A DNA stretch of 64,000 bases, taken from the NCBI GenBank assembly GCA_015231405.1, contig JADGBR010000014.1:3555-67554 (forward strand), in the 5' to 3' direction. Within the stretch, counting starts at the first letter, position 1. Every line of letters starts with the position of its first letter. The notes beneath the pieces are model-generated. The model was not told the origin of the DNA and searched no databases. It saw only the letters and a program-made list of their open reading frames with translations. The translations under genes and the position numbers were made by a program. Source of the stretch: Candidatus Omnitrophota bacterium (GTDB lineage Bacteria > Omnitrophota > Gorgyraeia > Tantalellales > Tantalellaceae). This document shows positions 1 to 64,000 of this stretch, piece after piece.

Positions 1-76
1 CGTCGACCTCGACCGTCGGGTTACCCCTTGAATCCATTATCTCCCTTCCGATAACTTTAGTGATCTTCGTAGACAT
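1..76 (-). CDS. eno: Enolase (phosphopyruvate hydratase), 5' end only; the gene continues past the window start
   Basis: Minus-strand translation from the ATG at 76..74 reads MSTKITKVIGREIMDSRGNPTVEVD, the canonical enolase N-terminus. An AGGAGA RBS sits upstream. Confidence 0.8.
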   Translation of the reverse strand, partial: MSTKITKVIGREIMDSRGNPTVEVD

Positions 77-112
77 TTTTTCTCCTTTTTTTAGCTATCA
101 GCCTTGTCCTTC

Positions 113-739
113 TTAATCCCTTATCCTGACCTTATTTTCCTCGACAACGATCCTCCCCTCGCAAAACAGCCTTACAGCCTCCGGATACAACCGATGCTCG
201 ACCTTATGTATCTTTTCCTCCAACGTCTCGAGCGTATCTCCCTTCTCGATACTGACCTCTTCCTGCAGTATCACCGGGCCCGAATCAAGTTCCTCCGTCA
301 CGAAATGAACGGTCACCCCGGTGACGCTTGTCCCGGAAACGAACGCGTCACGGATCCCGCAAGCGCCTTTAAATGACGGCAACAGCGAGGGATGTATGTT
401 CATTATCCTACCCTCGAGCGATCTGACAAACCAACCGCTCAATATCCTCATGAACCCGGCCAGGACGACAAGACCTATCCCGGCCTCCTTAAGCCGGCCG
501 GAAATGACCTTGTCGTATGCCTCACGCGTCGCATAGCCTTTCTTCTCAAGAACGAATACGGGTATCCCGGCTTTTTCCGCGCGTTTAACGGCAAAAGCCC
601 CGGGGTTATCCGAAACTACTAGCTCTATCCGCCCTCCTGAAAGGCCTTTTCCCGCCTCGCAGTCAATGAGCGCCTGAAGGTTCGACCCGTTACCCGAAAC
701 GAACACGGCGATATTCGTGGTTTTCATTATGCCGCTCAT
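113..739 (-). CDS. purN: Phosphoribosylglycinamide formyltransferase (GAR transformylase)
   Basis: 208 aa, starting MKTTNIAVFVSGNGSNLQALID with NIHPSLLPSF and the folate-binding core. Length and motifs match PurN. Confidence 0.9.
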   Translation of the reverse strand: MSGIMKTTNIAVFVSGNGSNLQALIDCEAGKGLSGGRIELVVSDNPGAFAVKRAEKAGIPVFVLEKKGYATREAYDKVISGRLKEAGIGLVVLAGFMRILSGWFVRSLEGRIMNIHPSLLPSFKGACGIRDAFVSGTSVTGVTVHFVTEELDSGPVILQEEVSIEKGDTLETLEEKIHKVEHRLYPEAVRLFCEGRIVVEENKVRIRD

Positions 740-781
740 TATACCCCGTGGAGAGGCCCGAACGCAATCGCTACCCGCTCA

Positions 782-1825
782 TTAATGTAAAATAACGAGC
801 AGAAAAAAGTACACCGCCATTACTATCAGCCCGACCGGCACTCCGAATCGCGCCCATTCCGAACTTTTGATCTTCAGCTTCCCCGCAGAAATTATATTAG
901 GGATATTGCCGGGAATGAGCATACCCCCCGCTATCAAAAGACCTATAATAGCCGCTTTTAACTGCAAAAGCCCCATGTTTGGGCCTATCTCAGCCGCCGC
1001 TAGAGTAGCGTTGTCGAGGATCGCTGAGACACTGTTCAGCCAATACAGGCCCTGGTAAGGGATCCTGGATATATAAACATCGATGATCGGCTTGAACCCC
1101 TTTCCCAGGAATATCAACGCCATCACAAAAAAATAAACCTTAACGGCCCTGATAATTACCTCCTTTGGGGTCTCACCACGCGAACTCACCATTCCTTTAT
1201 CGCCCTCGCGCCTTAGAGGCACCATTGCCGCGCCCAAGAAACCGAACAAGAGAACACCCGAAACGATATAGAGCCAAAGATTCTTCAGTAAAAAAAAGAA
1301 ATCCGCGTAATACGGCGCCGGCCTCAGCTTAGCGATAACTATCGTCGAAAGCGGCTCCCCGATAGGCGTGAGCGCAGCGCCCAATCCTATCGAGTAACAG
1401 GCAAGGATCACGATCTTTATCTCATGCTTTCTTTCGAGGGTCAAACAGCCGATCACCGCCACCAGGACAAGAGCGGCGATAATAGCGGTTATGACGCTGG
1501 ACACTAGCCCCAGGAGCACGATGACAAGGAATGAAAATGTCCTGAGGCCGATAGCGTCGGCTATCTTATTGACATTCTGGGTGATCTCGTCCCGGAAGGA
1601 CCTGAATATAAAACCCGCCGCGAGGACCGCGAGGGCTATCTTTACCGGCTCAACTAAGGCTTCTTTTATCAAACCGAGCTCCCACTGCGAGGTGATCGTC
1701 ACCGCGATGGAGCCCATGATGAAAAGAAAGATCTCAAGCTCTTCCTCGATCTTCCTGACCAAAAAAGGTCCCAAGAGAACGACCGCCAGAATAAGGAATA
1801 AGCCGGGAAAGGAAAATGATGTCAT
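782..1825 (-). CDS. Polytopic inner-membrane protein, putative transporter; family not confidently recognised
   Basis: 347 aa, almost entirely hydrophobic helices (10 or more predicted TM segments), with a coding-like codon pattern. No soluble domain. Confidence 0.5.
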   Translation of the reverse strand: MTSFSFPGLFLILAVVLLGPFLVRKIEEELEIFLFIMGSIAVTITSQWELGLIKEALVEPVKIALAVLAAGFIFRSFRDEITQNVNKIADAIGLRTFSFLVIVLLGLVSSVITAIIAALVLVAVIGCLTLERKHEIKIVILACYSIGLGAALTPIGEPLSTIVIAKLRPAPYYADFFFLLKNLWLYIVSGVLLFGFLGAAMVPLRREGDKGMVSSRGETPKEVIIRAVKVYFFVMALIFLGKGFKPIIDVYISRIPYQGLYWLNSVSAILDNATLAAAEIGPNMGLLQLKAAIIGLLIAGGMLIPGNIPNIISAGKLKIKSSEWARFGVPVGLIVMAVYFFLLVILH

Positions 1826-1838
1826 AACGAGATGGAAC

Positions 1839-1914
1839 TGGAGCCCGCGAGTGGAGTCGAACCACCGACCTAAGCATTACGAATGCTTTGCTCTACCAAC
1901 TGAGCTACACGGGC
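1839..1914 (-). tRNA. tRNA-Thr (anticodon CGU), CCA encoded
   Basis: The reverse complement folds as a cloverleaf: acceptor GCCCGUG/CGCGGGC, D-arm GCUC..GAGC, anticodon stem AAGCA/UGCUU with loop UUCGUAA (anticodon CGU), T-arm GGUGG-UUCGACU-CCACU, then discriminator U and CCA. Confidence 0.85.
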
Positions 1915-2364
1915 GCTAGTGATTTCCCATAAGATTCTATAATTAAACGAACGGTTTTTCAAGGATAATCAACATAGGGTCAAGGGGCAAGGGGTATGGG
2001 TATTGTGTGTTTCTATATCGTACTCGTACAGCCTTCCACTTTCCCTGCCCCTTGCCCCCTGCCCCTTTATTTTTATTGACCGTGATATGCTTTTGTTATA
2101 TCATTGTCGTGAACTCAACCTTACTTCATACAATGCTTGGAAAAAAAGTAAAAAAATTATATTGCTGCGAAAAGTGCAAGAATTACTGGACCTGCGAACA
2201 GAAATGGTATCGCGGGGAAAGAGGGGAGGAGAACATATGCTGTTCCCTCTGCATATTCTTCGAAGCCCACTGGCGCAATATCCCGAAACCCCCGATAACG
2301 AGTAAAAAACCCCGCAGATAAATCTTTTTCCCCCGGGGCGACATAGGGTATAATAGCTACCGTT

Positions 2365-3504
2365 ATGGCATTCGGATTTCTTAAGACCAGATTCATCCTT
2401 TATTTCATGCTCCTCGTAGCGCTTGGCGTGTTCCTCTTCAACTCGCTCCTCACTCGGCAAAGCGCTATCATGTACAGGTATTTCATCGAAAAGCCTTCGG
2501 CTTACAACCTCGAAAGGGCCGAGAGGCTCTCGACGTCGATATACAACAGCTTCAAGAAAGAGGTCCTCATCCCCTCTATCGAGAACATCGAAGCCTTTAT
2601 TAAAAAATATAACGATATACCTTTTCTCAGCGTCAATTTCATATACTCGGACGCCTCGGGGAACATGAAAAGCGTAGTAGGCGACGTCAAGGACATTGAC
2701 ATCCTGAACGCGGAATACGTTTACCAGATAAGGTCAGGGACGGAGAACATCGGGACGCTTCTCGTGTACGACATAAACAAGGAATACAAGAAAGGTCTGG
2801 GCGAGTACGACCATATCCTCAACGTAACGCGCGTTTCGTTCAGTTTTCTCCTCATTTTTCTTCTCTCGATCTTCATATACAGGGAATACAGCGTGAGCAT
2901 GGAGCACAGGAAACGCATAGCCGAGTACCAGGCGGTGCACGACGGCCTGACGGGGATGTACACCAACAAATATTTCAAGGAACACCTCGCGCAGGAGATG
3001 AAAAAATCAAGAAGGTCGGGCCTGCCCCTCTGCCTATTGATGTGCGATGTCGACCATTTCAAGCGGTTCAACGATACTTACGGCCATCTCGCCGGGGACG
3101 TGGTCCTCCAGCATGTCGCCAGGATAATCGCCGAGAACGTCAGGGAATCCGACATAGTCGCCCGTTACGGCGGCGAGGAATTCGCGGTCATACTTCTGGA
3201 CACGGGCGCGAAAAAAGGCCATGACGCCGCGAAGCGGACCACTCCCCCTTTCACCGAGGAATCCCTCATGATCGCCCAGAGGATAAAAAAGAAGATCGAG
3301 ACCGCCCGCGTGCGCCTCGATTCCGACACCGAGGTCGGAGTGACAATGAGCGTGGGCCTCTCTTTCTACACCGACGAGACCGAACATACGCAGTCTTCAC
3401 TGGTCCACGAGGCGGACCAGGCGTTATACCAGTCTAAGAACAACGGAAGGAACAGGATCACGGTGTCTTATCCGGGGAAAGACGAGACGGTAGAGTATGT
3501 ATAG
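2365..3504 (+). CDS. Membrane-anchored diguanylate cyclase (GGDEF domain) with an N-terminal two-TM sensor region
   Basis: C-terminal GGDEF domain with LTGMYTNKYF, DVDHFKRFNDTYGH and RYGGEEFAVIL (GGEEF active site). TM helices at the N-terminus and around aa 165-185. Confidence 0.9.
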   Translation: MAFGFLKTRFILYFMLLVALGVFLFNSLLTRQSAIMYRYFIEKPSAYNLERAERLSTSIYNSFKKEVLIPSIENIEAFIKKYNDIPFLSVNFIYSDASGNMKSVVGDVKDIDILNAEYVYQIRSGTENIGTLLVYDINKEYKKGLGEYDHILNVTRVSFSFLLIFLLSIFIYREYSVSMEHRKRIAEYQAVHDGLTGMYTNKYFKEHLAQEMKKSRRSGLPLCLLMCDVDHFKRFNDTYGHLAGDVVLQHVARIIAENVRESDIVARYGGEEFAVILLDTGAKKGHDAAKRTTPPFTEESLMIAQRIKKKIETARVRLDSDTEVGVTMSVGLSFYTDETEHTQSSLVHEADQALYQSKNNGRNRITVSYPGKDETVEYV

Positions 3505-3538
3505 TTAACGTAGGACGTCATAAATTAATTAAGTGAAC

Positions 3539-4504
3539 TCACAGATAAGCTTTTTCAGAGAGATAATTAACTATATAATCCCCGACCGAATCCTCCAGGG
3601 ACTTGAACTTGACCGAGCATCCGGTCCGAACGAGTTTAGACATATCGGCCTGGGTAAAATACTGGTATTTAGGCCTTAAGTGTTCCGGCATATCCATATA
3701 CTCTATTTTTTCCTTTTTTCCCGCCGCCTTGAACATCGCTTTAGCCAGGTCGTTCCAGCTCCGGGCTTTACCTGTCCCCAGGTTAAAGATGCCCGAACGT
3801 CCCGGTTCCGAAAATAACTTGAACATGACGTCGACCACGTCTTTGACATAGATAAAATCCCTTTTCTGTTCGCCGTCGGCGATACCCTTGCGATAGGACT
3901 TGAAAAGCTTGATACACCCATTCGACGCCACTTCATCGTACTTTTTACAGACGACGCTCATCATGTCGCCTTTATGGTACTCGTTCGGGCCGAACACATT
4001 GAAAAATTTAAGCCCGGTGACCTTGTTCGCTAATTTGTTCTCGAGGACCCACATATCGAAAAGCTGTTTTGAATAGCCGTACATATTGAGCGGCTTAAGA
4101 CCGCAGGTCATATCGTCGGAATCCGAGTAACCGAGCTCGCCGTCGCCGTAAGTCGCGGCCGATGAGGCGTACATGAACGGCGTCTTGTTCTTTAAAGCCC
4201 ATGAAGCCAGGGCTTTTGAATACCCGAAATTATTCCTTATGAAATGGTCCGCGTCGGTACAAGTCGTGGAGCTCGTCGCGCCTATGTGGACCACGTGATC
4301 CGCCTTCCCTAGTTTACCGGACTCGACGAGTGAGAGGAGATCATCTTTCTGGATATAATCCGCGAAGAGTTTCCCCGACAGGTTCTTCCATTTCTCCGAG
4401 GAATCAAGATGGTCGACAACTATTATGTCGCTTATCCCTTCCTGGTTAAGCTTCCAGAGAAAAACGCTCCCGATGAACCCCGCGCCGCCTGTCAAGATTA
4501 TCAT
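3539..4504 (-). CDS. hldD: ADP-L-glycero-D-manno-heptose 6-epimerase (NAD-dependent epimerase family)
   Basis: 321 aa starting MIILTGGAGFIGS (Rossmann GxxGxxG) with epimerase YxxxK. Overall length and N-terminus match HldD/RfaD. Confidence 0.8.
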   Translation of the reverse strand: MIILTGGAGFIGSVFLWKLNQEGISDIIVVDHLDSSEKWKNLSGKLFADYIQKDDLLSLVESGKLGKADHVVHIGATSSTTCTDADHFIRNNFGYSKALASWALKNKTPFMYASSAATYGDGELGYSDSDDMTCGLKPLNMYGYSKQLFDMWVLENKLANKVTGLKFFNVFGPNEYHKGDMMSVVCKKYDEVASNGCIKLFKSYRKGIADGEQKRDFIYVKDVVDVMFKLFSEPGRSGIFNLGTGKARSWNDLAKAMFKAAGKKEKIEYMDMPEHLRPKYQYFTQADMSKLVRTGCSVKFKSLEDSVGDYIVNYLSEKAYL

Positions 4505-4554
4505 GGTTGCCTCCTTCGACGATCGATCCCCGACCGTCGATCATCGTTCATGCC

Positions 4555-5616
4555 TTACGATCCGCCGCCGGAGGCGTCATCCTTCTCATCCCCGCCATCC
4601 GAACCCGTCACACCCTTGATGAGTTTCATTATCTCGCGCTTTTTCTTCGCCAGCAAAATAAGGAAGGCGGTCTCTTTGAGGAACAATTTAACGTCCCTGG
4701 CGGGATAACCCCATAGTACCGAACCGTCCTTGACATTATGTTTTATGACGGCGGACTTCGCGCCTATCTGGACGTTATTGCCTATCTTCACATGGTCCGA
4801 TACCCCGGACTGCCCGCCCATCATCACATTGTCCCCGACTGTCGAGGATCCCGCGATGCCTGACTGAGCCGCGACAAATACGTTCTTACCCATTTTTACA
4901 TTATGGGCTATCTGCACGAGATTATCAAGTTTGACGTTATCCCCTACCACGGTATTGTCGAAAGTGCCCCTGTCCACGCAGCTATTTGCGCCTATCTCGA
5001 CATTATCACCGATAACCGCCACTCCCATCTGCGGGACTTTGTATATCCCGTCGGGCCTCGTAATAAAGCCGAACCCGTCGGCCCCGATAACGGCGCCTGA
5101 ATGAATTATCGTATTCCTGCCTATCACCGAACCGTAGTATACCGTGACGTTATCGTAGATCCGCGTACCTTCGCCGATCCGCACGTCGTCGCCGATGACC
5201 GTATTGTTCCCTATCGACACGTCTTTCCCGATATCGGCTCTCTCGCCGATAACCGCGTTCGCTCCTATCCCGGAATTTGCTCCGATCTTCGCGGTCCCGC
5301 TTATGATCGCCCTGGGATGTATCTCGCCCTTAGGCTGGGGCATTATCTTGAGAAAAGTGTTATAGATGACCGTAAGAGAAAGCTTGATATCCCTGACCTT
5401 GATCACCGGCTTTGGGTACCCGGCGGACACGTCCATATTGGTCATAACACAGGATGCCGGGCCGTTCTTCGCGGCCTCAAGCTGTTCGGGGACGACCGCG
5501 AACGTCAAACATCCCGGACCTGAGTGATACGGCGAGGCAAGGCCCGTGATCTTCACACCCGCTTCTCCGGAAATTTCACCGCTAACCAGCTTAGCCGCTT
5601 CCTGGACCGTTATCAT
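4555..5616 (-). CDS. lpxD: UDP-3-O-acylglucosamine N-acyltransferase
   Basis: 353 aa with a long left-handed beta-helix of hexapeptide repeats and the LpxD core GADGFGF...PQMGVAVIGDNVEIGANSCVDRG...IAHNV. N-terminal domain as in LpxD. Confidence 0.85.
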   Translation of the reverse strand: MITVQEAAKLVSGEISGEAGVKITGLASPYHSGPGCLTFAVVPEQLEAAKNGPASCVMTNMDVSAGYPKPVIKVRDIKLSLTVIYNTFLKIMPQPKGEIHPRAIISGTAKIGANSGIGANAVIGERADIGKDVSIGNNTVIGDDVRIGEGTRIYDNVTVYYGSVIGRNTIIHSGAVIGADGFGFITRPDGIYKVPQMGVAVIGDNVEIGANSCVDRGTFDNTVVGDNVKLDNLVQIAHNVKMGKNVFVAAQSGIAGSSTVGDNVMMGGQSGVSDHVKIGNNVQIGAKSAVIKHNVKDGSVLWGYPARDVKLFLKETAFLILLAKKKREIMKLIKGVTGSDGGDEKDDASGGGS

Positions 5617-5690
5617 GACACCGCCCTTTTTAAATGGAAAGGGACAGCTTCCGTTCTTTCCGGAAGCTGTCCCCTTTTTTTACAAAAAAC

Positions 5691-5975
5691 TTACAGGCTA
5701 TCCTTGAGGCTTTTCCCCGCCCTGAAAGTCACGGTCTTCTTCGCGGAGATCTTTATCGATTTTCCGGTCTGGGGATTACGGCCGGTCCTGGCTTTCCTGA
5801 TCTTCATCTGGAAAGTTCCGAGTTCCGGTAAACGGATAACTCTTTCCTTATCCTTGCCTTTCGAGAGGCGGTCCACAAGAGCGGCTGCCACGTAATCATA
5901 CGCCCTCGAAGCGTCCGCTTTCGTGCCGTACTTGCCCAGTTTCGCGATGGAATCGATCAATTCTGCTTTGTTCAT
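5691..5975 (-). CDS. hup: HU/IHF-family nucleoid DNA-binding protein
   Basis: 94 aa, MNKAELIDSIA...GTFQMKIRKARTGRNPQTGKSIKI, the typical HU arm motif RNPQTG. Confidence 0.9.
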   Translation of the reverse strand: MNKAELIDSIAKLGKYGTKADASRAYDYVAAALVDRLSKGKDKERVIRLPELGTFQMKIRKARTGRNPQTGKSIKISAKKTVTFRAGKSLKDSL

Positions 5976-6158
5976 TAACGACCTCCTTTTACTGTTTTAT
6001 AAATTTTGTTTTACAAAACAAACACCGGTACTATACAAAATAACGACCTCTTTGTCAATATGAAATAGCTAAATTAAGGGTTTCGGGGGATAGACCTGAA
6101 ATGGGCCTTATTTTATGGGCTTTTCGGAAAGTTGCACCTTCCATCTGAACAACCAATG

Positions 6159-6203
6159 AGTCAGACTGTGTCCCTCTATTAGGCATTATGACACAGTCTG
6201 ACT
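6159..6203. promoter_or_regulatory. Perfect 13-bp inverted repeat (AGTCAGACTGTGT ... ACACAGTCTGACT) with a 19-nt spacer; candidate operator
   Basis: Read directly from the sequence. It lies about 30 bp upstream of a TATAAT box (6233..6238) that precedes the small ORF starting at 6246. Confidence 0.3.
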
Positions 6204-6245
6204 AAAGACTTTAAGTTCATCGGGCGAAGTCGTATAATGCTCAGC

Positions 6246-6629
6246 ATGGAAAAGAAGACCCGTCAATTTCTTTACAGGGCGCGTTTCTACTACTGGCCGA
6301 AATTCGTCGAGCGTTATTTATTGTGGGGGATCCTTCTGATCGCCATTATCACGGCTTTTTCCGAGCATTATCTGAAAAAGAACGCCCCTATGCTATTCAT
6401 GGCGCTTTTATCCTTCACGCTTCTTTTCATGGGATCAACCTCCATCCGCACCGGAAAACTCCCGAACACCCGCGGCGCCGAATACTCATCAGACCTCGCC
6501 AAAGCCTCAGGTTGGATAATGGTAGCCATAGCCGCGATGACGCTCCTAGCGTGCTCCATCGATCTCATCTCTCTTCTTTTTGCCGTAGCGGAAAGGGTGA
6601 ATTTGTCGCGGAGAACGGGAAGATGGTAA
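6246..6629 (+). CDS. Hypothetical small membrane protein
   Basis: ORF with three or four hydrophobic segments. TATAAT sits 7 nt upstream of the ATG at 6246 (possible leaderless transcript). No recognisable family. Confidence 0.35.
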   Translation: MEKKTRQFLYRARFYYWPKFVERYLLWGILLIAIITAFSEHYLKKNAPMLFMALLSFTLLFMGSTSIRTGKLPNTRGAEYSSDLAKASGWIMVAIAAMTLLACSIDLISLLFAVAERVNLSRRTGRW

Positions 6630-6767
6630 ACGCGTTGGTTGTTGGCAGGTATCTGGACATCGGAGCATGGATCAAATCCCAATTCATTCCCGCATGGTCC
6701 TCCTTCGCCTTTCTTGTATGGCGAAGCCAACCGAAGCCAAATAATATAAAAATAGGTTGGCGAAGGT

Positions 6768-6843
6768 TGGCGTCCCCGGGCAGATTCGAACTGCCGCTTC
6801 CGGCTCCGGAGGCCGGTACTCTATCCAGCTGAGCTACGGGGAC
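6768..6843 (-). tRNA. tRNA-Arg (anticodon CCG), CCA encoded
   Basis: The reverse complement is GUCCCCG-UA-GCUC-AGCUGGAUA-GAGU-A-CCGGC-CUCCGGA-GCCGG-AAGC-GGCAG-UUCGAAU-CUGCC-CGGGGAC-G-CCA. All stems pair; anticodon loop CU-CCG-GA. Confidence 0.85.
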
Positions 6844-6909
6844 AATAAGTGATTCTAGCACATTTGGAGGCCTTCCGAAAGGGCTTTTGGCGCTTCTTCT
6901 TCATATATC

Positions 6910-9900
6910 TTACGCCGCGGACATTGCGCCGAGCGTCGAGAGGTATTCTTCGTATTCCGCTTTTATCTCCTTTGTCACAAGCGTTACCGGCGGGAGCGCA
7001 TAGAGCCATCCGCCTGAGGCGCCTGTCTTTCTTATCTCGAGCGCTTTCATGAGAACCGCCTCGAACGAATAAAGGCCTCTTTCTATACCTACTATAATGA
7101 AGGGTATTTTCTCCCTTATCGAAAGGTCCGACATCCTCGCCGGATCGCCGGCGGGCCCTTTCAATACGCCGAGTATCTCTCCGGCGCCCTTGGCCCTGGC
7201 TGTACGGATCACGCTGTTCACTGTCTCCTCTTCAGTGAACTTCCCTTCGCGGCCGTTGGGCGCGAGGAAAACGACCTTTATGTCGGCGCCTGAACCGGCT
7301 ATCATCCTCTCCACAAGTACCGCGTTCTTTTCATCCTTGTAATGTATGAAGAACGTCATGCCTTTTAACAGAGTCGCCTCTTCGGTAAGACGCTTCACCG
7401 ACCGCCCGATGTCCAGCATCAGGGCGTCATTGATGATCTCGTCGGCGAATATGATGAAACCCCGTTTCGCCATGGGTTCATCCGCGGCAAGCTTGTCGAG
7501 CCCTTCGGTATATTCGTCCGTCGCGTACTCCTTTTTGCCCGCTAGCGCCTCGCCGCGCGACAATAACCCTTCCTCCAGGCTCATGAAACCGGGCTTCCCT
7601 TTGATCCCGTAGTAGGAGTCGAACCTTTCGGCGACATCGTGACCGTTGCCGTTATGCTCTGCCCCCTGCTGGTCACGGGTCTGGACGAACACGAACTTAA
7701 GATCCCCGTCCTCTTCCGAGATGCATCCTTCCATGTCCTGCTCATCTTCGAAAGATCCCCTTATTTTCATCGCCGAATCGAATATTCGTAAAAGTATGTC
7801 CTTGCATTCAGCAAGAGGTCTCGCGAAATGGTCTTTGTCATAACTTACCCTCTCCGTCACAAGCCCGCCGGCGCCGGAGACGAGCCTTTCGCTTTTATTG
7901 GCGAACGATATCCTCTTTATTTCGCGGGTTTTACGGTTTATAAGGAACCTGTGAGGAGAACCGGGATACTCTCCGCTTACAAGCGTCTCCCCCAGACCCT
8001 CGACTATCTCTATCACCATGTCCTCGGGATCCTCACCTACCGGGTCCAGCGTATGCACTACGAACCCGTAATCCGCCTTTTCCATCTTATGCACCAGCAC
8101 CGACATTCCCACTTCATCGTGCGGTATGCCGTTGGCCTCACGATCGAAATACGCCCTTTCGTTCCAGACGCTCATCCAGACCTTCTTTATGAATTCGTCC
8201 ACCATGCCGGGATCGTCCGGGGATATGTTGCCGAAAGAGTCGTATAAGCCCGCTCCGGCGTACCGTGGAAGATCTTCGGCGTTGGTGGACGACCTGAAAA
8301 AATAAAGCCCGCCGCCGAGCTCATCTTTTATCTTAGCGCAAATTGACTTGACCTCATCCTCCGGTATATCCAGGCTTTTGATCTTGAATTTCATGAGGTT
8401 CAGGAGGAACACGAGCTCTTCCCTGTCCGCCGAGCCCATCCTTTTTTCGATATAACTCATCTCCTCTTTTATCTTAGCGTTCTTTTTAAGGTCAAGGATA
8501 TGCTTATAAAAAGCGAATGAGATCGCCATATGCCGCGGCACTTTATCCCCGTAGCGGATGCCGGAGAGCCTGAGAGCCTTATTCCCGGCGTTCTCTAGCT
8601 TATACTCCCCGGGAGAGAGCAGGTATTCGCCGTCCGTCTCGACGGGCGGAACGGTAAAAGCCGACGCGACCTCATGGACCCTGTATGAACCCTCTTTAAT
8701 CTTATCGCCCAGGTCAGTTATGGCAAGGCCGTCATTCCCGGCTCGTATGATAATATCCTTGTCATGATACCCTTTGAGCATCTCTTCGACCGTGTCCGCG
8801 TCCGAGCACATGACGAACGGGATATTGAACTGCCGGGCCCTTATTGCCGGATGCGACAGGAGGCTTTCCTCTTTCATGATTATTATCCCAGCGCAATTCT
8901 CTATCGGCGGGCTTTCGGCGGGAAGCTCTTTAACCACGACGATGTCGGATGGTTGTATATCCTTCTGGTTCCTCACATCGTCGATGAACCTCAGTCTCCC
9001 TCTCATGTCCCCTTTTACAACGACCTGCCAGCCGGATATCCCTCCCTCGGTCATGACATGTTCCTTAACGTCCTTAAGGAACATCGAGAGAAGATAGATA
9101 GTATCCGACCTGAAAAGATTGGATGAGAAATTTTCGACCCATTCCTCGCCGTCGGGGCCCACGTTGAGTGCTCTCGCCGTCCTCTCGGCCATGGACTGGT
9201 ATTGAGCAATAATTTTTCCGGCTGATACGTTTATCAGCCTTTCGGCCCTGTTCATGAGCGAATATAGCCTGAGATATTTTTCTTCCCCGTATTGTTCCGG
9301 ATCAAAAGCCTCGACATCCCTCAACATCGCGTCGATCTCGTTCCTGTCGTAACCGTTGAAAGCGGTGTTCCTAAGAAGGATGGTCATCATCTCTTTCATC
9401 GAGGCTAGGTCCGTGACATCTTTTTCTATCCTGTTATACACGCTGTAAAAAAGCACCTCGAGCGAGTTAAGGAGCTGTATGCCGCTCGTCGCGGCTTCGC
9501 CCCTCGTGAACCTCGTGAGTTCAAAGACGATACCCCTCGCCCTTATGATCTCTCCGAGGTCATCGACACTTCGTCTCTCTCCGGAATAGTTCCTCCTTAC
9601 GATAGAGCCGACGTCGTCCTTTTCCGCGCCATATCCTTCGAAAGATCCCCGCCAGTTATTGAACAGCGTACCGATCCCTTCGAGATTGCCCTCTCCGTAA
9701 ACGGTCTCCAAAGTCGCGAGCGCCGTGTTGCAGGCGTTTATCACCCTTTGCCTTCTCGCAGCGTCAGGGATGGCGTCAGACGCCTCCACCGTGTAACCGC
9801 ACTTGCGTATGCTTTGAGCTACGTTCTCGTCGGAACAATTCGAGACCAGCCAATCCCGAAGTAGCCGGACAACATAAAGATGCTGCGGCGATGGGCGGTT

Positions 9901-12900
9901 ATGTATGTCGTTCCTGATATTGCCCACGAGGCCATTCCGGCCGTCGCGCCCCCCCAGGGCTACCACCATATTTATGGCGTCCTGTCTTAACTTCTCGATG
10001 AGATCGTCATCCCCCACAGACAGCACCTTCAGAAGGTTGCGTTTATTGAGAAGGCTTATCCCTTCTATCTGCAAAAGTTCTGTCATCACTCTGCGTATAC
10101 GAGGCAGCCTCGTTTCGATATCCGCTCCCCTTCCGAACCCCGCGTCGTCGCCTATCCCGCCCCTCACGAATTTCATGGTTATTATTATCTTTGAGATAAG
10201 GACATCGGCCATCACGGGTATCTCGATCGCCCTTCGTAAAAAGCGTTCAACCCCGTCCCATCCCTCAAGTATGCGTCTGTCGACCTGGCCCGCTATGTCG
10301 GTGTCGCCGTCGGGCCCGCCCAAGGCCGCCCCCAGATCTTCGATAAGCTCATTACAGCTCCTCCCTTCCACTTTCCTGATCTTATCCTTGAACTCTTCTA
10401 TCCTGCCTAAACGGTAGTAAAGATATGCCAGGCGTAAAAACTCCCGGAGGCGCGCGTAATCGTCCATTTGGGTCATATAAGAAAGCATCGCCTCCAGCTC
10501 GAATATGTTCCCGTATTTCGCCGATGAAAAAAGCATAGGAAAAACGAATTTCATGTCTTCGTCTTTTATCCCGAACCTTTTAAGGTACATCGCGCAATAA
10601 GTGATATCCCCTTTTTTAGAGCCTTCTATCACCTTATCGAAGAACTTCACGAGGTCTTTCGGGTCTGTCCTGTATCTGCCTCCCCGGTCGCCACTCGCTG
10701 CCGTGTTCAGGTTCCTGAAAAGTTCATCCATCGAAATAAAGATATGTTTTTCCGGGTCAACCTCGGCGACGGTTCGCATGAAATCACCGGCTGCCCTGGA
10801 TATCCCGTTCCACGAGATCTCTAATTTGGACGTGACGATGCGTATCATCTCATCCGTCAGTAGTTCCGGATGTTTCCTTATAAAAACCGCCAGATTGTTC
10901 ATGGTCTTATCGATACTGGAGGTATCAGCCTTAACATACGCCAGTACCGCGTCGAGTATAAATCGCCTGTATGTTTCGTCCGCGCGCCCCGCAGCCATTA
11001 GAAGCGGCTCTGAGATATGCCCCCTCCACCTTTCATGTTCCGGATCGTCAAAAACATCCTTAAGCCATTTCCTGAGAAAATCGAACTGCGGCACTTCCTG
11101 GCAATTCTCGATAACGGCGGCGAGGAACTTCAGCGAAAAAAGCCTGGCGCCGAGCTGTATGTCCTCCCTTTTAACATACTGGCTTTCCAGCTCGGCGGGT
11201 ATATCCTCAAGCTTTCTCGTGAAAAGATCTATGGCGTACTGGACCAATTCGGGCGTGACCGCGCCCGGATCCGCTTTGACCATGGCCGCCGCGATATTTT
11301 CGATATTAGCGAAAATACCGCGAGCGAGTTCTTTTCGTCCTGCCAGAGAATCCGTTTTTGTCAGGTCCAGGATGCCTTTCAGCATCCCGGGCTTTACCAC
11401 CCCGTGATCATGCCTTATAAAGTTCGCGACTTCTTTATCCAGTCCCAAATAGCAGTAGCTCTTGGAATCTTTTACGGCCCGATCCATTAGGATCTCGAAA
11501 AGGCCGTTATCCAGTGACATTAACCGCCTTTCTTCCATGAATTCTTCCAGGATTTTAACCACCGCGTTTGTGGCGTCCGCATCCAGATCACCCGACTCTT
11601 TGAACTCGTTCTCCGGGCCGTCCGCGCCAAGCCCTAACTCGGACGAAACCGCGGCGACCCGGGGCTTATCCTTCATTAGCAAGGCCTTCAACATCCGCCC
11701 GTATGGCTCCTTCTTTTCTGGGAACTCTTCGGTGATCAAAACCATAAGTTTTCCCGCGTTATGGTATTTACGGAATTCCCGTCCGTCCATCCCCGTAAAA
11801 AAGAACCTGTCGAAGTCCGGCCTGAGATCGGGCCTGGCCTTATAAACCCCGAACATGACATCCACCGCCAGGTCCTTCATTTTTCCCGCCAGCACAATGT
11901 CGCTATAGTAGTGCAAATAGCTGAAAACTTCGAACATATCTTCCAATATCTCTTTGGTTATCTCCCCGGGCCTGGCTCCGTAATATACAAGGATGGGGGT
12001 ATCCTTATTTTTCTTTTTGCCGCTTTCCTTTTCTTCCCGGTAACTCTTTTCCAGATCCCTTTTCAGGATATCATTAACGCGCTCATCGGTCGAACCTTGA
12101 AGATACGCGTACTCGGCAAATTCTTTTTGCGAATCCTTGTGAGCTTCGTTCTCCGACAGCTTTTTAACGGCCAACTCTTTAAGCTCTCCCGGGACCAGGT
12201 CGGGCCTATTGATAGAGATGATGAGCAGAAGTTTCGCTATGAACAGAGTTTTCCTCATATTCCTCATGCCCAGAGACCCTACCAGCATATCCACGAATTC
12301 AGGCTCTATGAGGTCCGGCCTCTCATAGAATATCTTCACAAAGAACAGCTCCATATCGTAATTATGGAAGTTGTCGGCGAGATACCGGCTGAATACCTCG
12401 TTGACTATCAGGTACGGGGGAAGGGCTTTCGCGTTCTTAAAAAGATCTTCCTTTATTTCGTCCTTTTCCTCGCCGAGTTGGCCGAAAAATTCTTCCCGAC
12501 GTTTACCGGTATCTTCCGGCGCCGCCGAAAGAAGATGTTTGATGAACTTAACCCTCTTATCCCAGTCCCAGAAGATGCCGGTAAAGAAATTGTTCCCGTA
12601 ATGGCCGAATACTTTTTCCATAGCTTCGACGAATCGCATCTCGTTTTCGCTAAGTTCTTTCGTATCCAGTAACCCCCTCCTCATCATCAACACCATAGTG
12701 CTTGCCTTTACCAGGATCTTATTGAGAAGCTGCCGCCCCTTTAATTCCGAGTTTTCGGGTGAGATGTTCAGGTATAGGTCTTTTATCCGCGACTTACGGC
12801 CGTACAAGACTTTTCTCATGATACGCTGATACACTTTTCGTTTTTCGGATGACAGGTATTCGATAAGAAGTGTGTTTTCTTTTTCGATAACGCGGTAGAT

Positions 12901-13173
12901 AAGCTCTTTTTCACTAGTGCCTTTAAGGCGTAGATCTATCTGTACCTTGCCGTCCCTTCGAAACAAGAGGTCTTCTCCTTCCATTTTAGTGCTTTCCACG
13001 AACTCTAAACGTTCTCTGGATAAGGCATTAAAATAAATCGCTCTTCTTTCCAAGAGACTATCCATATGGGTCCATGGGGAAAGGGTATAAGCTTGATCGT
13101 TAAGAACAAGTTGAGTAACGATACAGCATACCGATACAAAGATCTTTATGCATTTGGAGTTGAGTCTCTTCAT
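6910..13173 (-). CDS. Giant (2087 aa) protein with a signal-anchor N-terminus and a long helical region, followed by a PEP-utilising phospho-His (swivel) domain and then a PPDK-type nucleotide-binding domain
   Basis: His-domain motif ENCAGIIIMKEESLLSHPAIRARQFNIPFVMCS. Downstream PPDK_N-like motifs LGGGLYFFRSSTNAEDLPRYAGAGLYDSFGNIS, GMSVLVHKMEKADYGFVVHTLDP and DLKFVFVQTRDQ. The His-then-nucleotide-binding order resembles glucan/phosphoglucan water dikinases rather than PPDK or PEP synthase. Confidence 0.8.
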   Translation of the reverse strand: MKRLNSKCIKIFVSVCCIVTQLVLNDQAYTLSPWTHMDSLLERRAIYFNALSRERLEFVESTKMEGEDLLFRRDGKVQIDLRLKGTSEKELIYRVIEKENTLLIEYLSSEKRKVYQRIMRKVLYGRKSRIKDLYLNISPENSELKGRQLLNKILVKASTMVLMMRRGLLDTKELSENEMRFVEAMEKVFGHYGNNFFTGIFWDWDKRVKFIKHLLSAAPEDTGKRREEFFGQLGEEKDEIKEDLFKNAKALPPYLIVNEVFSRYLADNFHNYDMELFFVKIFYERPDLIEPEFVDMLVGSLGMRNMRKTLFIAKLLLIISINRPDLVPGELKELAVKKLSENEAHKDSQKEFAEYAYLQGSTDERVNDILKRDLEKSYREEKESGKKKNKDTPILVYYGARPGEITKEILEDMFEVFSYLHYYSDIVLAGKMKDLAVDVMFGVYKARPDLRPDFDRFFFTGMDGREFRKYHNAGKLMVLITEEFPEKKEPYGRMLKALLMKDKPRVAAVSSELGLGADGPENEFKESGDLDADATNAVVKILEEFMEERRLMSLDNGLFEILMDRAVKDSKSYCYLGLDKEVANFIRHDHGVVKPGMLKGILDLTKTDSLAGRKELARGIFANIENIAAAMVKADPGAVTPELVQYAIDLFTRKLEDIPAELESQYVKREDIQLGARLFSLKFLAAVIENCQEVPQFDFLRKWLKDVFDDPEHERWRGHISEPLLMAAGRADETYRRFILDAVLAYVKADTSSIDKTMNNLAVFIRKHPELLTDEMIRIVTSKLEISWNGISRAAGDFMRTVAEVDPEKHIFISMDELFRNLNTAASGDRGGRYRTDPKDLVKFFDKVIEGSKKGDITYCAMYLKRFGIKDEDMKFVFPMLFSSAKYGNIFELEAMLSYMTQMDDYARLREFLRLAYLYYRLGRIEEFKDKIRKVEGRSCNELIEDLGAALGGPDGDTDIAGQVDRRILEGWDGVERFLRRAIEIPVMADVLISKIIITMKFVRGGIGDDAGFGRGADIETRLPRIRRVMTELLQIEGISLLNKRNLLKVLSVGDDDLIEKLRQDAINMVVALGGRDGRNGLVGNIRNDIHNRPSPQHLYVVRLLRDWLVSNCSDENVAQSIRKCGYTVEASDAIPDAARRQRVINACNTALATLETVYGEGNLEGIGTLFNNWRGSFEGYGAEKDDVGSIVRRNYSGERRSVDDLGEIIRARGIVFELTRFTRGEAATSGIQLLNSLEVLFYSVYNRIEKDVTDLASMKEMMTILLRNTAFNGYDRNEIDAMLRDVEAFDPEQYGEEKYLRLYSLMNRAERLINVSAGKIIAQYQSMAERTARALNVGPDGEEWVENFSSNLFRSDTIYLLSMFLKDVKEHVMTEGGISGWQVVVKGDMRGRLRFIDDVRNQKDIQPSDIVVVKELPAESPPIENCAGIIIMKEESLLSHPAIRARQFNIPFVMCSDADTVEEMLKGYHDKDIIIRAGNDGLAITDLGDKIKEGSYRVHEVASAFTVPPVETDGEYLLSPGEYKLENAGNKALRLSGIRYGDKVPRHMAISFAFYKHILDLKKNAKIKEEMSYIEKRMGSADREELVFLLNLMKFKIKSLDIPEDEVKSICAKIKDELGGGLYFFRSSTNAEDLPRYAGAGLYDSFGNISPDDPGMVDEFIKKVWMSVWNERAYFDREANGIPHDEVGMSVLVHKMEKADYGFVVHTLDPVGEDPEDMVIEIVEGLGETLVSGEYPGSPHRFLINRKTREIKRISFANKSERLVSGAGGLVTERVSYDKDHFARPLAECKDILLRIFDSAMKIRGSFEDEQDMEGCISEEDGDLKFVFVQTRDQQGAEHNGNGHDVAERFDSYYGIKGKPGFMSLEEGLLSRGEALAGKKEYATDEYTEGLDKLAADEPMAKRGFIIFADEIINDALMLDIGRSVKRLTEEATLLKGMTFFIHYKDEKNAVLVERMIAGSGADIKVVFLAPNGREGKFTEEETVNSVIRTARAKGAGEILGVLKGPAGDPARMSDLSIREKIPFIIVGIERGLYSFEAVLMKALEIRKTGASGGWLYALPPVTLVTKEIKAEYEEYLSTLGAMSAA

Positions 13174-13307
13174 TTTATGTGAATAATAGGGTTTCTATTG
13201 GAGACTCATTATAATACGAAAAAGCCAGAATGTCAAATAATACTTTTGGATGTTCTAACTCGGGGTTTATCGAATGAAAGGTTTACAGCTTATGCTTAAT
13301 ACTGCGG

Positions 13308-13341
13308 AAAAAAAAGGGCGCGGATCACCGCGCCCTTTTTT
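13308..13341 (-). terminator. Rho-independent terminator (bidirectional: A-run, GC stem-loop, T-run)
   Basis: AAAAAAAA-GGGCGCGG-atca-CCGCGCCC-TTTTTT, between the lysW-like gene and the giant gene. Confidence 0.6.
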
Positions 13342-13351
13342 CGGCTTGCTC

Positions 13352-13570
13352 TCAATAATTGCTGTCCTCTTCATCATCATCGGACGTATAGTAATCGTCC
13401 TGATCGTCATCTGACCCTTTTAGAACTTTCAGTCTCGGCGGGTCCAAACTCGCTATCTTCAGCTCAGCGTCGCATGAATCGCAGTATATCGTCTCGCCTA
13501 CGGCGAAAAAAGCCTCGAACTCAATATCCTCACCGCATTCGGGACAATGGACGTTGATCTTTCTTGCCAT
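13352..13570 (-). CDS. LysW/ArgW-like zinc-ribbon amino-group carrier protein homolog with an acidic C-terminal tail
   Basis: 72 aa with CPECG...CDSCDAEL...LDPPRLKV and a C-terminal tail DDDQDDYYTSDDDEEDSNY. It closely parallels Thermus LysW (CPECGAEL...CEDCGAELEV..LDPLRL..EDWGE). Confidence 0.55.
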   Translation of the reverse strand: MARKINVHCPECGEDIEFEAFFAVGETIYCDSCDAELKIASLDPPRLKVLKGSDDDQDDYYTSDDDEEDSNY

Positions 13571-13625
13571 CTCTTACCCTCCTAGTATGATAGCGGACGG
13601 CCATATTAACGCCATCCTTGTTTTG

Positions 13626-14087
13626 TTATTCAAGCGATACGTACACCGCGATATTCTTGTCGCCCTCTTTCACATATTCCACGTATACGTCATCGCCTTT
13701 AACGAACTCGGCTAAAGAAGCCTTCCCGTCTATCTCGGTCTTCTCATTGGTCGTGAACACGTACTCAACTGTCTTTTCCTGGTCCGTCTCGGCGTCGTAC
13801 TCTTTCTCGGCTACCGTTACCGCATTCGCCGCGACATTAGTTACCTCGCCAAAAACGTAGATACGGTCATCTTCGGCGGCGCCGGTATAGGCGTCGTCTT
13901 CGGCTGCGACAGGCGCGACGGCTGCAGGTGCGACAGCGGCTGGCGCGACAGCGGCAGGCGCGGCTTTAACTGCGGGAGCGGTTGGCGCGGCCGCGGCTGG
14001 CTGGGTGGCATTATCCGCCGCATAAGCGTTCATCGAAACGGCGAGCACGAGCAACAGGAACACTACCATGATCCATTTACTCTTCAT
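13626..14087 (-). CDS. Secreted protein with an Ala/Pro-rich low-complexity linker
   Basis: Signal peptide MKSKWIMVVFLLLVLAVSMNAYA, AAPTAPAVKAAPAAVAPAAVAPAAV repeats, and an acidic beta-rich C-terminal domain. Confidence 0.6.
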   Translation of the reverse strand: MKSKWIMVVFLLLVLAVSMNAYAADNATQPAAAAPTAPAVKAAPAAVAPAAVAPAAVAPVAAEDDAYTGAAEDDRIYVFGEVTNVAANAVTVAEKEYDAETDQEKTVEYVFTTNEKTEIDGKASLAEFVKGDDVYVEYVKEGDKNIAVYVSLE

Positions 14088-14268
14088 ATTTCTCTCCTTT
14101 TTTTAAATAACATTTTATTTTCTTATTTCTCTATTTTTATCGTCCGGCCCATATAGACATTTTATACGGGCTTATGCGGATATAGTTTACTGCATTTTAT
14201 CCAAAAGTCAAGGGAAGCGCTACTATAGGTAACAACAACACCAGTCGAAAAAGTTCCCGATTTTAAAA

Positions 14269-16401
14269 TTAAATCGCCAACAGCCCGACTACCGAAATAG
14301 GGTTTATCCTGTAAATATCGGAAGAGGACAATTCATCTTCCGGGCCGGGATCAGGTACGACTTCTTTCCCCGGCAAGCTCGTATCAAGTACCCTATACCA
14401 TCTTTTTCCCTTTAACCTGGGGATCTTGACGATACTCTCGATGTTATTGATATTAATTATGAAGAAAAGGCGATAATCCCCTAATTCTGACGGCGCGGCG
14501 CCTCCGTTCAGATAACAGCAAAATGTTTTTATTTTATGACTTTCCCAGTTTATCTTATCGAGTTTTTCGCCGAACCACGCGATATCGCTCAACTTATCAA
14601 AATCCAGCGGTTGCCCGGGCATGAACTTTCTTTTCTGGAGGACAGTGTATTTTTTACGGAATTTTATCAAGTCTTTGGTGAATTCGATGACATCTTTATT
14701 TTTTCCGGCGCGATCCCAGTCGAACCAGCTTATCTCATTGTCCTGGCAATAAGCGTTATTATTTCCTTTCTGGGTGCGCATGAACTCGTCGCCTCCGAGG
14801 AGCATCGGCGTCCCGAGCGGTATAAGCACCGAAACAAGCGCGTTCTTTACCAGCTTCTTCCTTAAAGCCAGCACCATTTCGTCGTGAGTTTCCCCCTCGA
14901 CACCGGCGTTCCATGAGTAATTCTCGTGCGCACCGTCCCTGTTCTCTTCCCCGTTGGCCTCATTGTGTTTGCGCTCATATGAGTAAAGATCGTTCAAAGT
15001 GAACCCGTCATGGCAGGTTATGAAATTAACGCTGTGATACGGAGTCCTCAAATCGTCTCCGTAGAGGTCGGCCGACCCCGTAAGCCTGAACGCGAGCTCT
15101 TTAGCCTGGTGCGGATATCCCTTGAAGAATTTACGCATATTGTCCCTGAACTTGTCGTTCCACTCCGCCCACTCCGGCGGGAAATTGCCTACGGCGTATG
15201 TCGTAAGGTCCCATGGCTCGGCTATAAGCTTGACATTCTTAAGGACAGGGTCGGACGCGACGGCCTTAAAGAAGCCCGAATCCTTGCTGTACTGGCCCTT
15301 CACCCTGGCCAGGACGGACGCCAGGTCGAACCGGAACCCGTCGACGCGCATTTCCTCCGTCCAGTACCTTAGTGAATCCAGGACAAGCCTCATAGCCGCG
15401 GGGTTTTCCAGGTTAAGGGTATTGCCGCATCCCGTATCGTTGATATAGAATCTGTACGGATTGTTCTCGTAGCCTCTAAGGGCGTAATACGACGGATTAT
15501 CGATGCCCCTCAAACATAACGTCGGGCCGAGCTCGCTGCCCTCACCCGTATGGTTGTAGACCACATCCAGGATGACCTCAATCCCAGCCTTGTGGAGCTC
15601 CCTGACAAGTGTCTTGAATTCCGCCACGGCGGCCGCTCCGCCCCGGTCGCGCGCGTAAGATTTTTCGGGTGCGAAATAACCCAGGGAATTATATCCCCAG
15701 TAATCCGAAAGGCCCGTTTTCACAAGCCCGTCCCTTTTATAGAACTGATGAATGGGAAGGAATTCGACCGCGTTCACACCCAGTTCTTTGAGGTATTGTA
15801 TCTTTTCGGTGAACCCCGGATATGTGCCGGGAGATCTGACGCGGCTCGAGGGATGGGCGGTGAATCCCTTGACGTGGACCTCGTAAATAATATATTTTTC
15901 AAGAGGGATATCCGGCTTCGCCACGTTCTGCCAATCGAAAGAATCGTCGACGACCACGGATCTCGGGACGATATGCGTGTTATCGCGCTTATCGAAAGAA
16001 AGGTCCCGGTCGTTCCCTTTGTTCTCATATCCCAGGAGGAGATCGTCCTCGTTCAGGAAATCGCCTTCGAAAGCTTTTGCGTATGGGTCGATGAGTAATT
16101 TGTTCTCGTTGAACCTCATCCCCTCTTTCGGGTCATATTCTCCCCTTACCTTGTATCCGTAAAGCTGGCCGGCTTTGAGACCATAAACAAAAATATGCCA
16201 TATGTTGTGCGCGGATCTCTCAAGCCGCAGTATATCGGAAGGATATTTCTCGCCGGGATCGAAAAGAAGGAGAAATATTTCGGTAGCGTATCCCGAAAAA
16301 ATGGCGAAATTCACGCCTCTATCGGAGACCACGGCTCCAAGGTTTTTCCCGCTCCCCGCTGACGTCCGCTTGTCGGTTCTATGCGCTAGTTTATATCCCA
16401 T
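14269..16401 (-). CDS. glgX: Glycogen debranching enzyme (GH13 isoamylase-type)
   Basis: 710 aa. GH13 catalytic regions DVVYNHT, GFRFDLASVLAR, EPWD, and FITCHDGFTLNDL, which is conserved in GlgX. Confidence 0.9.
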   Translation of the reverse strand: MGYKLAHRTDKRTSAGSGKNLGAVVSDRGVNFAIFSGYATEIFLLLFDPGEKYPSDILRLERSAHNIWHIFVYGLKAGQLYGYKVRGEYDPKEGMRFNENKLLIDPYAKAFEGDFLNEDDLLLGYENKGNDRDLSFDKRDNTHIVPRSVVVDDSFDWQNVAKPDIPLEKYIIYEVHVKGFTAHPSSRVRSPGTYPGFTEKIQYLKELGVNAVEFLPIHQFYKRDGLVKTGLSDYWGYNSLGYFAPEKSYARDRGGAAAVAEFKTLVRELHKAGIEVILDVVYNHTGEGSELGPTLCLRGIDNPSYYALRGYENNPYRFYINDTGCGNTLNLENPAAMRLVLDSLRYWTEEMRVDGFRFDLASVLARVKGQYSKDSGFFKAVASDPVLKNVKLIAEPWDLTTYAVGNFPPEWAEWNDKFRDNMRKFFKGYPHQAKELAFRLTGSADLYGDDLRTPYHSVNFITCHDGFTLNDLYSYERKHNEANGEENRDGAHENYSWNAGVEGETHDEMVLALRKKLVKNALVSVLIPLGTPMLLGGDEFMRTQKGNNNAYCQDNEISWFDWDRAGKNKDVIEFTKDLIKFRKKYTVLQKRKFMPGQPLDFDKLSDIAWFGEKLDKINWESHKIKTFCCYLNGGAAPSELGDYRLFFIININNIESIVKIPRLKGKRWYRVLDTSLPGKEVVPDPGPEDELSSSDIYRINPISVVGLLAI

Positions 16402-16402
16402 A

Positions 16403-16630
16403 TCACAAAAAGAAAGGCGCAGCCGCGACCCCTGCCTTGGCGGCAGGACCTGCGGCGCCGATAGCCGCGGCGCCTACTTTTCCGGCCGTGCTCAATGCCG
16501 TGCCGGTCACGCTGCCCGCCGTTTTTACCACGGTTCCCGCTAGCTGCGCGATAGGGCTGATAGCGGCACAGCCCGTAAGTATCAACATCACGCCCGCCGC
16601 TAGGGACGCGAATATCGCTCTCTTTAACAA
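16403..16630 (-). CDS. Small Gly/Ala-rich lipoprotein
   Basis: 75 aa. Lipobox LILTGC after the signal peptide, then a Gly/Ala-rich stretch. Abuts the glgX start. Confidence 0.45.
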   Translation of the reverse strand: MLKRAIFASLAAGVMLILTGCAAISPIAQLAGTVVKTAGSVTGTALSTAGKVGAAAIGAAGPAAKAGVAAAPFFL

Positions 16631-16734
16631 AATTTACCCCCGATCCGATCTATATAGTATACCCCTTTGGACAGGAAAGACAAGGAATAGGGACGCGCCT
16701 GAGTTTGACCGCAGTTACATTTTCGCGCCGGCGG

Positions 16735-17286
16735 TTAAGCGTTCGCCTCCCGGCCGAAAAAGAACGCCCAGACCCCGGATCCGATAGATGTGCCTTTCGC
16801 GGATTCTCTCTCGAGAAAACCCGCTATCTTCTCTTTTTCCAGGATGAATACCGTGATGTCCTCTTCGGGCTCAAGATCCTGATGTGGAGCGATGTTGCGC
16901 GGATCGGATTCGTCTATCTCAACATAGAAAAGAACTGTCGAGGAGTCCATCACGCCCGACGATGTCGATAGTCTGGGGCTTTCCCCGACTATCTTTCCGA
17001 AATAGCCTGTCTCCTCTCGAAGCTCGTCGAGAGGATCTCCGCCGCCGTCAGCCTTTATCCCCGCCGGAAAACCGATGACGTAGTTATCCAGGGCACACCT
17101 GAATTGTTTAATTAGAACATACCTGTTCGAAGGAACAAGTTTGGGTATGATAACTACCGTATCGGAGGAATGTTTTCTCTCTATATATTCCCAGACGACG
17201 GGCCTGCCGTCGCGGTTCTCGTACACGGCTTCCTTGAAGATAAGCCATTTTCCTTCGCATAAAACCCTGTCGGAGATCTTTTTCAT
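16735..17286 (-). CDS. NUDIX hydrolase (ADP-ribose pyrophosphatase-like)
   Basis: 183 aa. Nudix box GFPAGIKADGGGDPLDELREETGY (Gx5Ex7REUxEExGU pattern). Confidence 0.8.
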   Translation of the reverse strand: MKKISDRVLCEGKWLIFKEAVYENRDGRPVVWEYIERKHSSDTVVIIPKLVPSNRYVLIKQFRCALDNYVIGFPAGIKADGGGDPLDELREETGYFGKIVGESPRLSTSSGVMDSSTVLFYVEIDESDPRNIAPHQDLEPEEDITVFILEKEKIAGFLERESAKGTSIGSGVWAFFFGREANA

Positions 17287-17370
17287 GGGGGCATTGAAGG
17301 GGAAGCTCCCATTTATCCCACATTCCCTGTTGACATTGATAAATGGGAGCTTTCCCTGTATCGGTTACCG

Positions 17371-17823
17371 TTATTGTTTTATCCCGGTTGTCGTGCTGAC
17401 AGCGCTCTTCAGGGCTTTGTCAGCTGTCTTGGTCTCAGCTTTCTGTATCTTTTTCGCCTCTTTGGTTTCCGCCTTCGCTTTTTCTTTTGATTCTTTTTCA
17501 GCTTCTTTTCCGGTTTTTTTGAGGTCCTTGACGGCTTCCTTGTTTTTATCCTTAGCCTCTTTCTCAGCGTCTTTACCGGCCTTTTTCATGTTTTTTGACG
17601 CTTCTTTGGTTTTATCCTTTTGCTCTTTTTCGGCCTTTTTCAGTTTTTCTTCCGCTTCCTTTTTGGCTTTCTTAGCGTCCGCTTCTCTTTTGAAATTGGC
17701 GTTATCGTTAGCCTGTTGAACAGCCATAGCTGATGGTCCTTTCCCCCCGCCTGCGGCGGCGAAAGCCGGAACGCATGACAATCCGAACAACAACATTACC
17801 GCCCATGCAACATACCTTCTCAT
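17371..17823 (-). CDS. Secreted Lys/Glu-rich low-complexity protein
   Basis: Signal peptide MRRYVAWAVMLLFGLSCVPAFA, then KKAEKEQKDKTKEASK-type charged repeats throughout. Confidence 0.55.
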   Translation of the reverse strand: MRRYVAWAVMLLFGLSCVPAFAAAGGGKGPSAMAVQQANDNANFKREADAKKAKKEAEEKLKKAEKEQKDKTKEASKNMKKAGKDAEKEAKDKNKEAVKDLKKTGKEAEKESKEKAKAETKEAKKIQKAETKTADKALKSAVSTTTGIKQ

Positions 17824-17969
17824 ATTTCCTCCTGTTTTAGACTTCTCTTGCCGGGGTTACATTTAACCCCGGAGATATTATAGCACGACCCTCTACTTAT
17901 TAGTCCAGAGTTTTGTCCGGCTCGATAGCGTGTTTTTTCATACCAGCTCATTCAATCGATCGGCGGCCT

Positions 17970-19586
17970 CTATGGATAAAGTCGTTTACGGCGTTCGGCA
18001 ATGGCAGGGTTCGTAAGATATTCGTCATAGGTCGTATCGGCGCGGTCTATGAATCCTTTCGGGGTGATCTCTATGATACGGTTCGCGACCGTCTGTATAA
18101 GCTCGTGGTCATGCGAGGAAAAGATCAGCGGGCCTTTGAACTTGACAAGGCCTTCGTTAAGCGATGTTATGGACTCGAGGTCGAGGTGGTTGGTCGGCTC
18201 GTCAAGGAGAAGAACATTCCCTTTCGCGAGCATCATCCTCGAGAGCATGCACCTCACCTTTTCGCCGCCCGAGAGAACATTAACTTTTTTCAGGGCCTCA
18301 TCGCCGGAAAAAAGCATACGGCCGAGGAATCCCCGTAAATAGGTCTCAAGGTTATTGTCAGAATACTGGCTGAGCCAGTCGATAAGGTTCATGTCGGAAT
18401 CGAAGAAACCGGTATTGTCTTTCGGGTAATACGATACTTTCGTGGAAATGCCCCAGATAAAACTCCCTTTTTCCGGCTGTATCTCTTTCATGAGTATCCT
18501 GAAAAGAGCGGTCTTCGCGAGGTCGTTATAGCCTACCAGCGCGACCTTGTCGTTCCTGTTAATGGTAAGGGTAACATCCTTGAAAAGTTCCTCGCCCCCC
18601 TGGGAAGCGGACAAAGCGTTAAGGCTGAGGATGTTATTGCCCGTCTCTTTTTCGTATTCGAAATTTATGTACGGATATTTCCGGGATGAAGGTTTTATAT
18701 CCTCGAGGACCAGCTTCTCGAGACTTTTCTTGCGGCTTGTCGCCTGCCTGGCCTTCGAGGCGTTAGCGCTGAACCGGGCTATGAACTCCATGAGCTCCTT
18801 GCGCTTATCCATCATTTTTTTATTGGTCTCGGTCTTCTGCCTCAAAGCGAGCTGGCTGGACTGCATCCAGAAGCTGTAATTTCCGGGGAACAACTGTACC
18901 GCCCCGAAATCAATATCCACGATATGCGTACATACCTTATCAAGAAAATGGCGGTCATGGGATACGACTATGGAAATATTCGGAAAATCGATGAGAAAAT
19001 CCTCCAGCCACATGGCGCTCTCAACGTCAAGGTTGTTGGTCGGCTCATCCAAAAGAAGAATGTCGGGGTTCCCGAAAAGCGCCTGGGCGAGAAGTACGCG
19101 GAATTTCTGTCCGCCTTCAAGATGCCTCATCTCGACGTCCCGCAGCTCTTCGGGTATGCCGAGATTGTCCAGGAGTTTAACCGCGTCCGAATCGGCGTTC
19201 CAGCCCCCCAGGGAGTCGAACTCCCCCTCGAGCTCGGAGGCGTGTATCCCGTCGGCTTCGGTGAAATCCGGCTTCGCGTAAACGGCCTCTTTCTCCTTGA
19301 TGAGATCGTAAAGCCTTTTATGCCCCAGGATCACCGTCGTCAATACCGTGTATTCGTCGAAAGCGAACTGGTCCTGTTTAAGCACCGATATCCTTTCACC
19401 GGGAGTCACAAAAACCTCGCCGCGCGTCGACTCTATCTCGCCGGAAAGTATCTTAAGAAAAGTGGATTTTCCGGAACCGTTCGCGCCGATGACGCCGTAA
19501 CAGTTCCCCTGGGTGAAAGTTATATTCACACCGGAAAAAAGGACCCGTTTGCCGTACTGAAGAGCTAAGCCGCTCGTAGTTATCAT
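17970..19586 (-). CDS. ABC-F family ATPase (tandem ABC domains, no TMD)
   Basis: 538 aa. Two Walker A sites (GANGSGKST; second NBD), two LSGG signatures (LSGGEKVRCML) and an inter-domain linker. Typical EttA/Uup-like architecture. Confidence 0.9.
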   Translation of the reverse strand: MITTSGLALQYGKRVLFSGVNITFTQGNCYGVIGANGSGKSTFLKILSGEIESTRGEVFVTPGERISVLKQDQFAFDEYTVLTTVILGHKRLYDLIKEKEAVYAKPDFTEADGIHASELEGEFDSLGGWNADSDAVKLLDNLGIPEELRDVEMRHLEGGQKFRVLLAQALFGNPDILLLDEPTNNLDVESAMWLEDFLIDFPNISIVVSHDRHFLDKVCTHIVDIDFGAVQLFPGNYSFWMQSSQLALRQKTETNKKMMDKRKELMEFIARFSANASKARQATSRKKSLEKLVLEDIKPSSRKYPYINFEYEKETGNNILSLNALSASQGGEELFKDVTLTINRNDKVALVGYNDLAKTALFRILMKEIQPEKGSFIWGISTKVSYYPKDNTGFFDSDMNLIDWLSQYSDNNLETYLRGFLGRMLFSGDEALKKVNVLSGGEKVRCMLSRMMLAKGNVLLLDEPTNHLDLESITSLNEGLVKFKGPLIFSSHDHELIQTVANRIIEITPKGFIDRADTTYDEYLTNPAIAERRKRLYP

Positions 19587-19690
19587 TATTATCGCCTTAC
19601 TTCAACCCGTTCAGATTTATACTCAACTTAAGAGGTTGAGCTTACACAATTTCACGCCATTTGTAAAGCACAAATACCCCCGATAAAGAC

Positions 19691-19730
19691 CATGGACCAT
19701 GGACCATGGACTAAGGACTATGGACCATAG
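19691..19730. repeat. Tandem heptamer array CATGGAC x3, TAAGGAC, TATGGAC in the promoter region of the methyltransferase gene
   Basis: Read directly: catggaccatggaccatggactaaggactatggaccatag, 60-95 bp upstream of the ATG at 19789. Confidence 0.6.
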
Positions 19731-19788
19731 TACAATTTTATTTTTCTCTTATAAATCCACCCTGCCTGGTATATACTCTTATGTACAC

Positions 19789-20928
19789 ATGAATATCAAC
19801 GAACAGAGTAATATCCTTATAACCTGCTCGCGCGGGGTTTCGCCTTTTCTGGAAAAAGAGGCGGCGGCTCTCGGGTTCACCCCCGTATCAACCCACGAAA
19901 CCGGAGTTGTCGTCCGGGGGACGATCAAGGATACCTACAGGCTCAACCTTGAGCTTAGGACGGCGCTAAACGTGCTTTTTCTTCTTAAGGAATTCAGGTG
20001 TACCTCTCCCGAGGTGCTTTACAAAGAGGCCGGGACAGTTAAGTGGGAGGATATCATCCCCCCGGCGGAATACATCTCCGTAGTATCGCAGGTGAATAAC
20101 CCGACCGTGAACAACACTATGTTCGCGAACCAGAAGTTCAAGGACGCCGTTGTCGACCGCATGACAAATAAGACCGGAAAACGCCCTGATTCGGGCCCCG
20201 AAAGGTCCAATATCGTTATTAACTTTTACTGGAACGACCAGAAGGCGTGGATATACCTTAACACTTCCGGGACGAAACTTGCCGACAGAGGTTATAGAAA
20301 AATACCGTTATTGGCCCCCATGCGCGAAACTCTGGCAAGCGCCGTCGTCCAGGCTACCGGGTACAACGGTACATGCCATTTCGTTAACCCGATGACGGGA
20401 AGCGGAACGCTCGCCATCGAGGCGGCTCTTATCGCCCTCGGAAAAGCGCCGGGGCTCTTAAGGAGCAACTTCGGATTGAAACATATTAAGGGATTCGACG
20501 AAACCTATTGGCAGGAACTCCGTAAGGCAACGCTGCAGAAAGCCTCCAAGAAACCGGAATTCAAGATAATAGCCACGGATATCCGCCCCGAGCACGTAGA
20601 CGCCGCCCAAAAGAACGCTAAAACCTGCGGGGTAGACCATTTAATAGAGTTCGGCGTCTCTGATTTCTCTAAAACCGCGGTCCCTCCCGGAAAAGGGATA
20701 GTCCTTCTCAACCCCGAATACGGGGAACGCATGGGCGATAAAATAAACCTTATTTCCGTTTATAAAGGCATCGGAGATTTCTTTAAAAAGGAATGCTCAG
20801 GGTATACCGGATTTGTTTTCACGGGCAACATGGACCTGGCCAAAAAAGTCGGGCTTCGCGCGAGCCAGCGCCTCCCGTTCTTCACGGCGGAGATCGAGTG
20901 CCGGCTGTTGCGGTACGATATATACTAG
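19789..20928 (+). CDS. THUMP-domain RNA (guanine-N2) methyltransferase, RlmL/COG0116-like
   Basis: N-terminal THUMP-like region, then an SAM-MTase core with (D/N)PPY-type motif LLNPEYGERMG. The start is set at ATG 19789 (MNINEQ...), because the upstream in-frame ORF extension runs through the repeat array. Confidence 0.75.
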   Translation: MNINEQSNILITCSRGVSPFLEKEAAALGFTPVSTHETGVVVRGTIKDTYRLNLELRTALNVLFLLKEFRCTSPEVLYKEAGTVKWEDIIPPAEYISVVSQVNNPTVNNTMFANQKFKDAVVDRMTNKTGKRPDSGPERSNIVINFYWNDQKAWIYLNTSGTKLADRGYRKIPLLAPMRETLASAVVQATGYNGTCHFVNPMTGSGTLAIEAALIALGKAPGLLRSNFGLKHIKGFDETYWQELRKATLQKASKKPEFKIIATDIRPEHVDAAQKNAKTCGVDHLIEFGVSDFSKTAVPPGKGIVLLNPEYGERMGDKINLISVYKGIGDFFKKECSGYTGFVFTGNMDLAKKVGLRASQRLPFFTAEIECRLLRYDIY

Positions 20929-20965
20929 TTAGTGCACGGGTTTGGAAAAGTGCACGGTGCACTAA
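20929..20965. promoter_or_regulatory. GTGCAC-containing inverted repeat TTAGTGCAC...GTGCACG GTGCACTAA between convergent/tandem genes
   Basis: A 9-bp perfect inverted repeat with a third GTGCAC copy, in the 56-bp gap between the methyltransferase stop and the kinase start. Confidence 0.3.
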
Positions 20966-20984
20966 TATTTGGTGCCTGTTTATT

Positions 20985-21983
20985 ATGAACACGCTCGACC
21001 CCGAAACAAAGTCACAATTCTCGGCGCTGACGCCCGAGGTGATCATCAAGATCGCCGAAGACGAACTAATGACTCCCCTGACCGGACTATGCAGGTCCTA
21101 TAACAGCTACATAAACCGTGTATACGAGCTGTCACGCGGGGATAAGACCGGCGTCGTGGCGAAGTTCTACCGTCCGGGAAGATGGTCTAAAGAGGCGTTA
21201 CAGGACGAACACGACTTTCTTACGGAGCTCGCCTCCGGGGATATCCCGGTCATCGCACCCCTGAAACTCCGGGATAATAAGACATTGGGGGAATTCGAGG
21301 GGATATATTTCGCTCTTTTCCCGAAAAAAGGTGGGAGGAACACCGACGAATTCCTAGAGGAAGAATGGCTGGAAATAGGCCGGCTCATCGGACGCGTCCA
21401 CGCCATAGGCGAGAAGCGCCTACCCCGAGATCGCGTAACGCTGACACCTCACCTGGCGACAAGGGACCATATTGATTTCATTTCAAGGGGGGGATTTATA
21501 CCCAAAGAGCTCCTGGCTAAATTCCGGGATACAGCGGCCGCGCTTATAGAACTGACAGGGCCGCTATTTAAGAATAAATCGCTCATAAGGATACACGGCG
21601 ACTGTCATTTCGCTAACATAATTTACAGGCCCGGAGAATCGTTCTACCTCATAGACTTCGACGACATGGCCGTGGGGACTCCCGTCCAGGATGTATGGAT
21701 GCTGCTCCCGGGATACGTTAAGAACTCAAGACATGAGCTCGCGCTTTTTATCGAAGGGTACGAAACATTCAGGGATCTCAACCGTTCTGACCTTGTTTTG
21801 ATAGAGCCCCTCAGGGCTATGAGGTATATCCATTTCACCGCCTGGTGCGCCCGCCAGGTAGCCGACGGCGGCTTTACGAATCTCGCTCCTGGATGGGGGA
21901 CTAAGACCTACTGGCAAACGGAAATATCCGACCTCGAAAAACAGATATCCCTAATAAAACAAGACCTCCCCCCAATAACCTAA
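20985..21983 (+). CDS. Aminoglycoside-phosphotransferase-fold Ser/Thr kinase, SrkA/YihE-like
   Basis: 333 aa from MNTLDPET. APH/kinase motifs HGDCHFANIIY and LIDFDD. The upstream part of the longer ORF overlaps the previous gene, so it is rejected. Confidence 0.75.
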   Translation: MNTLDPETKSQFSALTPEVIIKIAEDELMTPLTGLCRSYNSYINRVYELSRGDKTGVVAKFYRPGRWSKEALQDEHDFLTELASGDIPVIAPLKLRDNKTLGEFEGIYFALFPKKGGRNTDEFLEEEWLEIGRLIGRVHAIGEKRLPRDRVTLTPHLATRDHIDFISRGGFIPKELLAKFRDTAAALIELTGPLFKNKSLIRIHGDCHFANIIYRPGESFYLIDFDDMAVGTPVQDVWMLLPGYVKNSRHELALFIEGYETFRDLNRSDLVLIEPLRAMRYIHFTAWCARQVADGGFTNLAPGWGTKTYWQTEISDLEKQISLIKQDLPPIT

Positions 21984-22005
21984 TAACTTAATAACCAATA
22001 ACCAA

Positions 22006-22551
22006 CTAACTCTTCTTCCCCCAACTGCCGTTCTCGGCCTGAATGGGCGTTCCAGCCGGGGCGCCTTGCTGCAGGCGCGCGGCGTAGACTTTCTGGACTT
22101 CCTGAACCGAAGTTCCATTCTTGGCGGCTATCCCCTTATAGATGACCATGCGGTCGGCGTTCTCCTCGTTCACTAGGCTTGAGTCGGCATTACCTTTAAC
22201 AACGACCATGCCCTTATTATCCTCTCCGACCGCGCCGGAGCTTTCGAGCGAGACTAGCGTGCTATAACGGGCTTTACGCCGAAGCGCCGCGCTCTCCACC
22301 TCGGGGTCGAGCGACTGGGCATAAGCGGTGGTCTCGAGTATCTCCAACAGGCTTAGAAGCCCCTTGGACGAACCCGCGCCTCCCGTAACTATGCTTTCAA
22401 TATCGTCTATATCTTTCTGCACGTGCTGATAAACGTCAAGCCTCATGGTCACGTCGACCTTGATGGGCTCCTTCGGGGCCTGCACCTTGACCGTGGCGCA
22501 GCCTATCAGAAGAAATAATCCTATTACAGCCAGCGATCTCAGATCCTTCAT
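22006..22551 (-). CDS. Lipoprotein with a C-terminal YdbL-like (DUF1318) domain
   Basis: Lipobox LLIGC. The C-terminal region NEENADRMVIYKGIAAKNGTSVQEVQKVYAARLQ...GSWGKK matches the DUF1318/YdbL signature. Confidence 0.6.
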   Translation of the reverse strand: MKDLRSLAVIGLFLLIGCATVKVQAPKEPIKVDVTMRLDVYQHVQKDIDDIESIVTGGAGSSKGLLSLLEILETTAYAQSLDPEVESAALRRKARYSTLVSLESSGAVGEDNKGMVVVKGNADSSLVNEENADRMVIYKGIAAKNGTSVQEVQKVYAARLQQGAPAGTPIQAENGSWGKKS

Positions 22552-23702
22552 ATGCCCTCCTCTCCTTTTTTAAAGATATCGTGAAGAACAACGTTAAACG
22601 TCCGCTTGCCGGCTTCGCCTTCCATTTCTATATCAAGCGACATATCCCGGCCGTTAAAACCGACCTTCATCCCGCCTTTATTATACACGTAACGGCTGAA
22701 ATTCTCCATTAGCATATCAATGCTCTGGCCCGTCCTTTTGGCCATATTCGCTAGAAAGGTCGTGTCTTTTATAACAAGGACCCCTCCGGGGATATCCGTC
22801 GAAAATTCACCGGTTATGCCGGTAAGCGCCGTCATCGATCCGGCCAGACGAAGCCCGCCCCCTATCGTGCCCGTGACCTCGACCTTTTCCGCGAGCTTAA
22901 AATCCCTGATGAACGTACCCAGGTCTAGTCCGGTAAGATCGATCGACGCCGTAAATCTCCCGTCTTTCCGGAGATCCATTTCGGCTTTGCCTCTGATCAT
23001 CCCGTTAAAAACTGTCCCGGCAAGTTGATCAAGGACGATCGAGTCGTTCTCCACTTTAACGATCCCGCCCACTCCGCTTATGACCGCGTCACCGCAAGTT
23101 ATCTTTCTAGCCGTAAGGACCGCGCCTCCGGCATATGGCGCGCCGGATATTTCAGCCTCCTCTACGGAGATCCCGAAAGCTTTTATCGTTCGTATCACGG
23201 CATCTATCCTGTCCTCGTTCCGGTCGTCGGGATGGAAGTCGATAGCGAGCGTCCCGGAGAGGCTTATACCCTGCGTTTTCAGATCAACCCCCGTCTCCTG
23301 GACCACGACTTTCCCAACGCTGAAAAAGCCCGGACCCGTGCCGGTATTCAACAGTTTTCCGGACTCTCCAGGCTTAAGGCGCCTTAAGTCCATGGATATG
23401 TTCCCGCCGCCGGAGCGGATCTCGGATATATGACCGGCCAAAAGCCCTTTTATGCCGTATGATACGTTTATCCCGTTCAACCGGATATCGTAAACGCCTT
23501 CTTTATTTATTTGAACGTACGTAATATCGATGGATCTTAAGGGATGGAATACACATTTGCCAATAGATACCGAACTTCCGACGAAAGTCTTTTCGATCCC
23601 GGCCTTAGCGATATAGATAATGATATCCGGGGCACAAAAAAGAAATACGACAGGAAAAGCGAAGGTCAAAAGACCTAAGACTATTGCTACAGCTTTTTTC
23701 AT
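22548..23702 (-). CDS. AsmA/YdbH-like envelope protein (N-terminal TM anchor, beta-rich periplasmic region)
   Basis: 384 aa, TM helix at the N-terminus, Gly-rich beta-strand repeats. Translationally coupled (4-bp overlap) to the YdbL-like gene, echoing the ydbH-ynbE-ydbL arrangement. Confidence 0.45.
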   Translation of the reverse strand: MKKAVAIVLGLLTFAFPVVFLFCAPDIIIYIAKAGIEKTFVGSSVSIGKCVFHPLRSIDITYVQINKEGVYDIRLNGINVSYGIKGLLAGHISEIRSGGGNISMDLRRLKPGESGKLLNTGTGPGFFSVGKVVVQETGVDLKTQGISLSGTLAIDFHPDDRNEDRIDAVIRTIKAFGISVEEAEISGAPYAGGAVLTARKITCGDAVISGVGGIVKVENDSIVLDQLAGTVFNGMIRGKAEMDLRKDGRFTASIDLTGLDLGTFIRDFKLAEKVEVTGTIGGGLRLAGSMTALTGITGEFSTDIPGGVLVIKDTTFLANMAKRTGQSIDMLMENFSRYVYNKGGMKVGFNGRDMSLDIEMEGEAGKRTFNVVLHDIFKKGEEGI

Positions 23703-23746
23703 ATCCCCATTTTAAACTTAAACGGTCGCGGTGGAAATGAATTTAA

Positions 23747-23938
23747 TCATATTTTCGAGGGCTTGCACAGATTCTCTTTGGAACGAGCGGCCCTTCCGCA
23801 GTTCAGGCAGTAATACTCCGCGCCCTTAACTATTTCCTTCACCCTTCCCATATCCCCGGAGACCACTATTTTGCATAAATGGTTCGCCTCATGGCAATTA
23901 TCTCCGCCCTTACATAGTTTTACGGTACTGTCGCTCAT
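23747..23938 (-). CDS. Small Cys-rich (7 Cys, 2 His) putative metal-binding protein
   Basis: 63 aa, MSDSTVKLCKGGDNCHEANHLCK...YYCLNCGRAARSKENLCK. No recognised family. Confidence 0.4.
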   Translation of the reverse strand: MSDSTVKLCKGGDNCHEANHLCKIVVSGDMGRVKEIVKGAEYYCLNCGRAARSKENLCKPSKI

Positions 23939-24184
23939 GTATAACCTCCCGCGTTTAGTATTATGATACCATTTTTATATCCTTATAGCAATATTAATGA
24001 TTTTCCCGCCGTAAAAACAGTAAGGCTTAGGAATCGGCCGTTTTGGATGGATCCACGGTATTTGCTTATCGCTTGTTACGGTCTTGTGACCCGGTACATT
24101 CCACGATCCGCCTTCCCGGCTCTTTGCCTTTGCCGATAGCCACACTGCCTCGACCGGCCTTATACCGCATGTGTGCAAAAGCCC

Positions 24185-24240
24185 TCTGCAATGACGTGTA
24201 AAGAACCTCGGCGGCGCTTTGGCCGAGGTGGTTTGGCCGA
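24185..24240. repeat. Intergenic copy (3' half) of the short repeat element also found inside the giant toxin gene
   Basis: ctgcaatgacgtgtaaagaacctcggcggcgctttggccgaggtggtt aligns with 31742..31790 (ttgcaatgacgcgtataacgcctcggcggcgctttggccgaagtggtt) at roughly 85% identity. Confidence 0.6.
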
Positions 24241-24253
24241 AGGGAGAGGGGAT

Positions 24254-24290
24254 GAAAAAAAAAGGCGCCGGAGTGCGCCTCTTTTCTATT
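24254..24290 (-). terminator. Rho-independent terminator for the minus-strand toxin-antitoxin operon
   Basis: On the minus strand: GAGGCGC-actccg-GCGCCTT followed by TTTTTTTTT, immediately downstream of the antitoxin stop. Confidence 0.55.
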
Positions 24291-24307
24291 TAACGACGAT
24301 AATTACA

Positions 24308-24637
24308 TTATGCAGATGCGAGCCGGGTTTTAACTTTTGCAGGTTGTTGCTTGAAAGTTATCTCTAATTTCGCATTACATGCCTGCGCTATCTTATTCAA
24401 TAAAGTTACCGTATAGCCTTTATATGCCCCGCTTTCATACCTGGATATGGCGGATTTTGTCGTATGTATCCTTTTGGCCAGTTTCTCCTGCGACAAGTTA
24501 GATTCTTTCCGTAACTTGGCTATTTTCTCAGAGATCAACAGTTTCTGATACTCAGCCTCAAATCGGATACGGAATTTTTCGTCCTGCAATAATTCGTCAA
24601 GATATGTCATCACTTTTTTCTTATCCATAATAAACAC
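24308..24637 (-). CDS. XRE-family HTH antitoxin (HigA-like)
   Basis: 109 aa with the HTH QEKLAKRIHTTKSAISRYESG. Overlaps the upstream toxin gene by 17 nt. Confidence 0.8.
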   Translation of the reverse strand: MFIMDKKKVMTYLDELLQDEKFRIRFEAEYQKLLISEKIAKLRKESNLSQEKLAKRIHTTKSAISRYESGAYKGYTVTLLNKIAQACNAKLEITFKQQPAKVKTRLASA

Positions 24638-25010
24638 CTCGCTTGTTTCTTTCTAAATATCTGTATCTCATTTTAATCGATTTAGCCAATTCCTTCTTAT
24701 CAGACTTCTGTGTTTTCTTTCTATAACCATTGGTAATAATTATTTTTCCGCCCTCAAAATAGAAATTAAAGAACCTGTAATGCATCGGCTTGAATTCATA
24801 GATCTTCTCGTTTTTGTCCACTATCCTAAATTTATTCTCGTCATGGATCTGGCCCTCTTCCGCCATTAATTTTACCAAAGCGCCCAATTTTAATTTTATA
24901 TTTATCGGCAACGCTTTAATAAGTTCAAGCGCGGGAATATTCCCATATTCATCATAATAGAATTCAACCTGGAATCTCTCCCCCTGATAATAAATATAAT
25001 TACCTGCCAT
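24621..25010 (-). CDS. RelE/ParE-superfamily toxin, phage Gp49/HigB-like (DUF891-type)
   Basis: 129 aa. Toxin-first gene order with an XRE antitoxin. Core IYEFKPMHYRFFNFYFEGGKIIITNGYRKKTQK typical of Gp49-like toxins. Confidence 0.7.
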   Translation of the reverse strand: MAGNYIYYQGERFQVEFYYDEYGNIPALELIKALPINIKLKLGALVKLMAEEGQIHDENKFRIVDKNEKIYEFKPMHYRFFNFYFEGGKIIITNGYRKKTQKSDKKELAKSIKMRYRYLERNKRGVYYG

Positions 25011-25092
25011 TTCCTCGCCTCATAAAGGTTAGCATATTTGCTAACTATAAACAACTTTTTTTATATATCGTCTTTCAACCTGCTAACTATCT

Positions 25093-25749
25093 TCATCTTG
25101 TTTCATGCTCTTTCAAGAGAACTTCTTTTATCATCTCCACCTTTTTATTCCCGACTCCTGGTACTCCCATTAATTTCCGGGATGGCGCATTGACTACTTT
25201 TTCTATGCTTCCGAAATGGTTCAATAGTTTTAGTCCCGTCTTTTCTCCCACATAGGATACATAGGATAATCCTGTCAGGAAGTATAAGGGACGCTTTCCC
25301 GGTTTTTTGGTTTTTTTACCGTGCCTTTTTCTTACTTCCCCGGCCAAGTATTCGTTCTGCGCGGAGATCAGGCTAAGAAAGGTAGCTGTTTCTTCCGGAT
25401 CTTTTGAGAAGATAACCGGGATCTTCCATTTTACTGATATACTCACAAGTGCTCCTTTTATCGCGTTAGGATGCATGCTATTTGAAATATCCTGGAATAA
25501 CGGGTCGCCTTCGATCAATACTAGCGGCCTTTCGTAATATTTTTTTAATCCCAGGGCTTGCCTGAACAATCTCCCGTCTATAATAGAATTCACGAATTCT
25601 GTCGTTGTCTTCCTTTCGATCACTACATTGTTGTTTATAATGTAATCTCCGAAGTTCAGGTTTTCTACCGTAATATTCGCACCGATCTTATCTTTTAAGA
25701 TCTTATAAACCCCGGATTACAGTTCTCTGATATCGACTTTAATTTTCAT
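25093..25749 (-). pseudogene. ERCC4/XPF(Hef)-type nuclease with HhH2, interrupted by an in-frame TAA at codon 11
   Basis: In-frame minus-strand reading from ATG 25749..25747 gives MKIKVDIREL*SGVYKILKDKIGANITVENLNFGDYIINNNV, continuing into VIERKTTTEFVNSIIDGRLFRQ ... GVPGVGNKKVEMIKEVL. This has the ERCC4 motifs GDY, ERK and DGRL, plus a C-terminal HhH. The stop TAA sits at 25719..25717. The listed ORF 25093..25623 begins at an internal GTG and lacks the GDY motif. Confidence 0.65.
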
Positions 25750-26392
25750 AACGTTATTTTCCCCTTCATTATTATAGACACTTTTTTATTCGATAATGTT
25801 TCAAACAATTTCTACCTTTTGGCCTAACACCCAGTTGGAATGCGGCACAACACATTCACCAAGAGCGCACTTACTGACGAACCGTTCCAGAAAAACAGAC
25901 GGCTGCGTTTACTTGTATTGGCGCGGCCGTTCAGGCTGCGCCCGGCTCCGGACGCGGCGTAGACCAAACGGCTTCGCCGGGGCTCAAAACAGCCTGCCAT
26001 ATAGCGGGCTGTTTTGAGCGGGATTAAGCACAGAACAACCTTTGAGGATAACCGAACTATAAGCTATGTTCAACGATTACCCGCCAGCGAAGTTAGCATA
26101 ATGCTCGTTAGCGGATGGCCCTCCGTAGCCGAATAATATCAAAATAGTTTGGCGAAGGAGGGACGTCGGATAACGCGCATTATGTTAAAGTTTGGTGTTC
26201 GGGGCTAGCTAAGGAGCCGGGGGAACCACTCACGAAAGTATCGCAGACACTGACTCACGAACCACCCATGAGCGACACGGCGGAACCATTATAGGAATAC
26301 CCGGATTTGTTACATATCTTATTTCTTCGTATTGAGTTCAATACTGTGTTTGCATGCAGTGTGTTCTCGTAAGAAGCGACAACAAACCCTGA

Positions 26393-26674
26393 TCAGGCTA
26401 TACGTATCTCAAGTCGCCTGCCTAACGCTTCAGCGGTTTTCTCAAGAGTCGACAATTTGATATCTTCGGCGTGGTTCTCCAGGCGGGAAATAGCTCCCTT
26501 GTATGTGTTCATCTTCTCGGCAAGCTCCTTCTGAGTAAGGCCTTCCTTCTCCCGGGCCATCCTCAACATGACACCGATCTTGAATTCTTTATACCCACGG
26601 TCGAAGGTCTTAGCGAACCTTTTGCTCCTCTTCTTCCTCTTGTCTATATATCTCTGCAGGTCGCTGTTCCTCAT
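26393..26674 (-). CDS. XRE-family HTH antitoxin (HigA-like)
   Basis: 93 aa with the [24 protein letters not shown], downstream of a RelE-like toxin gene. Confidence 0.8.
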
Positions 26675-26703
26675 TATAATTTACTCCCGTTTTGTATTAA
26701 TGT

Positions 26704-27045
26704 TTATCTGCTAAAATATTCTTCTATCATTTTCTCAGCTCTCTCGATCTCTTCCCTCGGGATCTTATCCGTCTTCTTTACCATACCGTGCGTAAGAATG
26801 ATATCATTACCCTTAAAAAAGCCGAACAACCGGTAAATATTCGAACCCGACTTTATCCTGCACTCCCAGATGTCCTTATCGAGCTTCTTATAATATTGCC
26901 CGGGGATAGGATGTAACTCCTCCAGTATTTTCAATACCCACAATATCTTCTCTGCCGCTTTATCGCTTAATGTATCTAAAAATGTCTCTACGGGTTTCTC
27001 CCCGGTCTTTTTTATATAAAAGATTACTTTTCTCACCATGAGCAT
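26704..27045 (-). CDS. RelE/ParE-superfamily toxin (HigB/Gp49-like)
   Basis: 113 aa. WECRIKSGSNIYRLFGFFKGNDIILTHGMVKKTDKIPREEIERA, the typical RelE/HigB core. Toxin-first operon with an XRE antitoxin. Confidence 0.7.
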   Translation of the reverse strand: MLMVRKVIFYIKKTGEKPVETFLDTLSDKAAEKILWVLKILEELHPIPGQYYKKLDKDIWECRIKSGSNIYRLFGFFKGNDIILTHGMVKKTDKIPREEIERAEKMIEEYFSR

Positions 27046-27247
27046 AGGTTAACATACAAGTTAACCTTATGCAACTTTCTTATGTGCGTTATTGGTGCGT
27101 TATTGGGGTCAGACCTCATCTTTACACAAAATATTTTAGCATAGTTTATGATGAAAATAATTTGAAACATTTTTTATGGTTTTGGTGTCTCTATAGGTAT
27201 GGGTTGAAAGCATACCTGATCAGCATTTATAACCAAGGAGGGTTTTC

Positions 27248-28198
27248 ATGGCAAGGCCATTACGCATAGAGTACCCGGGGGCTTTATATCATGTCACATC
27301 CCGTGGCAATGAACGAAAGAACATTTTAATTACTGACGATGATAAATCCGTTTTTCTTGATATTCTGACAACTGCGGCCAATCGGTTCAAGATCGTATTA
27401 CATGCTTATTGCTTAATGACCAACCATTATCATTTTCTCATTGAAACAGCAAAAGCCAACTTAAGCAAATGCATGCAGTATATCAATTCTTCATATACAA
27501 CCTATTTCAACCGGGACAGGAAAAGATCAGGGCATCTTTTTCAGGGAAGATATGGAGCATTGCTTGTTGAGGAAGAAAGCTATTTGATAAAATTATCTCA
27601 ATATATACATTTGAACCCAATAAGAGCAAAGTTAGCACGTCATCCCGCTGATTACAAATGGAGCAGTTATAGATTTTATAAGCATTGCGAGCCCGGCAAG
27701 CCTGATTTTCTCGATCTGCAAAAGACCTTAGGGTATTTCAATGATGACCGTGGATTATACGCCGAATATATTGAGGAGGCTATACAGTCTAAAATAGTGG
27801 ATTTTTTACCGGAAGCTTTTGCCGGCTTGATATTGGGCAGCCAGGATTTTATCGACCAAATTAAAAAGAAATATGTGGACAAAAGAAAGAATCCGAGGGA
27901 CCTCCCTTCGCTCCGGAAGATAAACAAGACGGTCATTTGCCCTGATAAAATAATTGAAATAATCAACGCCAACTCGAAGGATATCCAAAATAAATATCGT
28001 ATAAAATTACTGGTTCTTTTCCTGAGGAAATATACAGATTTGACTTTGGCCGAGATCTCTAAAACCATAGGTACCGGAAAAACACCACCGGCTATCAGCA
28101 ATATATTCTATAGATTGGATAATGACCGAAACAAGAATGCCCATCTCAACGAACTGATAAATATTCTAGAAACAGAAATGTGTAAAGATGAGGTCTGA
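27248..28198 (+). CDS. HUH (Y1) transposase of the IS200/RayT (COG1943) family with a long C-terminal extension
   Basis: MARPLRIEYPGALYHVTSRGNERKNIL ... CLMTNHYHFLIET (HuH motif HYH) ... catalytic Tyr region. 316 aa, longer than minimal TnpA. No obvious terminal hairpins identified. Confidence 0.7.
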   Translation: MARPLRIEYPGALYHVTSRGNERKNILITDDDKSVFLDILTTAANRFKIVLHAYCLMTNHYHFLIETAKANLSKCMQYINSSYTTYFNRDRKRSGHLFQGRYGALLVEEESYLIKLSQYIHLNPIRAKLARHPADYKWSSYRFYKHCEPGKPDFLDLQKTLGYFNDDRGLYAEYIEEAIQSKIVDFLPEAFAGLILGSQDFIDQIKKKYVDKRKNPRDLPSLRKINKTVICPDKIIEIINANSKDIQNKYRIKLLVLFLRKYTDLTLAEISKTIGTGKTPPAISNIFYRLDNDRNKNAHLNELINILETEMCKDEV

Positions 28199-28424
28199 CC
28201 CCATTACGGACCCCATTACGACCCATCATTTTTACTCTATCAACTCCAAAAAAAATACTTATCACTCTTTATTATCCTAACAGAATAGGCAAAAAATTTT
28301 TGTTGCTTACTGCTTCAGATGTTTTTGATTCATTTTTGTCTTTCTACTCCTTTGCAATTATTCATCTAGTGCAAAAATGAGGTTTGACCCTCTTACTTCT
28401 ACAGCAGCGTCATGTGCAACTGTT

Positions 28425-28886
28425 CTATAGTCCTTTCAACATTTCTTCGCTTCTCTTTCTTGTGTACTCAACCAGCTTTTCTCTATTCGCAAAATAGTCT
28501 GAAGCTTTAAAAAGACTTAGTATTTTGGGGAAATACTTTGTTGCCAATACGGAATAATTTTCCAACTGCTTACGTTGTCTTTCTCCATAATCCTCAATTC
28601 CTTCATCAAACTCACATCTTTTCAAATCATTTTTATCAATACCCAAATATTCAAATAATAGTTTTAACCCAAATGTACTTGATTTCATCTGAATCGAACT
28701 AATTCCTATTAATATTTCACCTCTATCGGTATTAATATTTACATATATGTTATTATTTTTATAAAGAGTGCAGGAATTCCCAAAATTTTCTTTATCGACT
28801 GCATAAGACACAAATTCAAAATTGTATTTTTTAAATATATCAGAAAAATATTTGTTAATTTCATCTTTTAAAATAAAATCTGACAT
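28425..28886 (-). CDS. Putative immunity protein for the adjacent polymorphic-toxin C-terminal tip
   Basis: 153-aa cytoplasmic ORF beginning 15 bp after the stop of the giant toxin gene, on the same strand. It lies in the same AT-rich segment as the toxin tip. No recognised family. Confidence 0.55.
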   Translation of the reverse strand: MSDFILKDEINKYFSDIFKKYNFEFVSYAVDKENFGNSCTLYKNNNIYVNINTDRGEILIGISSIQMKSSTFGLKLLFEYLGIDKNDLKRCEFDEGIEDYGERQRKQLENYSVLATKYFPKILSLFKASDYFANREKLVEYTRKRSEEMLKGL

Positions 28887-28900
28887 AAATTCCCCTTTTG

Positions 28901-31900
28901 TTACTTAATTAACCAGAAATAATTTTTCCCTTCTCGCATTACAATTTTATATTCTTTACTAAGCAAGTAATCAATTTCTTTTCGCAGATATTTACCAGCT
29001 AAAGCATAAGGTGTAGTGACATAAAACGCACGGGTTTTTAACATCGCTCTATCTAAGAACTTTCTGTTCATCTCCCAAAGTTCATCTTCATTCATTATTT
29101 TAACAAATTTCTTCCATATTTTATCAGGAATACAAAAATAATTTGCATTTATTCTTTTTGCAACTTCTATATATTTATATTTACCACTATTTATCCAAAT
29201 CCCGTAATTACTGCCCAGAACAGTAATATCTTTCCCAATATTTCTATATGATTTTAGCCCATTTCCGGCTGCTTTTATAGCATTTAATGGCACCACTGTT
29301 CCAACTGCTAATAATGATAAAGCTGCTTCATCTCTCTTTCCTCTGGATAAATAAATTAAACCATTTATTGCGTCAATTGTATCACCAACTCCCGGAACAA
29401 CTCCAGCCCAATCTAAATATGACTGCATTACGTCAAATGAACTGTCAAATATTGCTTCATTAATGCCACCGGCGTTAAATGACACATAACCGATTTTATA
29501 ATTAGCAGGCGATAAATACCCTTCCGATGTTAATATGCTTTCGGCTGACTCATAGCTATTATTAAAAACATCTTCCGGCTTAACTGATACTCCGTTTATT
29601 GTTAATTCATAATCCTCCCCTGCCAGCCTGTTGATCTCGGCAATCATTCCATCTTCCGTCAAGATGACCTTATCGTTTATCTTTACTTCAACACCTTTGC
29701 TAATGGCAAGCTTAGCGCTTTCGATGAGCGATACCCTTCCCGTCGCGTCCATCATCGAATCCCAGGACGAACCGAACATTTCGCTGAAGGCGTAGTTGTC
29801 GCCGTCTACTTTCAGGTCGACGATTTTGCCGGTATTCGGATCGTAGACTGTTGTGTAATCGATGAATTGGCCGGCATCGTAGGATAATTCTGATTCCGTT
29901 ATTTCCAGGATTTGATAATTGGCATCATAGAGAGTTACCGTGCCGTCTTCGCTCGTTACTCTTGTGTTGCCGTTATCCAGGCACTCGACTTTCGTGGATG
30001 TATAGCTATTAATGCCTTTCGTTATTTCCGTTTTTGTTATTTTCCCGGCATCTGTCTCTACTATATTCATCGTTGTAGCGTTATACGTAAAAACAGCCTT
30101 GTTGCCGGTATTAATGTCGATTAAGGTTATTTGTTTTGTGCCGTCGGAGAGGGTTTTCTCGCTTTCGACGGCTCCTTGGTATTTATCCCGTAATTTGTTT
30201 AATTCGGCATTTATATTTTCATAGTGTATTTCACGTATTGCTATTTCATTCTGCATGTACTGCCTTGTCCCATCTAAACCGGCGCCTATCACGCTCGATA
30301 CGGTCATCTGGAGCATATTGCTGTACCATTGTTCACCATATTTGTTTTCGAGCGCGTTCATAGTTTCCGTGGATATAACCTGTGAGGCTGTATTAAAGAA
30401 GACTTCAGTCGCGAACATGGCGGTCGAATTCAGAATTTTCATATCAAAAGCTGGGTTGGCGAAGGCGTTTACGGGCATTAGGGTGATGGCGGCGGCTAGG
30501 CCTATGCCTAGTTTACTTAGCCAGTTGTCTGATTTGGAGATCTGTTCCATGGCATAGTTTGAGATTCCGCTGGTTATCATGCCGCCGAGGTAGTTTCTGA
30601 CGGCGTCGCCTAGTAAGGCTTTTGGGGCGAACTCAGTACTGATCCAGGGGTTAAGGGTATTCTTTAACCAGTTTCCGGCGGATTGGAAACCTTCCGCGGC
30701 CTGGCGGCATAGGGTCATTACTCCGCCGATCGCTTTTTGGCCGATTGATATTAAATTGTCCGTAATGCCCAGAGTTATCTGGCCCAGGGTTCTTCCGACT
30801 GCGCTGAGACCAGTCCAAATTCCCTCCATCATCTGGCCTGCCATACCTGCGATCGGCGCGGCGACGAATGCCGTAGCGGCGGATAAGAATATTGACGCTA
30901 CTCCCATTCCCATTATTGTCATCGCCTGGCCGTATTGGCCGTAGCAGATGGCTGTGGCCATGTTTGTTACGGTGTTCATGATCGGGTATGCTAGGGTTCC
31001 GCCCGATATCACCGACATTACTGATCCCACCACCAACGCGCCGATCGCGCCGGCTACTCTTCCCCATTTGCCTTCCTGGGCGGCGTATTTGATGGCGTTG
31101 ATCATTTGGACTACGGGTTGGATGATGTTGGTTACTATTTTTTTGACGGCTTTTACTATGCCTTCGAAGATCTGGGTTACTTTTTTCCAGAGTTTGTCCC
31201 ACCAGCCGGCGGCTTTTATGTCTAGGAGTTGGGTGTCGGTTAGGCGGTTTTTGTAGTCGCTGCGGGCGGTGGAGAGGGTGGTGCCTTCGTAGTTTTTCTT
31301 GAATTCGGTTAGGGGTATTTGTTTGGTTTGTTCGATGTTGTTTATGTAGCTGTTGGTGACTTTGATGTGGGTTATGGTGCCGGTTGTGTCGCGGATTACT
31401 CCGGTTACGGTTAGGAAGTGGGTGCCGTTGTAATGGACTATTATTGGGATTGCTTCGTCGCCTTCGGCTCCTCGCAATGACGGGGCGTCGGCTCCTTGCA
31501 ATGACGAGGCTTGACGGATGAAATCATCAAATGTGTATTTTGAACCGTAAACGTCTAGGCCGTGTTTTTGGGATACTTTTTTTAGGGCGTACATGGTTAG
31601 GAGGAGCTGGCCTTGAGTCTCGGAGGTGATGGCGCCGGTGATTAGGTCGACGAAGATGAGTTGTTGTAACAGGTAGTTCATTATTGACAGAGATTGCTTC
31701 GTCGCTTCGCTCCTCGCAATGACGAGGGCGGCTTCGTTGGCTTGCAATGACGCGTATAACGCCTCGGCGGCGCTTTGGCCGAAGTGGTTGTCCTGGGTTT
31801 TTAGCCGGGTTATGATGATTTGGATGTCTTCTTTTGTTATGTTGACGAGGAGCGACGGGTCGATGTCGTAGCCGCGCTCTTTCAGATATGCCGGCTTATC

Positions 31901-34900
31901 GGAGGCGGCGAGGTAATCGGCGAGGATGCCGGTCGAGGTGCCTGCTTCGGTTTCGGTATAGAGCGAATTTATTATCACGGTGATCTCGGCGCGGCGTTTC
32001 GCGTATTCGCTTGCCGGGTCGGACGCGTTACGGATGTGTTCGCGTTCGGACTCAAGCGTTAAATTGTTCGAACGCATATGCGCGAGGGTTTCGGTCAGTT
32101 CCTCGTCTGTCGCTTCCCTGCCTAACTCTTCGCGGTATATTTCGGAAATGTATTTCTTGTCGTTCCTGCCCTTGGCGGCGGTATAGGCGGATACGGCGTT
32201 ATTGTATCCTTCTTTTATGAGAGATATCCCGGCACTGAGGGCGGCTGTAAGAACCGCTCCGGCGGATAAAGCGACATTGTAACAAGTAAGCATACCGGAT
32301 AAACGGGCGGCACGCTCTAGCGCTAGTGTTTGTCCTCCCGTATCTTTAGGGCCGTTCTTGTACTCGGTGAGGTTCTTTATATAATCCCTTACAAAGTTCG
32401 TGTAACCCGTTTTCCTCCATTCACTCACGCAGAAGGTGAGCTCATCGCTCGCAGGCGCGCGATACAACATAGCGGCAAAATAATCCTTTACGCGCGAAAC
32501 GACGGCTTCTTCGTCCCATGACTTGCCGTTATTCATGAATACCGTGTCGCTCCCGTCCACTTTCACTTTTTCTATGTTATTCCACCTGTCGCGCGTGTAT
32601 TCGTACGAGTAGTTCCTGCCGTCCTCGTTATAAAGAGTAATGTTCCCAAGAGCGTCATACCTCATGTAATAGTCTTTCGTGTCCTTCCCGGAAACATCCA
32701 CATCCATGCCCGCGAGATTGCCGTTCGGGTGGTAAGTATAGCTGTATTTTTTCCTTGTGGCGTCTAGGGCTTTGAATTCGCGCTGGACGACGACCGGCTG
32801 GCCCGTATCGGCAGGGCCTCGCGCGCTTAACTCGAATATCTCGGCATAGGCGTTATTATTATCGCCGTTCCAGGCCCGGGCAGTTGCCCTTACCCTTATA
32901 GCCGTGACATTCGCGAGCGTGCCGTGCCATGTACCGCTAAAACAGACATCGAACGCCCGGCAGCCCGAAGTCCTCGCGACGTCGACCCATACGGATGAAC
33001 CTGCCTGGAGGTATTGTACGTTCATGTCGTACGATTCGCCGCGGCCGCCTGAATCGGCGCTCACCCTCGTATTGTAATATATCTCGCTCAGCGTGACCGG
33101 CTGGGCGAACTCGTGCGTCGAGGTCACATCGGCGTCGGGACTGAAACTTTCGGACGAATATGCCGTGGTATCGTAACCGTCATAATCAAGCGACGGGTTC
33201 ACTCCGCCCGTGGATGTATGTTTCGTACCGTCCAGGAGTATCATGTCATTCAGTGGGTTCTCCCCGGGTACAGGTTTTTTATATACAGAATATGTCTCTT
33301 GGACATAATTCACGATTTTGGATACCGATGCGACAAAACCCGTATCATCCCTGGTATAGGCATATCTGGCTATGTACGGGTCGTCCAGCGCGTTTATGTC
33401 AGAGGAGCCCTTATTGCCGAGGAGGCTGAAATATCCCTGGCCTTTACTCGCTACCCATGTTTTGAACGTCATGCCGTTATACGTGTAGCCCGGAACGAGG
33501 AATAGATCCCTGGCTTCAACTGTTTCTTCCCAGAGCCTGCCGAGGATGTTCCTTTCAGCCAGGATGTCGCCTCCGGCTCCGTATACTTTTTCAAGGCTTG
33601 ATGCGCTCCCTGGATATACGATAGGGGTCACGACAGCTGACGATTCGTTCACGAGGAGCTCTTCCGTTAGGACGCCTTTCGGGTCGTACAGTTTCGCGGC
33701 GGCTCCGGTATAGGTCGATATCTCGTAACGCGACCTCGGGATACCGCTTGAGTCCGTATTTTCGTAAGAGATCATAGTTCCGGAAGGTCTATCCTTATCC
33801 GGATACGTATTATCCGCGTATTTGGCGAGATCAGCGTATAGCCTCGAGCCTGAGCCCTTCGCCCACGCGAGCATCGTATCCGTAGCGTAACCATTCGGCG
33901 GGTAAGTATCCGATGCCGTATCAAGGATCATCAATTCGTCGACGTTCATCTGGCGGTTCACTTTACCGTCCGAAGCGGCGCCGTAGACGGCTTCAAGTTT
34001 CACGAACCTGGCTTTCCGCGGCGATATAAGGTCCTCGACCCAGCCGGAATAGAGCATATCCGTCCTGTCGGTAGCCCCTTCCCAGTTAACGCCGTCCTCC
34101 GAAGTGAAAATCCGGTATTTATACGAGTTGCCGTCGTCCCTGAACTTTATCCTGAACTTGCCGATGTCCGTAAGGCCTCCAAGGTCAAGCCTGAAGTACG
34201 GGAGAACCGTGTCGTTATCCCAGCGGATAGAGGCGCTGCCGGCAGTGACGGAGTAATCCGTAAGATACGAAACGTTATCCGACCAGCTGGCGGAAACCGG
34301 GGTCACGGATGTCACCATATGGCCTTTAGAGCCTTTCTCGAAATATTCCTTTATGAGCGGAGAATTCCTGTTGGCGTAATCGCTGATATATCCGGCTATC
34401 CTGGGGTCCTCAAGGGCGCCCGTGAACCTGGCCCATTCGGAGACATCCTTACCGGAAAAATAGTTGTTCAACTGGCACTGGCTGTTCGGGTTGATGAAGA
34501 GCTTCTTTAGGTCAGGGCGTTCCTCCCATAAAAGCATGAGGGCGTTCTTTTCACTCACGGCCCTCCCGTATTTATCGAGGTCGCTGACCCTGACGGTCCC
34601 TGAAACCTTTTCCGTACGGTACACTTTCACTTCGTTCAGCTGCATCGCCGTCGTCCAGTATTTCTCATTGGCGTTCTCTATTCTGATGTACCTGGCGGCG
34701 ACAGGCGTACCGAAACTGTCTATGAACCAGTCATTATCGGTATTGAGGTCGGTCGTCTTTATCTTGATCCAGTTATCGGGAGCCTCATTCGTAGCGTAAT
34801 AAACGGTATAGGGATAATTGTACGGGCTTCTGAACGATAAGCCGAGCGCGCTCACATTATCCTGATCGGAGCCGTTCCCGGTAAGGTCCAGAATGATGGA

Positions 34901-37900
34901 TGTCCTGTCCGTAGGCATCGAATATTCCCAGCCGAAATTCTGCCAGTTATCGTATTTATCGTCGACAAGCTGCCAGGGATCGACTCCAAAGTAACAATTC
35001 CTGACCGATATGTTCTTAATCTCAACGGGTTTTAGCGCGTCTATTTTTTCGCCGGTTGGCGCTACGGATTCGTAGATTTTTTTCACTTCGCCTCCGGATC
35101 CAAACTGGTAGGCGTAATATGTCACATCTCCCCGCGGGGTAGTCCTCGATATGATCCTTCCTGAAGCGTCATAATCTACCGAAGAGATGTCCATCTTATC
35201 GTTATTCCGGCCGTGGTCTACCGTAACCAGACGAGCCAGATCGCCCTTTCCGTTTTTCTCCGCGATATAAGTATAAACATTCTTCAGACGGTCGACCCGT
35301 TTCACAAGATCGCCTTCGATAGAGTAATATTCCTCTTCGACGTAGTCCTGAACTCCCTGGCCGTCTATTGTTTCCTGCCATGAAAGAAGGCGTTTTGTCA
35401 TGTTGCCGCAAGTATCGAATTCGAGGCTCACGGTAACGGTTTTATCGTAGGTGTCGGTGACTGATATGATCCGCCCGTATTTATCCATTCCGTATACGGT
35501 CGTACCACCAAGCGGAGCGCGTTCGGTTTTTAGGGTTATCCCGCCATGTTCCGGGGAACGGCCGTATTCATAAACCGTTGTCAGCCCCAGACGATCGGTC
35601 ATACTTATGAGATCTGATGTAACTGCGTCAAAGACCCTTAACACGGACCCGTCATAGCCCCCGCCAACTGTTCCGCGCGGATCATATTCCCGGCTGGATG
35701 TTACGGCCCCCCAGGGAGTCACCGAGTATTCATAGGCTGACGGCGTGCCGTTTTTGTCTACTGAAAGCTTGATACGTCCGAAAGAGTCGTATTCGTTAAC
35801 GACGGAGGTGTATAGACCGGACGGACCGGTTCGATATTCCGTGGCCTTTATAAGATCGCTCTTCCCGTCGTATGTATTCAGGTATGTCGCAATATGACCA
35901 TTCGCGTCGGTCAGGGATATCCTGTTCCCTTCAGTATCGAACTCTTCTTTCTCGACGGCGTCCGGAGATAAGGACGTCTTTGTGTACCGTTCGATCGTGC
36001 CCCCCTTATCGTCCTTTTTAACGGCATAGCTCAACGTGACGCCGTTCGGCGACACGACGATTGTCACGTCGCCGGAATTGTCATACCGGTATACGGTAAC
36101 ACCCGAGTAACGGATGTCGGTTTCGGTCTTTTCCGAAAGAACTCCTGTGATCTGGTCATATTTATAGGAATATGTCCTTGTGATATCGTCTTCGGAGCTT
36201 GCCGGGTCGTTCATCTCGGTAACGCGGGATTCCGTGCCGTCGGGGTTATAATCGGTGACGGTTATTTTTCCGGAAGTGCCGGAGACGAATATCACTTCAG
36301 TTATAGTTTTCGCCTCGTTGCCGTAACGGTCGTAGATATATCGGGTGGTCCTCTTTATGCCGTTCTTGTCGGTGAAGCCGGTAATGTCGCCGTTCGCGTC
36401 ATATTCGGATGTTTCGGTATAATTCATGAGGATACCGGATCCCGAGAGGGCCGCGGATGACGTCGTATCTTCTTTTCTGGCAGTGATCTTGCCTGAGGCG
36501 TCACGGATAAATGTATATGTCTTCCTGATGCCGTTTGAGCCGGTCACCGAGATCACGTCGCCGCGCGTATCGTATCCGGTGGTTTGGCTGAAACCGGGAT
36601 AAAGAACGTTCCCGGCGACCGTCTTTTTTATGTACCCGAGAACGCCATCACGTTCATAAGAGTAGGTCACTTTCATGCCGTTACGGTCGGTCTCGGATAC
36701 GAGATCCCCTTTTTCGTCGTATTCGGAGACCTTAACGCCGGCCCTGCCGTTCACTGTCTCGTATCCTGCCTTTACGCGGCCGAGTTCGTCTTTCACGTAT
36801 GTGTATCGCGTAACGATATCGTCCGATACGTTCGCCGGGTCATTGGCTTCGGTAAGGCTCACGAGGTCGTTATCGAAATCGTAAACGCGGACGGTACGGC
36901 TTTCCGAAAGGCCCTCGGGGAGAGACCCGTCAAATGAAGACCGCCTGTAACGCGTATATCCTTTAGACGGATCTTTCGCGTCAATAAGCCCGTAATAGCT
37001 TTTCTCGGTCTGGACCTTACCGCCCATGGCGTTCTCGGCGTCGGTCGAGTATTCGTATTCTGAATAGACACCTTCGGTGTCTATCGAGGCGATAATATCG
37101 CCTTTCGTGTCTGATTTCTTCAATGAAACGGCGGTGTAACGGCTAGCGCCTTCGTCCCATGAGACGGTTTCTTTAGTTATCGTGAGCACGCCTTCGGCGT
37201 CATAGGTATACTCATATGAATATGTCTTCCCGCCGCTTGTCATTGTCTTAACCGCTCCGGAAGCTGTGGCTTCGGGGTAGATCGCCTTATCGCTATCCTC
37301 GCTGCCGTAATATGTATAGCTCTTCACGGCGAGGATCGTATCCGTATTTCCCCCGGCAAGGTTATATGGCCTGTATCTCACCGTCTCGGTCTTACCCGTG
37401 ATATTCCCGATCGCATTCCTGACATAAGTGATATCAGTAACGGTATCCCCGTCCATTCCTTTCATGGTCACATTGATGACATCTCCGTTCGCGGCGTACC
37501 TTTTCTCCGTCCTCGCGGAATAAAGGCCGCTAGTAAAAACACTGTCGGTCAGGTTACCGTCGCCGTCGTAATTGAAGTCTTCCCTGCCTTCGCCGGTGGT
37601 CCTCGTCTTCACAAGGACCTTACCGTTATATACCGCGTAGAACGACTCTATATCGGTCTTATACGTTGTCCCCGAAAGGCCCATTGTTTCAACCCTGTCT
37701 AGAGCGCCTGACGTTTTATAATGGTATATCTCCCTGACCTGGGCTTTCCCATCGGGGGAATAAACGCCCGGGGCATAAACTGAAGTCTCCTTTATATTCT
37801 TACCGGTATTTGAAATATCGTATGAGGTGACCTTGACGATATCGTCCGAAACATTGTCGGTACCGCGGGTATCCGTCGCGATCGACTCTTTAATCCGGCC

Positions 37901-40900
37901 GGTCGTATCATCGTACCGGTACGTCACCTCTTTTAGGAGTATGCCGCCGCCGCCTCCCGGCCGGAGGATCCTTTCGCCCGTTAGGACCAACGGGTCGGCG
38001 CCGGTATGGTCGTAATATGTGACTGTCCCGTCGGGCCTATCGGTCTCGATGAGCGTTTTTCCGTCAGGTGAATATTTCATGACGACGGTCGACGAAACGG
38101 CGTTACCGTCCTTATCGGTATATGATACGGTTTCAGTTGTTACGGTTGACGGTTCGACGTCTAAAGGCTCGTAAGTATACGTCCGCTTTACGCCGTATTT
38201 ATCAGTCTCGAGCGTCACGCGGCCAAGGATATCATAACCGTGATCGAGCGCGTAATTCACGCGATATACGCCGGTACTATCCTTCTCGGAATAAACCGAC
38301 TTTTTGGAAATTATATGACCGCCAGTGGTATCATAGGTGTATGTATAATCGATCCTGATCCCCGCGGGATCTATCTGGGCGGCGAGATCGCCAATATGTC
38401 CCGAAGACGAATCCGCGCCGTAATAAGAATAGCCCATACCGGGACGAGCCCCGTCACCGATCTCTATCAGCTGGCCGCGGTCGTTGAACTTTTTTGAGGT
38501 GGTTATCATTACCGGAGGAGCGCCTTCGGCACGCTGGGTGAGAATACTCCTCTCTTCCCGCAGGTATTCCAGCGGCGTCCCTTGGTTCTCATATGACGGG
38601 ACCATCTCTTTAATAAGCCCTTTTTCGGTATCTTCGTCATAGACAAGATAGCCCTTCGCGTCGTATTTTTTCACGGTAACGGTCTTTGTGCCATCAACGG
38701 TCTTTGTTTTTTCCGTAACGGTCTTAAGGGTGATAGCGCCTGTTTTATCCTTCAGATATGAGTATTCGGTCATAACGCCGGAAGGTTCCGTTACCATTGC
38801 CAAAAGTCCATCGGCTCCATATGACTCGCTCGTGACTTCCTCCTTCCCGCCGGCATCTAGCCGGGTAATAGCGCGCGAGATCATCGCGCCGTCGGAATCG
38901 TATGAAAAATCGGTTCTTTCCTCATCGGCCATGCCCTTATTGACGGTTATACTGATCTCGCGTCCGTCTTTGTCGTAAATAGTTTCCTTAGAGCCAAGGA
39001 ACGTTCCGTTCGAGCCTGTAACAGTTTCCTTCTCGGATAAAAGGCCGCCTTTCGCGTCGCGCGAATATGAGTAAGCGGTCACGTTGCCTGAGCTATCCGT
39101 ATACGACAGGGTATCACCCGTGGCCGGGTCGAAAACGGTAGTAACCGATGTCGTATACACTGAACCGACGATATCCGCCTCGGATGTTATTACCGTTTCG
39201 CTTCTGAGCCTGCCGATATTATCCCGCACGTAAAGATACGCATCCTTCTTCCCGGAAGGATAGTCTATTTCCGACACGCCGCCGCGGCCGTTATATTTGT
39301 ATGATGTCACAGATCCCGGACCTGAAGCCGTACGCTCGTTCTCTTCCGTAACATTGCCGTCAATGGCATAGAGAGTTTCATAGAACGTTATGGGATCCTC
39401 ACTGCCCGCTATTTCGGTATATTTGATCTCTTTCGTCACGCGGAGATATTCATCCCGCGTTATCCGGTCGTGCTCTATGACGGCCTTTACAGGGTTCCCG
39501 GCCGACTTATCCGCTCCCGTGGCGTAGACATTCGTCGTTTTGATAATCTCATCAACGTTACCGGACGTCGAATACGCGTAAGTTATAAGCGTAGTCACTT
39601 CACTCCCGGAATAAGTATCCGACTCGGACGACAAACTCCCGTCGCTATTATAAACATAATTCACCGTATTTCCGTACGGGTCCGTATGGCTTATGACTCT
39701 CTTCTTCGCGTCATATTCGGTTATTTCCGTAAAGTCCACGTCATTACCTGAAGCGTCCTTATCCTTTACCCTCTTTTCCGCGATGAACCCGCCGGGAAGG
39801 GTCGAGGTGGAGTAGGCGCAAGTGATGATCGGCGTTTCCGGCGACCCGTCACGAACTATAACGGGTCCGGTCGGGCCGTCGAGATAATGAGAAGGGACAT
39901 TGAAGCTTTCCGTGAGACGTCCTGAGCTGTCATACCGCTCGAGAGTCATCCTGCTTTTCTTTATGTCCAGGAAACGCTTTTCCATTACGGCTCCGTCGGC
40001 ATTTTTGTCATATTCATAGACGAACGGTTCTTCGGCGCCAGGGCCTAATTCACTTAGAATGTCACCGTTACTATCATATGTGTATGCCGCGGTTGAGCCG
40101 GCGACCGTTTCGGCATTATCTGCCTCACCACTCAGCAGTTTTCCAGTGCGGCTGACCACCTGTCCGTTCTTGTTATAACGGCTGATAACATAGTACTCTA
40201 CCGCTCCAGGACCCGTGACATGTTCTGTCCCGACAATAATATCCTCTTCGGTTGTGTAAGAGGCTGTTATGTACGGGGAAGAGAGATCCTCCAGGAGGTA
40301 TGATATACCACCGTCAACGATCGCCCCCGGGGCGTACCGGTAACTTTTAACAAGGCCGAGAGCTTCGTTATAGTGATCCGTTACTGTAACGACACCGCTC
40401 ACGGCATCCAGATATACTGATGAGATCATAGCGCCGTTATCATACGTATATTCATATAGACCCTGCAACCGGTTCGATACGGTATCCGAAACGATATTGC
40501 CGTACAGATCAAATTCACATACCCTGCCGAGAGAATAATCGGTATATCCCGACATTTTCCCGGAAGCGTTATACTCAGTATCAGAATACAGTTTGCCGTT
40601 CCGGAGATATAACTTCTCCAGGGATACCTTATCCGTACCGTCATGGTAGGAATAGATGACATATGACCCGTCGGACATAGTTTTTTGCGTCAGATAAGTG
40701 GCCGCGTCGTTGTAATAAGTTTCTATCGTGCCTGACGCAGCGTCGGATACGGACTGTATCCTCCCGTCCATGTCGTTGTAATAAGAGTATGTTTTAACCA
40801 GTACCGTACAATCCCCGTCGGAGTAGACCTGTTTGGTAAGTACCCTGCCGAATGTGTCGGCATTGTAGGTGTATTGGGAAGACAACTCGCCGCCCCGAGC

Positions 40901-43405
40901 CGCGGCGCGTTTCTCCTTCTCAACTCTCCCCATTCCCTGGCCGAGCCAGTTCTCGTTCAGGTAGCGGTAATAGATATTACCGGAAGCGTCCGGCAAGGCG
41001 AGGGCCATGGATTCGCGGTAATTGGCCGCGTCGTCGTAATAAGTATTCGTGAGTTTAAACTGTGTCATAGCGGTGTCCGCGTAGTCCTCCAGCTTGATCA
41101 TCCTCGACGGCGCTAAGGACGAATAATAAAACCTGGTCGCTATACACCCCGAGGTATCCGGGGCTGATCTTATGACAATATCCAAAGAACTCGCGGAATT
41201 ATTAAGATAGTGGTAATACACATACCCTCTTGTGTCAGCCGGGATATATGTCCTTGACGCTATCCGGCTGGCTGTATCATCGTAATAAGCCGCCGTCTCC
41301 TTGAGCATGGTCATCGCGGCATCCAAATAGAACTCCCGGCGTATGACCCTTGTCGGCGTCGTTCCCGAATAAAAGTATTTGTACGCCATATACCCGTCCG
41401 TATCCGCGGCCTGTCTCATGGCGTAATCGCACCGCGCATTGGCGTCGTTCATATAATGATAGAATACTGCCCCTCCTGCGTCCGGAGCGGCAAGGGCCAT
41501 TGATTCCCGGTAATTGGTGGCGTCATCGTAATAAGTGTTCGTAAGAGTAAGCTGCGTCATCGCGGCGTCCGCGTAGCTCTCCAGTTTTATCATCCTTGAG
41601 GGCGTGACGGACGAAAAATGATATTTCGTGGCTATGCATCCCGAGCTATCCGAAGCCGATCTTTTGGCAATATCCAGTGAACTCGCGGAATTATTAAGAT
41701 AGTGGTAATACAAATACCCTCTTGTGTCAGCGGAAGTATAGCTCCTTGATTCGATCCGGTTGGCCGTATCATCGTAATAGTTCGCTGTCTGCTTGAGTTG
41801 GGTTAACGCGGTGTCCGAATAGAACTCCAGGCGTATGACCCTTGCCGGAGTCGCAGCGGAATAAAAGTATTTGTACGCCATGTAACCGTCTATATCCGCA
41901 GACTGGCGCTTTGTCATATCCACTCTCCCGTACCCTTCGGAGTTCCAGTTCTCATTTATATAGTGATAATAAATATTCCCGGAGGCATCAGGCGACACTA
42001 AAGTTTTTGACTCCATCCAGTTACTGGCGTCGTTATAATAAGTCACCGCGGAAACGCTATCGGCTATCGAGCTGACTCGCCCCGCCGTGTCGTTGAAATA
42101 GATATATGTCCTTAGTAATCCCGTCCCTGCGGCACCTCTATAGGCCTTTATCGACTCTACTCGCCCGGCCGTATCGCCATAATAAGTGTATATATACGAT
42201 AGCGCGCCGTTCGCGGTCGCGGTCAGCCGTTGAGCCTTGTCTACCCTGCCGCCGCCTTGAGAATTCCAGTTCTCGTTCATCAAATGGTAATAAATGTACC
42301 CGGACGTATCAGGAGAAACAGATGTGATGAACTCGGTATATCCTGTAACGTCGTTATAATAGGTATATGTCCTTATCAGTGTCGTCCACGAGGTGTTAAT
42401 GTATGCCATCCTCGTCTTGAGCCTACCGGTGGCATCGGCATAATACGTGTAAGAATACGACAGTTCACCGTTATCGGCTGTGGAACGTTTCGCCTTGTCG
42501 ACCCTGCCAAAACCCTGTCCCAGCCAGTTCTCGTTGATATAGTGGTAATAAATATTCCCGTAAATGTCGGCAGCGGCCGACGTCTTGGATTCCACATAGC
42601 TCCCGGCATTATTGTAATACGTGTAAGTGGCGACCAGCGATCTCCAGCCCGCGTCCGAGTACGACTTTACCGTCGAGAGATACGCGGTCGAGGCGCTATA
42701 ATAGGTATATGTGTACGATAGTTCCCCGTTAATGCCCGTACGCCGGATACCTTTATCGAGCCTGTTCATTGTGTTGTTCGCGAAATGGCAGTAGTATAGC
42801 CCTGTCAAAGGGTCGAACTGGCTCCCGATGTATATTTTTGTGTCCTTCCGGTTATATGAATTGTTATAGTACGCGGTGTCGGCAAGCGCGTTCGTCCAGT
42901 TCTTATCGGTATACGATCTTTTTGTCTTGAGGCGGCCGCTCGCGTCGCTGAAGTATATATAGGTATCGGAAAGCTCGCCGTCAGGTGCCGCCGTATCCCT
43001 GTAAGATTTATCTACCCTGCCATACCCTCGATAGAGCCAGTTCTCATCCAAGAAATGGTAATATAAGTTGCCGTCAGTATCGGAGGCCGCAAGAAGTATG
43101 GATTGAACACGGCCGCTCGAGTAATAGGTTTTCGTTCCGGGAAGGTCCGTAAGTTTCTGCGTCTGGGGACTCTTCGGCACGGAAAAACTTTCGATAGCCT
43201 TTTTGGAATCCACCGCTGACTGTGCGGCGGACTCACTTGCCGTGATATTGTCCGTTGTAACCGACGGCGCAAGCTGATTTCCTGAGCCGGTGGGCACACC
43301 GTATGGATCTATCGCCGCCCATGCGACCTCGTGGAAAAAAAAGATCCCGGCAACTATCGCCGAGATCATCTTCAGTATCATTTCTTTTCTCTGCAAGGAA
43401 AACAT
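28901..43405 (-). CDS. Giant (4834 aa) Sec-signal RHS/YD-repeat polymorphic toxin with teneurin-like domain content and an unclassified C-terminal toxin tip
   Basis: Signal peptide MFSLQRKEMILKMISAIVAGIFFFHEVAWAA. About 14 long YYHY.NENW...GRVDK...YTYY repeats (about 38.3-43.1 kb). Dense RHS/YD repeats (YDAKKRVISHTDPYGNTVNYVYNSDGSL, YEYDKNADG, FSYDSDGAMIS; about 35.1-38.3 kb). Three discoidin/F5-8C-like domains (about 32.8-35.0 kb). Two DUF4214-like units (about 32.0-32.5 kb). A Gly/Ala/Met-rich hydrophobic module (about 30.4-31.2 kb). A PT-TG-like motif WAGVVPGVGDTIDAINGLIYLSRGKRDEA (about 29.29-29.41 kb). An AT-rich roughly 130-aa C-terminal tip (28904..29290). Confidence 0.9.
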   Translation of the reverse strand: MFSLQRKEMILKMISAIVAGIFFFHEVAWAAIDPYGVPTGSGNQLAPSVTTDNITASESAAQSAVDSKKAIESFSVPKSPQTQKLTDLPGTKTYYSSGRVQSILLAASDTDGNLYYHFLDENWLYRGYGRVDKSYRDTAAPDGELSDTYIYFSDASGRLKTKRSYTDKNWTNALADTAYYNNSYNRKDTKIYIGSQFDPLTGLYYCHFANNTMNRLDKGIRRTGINGELSYTYTYYSASTAYLSTVKSYSDAGWRSLVATYTYYNNAGSYVESKTSAAADIYGNIYYHYINENWLGQGFGRVDKAKRSTADNGELSYSYTYYADATGRLKTRMAYINTSWTTLIRTYTYYNDVTGYTEFITSVSPDTSGYIYYHLMNENWNSQGGGRVDKAQRLTATANGALSYIYTYYGDTAGRVESIKAYRGAAGTGLLRTYIYFNDTAGRVSSIADSVSAVTYYNDASNWMESKTLVSPDASGNIYYHYINENWNSEGYGRVDMTKRQSADIDGYMAYKYFYSAATPARVIRLEFYSDTALTQLKQTANYYDDTANRIESRSYTSADTRGYLYYHYLNNSASSLDIAKRSASDSSGCIATKYHFSSVTPSRMIKLESYADAAMTQLTLTNTYYDDATNYRESMALAAPDAGGAVFYHYMNDANARCDYAMRQAADTDGYMAYKYFYSGTTPTRVIRREFYLDAAMTMLKETAAYYDDTASRIASRTYIPADTRGYVYYHYLNNSASSLDIVIRSAPDTSGCIATRFYYSSLAPSRMIKLEDYADTAMTQFKLTNTYYDDAANYRESMALALPDASGNIYYRYLNENWLGQGMGRVEKEKRAAARGGELSSQYTYNADTFGRVLTKQVYSDGDCTVLVKTYSYYNDMDGRIQSVSDAASGTIETYYNDAATYLTQKTMSDGSYVIYSYHDGTDKVSLEKLYLRNGKLYSDTEYNASGKMSGYTDYSLGRVCEFDLYGNIVSDTVSNRLQGLYEYTYDNGAMISSVYLDAVSGVVTVTDHYNEALGLVKSYRYAPGAIVDGGISYLLEDLSSPYITASYTTEEDIIVGTEHVTGPGAVEYYVISRYNKNGQVVSRTGKLLSGEADNAETVAGSTAAYTYDSNGDILSELGPGAEEPFVYEYDKNADGAVMEKRFLDIKKSRMTLERYDSSGRLTESFNVPSHYLDGPTGPVIVRDGSPETPIITCAYSTSTLPGGFIAEKRVKDKDASGNDVDFTEITEYDAKKRVISHTDPYGNTVNYVYNSDGSLSSESDTYSGSEVTTLITYAYSTSGNVDEIIKTTNVYATGADKSAGNPVKAVIEHDRITRDEYLRVTKEIKYTEIAGSEDPITFYETLYAIDGNVTEENERTASGPGSVTSYKYNGRGGVSEIDYPSGKKDAYLYVRDNIGRLRSETVITSEADIVGSVYTTSVTTVFDPATGDTLSYTDSSGNVTAYSYSRDAKGGLLSEKETVTGSNGTFLGSKETIYDKDGREISITVNKGMADEERTDFSYDSDGAMISRAITRLDAGGKEEVTSESYGADGLLAMVTEPSGVMTEYSYLKDKTGAITLKTVTEKTKTVDGTKTVTVKKYDAKGYLVYDEDTEKGLIKEMVPSYENQGTPLEYLREERSILTQRAEGAPPVMITTSKKFNDRGQLIEIGDGARPGMGYSYYGADSSSGHIGDLAAQIDPAGIRIDYTYTYDTTGGHIISKKSVYSEKDSTGVYRVNYALDHGYDILGRVTLETDKYGVKRTYTYEPLDVEPSTVTTETVSYTDKDGNAVSSTVVMKYSPDGKTLIETDRPDGTVTYYDHTGADPLVLTGERILRPGGGGGILLKEVTYRYDDTTGRIKESIATDTRGTDNVSDDIVKVTSYDISNTGKNIKETSVYAPGVYSPDGKAQVREIYHYKTSGALDRVETMGLSGTTYKTDIESFYAVYNGKVLVKTRTTGEGREDFNYDGDGNLTDSVFTSGLYSARTEKRYAANGDVINVTMKGMDGDTVTDITYVRNAIGNITGKTETVRYRPYNLAGGNTDTILAVKSYTYYGSEDSDKAIYPEATASGAVKTMTSGGKTYSYEYTYDAEGVLTITKETVSWDEGASRYTAVSLKKSDTKGDIIASIDTEGVYSEYEYSTDAENAMGGKVQTEKSYYGLIDAKDPSKGYTRYRRSSFDGSLPEGLSESRTVRVYDFDNDLVSLTEANDPANVSDDIVTRYTYVKDELGRVKAGYETVNGRAGVKVSEYDEKGDLVSETDRNGMKVTYSYERDGVLGYIKKTVAGNVLYPGFSQTTGYDTRGDVISVTGSNGIRKTYTFIRDASGKITARKEDTTSSAALSGSGILMNYTETSEYDANGDITGFTDKNGIKRTTRYIYDRYGNEAKTITEVIFVSGTSGKITVTDYNPDGTESRVTEMNDPASSEDDITRTYSYKYDQITGVLSEKTETDIRYSGVTVYRYDNSGDVTIVVSPNGVTLSYAVKKDDKGGTIERYTKTSLSPDAVEKEEFDTEGNRISLTDANGHIATYLNTYDGKSDLIKATEYRTGPSGLYTSVVNEYDSFGRIKLSVDKNGTPSAYEYSVTPWGAVTSSREYDPRGTVGGGYDGSVLRVFDAVTSDLISMTDRLGLTTVYEYGRSPEHGGITLKTERAPLGGTTVYGMDKYGRIISVTDTYDKTVTVSLEFDTCGNMTKRLLSWQETIDGQGVQDYVEEEYYSIEGDLVKRVDRLKNVYTYIAEKNGKGDLARLVTVDHGRNNDKMDISSVDYDASGRIISRTTPRGDVTYYAYQFGSGGEVKKIYESVAPTGEKIDALKPVEIKNISVRNCYFGVDPWQLVDDKYDNWQNFGWEYSMPTDRTSIILDLTGNGSDQDNVSALGLSFRSPYNYPYTVYYATNEAPDNWIKIKTTDLNTDNDWFIDSFGTPVAARYIRIENANEKYWTTAMQLNEVKVYRTEKVSGTVRVSDLDKYGRAVSEKNALMLLWEERPDLKKLFINPNSQCQLNNYFSGKDVSEWARFTGALEDPRIAGYISDYANRNSPLIKEYFEKGSKGHMVTSVTPVSASWSDNVSYLTDYSVTAGSASIRWDNDTVLPYFRLDLGGLTDIGKFRIKFRDDGNSYKYRIFTSEDGVNWEGATDRTDMLYSGWVEDLISPRKARFVKLEAVYGAASDGKVNRQMNVDELMILDTASDTYPPNGYATDTMLAWAKGSGSRLYADLAKYADNTYPDKDRPSGTMISYENTDSSGIPRSRYEISTYTGAAAKLYDPKGVLTEELLVNESSAVVTPIVYPGSASSLEKVYGAGGDILAERNILGRLWEETVEARDLFLVPGYTYNGMTFKTWVASKGQGYFSLLGNKGSSDINALDDPYIARYAYTRDDTGFVASVSKIVNYVQETYSVYKKPVPGENPLNDMILLDGTKHTSTGGVNPSLDYDGYDTTAYSSESFSPDADVTSTHEFAQPVTLSEIYYNTRVSADSGGRGESYDMNVQYLQAGSSVWVDVARTSGCRAFDVCFSGTWHGTLANVTAIRVRATARAWNGDNNNAYAEIFELSARGPADTGQPVVVQREFKALDATRKKYSYTYHPNGNLAGMDVDVSGKDTKDYYMRYDALGNITLYNEDGRNYSYEYTRDRWNNIEKVKVDGSDTVFMNNGKSWDEEAVVSRVKDYFAAMLYRAPASDELTFCVSEWRKTGYTNFVRDYIKNLTEYKNGPKDTGGQTLALERAARLSGMLTCYNVALSAGAVLTAALSAGISLIKEGYNNAVSAYTAAKGRNDKKYISEIYREELGREATDEELTETLAHMRSNNLTLESEREHIRNASDPASEYAKRRAEITVIINSLYTETEAGTSTGILADYLAASDKPAYLKERGYDIDPSLLVNITKEDIQIIITRLKTQDNHFGQSAAEALYASLQANEAALVIARSEATKQSLSIMNYLLQQLIFVDLITGAITSETQGQLLLTMYALKKVSQKHGLDVYGSKYTFDDFIRQASSLQGADAPSLRGAEGDEAIPIIVHYNGTHFLTVTGVIRDTTGTITHIKVTNSYINNIEQTKQIPLTEFKKNYEGTTLSTARSDYKNRLTDTQLLDIKAAGWWDKLWKKVTQIFEGIVKAVKKIVTNIIQPVVQMINAIKYAAQEGKWGRVAGAIGALVVGSVMSVISGGTLAYPIMNTVTNMATAICYGQYGQAMTIMGMGVASIFLSAATAFVAAPIAGMAGQMMEGIWTGLSAVGRTLGQITLGITDNLISIGQKAIGGVMTLCRQAAEGFQSAGNWLKNTLNPWISTEFAPKALLGDAVRNYLGGMITSGISNYAMEQISKSDNWLSKLGIGLAAAITLMPVNAFANPAFDMKILNSTAMFATEVFFNTASQVISTETMNALENKYGEQWYSNMLQMTVSSVIGAGLDGTRQYMQNEIAIREIHYENINAELNKLRDKYQGAVESEKTLSDGTKQITLIDINTGNKAVFTYNATTMNIVETDAGKITKTEITKGINSYTSTKVECLDNGNTRVTSEDGTVTLYDANYQILEITESELSYDAGQFIDYTTVYDPNTGKIVDLKVDGDNYAFSEMFGSSWDSMMDATGRVSLIESAKLAISKGVEVKINDKVILTEDGMIAEINRLAGEDYELTINGVSVKPEDVFNNSYESAESILTSEGYLSPANYKIGYVSFNAGGINEAIFDSSFDVMQSYLDWAGVVPGVGDTIDAINGLIYLSRGKRDEAALSLLAVGTVVPLNAIKAAGNGLKSYRNIGKDITVLGSNYGIWINSGKYKYIEVAKRINANYFCIPDKIWKKFVKIMNEDELWEMNRKFLDRAMLKTRAFYVTTPYALAGKYLRKEIDYLLSKEYKIVMREGKNYFWLIK
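31441..31510. repeat. Short repeat element copy 1, in-frame inside the giant toxin ORF
   Basis: ttattgggattgcttcgtcgccttcggctcctcgcaatgacggggcgtcggctccttgcaatgacgagg. It shares gattgcttcgtcgc(c)ttcg(g)ctcctcgcaatgacg with 31691..31725 and 52269..52300. Confidence 0.65.
31681..31795. repeat. Short repeat element copy 2 (longest copy, about 110 bp), in-frame inside the giant toxin ORF
   Basis: ttattgacagagattgcttcgtcgcttcgctcctcgcaatgacgagggcggcttcgttggcttgcaatgacgcgtataacgcctcggcggcgctttggccgaagtggtt. Its halves match the intergenic copies at 52266..52302 and 24185..24240 respectively. Confidence 0.65.
41040..42000. repeat. Intragenic tandem duplication of about 480 bp x2 within the N-terminal repeat domain of the giant toxin gene
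   Basis: 41040..41520 and 41520..42000 align along their length. They share identical stretches such as actcgcggaattattaagatagtggtaataca and ggcaagggccat.gattc.cggtaattgg. Confidence 0.7.
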
Positions 43406-43640
43406 GGCTCCCCCCTTTATTTATTTTTTAATTATTCACAGATCTTCTAAATTCTCCTTTTTGTATTTTCAACAGGGTTATTTTATCACTTATTGTGCAT
43501 GCTTGTAAATAGCAAAAAAACCTGGTATTTTATCTCTAACTGTGATATACGCTGACCTACTAGTTCTTTCCTATGCAGCGGCGAGAGACTATTTTCCGAC
43601 AAACACTCGAGTGTTCCTTCTTGAAGCTGTCACGCATACG

Positions 43641-43674
43641 AAAAAAAAGCCCCGTCGGGTGACGGGGCTTTTTT
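43641..43674 (-). terminator. Rho-independent terminator (bidirectional) after the 2850-aa gene
   Basis: AAAAAAAA-GCCCCGTC-gggt-GACGGGGC-TTTTTT, 20 bp downstream of the stop at 43695. Confidence 0.7.
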
Positions 43675-43694
43675 GATTTCTTTGTAACTTCCTA

Positions 43695-46600
43695 CTACAC
43701 CGGCTGCTCGACCGTTGTTCCGGCTCCGGCTCCCTGGAATTGGCCTTCGCCGTAAGTGCCCGCGGCGGTTCCCTGTATCTCGTTACCCTGGAACTGGCCG
43801 GTTACACCCGCGGACCACTGGTTATCGGCCCACTGTAAACCTGTAAGGTTGACATTATAGTTCTCCGACTGGAACGCCGCTCCCCAGGTGCTCGTATCCG
43901 TCACGCCCTGATCATATGTGCCGTTTATGATCGCCGCCCATATGTTGGTCGCGTCGAACGAATACAAGTTCATGTCCATTGTAGCCGTCTGTATCTGGCC
44001 GTATACGGAAGTCGCCTGCATGGCCTCGGTTATCGGTATCATCACGTCGTTGAAATTGTTGATAATATCCTGCATCTCCGTCACGATATTGGCAAGGTCG
44101 AGAAGCTCTTCGGCTTCCACCCATTCGCCGGCTACCGCTCCGCCAAACTGGGCGCTGATCTCAGCTCCGTCTTCGGCCTCGATATATTCGCCCTTCGTCG
44201 CCAGGACAGCGTCGCCTTTAATGCTCCCGAATCCCTCAGGTGATACCCAGAGACCGGTAAATTTCCCGTCCATGTGGCCTTTAACCGCCCAGCTGTCACC
44301 CGAAAGAGTGGCAAGATATGTGACATAATCCCCTATTTCTCCCGTCATCGGCATTTTCCACGCCGAAAGGTCTCCCTGGTATTCTCCTTCGATATTCGCC
44401 CCCCATATGCCCCAATTCGCACCGGAAAGGGATAATACAGGTCCGCCTTCGGTAAATTCCCCGGCCATATTATCGTTATAACCATACCCATGTATCCAAT
44501 CCGTTTCAACCATGTCATAAAGGTCTTCAGGCATTATGCTGCCGGCATAGGGCATTTCCCTGTAAATATCCACGGCTCCGTTTAGCTCCAGCATATCGAT
44601 GGATTGGTATGTCGTCCCGAGGAATTTCCCACCTATATATCCTACCTTGCTCTCTCCCGTTCCCTGGTCGGGCGGAGTGACAAAGAACGCTCTCATGAGA
44701 CTAGCGGCAGTACCACCCATAACGTAACCTCCCATAAGGCCGTAATAAGCGCCGCCGTCATAAGTCGTATAAGATTCCTCGTCATAATTCTCGCTGGTAA
44801 GGCCCGTACCCCAAACGAAAATACTGTTAGGATCGACCTCTCCGAGTTCATATTCGCCGATAAATAAAGCCGGGGTCGTTGCCCCGCCCCACAGGCTCTC
44901 CGTGCCGCCGAATATACCCCTTATACCGCCGCAGGCGTATCCTTCATTTGAAAGTTCGGTTTCCACCGAACTCGCGAAAGAAAGATGTTCATCCTCGTAT
45001 ACTCCCAGCACCGAAGCTATGAAGGTACCGGACTCGACTGTTGGATCGGAGGTATTCTCCCCAAAAAGGTCACCCTCGATGGTCGTAAGGTCCGTCATCG
45101 ATAACCCTTTACCCGTAAGCTTTCCGAATATCAGGTTATCGGCTTCCGGACCGTTGTATTCCCATCCGCCGTTAAGCCACCTTATCTGGTAGTAGTTGTC
45201 GATGGCATCGCCCGAAACAGCCTGCCAGGTAGTTTCCCCGGCCGGCCTATTCTCATAATAATTGGAGTCCCCGAACTTCATCTCGAAAGCGCCCCATTTC
45301 CTCCCATCGATGGAATAACTGTACCCTTCGGAAAGATTAGCTCTGATATAGCTGTCATTGCCGCTGCCGAACGACCCCACAAAAGTCATAGGGTCGATGT
45401 TCTCCTCCTGGATCATTCCGCTTAGATCCGCCGGGTCTATCCCTGAATCTTCTTCCATTACGGTAGCCGCTATCGTCCCCTCGAGTATCCACATACCCAG
45501 TTCCGTGTAGTACTCGCCGGCGAGAAGCCCGCCGTTCGCCCTCATTTGAGCGATATCGCTCAAAAACGAGCCGGATAACAAGGAACCGTTATAGTTCCTC
45601 AAATACCCTATTTTCCCGTTCGGATCGGCGTATAGAGCCAAAAACCCTCCGGTCATCTTGCCGTCCATCAGAACCCCCGCCGATACGCCTTTAAAAGCGC
45701 CGCCGTCAAAAGTGACATACTCATCGTCAACTACGTTATAGCTTTCCACGGGAGTGTGCCAGAGATAAGCGCCATTCTCATCCCCCTCGACGTAAAAGTC
45801 TCCCATAGCGCGGATAGTCGCCGGGGCGTTCCACGGGCTGGATGTGCCTCCTATAAGGCCCGTATCTTCACCCTCCCATCTGTAATAACCCGCGTCATTG
45901 GAGTATATGCTGCACTCGTTCTCCCCCCACACTCCGCTGAACCAAAGGCGCTCCCCTTCCCAGGAGCCCGCTCCGCCGGCCTGGAAAACTGTAGATCCCT
46001 CATAGTTGAAACAGTTGCCTATTCCCACGCCGGATATATCTCCCATTTTCGTCCCGGTAAGGAACTTACCCGCGGCCGTAAAACTGAGATCGCCGTTGGA
46101 GAGAATGCCGTCCTCTGTTTCCATTATCCAGTAACCGTGATCCTGGCTATAATCATACCCCATATTCCCGCCCATCCATTGCGACTGAGCTGTTTCTGTT
46201 CCCGGAGCCGGAGGAGTACCGAGGATATCTTCCAGAGAATCGACTCCCGGGGTCCATGTGCCCGTGATAGTTTCATATGAACCTTCTTCGTTCTGGAAAT
46301 ATTTTTCCCATGTCCCGTCGGCCTTATAGCTGAGCTGATAATATTCACTTCCATTCTGGCGGTAATACCTGGCATACCCCTGGGTGTTATCCAGCGAATA
46401 GGAATAAAAATAGTCGCCGTCATATCCGTAGTATCCCCCGTTCCAGTCGTAGTAATAGTACTGCCCGTCATGTTCCGTAGTCGTAAGGTAAGCGCCTATC
46501 GGGTCATTGCCGCCAAGAACCGCCGAAAATCCGGAGTTCTCCCCCTGCTGATAGATATATCCCCATATTTTCTGGTCGTATATACCCCAGTCGTAGGTCT

Positions 46601-49600
46601 TGCCCTCGTCCCAATTTATGAGCGACGACGTATAAAAGTTATCGCTGCCCTCTATGGACCCTTCTTCGCCGATATGCCCAAAAAGGGATCCTTCACCCTG
46701 TTCCGTATTGTATATGTACTCGCTGATATCCGATGCCGGGATGTCGGTATACTCCGCTTTCTCTCTTGCGTCCGTCATACCTGTCATTTTCCACATCTCG
46801 AGGCCCGGATATGCCTCTCCTTCGAGATAGCTTGAAAGAACGCCGGCCTTATGGTCCGGAGATATGTATATCGCGGATAAATATCCGTTAAGCCGGGTAC
46901 CTTTCCAGGATCCCACGGTCGTCCCGTAAAAAGCGCCGCCGTCAAGTGTGCTGTCATCGTCGGCTAAAACGTTATAGCTCGACACCGGCGTATGCCATAT
47001 GCTCTCTACAGGTTCTTCGTCGTTGAAGTAATACTCACCCATGGCCGTGATCTCAGTGCTGGCTGTCCAGGGAGAAAGTATTGTTCCAATAAGTCCCGAA
47101 TCCTCTCCTACCTGTTCCATATAACCATAATCGGAATTATAGCGGTATAGGCTGCTTATGTCTTGCCCTCTTCTCTCATTTGCTCCCCATGTTCCGCTTA
47201 GTTTAAGCTGATCCCCTACCCATACTCCGAGACCCACTCCCTGCCAAAGCCCGGTCGAGTCGAAAGCCTGGCCCCAGATATCACCCACCATATGCGACAA
47301 TCTCGTATAACCGAGGAAATAGCCGTCTAGAGTCGCGTTCAACGCTCCTTCCACATTAGTTCCGTCGATAGGAGCTATCCAGTATCCCCGGTCGCCTTGT
47401 AAACTTTCGTAGCTTGAATTACTGGTATATACTGTGATCGCGCCCTCGACCTCGATATTCTCCGCTATTACATCCGCAAGCGATCTGGATGTATCCCAAT
47501 TGCCGGACAAATAATTCCCGTTGCTATAATCATAACCGGAATATGTCCCATCGCCGTCATAACTCAGGTAATACTCACGATATCCAAGGTCACTATAGGT
47601 GTACACATACTGATACCCTGAGTTGTTATTCGAGTCGTAATTGTAGTTAAAACTACCTGAATTATAGCCTTCCGACGAGGCGAAATAACCGCTAGCCTCA
47701 AAATGTTCGTACGCGCTGGCTACGCCTATACTGTCGTATCCGCCCATAACGGCCGAGAAAGCGGTATCCCCGTTCGGATTTGAGAAGTTTCCCCATAAAG
47801 TCTGGCTGTATATGCCCCAATCCGCTGAAACCCCGGTTTTCGTATTGACAAGCGAAAATTCCTGAAAATTATCCTGGCCGGTAATGCATCCTCCGGTCTC
47901 GAAACCTCCGTCAAGATACCCGGCGTCATTGTTGCCATAGTGGTAAAGATTTTCCGGCGCCACGGTGTTCTCGGCGTCCATTACTTCAGGCGTCAAAGTT
48001 CCGTCAGCCTTCCACATGTTTATCTCATCGAGAACGGTACCCGACATATCGCCCTTTAAAATACCGGCTTTACCGGAAGGGTCGATATAGACAAGAAGCG
48101 TTTTCCCCTCCAAGGCCAGGCCGTCTACAAGTCCGGCCGACCATCCGTAGAAAGCTCCGCCGTCGGGAGTCGTGTTGTTACCCAGATTCGCGTTATAGCT
48201 CAGTATCGGTGAAAGGAAAATATACGGGTCCGTCGAGATCTTATTGTCGCCGGATAATTCCCCCATCGCCCGATAGGACTCTGTGGAATCCCAGGGAGAG
48301 ACCGCCGCGCCTATGATCCCGTATTCGTGCGTTACCCACCTGAGCTCTCCGTTGTCGTTATAGTAGACGCTGTCATTGTCAGAACCCCATCTCCCCGCGA
48401 AAGTCAGATCTTCACGGGCCTGCCATACCCCGGTGCCGACGCCCATCCAGCTCGACCCCTCGGTATCGTATATGCCGAACACGTCTCCGGACATCGTCCC
48501 GTGCCAGAGGTATGTCAGTATCTCTCCGTCAAGCTTGCCGGAATATTCGCCGTTAGCGTAGGAGCCGTTGTTTATATCGGCTATCCAGTAACCATAGTTC
48601 ATATCGCCTTCGCCGCGTTTACTTTCATCCGTCAGGACGGCGTTGTCCGCGTCAGGGGGCGTCGAGACTATCTCCTCAAGCGTTTTTGTCGTATCCCATG
48701 TCCCTACGAGCTCCCTTCCCGCGTTGTAATCATATCCCTCATAATGCCCGTCTTTGTAATAGGTGATGTAGTAACTCTCGCTATCGCCTCCGTCGTAGTA
48801 GTCCCCGTTATCCCTGTAATAATTCACGCTGGCAGAATGGTTGTCCGTGTAATAAGAGACCTGGTAATAACCGGTACTGTCGCCGTTCTCGTCACGATAT
48901 TCATAGCCCTTTTCTACGTACAGATACGGATCGATCGTCCCAAAAGGATCGGTCCCGCCCCCTATCACCGCCGAAAAACTTCCTTCGTTATCCGGGTTGT
49001 TATATGTCCCGGCCATCCTCTGGTAATATATACCCCAATCCTGCGATACCCCCGCATTGAAATTGACTATATTCATGGTCTCAAGATTCTCGTCCCCGGT
49101 AATACTGCCTGTCCCTTCGCCGAAACTTCCGGATATCGCCGCTCCTCCCTGCCCGGTTTGCGCGGAAAGATACAGGTCTTCCGGATCTACGCCCAGATCA
49201 CCGGAAGCAACCATCTGGGTGGGAGTTATTGTCCCTCCTGCCGTCGCGAAACCGGTTTCAGGATAAGTTTTACCGGAAAGGTGTCCTTTAAGATATCCAC
49301 CGTTACCGCTCGGGTCTATGTACAGCCCTATAAAATATCCTTCCAACGCGCCGGCTTCAGTACCAAGGATACGTCCTACATAAGCTCCACCGTCATAAGT
49401 GGTGTAGGTGTCATCATTATAATTATAGCTAAAAAGGTCCGATCCCCAGACATGCCCGTAGCTATTATCCCCGCACGAATATTCCATCAAGAGATACGCC
49501 ATCGCGCCGTCTCCCCACATAGACCCAGTCCCTCCCAAAAGACCGTTTAGATTCCCTGAATAGTCCCAGTTGACGTAACTGTTCTCATACTCGACGGAAT

Positions 49601-52247
49601 ATCCATATGGCGCAAAACCCTCGTACGGAGACTTAGATATTTCCTCCAGAGACATTTCGGTATCCCACGTTCCATACCTACTCCCATAGTAATACGAGTA
49701 CCCATCTGTAGAGGCGTTCCCATAGTAATTATCGTACTCGTAATGATACGGGTCCGAGCGATACCAGTATCTTTGCGCGTAGCTGTCATCTCCCCTATAC
49801 GAGTACTGGTAGTACTCGTAGCCGGAAATACCCCAGTACCTTCCATCTGTTTGGGTATAACCGCGTTGTATCGATCCTTCCAGCGGGCTCACGAATTTGA
49901 GCGCTTCCTCGCTCCATGTTCCGGCGCCGACGCCCTCGTAAGAGTAGTAGCCTTCTTCCTCCGAATACTTCCCGACTATGGTCCCCAAAGATCCGCCGAG
50001 ATTGAAATGATCGATATAGGTCGTCATAACATCCAGTTTAAGATAGCCCTCCAAATTGTCCTGGCCTTCAATGGTAGTGAGAGAATAAGTTTCATTTTCG
50101 GTGTTCACGTCGCCATCCCCGCCGTCGCTCACGAGCGCGCTCAATGTCTCCGTGCTGCCGCCATCGCCTCGCTGATCGCCGGAAAAGCCTACCCACTCAG
50201 TGGCGTTATCCAGGCGGTCATATTCCCCGCCGTAGATGCCTTCCCATATGCCCCAGCTCTCGCCGGTTATATTTGTCCCATTCTCGGTACCATCGAGCCA
50301 AAGCGCGGTGCCGTCGTCATTCGTATCGAACCCTAAAAAGGTATCAATGGTCGTTATGGGCTCGAGCGCAGCGTTAAGCCCGGCCGGAGTTATATCCGTG
50401 TAAACGGTAGGCACAAAGAACATATCCCCGATAGCCGAAAAGGTGCCAAGCTCATTATCCATAGTTCCCTCAAGATACCCTATCATAGTCCCGGCGACGC
50501 CCGACGGATCGATATATATAGCCGATATCATGTTCGCTATATTGCTTTCCCCGTGAGAAGCTCCCACCGCCCAGCCTTTGAAAGCGCCGGTATCGTCGCC
50601 CGTTCCTGATATATCGCCGAACATAAGGTCTCTCCCGTTCGGATTCGTGAAAGTCCCGTCGAAAGTGACGGGCGAATAAGTACCGCCTGTGCCTGTCGAC
50701 GCTGTTCCTTCCCAGGGCGCGACCGTCGCGGTAGTCTGCACCGCACCTTCGAACGCGCTCGCCTCGTCAACCCCAAAAGAGCCTCTGTAACCCATTTTCG
50801 CCTCGACCTCACCGGTCACCTGCACAACGGGAGCCTCCTCTTCCTCGACCGGAAGCTCCGGCGTAAAAGGTATGAATATGCCTATGTCGCCTACATTGTT
50901 CTCTCCTTCGCTCGCGTCATTCCCTCCGGTATCCGGAAGGCCCGCGGGATCGCCCTGGCCGCCGGTATTGTCAGCCGGTCCGGCCTCGCCGCCGGGGATA
51001 CCTTCTCCGTCCGGATCTCCTTCGGAATAACCGTATACACCGTCGCCCTCGTTGCCGAATTCGCTGCCGAGGCCGCTCCTATCTTCGTCCGTCGTAGGGT
51101 TCATCTCAAGTTTTCCGTCCAACCCCACGGTCGTCGTCAACCCCTGGTCGACCACCTTCTCGGTGCCGTCTATGAGATTTCTTACAAACCCGCTGCCGCC
51201 CTCGAAAAAAGACCTTGTCATGGTGGGCAGAACGTTCAGATACATTATTGTTCCCCTTATGCCGCATGCCGCGTGCGGTGTCTTTACCGTGAATACCGAA
51301 CCCTCGGGCTTATTCTGGAGTTTGGAGATGATACTGCCGTATTTCGCCTCGAACTCGTTCCTGTAGTTGCCCGAAAGAGGGTCTTTGGAAAGCGTGACGA
51401 TGATGATCTGCGTATCGGGCTTAAGCTCCATGGTAAGGCCGTTGTCGAAGCTGAGGAGTATGCTCCCGTTCTTTCCGGTCTCGATGGTGTCGCCGGGTTT
51501 CAGAGCTTCGTTGTTTTCCGGAGTATGCCATTTTTCGGAGCCGGCGGGTTTTACCCTGACGGCGCCGGCTATCCGGCTGACCATGGCTTTAGTAAAAAGG
51601 GAGTTCGCTTCGGTCACGTTATAAACGGCGCTTGTCACCTTCTGGAACTTATCGAATTCTTCCTGCTGATACGCCCTCGGGGTCGCCGGCGGGGCGTTAT
51701 ATGGCACCATCGTCGTCATTCCCTCTTCCACGTTTATCCGACTGGTCGGGAACTCGGGGTTCAGCATATGGAACGTTCCTTCCGACACCAGAACATTGGT
51801 CGCCGATTGCTGGAAGGATACGAAAATATCCGACCCTTTCACCGTTCCGGCGGCGTTCGGCGTAATAACGTCGAACGGGGCCGAATCCAATGTCTTGGAT
51901 ACCACGGCGCGCATATTACCTCTATCGAGGCCTATCGCGGACATAAGACGCTCGCCGTTGTCTTTAAGCCTGTAATCGTTCACCTTTATCTGCGAACTTT
52001 CACCGACATGTACGACGGAGTTATCGTTGAAGGTGACCACGGCTTTGGACGAGCTCTTCGTCCGGAGCGACTCGCCCACGGATACCGTCTCTCCTATGGC
52101 GGCCGGGAAATAATCTCCGTCCGTCAATTTTTTGTCTACTCGCCCTTCGATGTAAGTAACCTTACCCACAGTGTCCGCCAGTAATGCCGGCGGAAAAGCC
52201 AGCGTGAAAGACAGTATGACCGCCATAAAATTGAATATCTTCTTCAT
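43695..52247 (-). CDS. Giant (2850 aa) secreted protein with N-terminal tandem FecR-like domains, then about seven copies of an approximately 240-aa Gly/Tyr/Trp/Asp-rich repeat
   Basis: Signal peptide MKKIFNFMAVILSFTLAFPPALLA. FecR-like beta modules (VTFNDNSVVHVGESSQIKV...; second copy ILLSFDNGLTMELKPDTQIII). Repeats recurring as DPSGKAGILKGD...SADWGIYSQ...GNWDTS..LWQGVGLGVW...GLIG. GGAGG RBS before the ATG. Confidence 0.85.
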   Translation of the reverse strand: MKKIFNFMAVILSFTLAFPPALLADTVGKVTYIEGRVDKKLTDGDYFPAAIGETVSVGESLRTKSSSKAVVTFNDNSVVHVGESSQIKVNDYRLKDNGERLMSAIGLDRGNMRAVVSKTLDSAPFDVITPNAAGTVKGSDIFVSFQQSATNVLVSEGTFHMLNPEFPTSRINVEEGMTTMVPYNAPPATPRAYQQEEFDKFQKVTSAVYNVTEANSLFTKAMVSRIAGAVRVKPAGSEKWHTPENNEALKPGDTIETGKNGSILLSFDNGLTMELKPDTQIIIVTLSKDPLSGNYRNEFEAKYGSIISKLQNKPEGSVFTVKTPHAACGIRGTIMYLNVLPTMTRSFFEGGSGFVRNLIDGTEKVVDQGLTTTVGLDGKLEMNPTTDEDRSGLGSEFGNEGDGVYGYSEGDPDGEGIPGGEAGPADNTGGQGDPAGLPDTGGNDASEGENNVGDIGIFIPFTPELPVEEEEAPVVQVTGEVEAKMGYRGSFGVDEASAFEGAVQTTATVAPWEGTASTGTGGTYSPVTFDGTFTNPNGRDLMFGDISGTGDDTGAFKGWAVGASHGESNIANMISAIYIDPSGVAGTMIGYLEGTMDNELGTFSAIGDMFFVPTVYTDITPAGLNAALEPITTIDTFLGFDTNDDGTALWLDGTENGTNITGESWGIWEGIYGGEYDRLDNATEWVGFSGDQRGDGGSTETLSALVSDGGDGDVNTENETYSLTTIEGQDNLEGYLKLDVMTTYIDHFNLGGSLGTIVGKYSEEEGYYSYEGVGAGTWSEEALKFVSPLEGSIQRGYTQTDGRYWGISGYEYYQYSYRGDDSYAQRYWYRSDPYHYEYDNYYGNASTDGYSYYYGSRYGTWDTEMSLEEISKSPYEGFAPYGYSVEYENSYVNWDYSGNLNGLLGGTGSMWGDGAMAYLLMEYSCGDNSYGHVWGSDLFSYNYNDDTYTTYDGGAYVGRILGTEAGALEGYFIGLYIDPSGNGGYLKGHLSGKTYPETGFATAGGTITPTQMVASGDLGVDPEDLYLSAQTGQGGAAISGSFGEGTGSITGDENLETMNIVNFNAGVSQDWGIYYQRMAGTYNNPDNEGSFSAVIGGGTDPFGTIDPYLYVEKGYEYRDENGDSTGYYQVSYYTDNHSASVNYYRDNGDYYDGGDSESYYITYYKDGHYEGYDYNAGRELVGTWDTTKTLEEIVSTPPDADNAVLTDESKRGEGDMNYGYWIADINNGSYANGEYSGKLDGEILTYLWHGTMSGDVFGIYDTEGSSWMGVGTGVWQAREDLTFAGRWGSDNDSVYYNDNGELRWVTHEYGIIGAAVSPWDSTESYRAMGELSGDNKISTDPYIFLSPILSYNANLGNNTTPDGGAFYGWSAGLVDGLALEGKTLLVYIDPSGKAGILKGDMSGTVLDEINMWKADGTLTPEVMDAENTVAPENLYHYGNNDAGYLDGGFETGGCITGQDNFQEFSLVNTKTGVSADWGIYSQTLWGNFSNPNGDTAFSAVMGGYDSIGVASAYEHFEASGYFASSEGYNSGSFNYNYDSNNNSGYQYVYTYSDLGYREYYLSYDGDGTYSGYDYSNGNYLSGNWDTSRSLADVIAENIEVEGAITVYTSNSSYESLQGDRGYWIAPIDGTNVEGALNATLDGYFLGYTRLSHMVGDIWGQAFDSTGLWQGVGLGVWVGDQLKLSGTWGANERRGQDISSLYRYNSDYGYMEQVGEDSGLIGTILSPWTASTEITAMGEYYFNDEEPVESIWHTPVSSYNVLADDDSTLDGGAFYGTTVGSWKGTRLNGYLSAIYISPDHKAGVLSSYLEGEAYPGLEMWKMTGMTDAREKAEYTDIPASDISEYIYNTEQGEGSLFGHIGEEGSIEGSDNFYTSSLINWDEGKTYDWGIYDQKIWGYIYQQGENSGFSAVLGGNDPIGAYLTTTEHDGQYYYYDWNGGYYGYDGDYFYSYSLDNTQGYARYYRQNGSEYYQLSYKADGTWEKYFQNEEGSYETITGTWTPGVDSLEDILGTPPAPGTETAQSQWMGGNMGYDYSQDHGYWIMETEDGILSNGDLSFTAAGKFLTGTKMGDISGVGIGNCFNYEGSTVFQAGGAGSWEGERLWFSGVWGENECSIYSNDAGYYRWEGEDTGLIGGTSSPWNAPATIRAMGDFYVEGDENGAYLWHTPVESYNVVDDEYVTFDGGAFKGVSAGVLMDGKMTGGFLALYADPNGKIGYLRNYNGSLLSGSFLSDIAQMRANGGLLAGEYYTELGMWILEGTIAATVMEEDSGIDPADLSGMIQEENIDPMTFVGSFGSGNDSYIRANLSEGYSYSIDGRKWGAFEMKFGDSNYYENRPAGETTWQAVSGDAIDNYYQIRWLNGGWEYNGPEADNLIFGKLTGKGLSMTDLTTIEGDLFGENTSDPTVESGTFIASVLGVYEDEHLSFASSVETELSNEGYACGGIRGIFGGTESLWGGATTPALFIGEYELGEVDPNSIFVWGTGLTSENYDEESYTTYDGGAYYGLMGGYVMGGTAASLMRAFFVTPPDQGTGESKVGYIGGKFLGTTYQSIDMLELNGAVDIYREMPYAGSIMPEDLYDMVETDWIHGYGYNDNMAGEFTEGGPVLSLSGANWGIWGANIEGEYQGDLSAWKMPMTGEIGDYVTYLATLSGDSWAVKGHMDGKFTGLWVSPEGFGSIKGDAVLATKGEYIEAEDGAEISAQFGGAVAGEWVEAEELLDLANIVTEMQDIINNFNDVMIPITEAMQATSVYGQIQTATMDMNLYSFDATNIWAAIINGTYDQGVTDTSTWGAAFQSENYNVNLTGLQWADNQWSAGVTGQFQGNEIQGTAAGTYGEGQFQGAGAGTTVEQPV

Positions 52248-52265
52248 TATTCCTCCAGTAAAATT

Positions 52266-52302
52266 GTTAGAGATTGCTTCGCTTCGCTCGCAATGACGCG
52301 CT
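52266..52302. repeat. Intergenic copy (5' half) of the short repeat element, in the 5' leader of the 2850-aa gene
   Basis: agagattgcttcgcttcgctcgcaatgacgcg matches 31689..31727 (agagattgcttcgtcgcttcgctcctcgcaatgacgag). Confidence 0.6.
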
Positions 52303-52311
52303 CAGTTCAGA

Positions 52312-53838
52312 TCAATATTTAAACTGTACCCCGGCGCCTACTATGTGCCTCGAGTACTCGTAAACGCTCAGGTTCGATCTCTCGTTAATAAAGGTGTACC
52401 TTATCTGTAATTCGAAGTTTTCCAGGAGTTCGTACATCAGCATAGTCCCGGCGGTATAAGTCTGGTCAAACCGCTTTTTATCATAGATCGTATGCTTGTT
52501 CTCGTAATTCTGGAAATAGACGTCCCCGTTCAAGGTAAGCTTCAGCTTATCGCAGACAGGGTACAATATTATCGAGCCTATTTTATTACCTATATAATCC
52601 CAGTTCTCGCCTCTGGCGAAGTCATCGTCAAAAGTGTAGCGCAGGTTCAGGAATCCCTGATTTTCCTTGAAGAACCAGTACATGCCCCCCAGCGCCGTGA
52701 CCCTATTCGAGTCGCGGTTCTCCGCCTCTATCTGGACAGGCCTTAAATAATCGTTGTTGGCGTATATTACCCCGACCTGGGCCATCTTGGTCTTATCCAG
52801 CATTATGCTGTTAATATTCCCGGCGCTTATCGAGGACAGGTAATTCTTATCGTCGACTATAGTATGGCTATAATTCACCGGCACCGTTAGAAGCATCTTA
52901 TCGAGGGAAAGGCCTCCCTGCAGGGACACGTTGTTGCCGATGGTGTCGTATTTACCCAGGTCGTTCTGCTTGGATACCCTTATACCGTAGCCGGGCTTCA
53001 GACTAAGGTTCCCCTCCTCGTTCTTGAAAGTATAGTCTCCCTGGGCGTCGTAGACTTCTCTGGTATCCGATTCGTCCGTAACGCTTGTGATCGAGGTGGA
53101 ATCAGAAGGTTTTAGAAGGACATTCGAATCGTATTCGAAAGCGGTCCTAGCGGTGAAGTGAAAAGGCTGATCCTTAGTGACCTTCCGGTCCATCGCGTCG
53201 AGATATTTATCGGCGTATGTTCCGAGCTCGGAATTCGGGTCTAGCTCCATGACTTCCCTGAAAATATCCTTGGCTTCTTTAAAATCCTTGTTCTTCAGAT
53301 GGCATACCCCGATCTGGTATTTCGCGGACTGCTTGAGACGGTCGTCCAATTCAGCGGCTTCCTCGAACGCTTTTATGGCTTCGGCGTATTCTTCAGTCTT
53401 CTGTAGAGTGAGACCCTTCAGGAACTTCGCCTGCGCCGGCCTTATGCCTTCCTCTTCGGCTACGGCGATCCATTTTTTCGCGGCGTCATAGTCCTGTAAA
53501 CGGTAAAGCAGATCGACAAGCTCGATAAGCGCGCCTTTTATTTTCGGGGTAAGCTCGAGAGATCTCTCGAGGTATTTCCGCGCGTTCACGTAATCTTCCA
53601 TCCTTTTGTAGGTAAGACCCGTGTAGTAAGTTCCAAGCGACGAAGCCGGATCGTTCTTGATCACTTCGGTAAAAACCTTAAGCGCTTCTTCGTAGCTTTC
53701 CTGTCTGAAGTGGTATATACCTTTATTCAGCACCTCGTTCCCTGTCGTCTCGTCCGACTCCTCTGCCATTGCGCGCGAGATCGAAAACGACAAAAACAAC
53801 CCGCATAAAATAAAAGCCCCGAAAAATATTTTCCTCAT
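52312..53838 (-). CDS. Outer-membrane protein: N-terminal TPR repeats plus a C-terminal beta-barrel
   Basis: Signal peptide. About 220 aa of TPR helices (YYTGLTYKRMEDYVNARKYLERSLEL, AKFLKGLTLQKTEEYAEAIKAFEEAAEL). Then about 280 aa of alternating-polarity beta strands ending in an aromatic C-terminus (VGAGVQFKY). Confidence 0.7.
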   Translation of the reverse strand: MRKIFFGAFILCGLFLSFSISRAMAEESDETTGNEVLNKGIYHFRQESYEEALKVFTEVIKNDPASSLGTYYTGLTYKRMEDYVNARKYLERSLELTPKIKGALIELVDLLYRLQDYDAAKKWIAVAEEEGIRPAQAKFLKGLTLQKTEEYAEAIKAFEEAAELDDRLKQSAKYQIGVCHLKNKDFKEAKDIFREVMELDPNSELGTYADKYLDAMDRKVTKDQPFHFTARTAFEYDSNVLLKPSDSTSITSVTDESDTREVYDAQGDYTFKNEEGNLSLKPGYGIRVSKQNDLGKYDTIGNNVSLQGGLSLDKMLLTVPVNYSHTIVDDKNYLSSISAGNINSIMLDKTKMAQVGVIYANNDYLRPVQIEAENRDSNRVTALGGMYWFFKENQGFLNLRYTFDDDFARGENWDYIGNKIGSIILYPVCDKLKLTLNGDVYFQNYENKHTIYDKKRFDQTYTAGTMLMYELLENFELQIRYTFINERSNLSVYEYSRHIVGAGVQFKY

Positions 53839-54070
53839 TCATCGCTCCTTAATTATTGTGATTTTTGACAGGAGAAAAACAATTAAAGGATTTATAAATG
53901 TTTGTAATTTGTTCTTGTGTATGAAGCGCGGTATCTCTACCGCCGGAAGACACGAAGACAGAAAAACTGTTACAAAAGATTTTTCCCAACCCTTATTTCC
54001 TGTGATTATATCGGAAGGCTTTCTAAACTTTTACAATTTTACGACAAGTACGGCGTTTTGTCAAGCAGTT

Positions 54071-57000
54071 TTACGCGAAACTGAGAACTTTCAGCATCAT
54101 CTGGTTGAGCCTTACCCGCTCCCTATAATTGTGTATAACCGCTTTATCGAGAATGATCTGATACTTGCGGGGATCACTCCTAAGCTCTTCAACTGAGATC
54201 GGTATGTTCTCATCCTCGGCAGTAAGAAGTTCGTATAGTCCCCTGAGTGCTTTATCGTCATGGTTAAGATAAGCAATACCGGCAAACACCATTGCTCCGT
54301 ACTGCACCAAGTCTTCGTCCGAATATGCTTCGCTATCTTTTAGATCGGCGTAAATAACCCTGGCATTATGGTTTTCCAGTCGTTTTTTCATGAATTGACG
54401 GAGTTCATCGAACGGCATTATGTGGACCACGTTATCTTTTTCCGCGCTTTCCGCCGTAGTAGCGGCTTCCTGGGCCAATTTGGCAATATCATCCACTATC
54501 TCGACCGAATATCGTCCGCTCATTAAAAGCCCCGCGAATCTCGATAATAAAAGCCGCTGAGTGCTTCCACCGGCGTACCCTCCCCATATCTTTATCACCT
54601 TAAGCGGCTCGCCGTCTCCCGGGATTTTCATCCCCCGGGCGATCCTCGCCGTTTCATTCATTTTGAACGTCTCTCTTCCGGAGGCTAACCTGTCCTCATA
54701 CTGCTCATTTCCCTCGACAGCCTCAAGAACAGCATCATAGTGAAGAGGTTTCTCGATCATAGCCCGGATATTCTTAGACCTATCAGGATGGAACTCGATG
54801 CTCTGTAAAAGAGACACCCCAAGAGCGGACACGACCTCTTTAAGCCCTTCGATGCCGTCTTTCTCCATCTTCTTGATCTCTTCCTTAATGTAAAAGACCG
54901 CGTTAACGGCACGACCCGGAGAGAACATCATCCGGTAGGTCTGTGCTATTTCCCTGTCGGTAAACTTTTCCATTTCCAGGGGATTGACGATCATCGTCCC
55001 TTCCGTTAACATCTCCCCCAGGATCGCTTTTTTCAGGAAAATAATGGCTTTTCTGGTATCGTTTTTCACCAAATAATGCCTCGCCATGGCAACGTCTTTT
55101 ATGCCCTGAATATCAACTGAATTGATACCCCTGCCGCTCATCTTCTTCTTTTCAAGCGCGGAAGTCATGATCCCCGTGATATCGTCGAACTCTTTATCCG
55201 TCGCGGGATATCCCGGTGCCGGAAGCCCGGAACGTTCGGTTATCCATCTCGCCGACTCGTTTATCATTGTGCGCCTGGCGCTCGAATACTCCTCGAGAAT
55301 AATTTCTTCCATACTCCCGGTCAGGCTTAGCCTGCCTTGTTCCATTTTCGTTTTCTTTTCCTGAACGATATTCCCGGGATCGTCCCAGAGGATGTTATCG
55401 TCCGACAATGCGACCGCGGCGAATCCCGCCACCTCTTTTCGCATGTTATTGGTAATGGCTTTGAACACTATCCGCATTAACAAACGCCTCAGCTTTTCTT
55501 TAGACCCCATCTCACCGGCATCGGACGAAAAATGCAGGACCTCGCGCATCATCTTGAGATATTTTTCGGAATGGACTGTGGGGTCATCCGGCGAAAGGAA
55601 AGAGACCAGCTCGAAAAACACTTTAGGCGTCAGGCTCTCGCCCCACGCGACACCATCCGGGAACCTTAACGCGTACTGGGCTTCCGCGGAAAGCGCGTGC
55701 CAGCCGTTTTCCCTGATCTCCTTCAGCCTTTTCAGATCCGATATATACTCATCCTCGATAGCACGCCTCTGGGCATCCTTTTCGCCTGTCCTCGGCGAAC
55801 GCAAAGCCGCTTCCTTATCGGCTATTATGATCCGAACTTCGGGATTATACCGCGTAGCAAGGTCCATTATCTCTTTCGAGGCGTCCCGGTTTTTAAAGAT
55901 AACGTCGGTGACTATCGTGTCCGGCGGCACTGTTTTCCAGTACGCAATGGCTTCGGCTTCTGATCTTACGTAATAAACGTTATACGCGTCGCTGGTCCTC
56001 CGCCTCACATAAATGCCGAGATCTTTCGCGCCGCTCGCTTCCTCCCCTATGACATACACGCTTGGCAGTCCTTCTTTATGCCCCGAAAAATCGGCTTTGT
56101 ATTGTATTTCACCGATCGAGACAAAATGATCGATCTTCTGCCCAAGCCATTGGGCGAGACACGCGAATAAAAGAACGGGGCCCTCGTCCTTGGACTTTGG
56201 GATATTGATAAGACGGCCCTCCCCGCAAGCCGGCAAATTTTTCACCCTGACCGCGCCGGATGAAACAGGCTCCGTCTCGAGTTTTGTTACGACTCTAGTC
56301 TCTCCTGCCGCCGTATGGCCGAATTTCTCGGCAAGAAGTACCAGACTCATCGGATCAAGCCCGGAACATATCGCCTTTAAGGGGATGCGCTCGAACGCCT
56401 CGACCCCGGCCATATCCTCAAGATTCCCTTTCCCGGTAAGCGCGTCGCACAAAACGGCGTCGAACCTTTCCGCTGGGTCGTCCATACCTTTACTCATTAA
56501 AGTTAAACCTTCTTCGTAATCAGAGACCGCAGTTACAGCGATGTTCTGGAAATTTTTTTCTATCAGGCGTTTGACTAATTGCCGGTCGATCAATGAATCA
56601 TCCACAAGCAATACCCGCAGCCTGTCGGGCGCTTTCTCGTTAAAATATATCCCCGTATCCATCTTCTTCCCTTCTTTCTTCCCGTAATCCTCGATGAACC
56701 CGGTAACTCTCCTCAACTTTTTCATCCATTCAACCTCCCAGCTGGAAGGCAAGAGCGGAAAGCTCAGCACTGAACCAAGCTCTTTCAGCGTGTCTATTAC
56801 ATACTTCTCGTTCCTTTCGTCGTTCACCTCGGTCTCGGAAGACCCGGTCGGGTTAGCCTTATGGATCTCCGTTAAAGCTCTTTTCACGAGCACACGTACG
56901 TCCTCTTTTTCCTCCTTCGTCCTTTTCTCAGGATCGATATAGCTGTACAGGAACGGCATTTTCGCAAGGCCCATGATGCTGAACACTTGCTCGGCCACTT

Positions 57001-58951
57001 TCATGACAGGCGCTTTCTCCACATCTCCGTTCCTCTCGACCAGCGTCCTTATCACATGAAAAAAATAATTGCTCTGGCCGTCGCCTATCTCGTCAAACTC
57101 GGCCTCGATCTCCGCCGATCTCTTAGCCATCCCCTCCTCTAGGCTGATCGGCTCCGGCTCAGCTCTAGCATAAAACGTTCCCTCCAGCCCGTCGCTGAAA
57201 TATGTAACGTCTTCCCGGGATATCCAGACGCCGGGTATTACCTTCCCTTTTTTATCCAGAGGCCCCTCAAAATATCTGTAAGGCGCATAATCGATATTCT
57301 TGAGCAGTCCGTTCTTGAGCGCCGGGGAATTGCAATAACAGAATTCCCCGGAGGCTACCCTTTTCTCGATCAAAGTTATGTTGTGCGCCTGCCTCGAGCC
57401 CTGTTCGGGGTCCACCAGGACCTTCGCTTTTGTCTCTTTTTTATCGGCCATATAGCTCGCCACATCGTGTTTTACCATGATGTAATCCTCAAGCGTACAA
57501 GTCTCGTCAAATTTTCCCATTTCATCTTTTGATATGTTCCCGCTAAAGAGGATGACCTTCCCCGAATATCCGCTGGACTTGTTCGTCCCCGGGGCTTTTT
57601 CCGTCGCCCCCAGAGCCACGTGAGTGCTGGCGATCTCAACCTTCTTCTTTTCCAAGATCTCCTCGAGAAGTTTGTCGCTTTTATCGACCGGTTCTTTCTT
57701 GAAATCACCGACTATCGGCCTTATCTGTATTACGTAGAGCTTGCCCCCGTGAAAGCCCCACTCTATGTCGAGCGGCACACCTATCTCATTCTCGAGGGCC
57801 TCCGCGACGGCGAAAACTTTGTTCGCCTGGCCTTCGTTTATAGGGCTTATCTTATCCCCTACTCTTATCTTTCCGATGACGGCTCTCATCTCTTCAGGGT
57901 TGTCCTCGGCGCTGATCTCTTTACCGTTCAGCCTTACGGAGTGAGGCATGGAGAGAAAAGAAGGCGCGTACCTTTTCAAACGGCCCGTGGATTTATTGTA
58001 AAGGAAATGGCATGTATTGGCATGGGAGCCCCTTACGGCCATGTCGGCGTCCCCGAAAACGCATTCTATCGAGTTGTACCCGTAATAATTCGTTTTAGTC
58101 GTCCCGGACGCCTCAAAATGCATGAAAGGCTGGACGATCATTGCTATGCCTTTCTTTTTATCGAGCTTGTTCGGTACCCCGGCTATCTTATTCTTCGACT
58201 GATTCTGCTTTATCCACATCATCTCTATTGCCTGGTCCAATATCTCCCTTACCCCCTCAACCACCGATCTTTCGTCCTTTTTTCTGGGCGAGATGAACAC
58301 CCCGGCAAGGTTCTGTTCATACCCGTCCTCGTCGGCCCCGCTGGATCTTACGATTATGTCCCCCCTTAAACTTTTCGTCTTCCTCCTGATAAGTTCAGCC
58401 AGCTCCTCCGATACCGTCATCTTCTTTTTTATATATTCCAGCATTAGCAACGACATGCCTTGAATTCCCGTTTCTGTATCTTCTTCCGAAATATCACCTG
58501 TCCCCTGCAAAAGCTCCGCCGACATGATCTCATCGACGTAACGATTTCCATCTTTGACCAGGTCTTCATTATCTTCAAGATACTTTTCCCAGATATCCTC
58601 CATGGTGAACCTCACCGAGCCCGGATGCCGGAAATGAAGTAATTTTTTAAGTTTAGAATATTTTTTCGATAAGAACTCCAACAGAATATCCCATGCGCCT
58701 TTACCGCCGTATTTCGGAGCATTTGTCTTTTCAAATTCGTCCCGTATCTTCTTGTGCCCCTTTTTCAGGTATTCCTCGGCGAATTGATCGGGTATACCCC
58801 GTTCAGCCGCGTTCCATATGGCAAGAGTATCTTTGTTCGTATCGGAAAATAATAAGTCCGAGTTGAGGCCTACCGTATCCTGAAATGAGAAATTCCAGAA
58901 CAAAATAGTAGTAATTATTGTTGAAATAACCTTGCTATTTTTCTTTTTCAT
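54071..58951 (-). CDS. Giant (1626 aa) multidomain protein: a signal-anchor, a PPDK-type nucleotide-binding domain, a PEP-utilising phospho-His domain, two degenerate receiver-like domains and a large helical C-terminal region
   Basis: PPDK_N motifs IIVRSSGADEDGYEQNLAGVF, GIAMIVQPFMHFEASG and LDIEWGFHGGKLYVIQIRPIVG. Swivel-domain-like GKVILFSGNISKDE...VLVDPEQGSRQAHNITLIEKRVASG. Receiver-like RVLLVDDSLIDRQLVKRLIE...DAVLCDALTG. Confidence 0.8.
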   Translation of the reverse strand: MKKKNSKVISTIITTILFWNFSFQDTVGLNSDLLFSDTNKDTLAIWNAAERGIPDQFAEEYLKKGHKKIRDEFEKTNAPKYGGKGAWDILLEFLSKKYSKLKKLLHFRHPGSVRFTMEDIWEKYLEDNEDLVKDGNRYVDEIMSAELLQGTGDISEEDTETGIQGMSLLMLEYIKKKMTVSEELAELIRRKTKSLRGDIIVRSSGADEDGYEQNLAGVFISPRKKDERSVVEGVREILDQAIEMMWIKQNQSKNKIAGVPNKLDKKKGIAMIVQPFMHFEASGTTKTNYYGYNSIECVFGDADMAVRGSHANTCHFLYNKSTGRLKRYAPSFLSMPHSVRLNGKEISAEDNPEEMRAVIGKIRVGDKISPINEGQANKVFAVAEALENEIGVPLDIEWGFHGGKLYVIQIRPIVGDFKKEPVDKSDKLLEEILEKKKVEIASTHVALGATEKAPGTNKSSGYSGKVILFSGNISKDEMGKFDETCTLEDYIMVKHDVASYMADKKETKAKVLVDPEQGSRQAHNITLIEKRVASGEFCYCNSPALKNGLLKNIDYAPYRYFEGPLDKKGKVIPGVWISREDVTYFSDGLEGTFYARAEPEPISLEEGMAKRSAEIEAEFDEIGDGQSNYFFHVIRTLVERNGDVEKAPVMKVAEQVFSIMGLAKMPFLYSYIDPEKRTKEEKEDVRVLVKRALTEIHKANPTGSSETEVNDERNEKYVIDTLKELGSVLSFPLLPSSWEVEWMKKLRRVTGFIEDYGKKEGKKMDTGIYFNEKAPDRLRVLLVDDSLIDRQLVKRLIEKNFQNIAVTAVSDYEEGLTLMSKGMDDPAERFDAVLCDALTGKGNLEDMAGVEAFERIPLKAICSGLDPMSLVLLAEKFGHTAAGETRVVTKLETEPVSSGAVRVKNLPACGEGRLINIPKSKDEGPVLLFACLAQWLGQKIDHFVSIGEIQYKADFSGHKEGLPSVYVIGEEASGAKDLGIYVRRRTSDAYNVYYVRSEAEAIAYWKTVPPDTIVTDVIFKNRDASKEIMDLATRYNPEVRIIIADKEAALRSPRTGEKDAQRRAIEDEYISDLKRLKEIRENGWHALSAEAQYALRFPDGVAWGESLTPKVFFELVSFLSPDDPTVHSEKYLKMMREVLHFSSDAGEMGSKEKLRRLLMRIVFKAITNNMRKEVAGFAAVALSDDNILWDDPGNIVQEKKTKMEQGRLSLTGSMEEIILEEYSSARRTMINESARWITERSGLPAPGYPATDKEFDDITGIMTSALEKKKMSGRGINSVDIQGIKDVAMARHYLVKNDTRKAIIFLKKAILGEMLTEGTMIVNPLEMEKFTDREIAQTYRMMFSPGRAVNAVFYIKEEIKKMEKDGIEGLKEVVSALGVSLLQSIEFHPDRSKNIRAMIEKPLHYDAVLEAVEGNEQYEDRLASGRETFKMNETARIARGMKIPGDGEPLKVIKIWGGYAGGSTQRLLLSRFAGLLMSGRYSVEIVDDIAKLAQEAATTAESAEKDNVVHIMPFDELRQFMKKRLENHNARVIYADLKDSEAYSDEDLVQYGAMVFAGIAYLNHDDKALRGLYELLTAEDENIPISVEELRSDPRKYQIILDKAVIHNYRERVRLNQMMLKVLSFA

Positions 58952-59163
58952 ATTTTACAGTTTTTGTTTTCACCAGATTGACATTATAGCACAAAAAAGT
59001 AAGAAATGCCAAGGAAATTTGCTCATTCTGGAATACACTATGTTAACTTGCTTTTTAATAGTTGACTGGATTGCTTTTTTGGGAATACCGAGCTTATACG
59101 CAGCAATGTCGGGTTTTTTGCTCCGCTATATTGAATGTGCAAAAAACACTTTTTCTTTTTTGA

Positions 59164-59664
59164 CTATTCGATCCCGAGGACTTTGCGTTTTATCTGCTCG
59201 ACATTGTCGCATATCTCGGTAAATCCCTGGATAAGGGCAAGATATTCAGAGATCTTGGAAGTGAGTTCATGCCAGAAAAGTTTATCGATATCCCGCATCG
59301 AGACGATCCCTTTCAGTTTCCCTCCTTCAACGACGGGCACATGGCGAAAATTGCCTTTTTCCATCATGCAGTAAGCGTCGTTTATGAAAGTGTTCTGGTC
59401 CAGCGTCTCGGGATCCGGGGTCATAACGCTTGACACGTGAGTAGTCTCAAGATCAAGCTTTTCGGGTATTACCTTGTTTATAATATCCCTTTCCGTAAAG
59501 ATCCCCAGGCATTTCATGCTCTGGTCGACCACGATGATCGCGCCTATATTATTCGCGCGCATTTTCATAACAACATCAAAAACAGTTTCATCCGGTCCTG
59601 AGGTCAAAACTTCGCTCGTCATTATATCGGCGAGCCTTAGTTCGGAAATATTAGATTTCCCCAT
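59164..59664 (-). CDS. CBS-pair domain protein
   Basis: 166 aa. Two CBS motifs (LADIMTSEVLTSGPDETVFDVVMKMRANNIGAIIVVD; DAYCMMEKGNFRHVPVVEGGKLKGIVSMRDI). Confidence 0.8.
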   Translation of the reverse strand: MGKSNISELRLADIMTSEVLTSGPDETVFDVVMKMRANNIGAIIVVDQSMKCLGIFTERDIINKVIPEKLDLETTHVSSVMTPDPETLDQNTFINDAYCMMEKGNFRHVPVVEGGKLKGIVSMRDIDKLFWHELTSKISEYLALIQGFTEICDNVEQIKRKVLGIE

Positions 59665-59685
59665 TGTTCTCCTTTTTATCTCATG

Positions 59686-59871
59686 CTACCGCTTCGGGGA
59701 GGGATCGAAAAGGTCCTCTTGTTTCAGATTCCTCAAATACTCCGAGTACTGAAAAGCGTCCTTTAGCTCTTTTTTCTGTCGATCGCTCCCCAAAGACATG
59801 AAACGAGAGGCTTTATCCGGATCGTCCATCATCGCTTTCCAGTAAGCGTAATTCTTGGGTTCTTTTTTCAT
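59686..59871 (-). CDS. Small hypothetical protein
   Basis: 61-aa ORF. It overlaps the upstream gene by 4 bp, which suggests translational coupling. No family recognised. Confidence 0.35.
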   Translation of the reverse strand: MKKEPKNYAYWKAMMDDPDKASRFMSLGSDRQKKELKDAFQYSEYLRNLKQEDLFDPSPKR

Positions 59872-60293
59872 CTTACCTCTTTCGGGGTCGGGCCCTTTAT
59901 CTCGTTCACCATGAAAGCCTTCTGGCCTATTATCTCGCTATTCGCGAAAAGCTGGAACTCGTATCTTCCGGGATGTAGGAACTTAAGCCCCCTGAGATCG
60001 AATATAAGCTCATGTATATCCAGCGGGTCGCGTATTGCGACTTCATCCGGTATCTCGCCCCTCCCTATCACTGTGTCGTTCTCAAGATCAGAAAGGTTCA
60101 TGTGGAACCTGTACGGCCCCATGGCGTTCGTAAGTTTTATATAGACGGAGAGCGAAGAGTGTACGCACGGGAAAATCCCCGCGTTTATGCTCTCAAATAT
60201 CCCGATAAGGCTTTTCTTCCCGGTCCCGGCCTCTGTGATGACTTTGTCGCACGTGAGCATAGCGTTCATGACGGGTTTGTGGGAATGCTTCAT
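59868..60293 (-). CDS. Hypothetical protein
   Basis: 141-aa ORF with a coding-like codon pattern. No family recognised. Confidence 0.5.
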   Translation of the reverse strand: MKHSHKPVMNAMLTCDKVITEAGTGKKSLIGIFESINAGIFPCVHSSLSVYIKLTNAMGPYRFHMNLSDLENDTVIGRGEIPDEVAIRDPLDIHELIFDLRGLKFLHPGRYEFQLFANSEIIGQKAFMVNEIKGPTPKEVR

Positions 60294-60348
60294 GGGGGTA
60301 TTATACTACTTATCACACGTGAGCAAAAGGAATATCACCCTTTGTTCC

Positions 60349-60404
60349 GTAGGACGTAGGACGTGGGACGTAGGACGTCCCACGTCCTACGTCCCACGTC
60401 CTAC
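60349..60404. repeat. Heptamer array GTAGGAC GTAGGAC GTGGGAC GTAGGAC immediately followed by its inverse complement GTCCCAC GTCCTAC GTCCCAC GTCCTAC
   Basis: Read directly. A long imperfect hairpin with 7-nt periodicity. The second half encodes the last five codons and the stop of plsC. Confidence 0.7.
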
Positions 60405-61013
60405 GTTTAATGGCAGTACGTCTCTCAGCTCGGCAATACTCCTCATCACCTTCTCGCTTATACCTTCGTACGCATCTTTTCCGGTATTCGGCAAGCTAGA
60501 GCTCAAGGGTTTGCCTATGATAACACGGATGGGACGCAGTTTTACGGTCCTTACGCCGCGGGGCATCGCGTCGAAGGTCCCTTCAATATAGACGGGGACT
60601 ACGGGAACTTTCGCCTTTGCGGCGAACATGCCTATTCCGGGCCGGGCCCTTTTCAGTTCCCGGGTCTTGGAACGCGTTCCTTCGGGGAAGAGCCCAAGGG
60701 CGCCGCCTTTATGAAGAAGTTTTAAGGCCGCTTTTACGGCCCCCTTGTCCCTGCCGCCTCTTTTTAATGATATGGTCTCGATGTGACGAACGACCCATCC
60801 GAGCAATGTGGCGCTAAAAAGGGTTTCCCTCGCGATAAAATGGAGCCTTCTCGGGGATACCGCTATCAAAACCAGGGGATCCAGATAGCTAGCGTGATTG
60901 GCAGCCAGTATAAAAGCCCCTTCACTCGGGATATTCTCCACACCCGAAACACGTAGCCCCAGGCCCAGCCTGAAAAGGACGAACGATATCCGTCTAATTA
61001 AAAGGTATATCAT
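60387..61013 (-). CDS. plsC: 1-acyl-sn-glycerol-3-phosphate acyltransferase
   Basis: 208 aa. Acyltransferase motifs NHASYLD (HxxxxD) and FPEGTRS, plus a hydrophobic N-terminus. Confidence 0.85.
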   Translation of the reverse strand: MIYLLIRRISFVLFRLGLGLRVSGVENIPSEGAFILAANHASYLDPLVLIAVSPRRLHFIARETLFSATLLGWVVRHIETISLKRGGRDKGAVKAALKLLHKGGALGLFPEGTRSKTRELKRARPGIGMFAAKAKVPVVPVYIEGTFDAMPRGVRTVKLRPIRVIIGKPLSSSLPNTGKDAYEGISEKVMRSIAELRDVLPLNVGRGT

Positions 61014-61016
61014 CTA

Positions 61017-62846
61017 TCACTTTTTCGCGCCGAACCCGCCCAAAAGGTCTTTTATGGCCTTTTCAGTGTTCGCAACCGTATCCGCCTGACCGGTATAGGC
61101 TCCCGTCGTCTGAGCGGTTCCGCCGGACGTATACTGCCCCGAACCCTTTGAAAGCGAACTTAGAAGGCCGGTAACCAGCTCTTTCCCTTTTTCCAGAGTG
61201 AATTTTTTAGCTATGAAATCCAGGTCGGGAAGAAGCGTAAATATCCCGTTCTTCATCGTATATTTCACGGGGAACTCTATCATCCCTCTGCTGTTCTTCA
61301 AAATAGCGAGCTGGGACTGAGGCTGAAGGATGGCTTCCGTGAGCGCGGGCATGAACCCCAGAATGCCCTTTCCTTCGGCTGAACCGTCGAGCGACACTCT
61401 TATGTCCGTATCGATCGACAAAAAGTCGGTCGTGATCTTCAGCCCTTTCATCTCTACGATGCCGTTATTGATAATAAAATCTTTCTGGATCGGCTTCAAG
61501 AGCGTGTAATTCTCGTTCAGTTTTGCCTTGATAGCCTCCGGAAGGTTCGCCTGTATCGCCGCACCGATGCCGGGTATAGCCTCGAGCTTCTCTATAGCCT
61601 GTTTAAGGATGTTAACATCCAGGAGCACCCCGTTATCCAGCGAGAATTTTCCCTGTCCGGTAAGCGATTTCGATATGGCCGGCCAGTCGAGGCCTTTGGC
61701 TGTACCTTTGAACGAGAGCTCTGTCTTTCCGTCCAGTTTCGTCTTCGTACCGAAACTTTTTTCAAGAAAAGAGCTTATCTCGGGTATCCCGAACGCTACG
61801 TCCATGTCCAGGTCCTTCGCCGCATAGATCCCCTTGACCCCTCCGGAACCCTTTATTTTGGCACCGCCCAGCTCAAGCGAGAACTTATCCGCTTTCACGC
61901 TGTCGTCCAGCGCCGAGGCGGAAAGCTCGATATTCTCGACCGGCGATCTAAGGGACTTAAGAGGGACCCGCCCGCCCGTGAGCTTTAGGCCGGCGTCGAG
62001 CTTCCCTACCTTCCCGTTATCGAGAGAAAGATCCTTTATGTTCAGGTCCAGCTTTCCCTTAAGACCTTCGCCGAGACCTATGGACGCGATCCCAGGAGCC
62101 GCCGCTATCAGCCTTTTAATGTCTATCTTGTCAAGGTCAAGCCCGGCGGTGAAACCTGTAAGTTCAGGTTTATTGTCAAATACGCCGTCAACACTGCCTT
62201 TAAGACTTATATTCTTCTCCTCGCCAAATACCGCCATCGAAGAGTCTATTTTCATCGGGCCGTCCTTGGACACGTCAGTGATATTTATGTCGAGCTTTTT
62301 CACGCTCAGCGACATCGGGGGTTTAGCGGAACTATCAGTAAAATTTATCTCGGCGTCGCTCAGAGAAAAACTTTTAACGTTGAGGTCCACCGGCGGGACT
62401 TCAGCCGCTGGCTTCCCAGTTTCGCCGGATGTTTTCCCCGCCTCTTTGGCCGAAGCCGGAGGGTTATACCCTTTTATGGCTATTTTCTGGTCAGGCGTCC
62501 GGACGATATTCAGCCTGGAGCCGTCCAGGGAAAAAGAATTGATCTTTATCTTTTTCCCGAGAAGCGGCAGGAGTTCGACCGACAAAGAGCCTTTCCTAAG
62601 AGACAGGTCCGCCACACCCCCAGCGGTCGCTTTCTCGGCCAGCTCGAAACCGTCTATTGTCAGGGCCAGGTTCCCTTTCCATCCGAGAGAAATTTTTTCT
62701 ATTTTCGCCTTGCTTCCCGTCATCTCCTCTATCTTCGATATAATGAGCGGCTTATACTTATTGATATCAAAAGTCACGATAAAAACGCCAAGTGCCGCCG
62801 CCAGCACCACGATCACCACCAGAACCGCTATTAGAATATTTCTCAT
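61017..62846 (-). CDS. AsmA-family envelope protein
   Basis: Start chosen at MRNILIAVLVV, which is preceded by GAGAAGGAGGAAGGC. The N-terminal TM segment is followed by FDINKYKPLIISKIEEMTGSKAKIEKISLGW, typical of AsmA, and by a long beta-rich periplasmic region. Confidence 0.75.
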   Translation of the reverse strand: MRNILIAVLVVIVVLAAALGVFIVTFDINKYKPLIISKIEEMTGSKAKIEKISLGWKGNLALTIDGFELAEKATAGGVADLSLRKGSLSVELLPLLGKKIKINSFSLDGSRLNIVRTPDQKIAIKGYNPPASAKEAGKTSGETGKPAAEVPPVDLNVKSFSLSDAEINFTDSSAKPPMSLSVKKLDINITDVSKDGPMKIDSSMAVFGEEKNISLKGSVDGVFDNKPELTGFTAGLDLDKIDIKRLIAAAPGIASIGLGEGLKGKLDLNIKDLSLDNGKVGKLDAGLKLTGGRVPLKSLRSPVENIELSASALDDSVKADKFSLELGGAKIKGSGGVKGIYAAKDLDMDVAFGIPEISSFLEKSFGTKTKLDGKTELSFKGTAKGLDWPAISKSLTGQGKFSLDNGVLLDVNILKQAIEKLEAIPGIGAAIQANLPEAIKAKLNENYTLLKPIQKDFIINNGIVEMKGLKITTDFLSIDTDIRVSLDGSAEGKGILGFMPALTEAILQPQSQLAILKNSRGMIEFPVKYTMKNGIFTLLPDLDFIAKKFTLEKGKELVTGLLSSLSKGSGQYTSGGTAQTTGAYTGQADTVANTEKAIKDLLGGFGAKK

Positions 62847-62971
62847 GCCTTCCTCCTTCTCTTTTTCTAATATTCTCACTCTGAAAGAAACGCTAGTCAA
62901 TGAAAATCAGAAGGATATAGATCATTATACGGAAAACGGGTTTTTTGCGCTCCAAGGTGTCACCTAAATCA

Positions 62972-64000
62972 TTAAGCGAATTGCATGAGAAGAGCGGTGT
63001 TATAGGCGAATTCGGTGAGTTTTTTTATGGATAGTTTGATAGCGGGAGGAAGCGTAAGCTGCGAAAACAGGTTTATCCTCAGGGTGAGATCCGGATCGGC
63101 CATGTACGCTACAGTCTCCTTCGTTATGATGAGGGCAGGGAGATGTCTTTCATACATTTCCTTCATGAGGGGGAAGATCTCCTCGACGGCTTTCTGAAAG
63201 CCTTCCAGCCTCGCGGGATCGTTCAGTCCGGCCTCTAAAAGCGTGCTCTGGAGTAAGCCGATATTGATCGCCGACATCATCGGATAAAGCACACCGTCGC
63301 CCTGTTTGTATCCTGCTTTATCCAGTAGTACCAGCGCCGCGCCGTCGAACCTTGAGGGGTCTTGCCGTGCCCCTTTGATGTCAGTGACATAAATATCCGC
63401 CGTCATGCTCTCTCTGTCAGGGTCTGGCCCTCTGCCGAAGCTGCTTAATATCCGGGCGGGATCGGTTTTGGAGCCGAGAGAGAGCTTTCCGACGACCGCG
63501 GCGAATAAAGCGTTAGCCTTTTCTTCCTTAGTGCCGTCGCCCGAATAAAGTATATACCTCACGTCCATCCCGTTTTTCACTTCGGCGATGAGCATGTTCG
63601 CGCACATCACAAGGTTGGGTTCTAGGCTGTCAGGCGGTATGGCATCGACATCTACGTAAATGTTATACGGCTTATCCTCCGTTACTCCGTTCACCCTGTT
63701 GAAAATATTGACATAGCCGGATACCCTGGCGACCTCACTTTCCGAGACAGACGCTTCCAGATCCGCAGCGTCACTCTCTTCTTCCTTTCCCTTATGCGGC
63801 AGGACGGACTTTCGCTTCGACGTGCTCGTGATCTCCGCCTCGATCGTCTCTTCCGTAAAAGCGGCTTTGTTTATGGCAATAACGGCTTGTTTTAAAATAC
63901 CGGCTATTTCGACCATCGCATCTTCTTTGAATCCCGCCCATTTCGATAAATGCCTCAGCAAATCCCCGTCTATTACCTCGCCGGTCGGGTTAGTAATTAC
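62972..64000 (-). CDS. Hypothetical protein, 5' partial (reading frame stays open to the window end)
   Basis: The ORF-track Met is actually a TTG codon. The minus-strand frame continues without a stop through 64000 (...VITNPTGEVIDGDLLRHLSKW...). No family recognised. Confidence 0.55.
   Translation of the reverse strand, partial: VITNPTGEVIDGDLLRHLSKWAGFKEDAMVEIAGILKQAVIAINKAAFTEETIEAEITSTSKRKSVLPHKGKEEESDAADLEASVSESEVARVSGYVNIFNRVNGVTEDKPYNIYVDVDAIPPDSLEPNLVMCANMLIAEVKNGMDVRYILYSGDGTKEEKANALFAAVVGKLSLGSKTDPARILSSFGRGPDPDRESMTADIYVTDIKGARQDPSRFDGAALVLLDKAGYKQGDGVLYPMMSAINIGLLQSTLLEAGLNDPARLEGFQKAVEEIFPLMKEMYERHLPALIITKETVAYMADPDLTLRINLFSQLTLPPAIKLSIKKLTEFAYNTALLMQFA

What the first reader, a model, noticed from the sequence alone, without database searches (positions are those of the whole stretch)
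54071..58951. Second giant PPDK-family kinase-like protein fused to degenerate receiver domains
The 1626-aa protein has a PPDK_N-type nucleotide-binding domain (DIEWGFHGGKLYVIQIRPIVG), then a His swivel-like domain, then two receiver-like domains whose acidic pockets look degenerate, then a long helical C-terminus. It heads the giant-gene block. Two paralogous giant PEP-utilising-family proteins in one 64-kb window is striking. They could be regulatory or substrate-modifying kinases tied to the secreted giants.
Basis: partly seen in the sequence, partly recalled or inferred. Interest (0 to 1): 0.55.

Follow-up and report, generated by a model that had tools for sequence, protein, structure and literature searches.

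The report
Dikinase core fused to receiver domains
This 1626-residue protein from an uncultured Omnitrophota bacterium joins an ATP-driven "dikinase" phosphorylation engine to receiver domains normally served by histidine kinases, and it shares a secretion-type leader and a previously undescribed tail domain with about 90 groups of other large proteins, so it may be a new kind of phosphorylation relay, though its function is untested.

Summary
The ORF is real. It is intact and identical to NCBI HQL30_07155 from a Candidatus Omnitrophica MAG.

**Confirmed**
- A PPDK_N ATP-grasp domain (Pfam 49 bits, cut-off 27). Its closest structural match is rifampin phosphotransferase.
- Receiver (REC) domains.

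**Plausible but unproven**
- A swivel phosphohistidine domain with an invariant His523. The predicted order of strands and helices fits. Every sequence-profile test is negative.

**Corrected**
- REC1 keeps its acidic pocket (D784, D785, D836).
- The "second REC" and the "long helical C-terminus" are one family-conserved terminal REC, split by a 333-residue insert.
- The last 200 residues are a confidently predicted alpha/beta domain with no solved relative.

**New**
- That tail domain ends about 90 representative proteins of up to 4580 residues. Most start with a Sec-like leader followed by an xL(A/S)PW motif.
- Their middle parts are cytoplasm-type modules: sigma-70, GNAT, radical SAM, HAD.
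- REC arrays of 2 to 12 copies occur in every dikinase-type member and in no other N-complete member. Of 81 copies, 93% keep the phospho-acceptor Asp.

**Not supported**
- A link to the neighbouring giant genes. None of nine homologue neighbourhoods contains one.
- Close paralogy with the 2087-residue protein.

**Best guess (about 0.4)**
- ATP phosphorylates His523, which passes the phosphate to Asp in the attached receivers.

The parts
54071..58951 (-). Whole gene, 1626 codons plus stop; NCBI HQL30_07155
58814..58951 (-). N-terminal leader, aa 1-46: MKKKNSK (positive), then a 16-residue hydrophobic stretch, then the TLAIW motif at 42-46. Sec-signal or signal-anchor-like
   Evidence: Sequence; the pattern is shared across the superfamily. 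No SignalP or DeepTMHMM was run
57677..58729 (-). ATP-grasp nucleotide-binding domain (PPDK_N type), aa ~75-425. Motifs: GGKG 82-85, RSS 202-204, ED 208-209, DIEWG 395-399, IQIRP 408-412
   Evidence: Pfam E 5.6e-13; profile hit to RPH in the PDB at 3e-10; Foldseek RPH 3e-12, 5hv6_A TM 0.68; invariant columns
57167..57640 (-). Putative phosphohistidine swivel domain, aa ~438-595, with invariant His523 in GSRQAHN
   Evidence: Invariant in the first 5 members and seen by eye in most of the 17-20 later sequences; one row (P0027) lacks the motif. Order of secondary-structure elements in the AF2 model. Sequence-profile tests negative
56672..57142 (-). Helical domain, aa ~604-760, ending in the conserved SFPLLPSSWE motif (730-739)
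   Evidence: AF2 secondary structure, pLDDT about 80-88; conserved P732, L733, P735. No family match
56252..56626 (-). REC1, aa ~776-900: D784, D785, D836 (a 5-aa insertion follows), S863-G864, K890
   Evidence: Pfam 28.5 bits, N-terminal half only; PDB 8pdc receiver alignment; family REC profile; MAFFT alignment with CheY. The C-terminal half has no statistical support
55781..56071 (-). Terminal REC, N-terminal part (beta1-alpha4), aa 961-1057: E970, E971, D1016, A1044/D1045
   Evidence: Terminal-REC profile positions 6-102, 47 bits
54782..55780 (-). 333-aa insert in the alpha4-beta5 loop of the terminal REC, aa 1058-1390
   Evidence: Collinear two-piece profile hit; score rises to 76 bits when the insert is spliced out. 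Homologous inserts in P0040 and P0073, BLASTP 1e-16 to 1e-22. Structure not modelled
54692..54781 (-). Terminal REC, C-terminal part (beta5-alpha5), aa 1391-1420, with the EKP motif (K1401)
54074..54685 (-). Conserved C-terminal alpha/beta domain ('C-module'), aa 1423-1626
   Evidence: Exhaustive profile search: 93 representatives, always at the C-terminus. AF2 pLDDT 91.8, pTM 0.90. No Pfam, PDB or BFVD relative
58983..59012 (-). Sigma-70-like promoter match (TTGGCA-18-TATAAT, 11 of 12, TG-extended), 32 nt upstream of the start codon
   Evidence: consensus match only
54036..54064 (-). Sigma-70-like promoter match (TTGACA-17-TAAAAT, 11 of 12) between the target's stop codon and the downstream TPR gene
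   Evidence: consensus match only

Best explanation
The gene encodes a member of a rare family that is almost confined to Omnitrophota.

**Build of the family**
- A Sec-type N-terminal leader.
- A dikinase-type catalytic core: a PPDK_N ATP-grasp domain followed by a mobile phosphohistidine domain carrying His523. It has no PEP/pyruvate-binding or rifampin-binding domain.
- A helical domain.
- A variable array of receiver (REC) domains.
- A special terminal REC.
- A ~200-aa C-terminal alpha/beta domain that many unrelated large Omnitrophota proteins also carry.

**Proposed mechanism**
1. The ATP-grasp domain binds ATP and transfers the beta-phosphate to His523. This is dikinase chemistry, as in PEP synthase and rifampin phosphotransferase.
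2. The swivelling His~P domain donates the phosphate to the conserved Asp of the attached receivers. In this protein those are D836 and possibly D1016.
3. The protein would therefore be a His-to-Asp relay that needs no HisKA/HATPase_c histidine kinase.
4. The leader and the C-terminal domain set location or assembly, not chemistry.

**Status of each step**
- Shown: the domain identities, the motif conservation, and the REC-dikinase coupling.
- Inferred: autophosphorylation on His523, transfer to Asp, and localisation.

The stated confidence refers to this mechanism. Confidence in the architecture is about 0.9.
For: **ATP-grasp domain is intact**
- Pfam match, PDB profile hit to RPH, Foldseek hits to RPH, PEPS and PPDK.
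- All nucleotide and Mg motifs are invariant, even against distant PPDK_N proteins.

**His523**
- Invariant in the five first members. By eye it is kept in most later sequences, though one (P0027) lacks the motif.
- It sits in a strand-loop-His-helix element directly after the ATP-grasp domain.

**No third substrate domain**
- None is detectable.

**REC arrays are coupled to the dikinase core**
- Within the C-module superfamily they occur in 14 of 14 dikinase-type members. They occur in none of the N-complete members with other cargo.
- Three further genomic members carry 5-9 copies.

**REC residues are conserved**
- 75 of 81 REC copies keep the phospho-acceptor Asp.
- 62 of 70 keep the Mg-binding acidic residue.
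- 25 of 54 fully aligned copies keep the whole D/D/S-T/K set.
- Purely structural pseudo-receivers would not be expected to retain these.

**Array size**
- Up to 12 receivers sit in one chain. That is hard to serve with separate cognate kinases.

**The target itself**
- REC1 keeps D784, D785 and D836.
Against: - No experiment supports the mechanism, and I found no precedent for transfer from a dikinase His~P to a REC Asp (one search found no paper).
- Every sequence-profile test of swivel-domain homology failed.
- The target is the weakest family member for this mechanism.
  - It has only two receivers.
  - REC1 has insertions next to D836.
  - The terminal REC has E-E in place of D-D, has lost the T87 position, and is split by a 333-aa insert.
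- The N-terminus looks like a Sec signal. If the protein is exported, ATP would not be available unless it acts inside another cell.
- Geometry between H523 and D836 could not be measured.
Confidence: 0.4

Rival explanations
1. This is a conventional dikinase with an unknown external substrate. His523~P phosphorylates a small molecule, glycan or protein bound by the helical domain (aa 604-760) or supplied in trans, as in rifampin phosphotransferase, PigC/RedH or glucan water dikinase. The receivers are regulatory inputs phosphorylated by separate histidine kinases, or they are oligomerisation scaffolds.
For: - Every characterised relative phosphorylates a non-protein substrate. The closest structure is RPH, and the NCBIfam hits are to PEPS, PigC, RedH and RPH.
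- A conserved helical domain follows the swivel region.
- About half of the REC copies lack K109 or the S/T residue.
- The target's own receivers are reduced.
Against: - No substrate-binding domain can be recognised.
- The helical domain is poorly conserved apart from one motif.
- It does not explain why arrays of up to 12 receivers with intact Asp travel strictly with the dikinase core.
Confidence: 0.33
2. This is an exported effector or surface protein. The Sec-like leader and the shared C-terminal domain would route a whole superfamily of cytoplasm-type enzyme modules out of the cell. The layout is analogous to type IX secretion cargo: signal peptide, passenger, C-terminal domain. The dikinase-REC protein would then work on the cell surface or inside a host or prey cell, using that cell's ATP.
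For: - 44 of 64 long superfamily members have an N-terminal hydrophobic stretch. Of these, 40 have net positive charge before it, 37 have neutral or negative charge after it, and 26 have an AXA-like site before the conserved L(A/S)PW.
- The C-module always lies at the extreme C-terminus.
- Cargo is diverse: sigma-70, GNAT, radical SAM, HAD, M23.
- Published work predicts similar 'metabolic' domains of Omnitrophota giant proteins to be extracellular, and proposes a predatory or symbiotic lifestyle (10.1101/2023.11.21.568195; PMC10066038; 10.64898/2026.06.07.730766).
Against: - No signal-peptide predictor was run.
- The target's own leader has no clear AXA site.
- P0009 carries a helix-turn-helix DNA-binding region in place of the leader.
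- The C-module is alpha/beta, not a known secretion-signal fold.
- No secretion genes are linked to it in the nine neighbourhoods.
- Radical SAM and sigma-70 modules outside a cytoplasm are hard to rationalise.
Confidence: 0.15
3. This is the first reader's reading: a regulatory or substrate-modifying kinase functionally tied to the adjacent giant secreted proteins (TPR/porin-like, FecR giant, RHS giant), paralogous to the 2087-aa protein.
For: The gene has the same strand and lies next to the giant block. The giants carry FecR, RHS and F5/8-C domains typical of surface proteins.
Against: - A promoter-like site lies between the target and the block.
- None of nine homologue neighbourhoods has such genes.
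- There is no sequence similarity to the 2087-aa protein.
Confidence: 0.07
4. This is a pseudoenzyme or scaffold: catalytically inactive domains kept as a structural platform.
For: The target's receivers are partly degraded and interrupted. There are large unannotated helical regions.
Against: All ATP-grasp catalytic motifs and His523 are conserved, mostly invariantly, across roughly 36-50% identical homologues. That conservation argues for retained chemistry.
Confidence: 0.05

Closest known systems
Rifampin phosphotransferase (RPH-Lm, PDB 5HV1/5FBS) and the PEP synthase / PPDK dikinases
   Same: The PPDK_N ATP-grasp domain has all nucleotide-binding motifs. A His-bearing mobile domain is the probable phosphoryl carrier. 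These are the best sequence-profile and structural matches.
   Different: - There is no rifampin-binding domain and no PEP/pyruvate TIM-barrel domain.
- The His domain follows the ATP-grasp domain directly, as in PEPS and PPDK. In RPH it is C-terminal.
- The His domain does not match PF00391.
- Downstream lie receivers and a new C-terminal domain.
- An N-terminal Sec-like leader is present.
Hybrid histidine kinases / phosphorelays (HisKA + HATPase_c + REC)
   Same: An ATP-using module with a phospho-His is covalently linked to receiver domains that keep the acidic pocket and the acceptor Asp.
   Different: - There is no HisKA, HATPase_c or HPt domain.
- The ATP module is an ATP-grasp dikinase.
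- Up to 12 tandem receivers occur.
- Phosphotransfer is untested.
Omnitrophota giant multi-enzyme proteins ('Archaeovorins' and related; West-Roberts et al. 2023 bioRxiv; 2026 bioRxiv 10.64898/2026.06.07.730766)
   Same: They come from the same phylum. PPDK_N, REC, radical SAM, HAD and GNAT domains are strung on long polypeptides with N-terminal signal or transmembrane segments. The localisation paradox is the same.
   Different: - The target is 10 to 100 times shorter (1.3-2.9 kaa).
- It has a defined, conserved architecture.
- By term search, neither the conserved C-terminal domain nor the L(A/S)PW leader appears in those papers.
Type IX secretion cargo (signal peptide + passenger + conserved C-terminal domain)
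   Same: The overall logic of a shared N-terminal signal, a variable passenger and a conserved domain at the extreme C-terminus.
   Different: - The C-domain here is a ~200-aa alpha/beta fold, not a ~90-aa beta-sandwich.
- There is no T9SS context.
- The passengers are cytoplasm-type enzymes.
- This is an analogy only.
Alpha-glucan water dikinase (GWD)
   Same: It belongs to the same dikinase superfamily. This comparison is relevant to the other window protein (6910-13173), which has the GWD order of domains (pHis domain then ATP domain) and a CBM48/alpha-amylase neighbour.
   Different: The target has the opposite domain order, no carbohydrate-binding module and no GWD1_pHisD match.

Membership tests
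PEP-utilising / dikinase superfamily (PPDK, PEPS, RPH) | ATP-grasp nucleotide-binding domain (Pfam PF01326) with the RSS, ED, DxEW and QxRP motifs | tested here: met
   49.3 bits against cut-off 27; motifs invariant; Foldseek RPH E 3e-12, isolated ATP domain TM 0.68
PEP-utilising / dikinase superfamily (PPDK, PEPS, RPH) | Mobile phosphohistidine domain (PF00391 or PF22973) with a catalytic His | tested here: inconclusive
   No Pfam hit. hhalign and hmmsearch against 5 canonical swivel sequences are negative. However, His523 is invariant in the first five members, and the AF2 secondary-structure order with strand-loop-His-helix fits
PEP-utilising / dikinase superfamily (PPDK, PEPS, RPH) | Third, substrate-binding domain (PEP/pyruvate TIM barrel PF02896, or the rifampin-binding domain) | tested here: not met
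   No hit in Pfam or NCBIfam. All NCBIfam equivalog scores are far below their cut-offs (48 against 883)
PEP-utilising / dikinase superfamily (PPDK, PEPS, RPH) | ATP-dependent autophosphorylation with transfer of the beta-phosphate | not testable with these tools
   Needs biochemistry
Response-regulator receiver domain (PF00072) | Profile match at or above the gathering score | tested here: inconclusive
   Target 28.5 against 30.2 bits, N-terminal half only. Homologues score 43-100 bits. A family-derived REC profile hits the target at 779-871 (E 9e-07) and 968-1080 (E 2.5e-15)
Response-regulator receiver domain (PF00072) | Conserved D12/D13, D57, T/S87 and K109 (CheY numbering) | tested here: inconclusive
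   REC1: D784, D785, D836; S863 and K890 rest on an unsupported MAFFT alignment. Terminal REC: E970, E971, D1016, T87 position lost, K1401. Family: Asp in 75 of 81 copies, full set in 25 of 54
Response-regulator receiver domain (PF00072) | Phosphorylation on the conserved Asp | not testable with these tools
   Needs biochemistry
Histidine kinase / hybrid kinase | HisKA (DHp) and HATPase_c domains | tested here: not met
   No such Pfam hits at E <= 0.1
Omnitrophota 'C-module' superfamily (defined here) | ~200-aa alpha/beta domain at the extreme C-terminus matching profile A2/A4 | tested here: met
   Residues 1423-1626, 290 bits and 192 bits with the broader profile; 93 representatives
Omnitrophota 'C-module' superfamily (defined here) | N-terminal positive-hydrophobic leader followed by xL(A/S)(P/I)W | tested here: met
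   MKKKNSK, VISTIITTILFWNFSF, then TLAIW at 42. Whether it is cleaved, and its topology, were not tested
Close paralogue of the window's 2087-aa PPDK_N protein | Significant pairwise or family-profile similarity and the same domain order | tested here: not met
   BLASTP best E 1.7; N-module profile E 0.43; opposite domain order
Known anti-phage defence proteins (PADLOC) | Match to any PADLOC model | tested here: not met
   0 families

The most novel reading that the evidence does not exclude
The leader (A-x-A | L-A/S-P-W) and the 200-aa C-terminal domain mark the cargo of an undescribed Omnitrophota export or sorting route. That route would carry cytoplasm-type enzyme modules out of the cell and possibly into host or prey cells. 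The modules include sigma-70-like factors, GNAT, radical SAM, HAD and this dikinase-receiver relay. The target would then be a secreted, self-contained ATP-to-His-to-Asp phosphorelay effector.
Probability: 0.12. Interest if true: 0.9.

Novelty: new variant of a known kind. Interest (0 to 1): 0.62.

Why it matters
**A new route for phosphorylating receivers**
- If the dikinase core phosphorylates its own receivers, two-component receiver domains can be loaded without a histidine kinase.
- A 1.3-2.9 kaa protein family would make this testable in vitro.

**A handle on the Omnitrophota localisation puzzle**
- The shared leader and C-terminal domain define a compact, alignable superfamily.
- It poses the same unsolved question as the 10-150 kaa Omnitrophota giants: why do ATP-, SAM- and DNA-dependent modules sit behind secretion-type signals?
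- These smaller proteins are far more tractable for settling topology and function in a phylum with no cultured representatives.

**Caveat**
- All functional statements here are inferences from sequence and predicted structure.

Tried and rejected
1. **Shared C-terminus with the 2087-aa protein.** I suspected this by eye. hhalign probability was 0.1% and neither C-module profile hit it. Rejected.
2. **C-module as a degenerate REC.** hhalign against the family REC profile gave probability 0.8%. Foldseek gave only generic flavodoxin- or Rossmann-like hits with E >= 0.015 and TM <= 0.37. Not supported.
3. **Sequence-level proof of the swivel domain.** hhalign under four settings and hmmsearch with five canonical swivel sequences were all negative.
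4. **Operon or co-occurrence with giant genes.** Nine homologue neighbourhoods were checked and none has them.
5. **Defence-system membership.** PADLOC found nothing. Some homologues sit next to integrase, reverse transcriptase or toxin-antitoxin genes, but not consistently.
7. **Genome scan with the broad C-module alignment.** The N-module scan found only 5 loci among 185,579 species genomes. That scan is pattern-limited, so 5 is a lower bound.
8. **Literature.** I found no paper joining dikinase, phosphohistidine and receiver domain. None describes the leader or C-module in Omnitrophota.
Full report
**1. The observation**

The window holds an uninterrupted ORF at 54071-58951 on the minus strand. 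It encodes 1626 aa. The product is identical to NCBI protein HQL30_07155 of a 'Candidatus Omnitrophica bacterium' MAG.

- Pfam places PPDK_N at residues 179-425 (E 5.6e-13; 49.3 bits, cut-off 27).
- Pfam gives a sub-threshold Response_reg match at 780-856 (28.5 against 30.2 bits, first 64 of 111 profile positions).
- NCBIfam gives only weak partial hits to PEP synthase, PigC/RedH and rifampin phosphotransferase models, all far below their equivalog cut-offs.

Several details needed correction.

**2. The family**

A first search of 5.8 billion proteins found only four relatives (P0002-P0005, 1321-2239 aa). They are 36-39% identical over the aligned parts.

The alignment shows three zones:
- a strongly conserved N-terminal ~560 aa (mean column identity 62%);
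- a middle of variable length;
- a conserved C-terminal ~200 aa.

Further searches extended the family.
- A profile of the N-module found five more partial members. All that carry names are Omnitrophica or Omnitrophota.
- The exhaustive C-module search added nine full-length members.
- A pattern scan of 185,579 species genomes found five loci. Four are Omnitrophota MAGs and one is a bin labelled Planctomycetia. Three of these give full-length genes of 2103-2791 aa.

The family is rare and essentially restricted to Omnitrophota.

**3. The catalytic core**

*ATP-grasp domain.* A profile of the N-module hits the Listeria rifampin phosphotransferase structures (5HV1, 5FBS; E about 3e-10) through the ATP-grasp part.

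In an alignment that also holds three distant PPDK_N proteins, the invariant columns are exactly the dikinase nucleotide and Mg motifs:
- R202-S203-S204
- E208-D209
- Q274
- G391, P393, D395, E397-W398
- Y406, Q409, R411-P412

An AF2 model of residues 40-780 has pLDDT 78 and pTM 0.78. Its best Foldseek matches are rifampin phosphotransferase (E 3e-12; isolated ATP domain TM 0.68), PEP synthase (1.7e-9) and PPDKs (1e-8).

*Putative swivel domain.* Directly after the ATP-grasp domain, residues ~438-595 are predicted as strand, strand, helix, strand, helix, strand, a loop carrying His523, helix, strand, helix, then hairpins. This is the order of elements in the swivelling phosphohistidine domain.

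His523 lies in G-S-R-Q-A-H-N. The motif resembles the canonical G-G-x-T-S-H-A. It is invariant in the five first members and, by eye, kept in most later sequences, though one (P0027) lacks it.

Sequence tests do not support the homology. Pfam finds no PEP-utilizers match. hhalign and hmmsearch against a small canonical set are negative. I therefore call this domain 'probable, not proven'.

No PEP/pyruvate-binding or rifampin-binding domain is present.

A helical domain (~604-760) follows and ends in a conserved PLxPxxWE motif.

**4. The receivers**

It finds 2 to 12 tandem REC-like domains per protein. Pfam independently gives up to 100 bits in homologues.

Among the 81 copies:

| Feature | Copies retaining it |
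|---|---|
| Phospho-acceptor Asp | 75 of 81 (93%) |
| Second acidic residue | 62 of 70 aligned |
| (S/T)(G/A/S) motif on beta4 | 49 of 74 |
| Lys (K109 position) | 44 of 62 aligned |
| Complete set | 25 of 54 fully aligned |

The target has the fewest receivers.

- *REC1* (776-~900) keeps D784, D785 and D836. A 5-residue insertion follows D836. A MAFFT alignment places S863-G864 and K890 at the T87 and K109 positions, but only the N-terminal half is statistically supported.
- *The 'second receiver'* (961-1057) is the N-terminal three-quarters of a conserved terminal REC type that precedes the C-module in every member. Its beta5-alpha5 segment, with the invariant EKP (K1401), lies at 1391-1420.
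- The terminal-REC profile hits these two pieces collinearly. It scores 76 bits when residues 1058-1390 are spliced out, against 47 + 15 bits otherwise.
- Homologous inserts sit at the same site in P0040 and P0073 (BLASTP 1e-16 to 1e-22).
- The terminal REC has E970-E971 in place of D-D, keeps D1016, and has lost the T87 position.

The 'long helical C-terminus' is largely this insert, which I did not model.

**5. The C-terminal domain and the superfamily**

The last ~200 residues match nothing in Pfam or in PDB sequences. They are unrelated to the C-terminus of the 2087-aa protein.

An exhaustive profile search of 1.84 billion representatives found 93 proteins (84 below 1e-10). The match always lies at the extreme C-terminus, in proteins of up to 4580 aa.

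AF2 with a 47-sequence alignment gives a confident alpha/beta model (pLDDT 91.8, pTM 0.90). It has no significant match in the PDB (best E 0.015, TM 0.29) or in BFVD. It has no profile similarity to REC.

*The leader.* Most N-complete members begin with a positively charged stretch and a hydrophobic helix, followed at residues 20-45 by xL(A/S)(P/I)W. This motif often comes right after an A-x-A-like site, for example ...HALA-PW or ...AQA-LSPW. Counts among 64 long members:
- 44 have the hydrophobic segment;
- of those, 40 have net positive charge before it;
- 37 have net charge of zero or below after it;
- 35 have the motif.

The target has MKKKNSK, VISTIITTILFWNFSF, then TLAIW at 42.

*The cargo.* Between the leader and the C-module, other members carry sigma-70 regions 1.2-4, GNAT, radical SAM plus LMW phosphatase, a glucosamine-6-P isomerase-like domain, HAD, peptidase M23 or HEAT repeats.

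Within this superfamily, REC arrays occur in 14 of 14 dikinase-type members. They occur in none of the N-complete members with other cargo.

**6. Context**

- Downstream on the same strand lie a TPR/porin-like gene, a 2850-aa FecR protein and a 4834-aa RHS/F5-8-C protein.
- An 11-of-12 sigma-70-like site lies just upstream of the target. Another lies between its stop codon and the TPR gene. These are consensus matches only.
- Nine homologue neighbourhoods show housekeeping genes, or integrase, reverse transcriptase and toxin-antitoxin genes. None shows giant genes.
- The other PPDK_N protein of the window (6910-13173) has no detectable similarity to the target. It has the opposite domain order, GWD1_pHisD then PPDK_N, and is an orphan in the database. 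It lies downstream of a CBM48/alpha-amylase gene, separated by one ~150-aa ORF (13626-14087).
- It is therefore a different kind of dikinase, not a close paralogue.

**7. Mechanism**

*Shown:* an intact dikinase-type ATP site; a conserved His in the expected place; no third substrate domain; and receivers that keep their phospho-acceptor chemistry and travel strictly with the dikinase core.

*Inferred:* ATP phosphorylates His523, with the beta-phosphate retained as in PEPS and RPH. His~P then donates to the receiver Asp residues in cis. This would be a kinase-independent His-to-Asp relay (confidence about 0.4).

*Main rival (about 0.33):* a conventional dikinase acting on an unknown substrate, with the receivers as regulators or scaffolds.

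*Localisation is unresolved.* The leader looks like a Sec signal, which conflicts with ATP-dependent chemistry unless the protein acts in another cell. One partial member (P0009) has a helix-turn-helix region in place of the leader. Two preprints raise the same paradox for Omnitrophota giant proteins. They list PPDK_N, REC, radical SAM, GNAT and HAD among the frequent domains of such proteins, behind signal or transmembrane segments (10.1101/2023.11.21.568195; 10.64898/2026.06.07.730766).

**8. Novelty and verdict**

- The dikinase core is a known kind.
- I did not find its fusion to receiver arrays in the literature searched. The same holds for the split terminal receiver, the C-terminal domain, and the leader/C-module superfamily with cytoplasm-type cargo.
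- I rate it a new variant of a known kind.
- The superfamily offers a more radical possibility, export or sorting of enzyme modules, which the evidence does not exclude.
The link to the neighbouring giants and the paralogy claim should be dropped.

Noticed in passing
window 6910-13173 (-), with neighbour 14269-16401 (-): The other PPDK_N protein (2087 aa) has the domain order of glucan water dikinase: GWD1_pHisD at 1381-1487, then PPDK_N at 1529-1840. It lies downstream of a CBM48 + alpha-amylase (isoamylase-like) gene, with one ~150-aa ORF (13626-14087) between them. This suggests a bacterial glucan-phosphorylating dikinase. It is an orphan in the 5.8-billion-protein database. NCBI starts it 40 aa later, which removes a leader ending in TLSPW.
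   Followed up: partly
proteins P0020, P0033, P0035, P0037, P0054: Large proteins of 800-1700 aa carry a Sec-like leader + ALAPW, sigma-70 regions 1.2/2/3/4 in the middle, and the same C-terminal domain as the target. Sigma-factor modules behind a secretion-type signal are unexplained.
   Followed up: partly
window 55780-54782 (aa 1058-1390); P0040 aa 1142-1439; P0073 aa 2423-2743: A homologous ~300-aa insert domain occupies the alpha4-beta5 loop of the terminal receiver in three family members. It has a conserved motif GW.ALSE...WG...(F/Y)E(L/I).(T/S)FL.P..PT and no known family.
   Followed up: partly
window 28901-53838 (-): A block of three genes: a 508-aa TPR protein with a beta-barrel-porin-like C-terminus (weak BBP2_2/EpsL hits), a 2850-aa protein with N-terminal FecR domains, and a 4834-aa protein with an RHS repeat and F5/8 type C (discoidin) domains. 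The 4834-aa protein has QLAPS at residue 44.
   Followed up: partly
window ~24000-30000: GC content drops to 0.35-0.42, against about 0.50 elsewhere. The drop lies just 3' of the 4834-aa gene's end and includes several short ORFs with no family match. It may be foreign or intergenic-rich DNA.
   Followed up: no
L007 1564-8865: A family member of 2433 aa has the N-module at 263-762, six receivers and the terminal REC. It then has ~570 further residues and no C-module, so this variant has a different tail.
   Followed up: partly
L009 9869-18244: A complete family member (2791 aa: leader, 9 receivers, C-module) lies on a 110-kb contig of a bin labelled 'uncultured Planctomycetia'. This is either a mis-binned or mis-classified Omnitrophota contig, or a rare occurrence outside the phylum.
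   Followed up: no
P0009 (887 aa, partial): In this member about 440 aa with a helix-turn-helix (HTH_3/HTH_31) region and no hydrophobic helix precede the dikinase module. It still has GLAKW at the position of the leader motif. This argues for a cytoplasmic location in at least this case.
   Followed up: partly
L004 5474-12110; L005 7086-9931 and 18524-19052: Two closely related family genes (P0002, P0014) sit beside reverse transcriptase, RNase H, integrase, resolvase and ParE/Phd genes. The family gene may lie at the edge of mobile elements in that lineage.
   Followed up: no
L006 9006-9548: In one MAG the family gene (P0007) lies downstream of lepA and signal peptidase I (Peptidase_S26), separated from the peptidase gene by one small ORF. 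This is probably incidental, but notable given the Sec-like leader.
   Followed up: no
window 19699-21983 (+): The RlmL-like methyltransferase ORF (19699-20928) and an APH-family phosphotransferase ORF (20793-21983) overlap by 136 nt as listed. The start of the second is probably further downstream.
   Followed up: no
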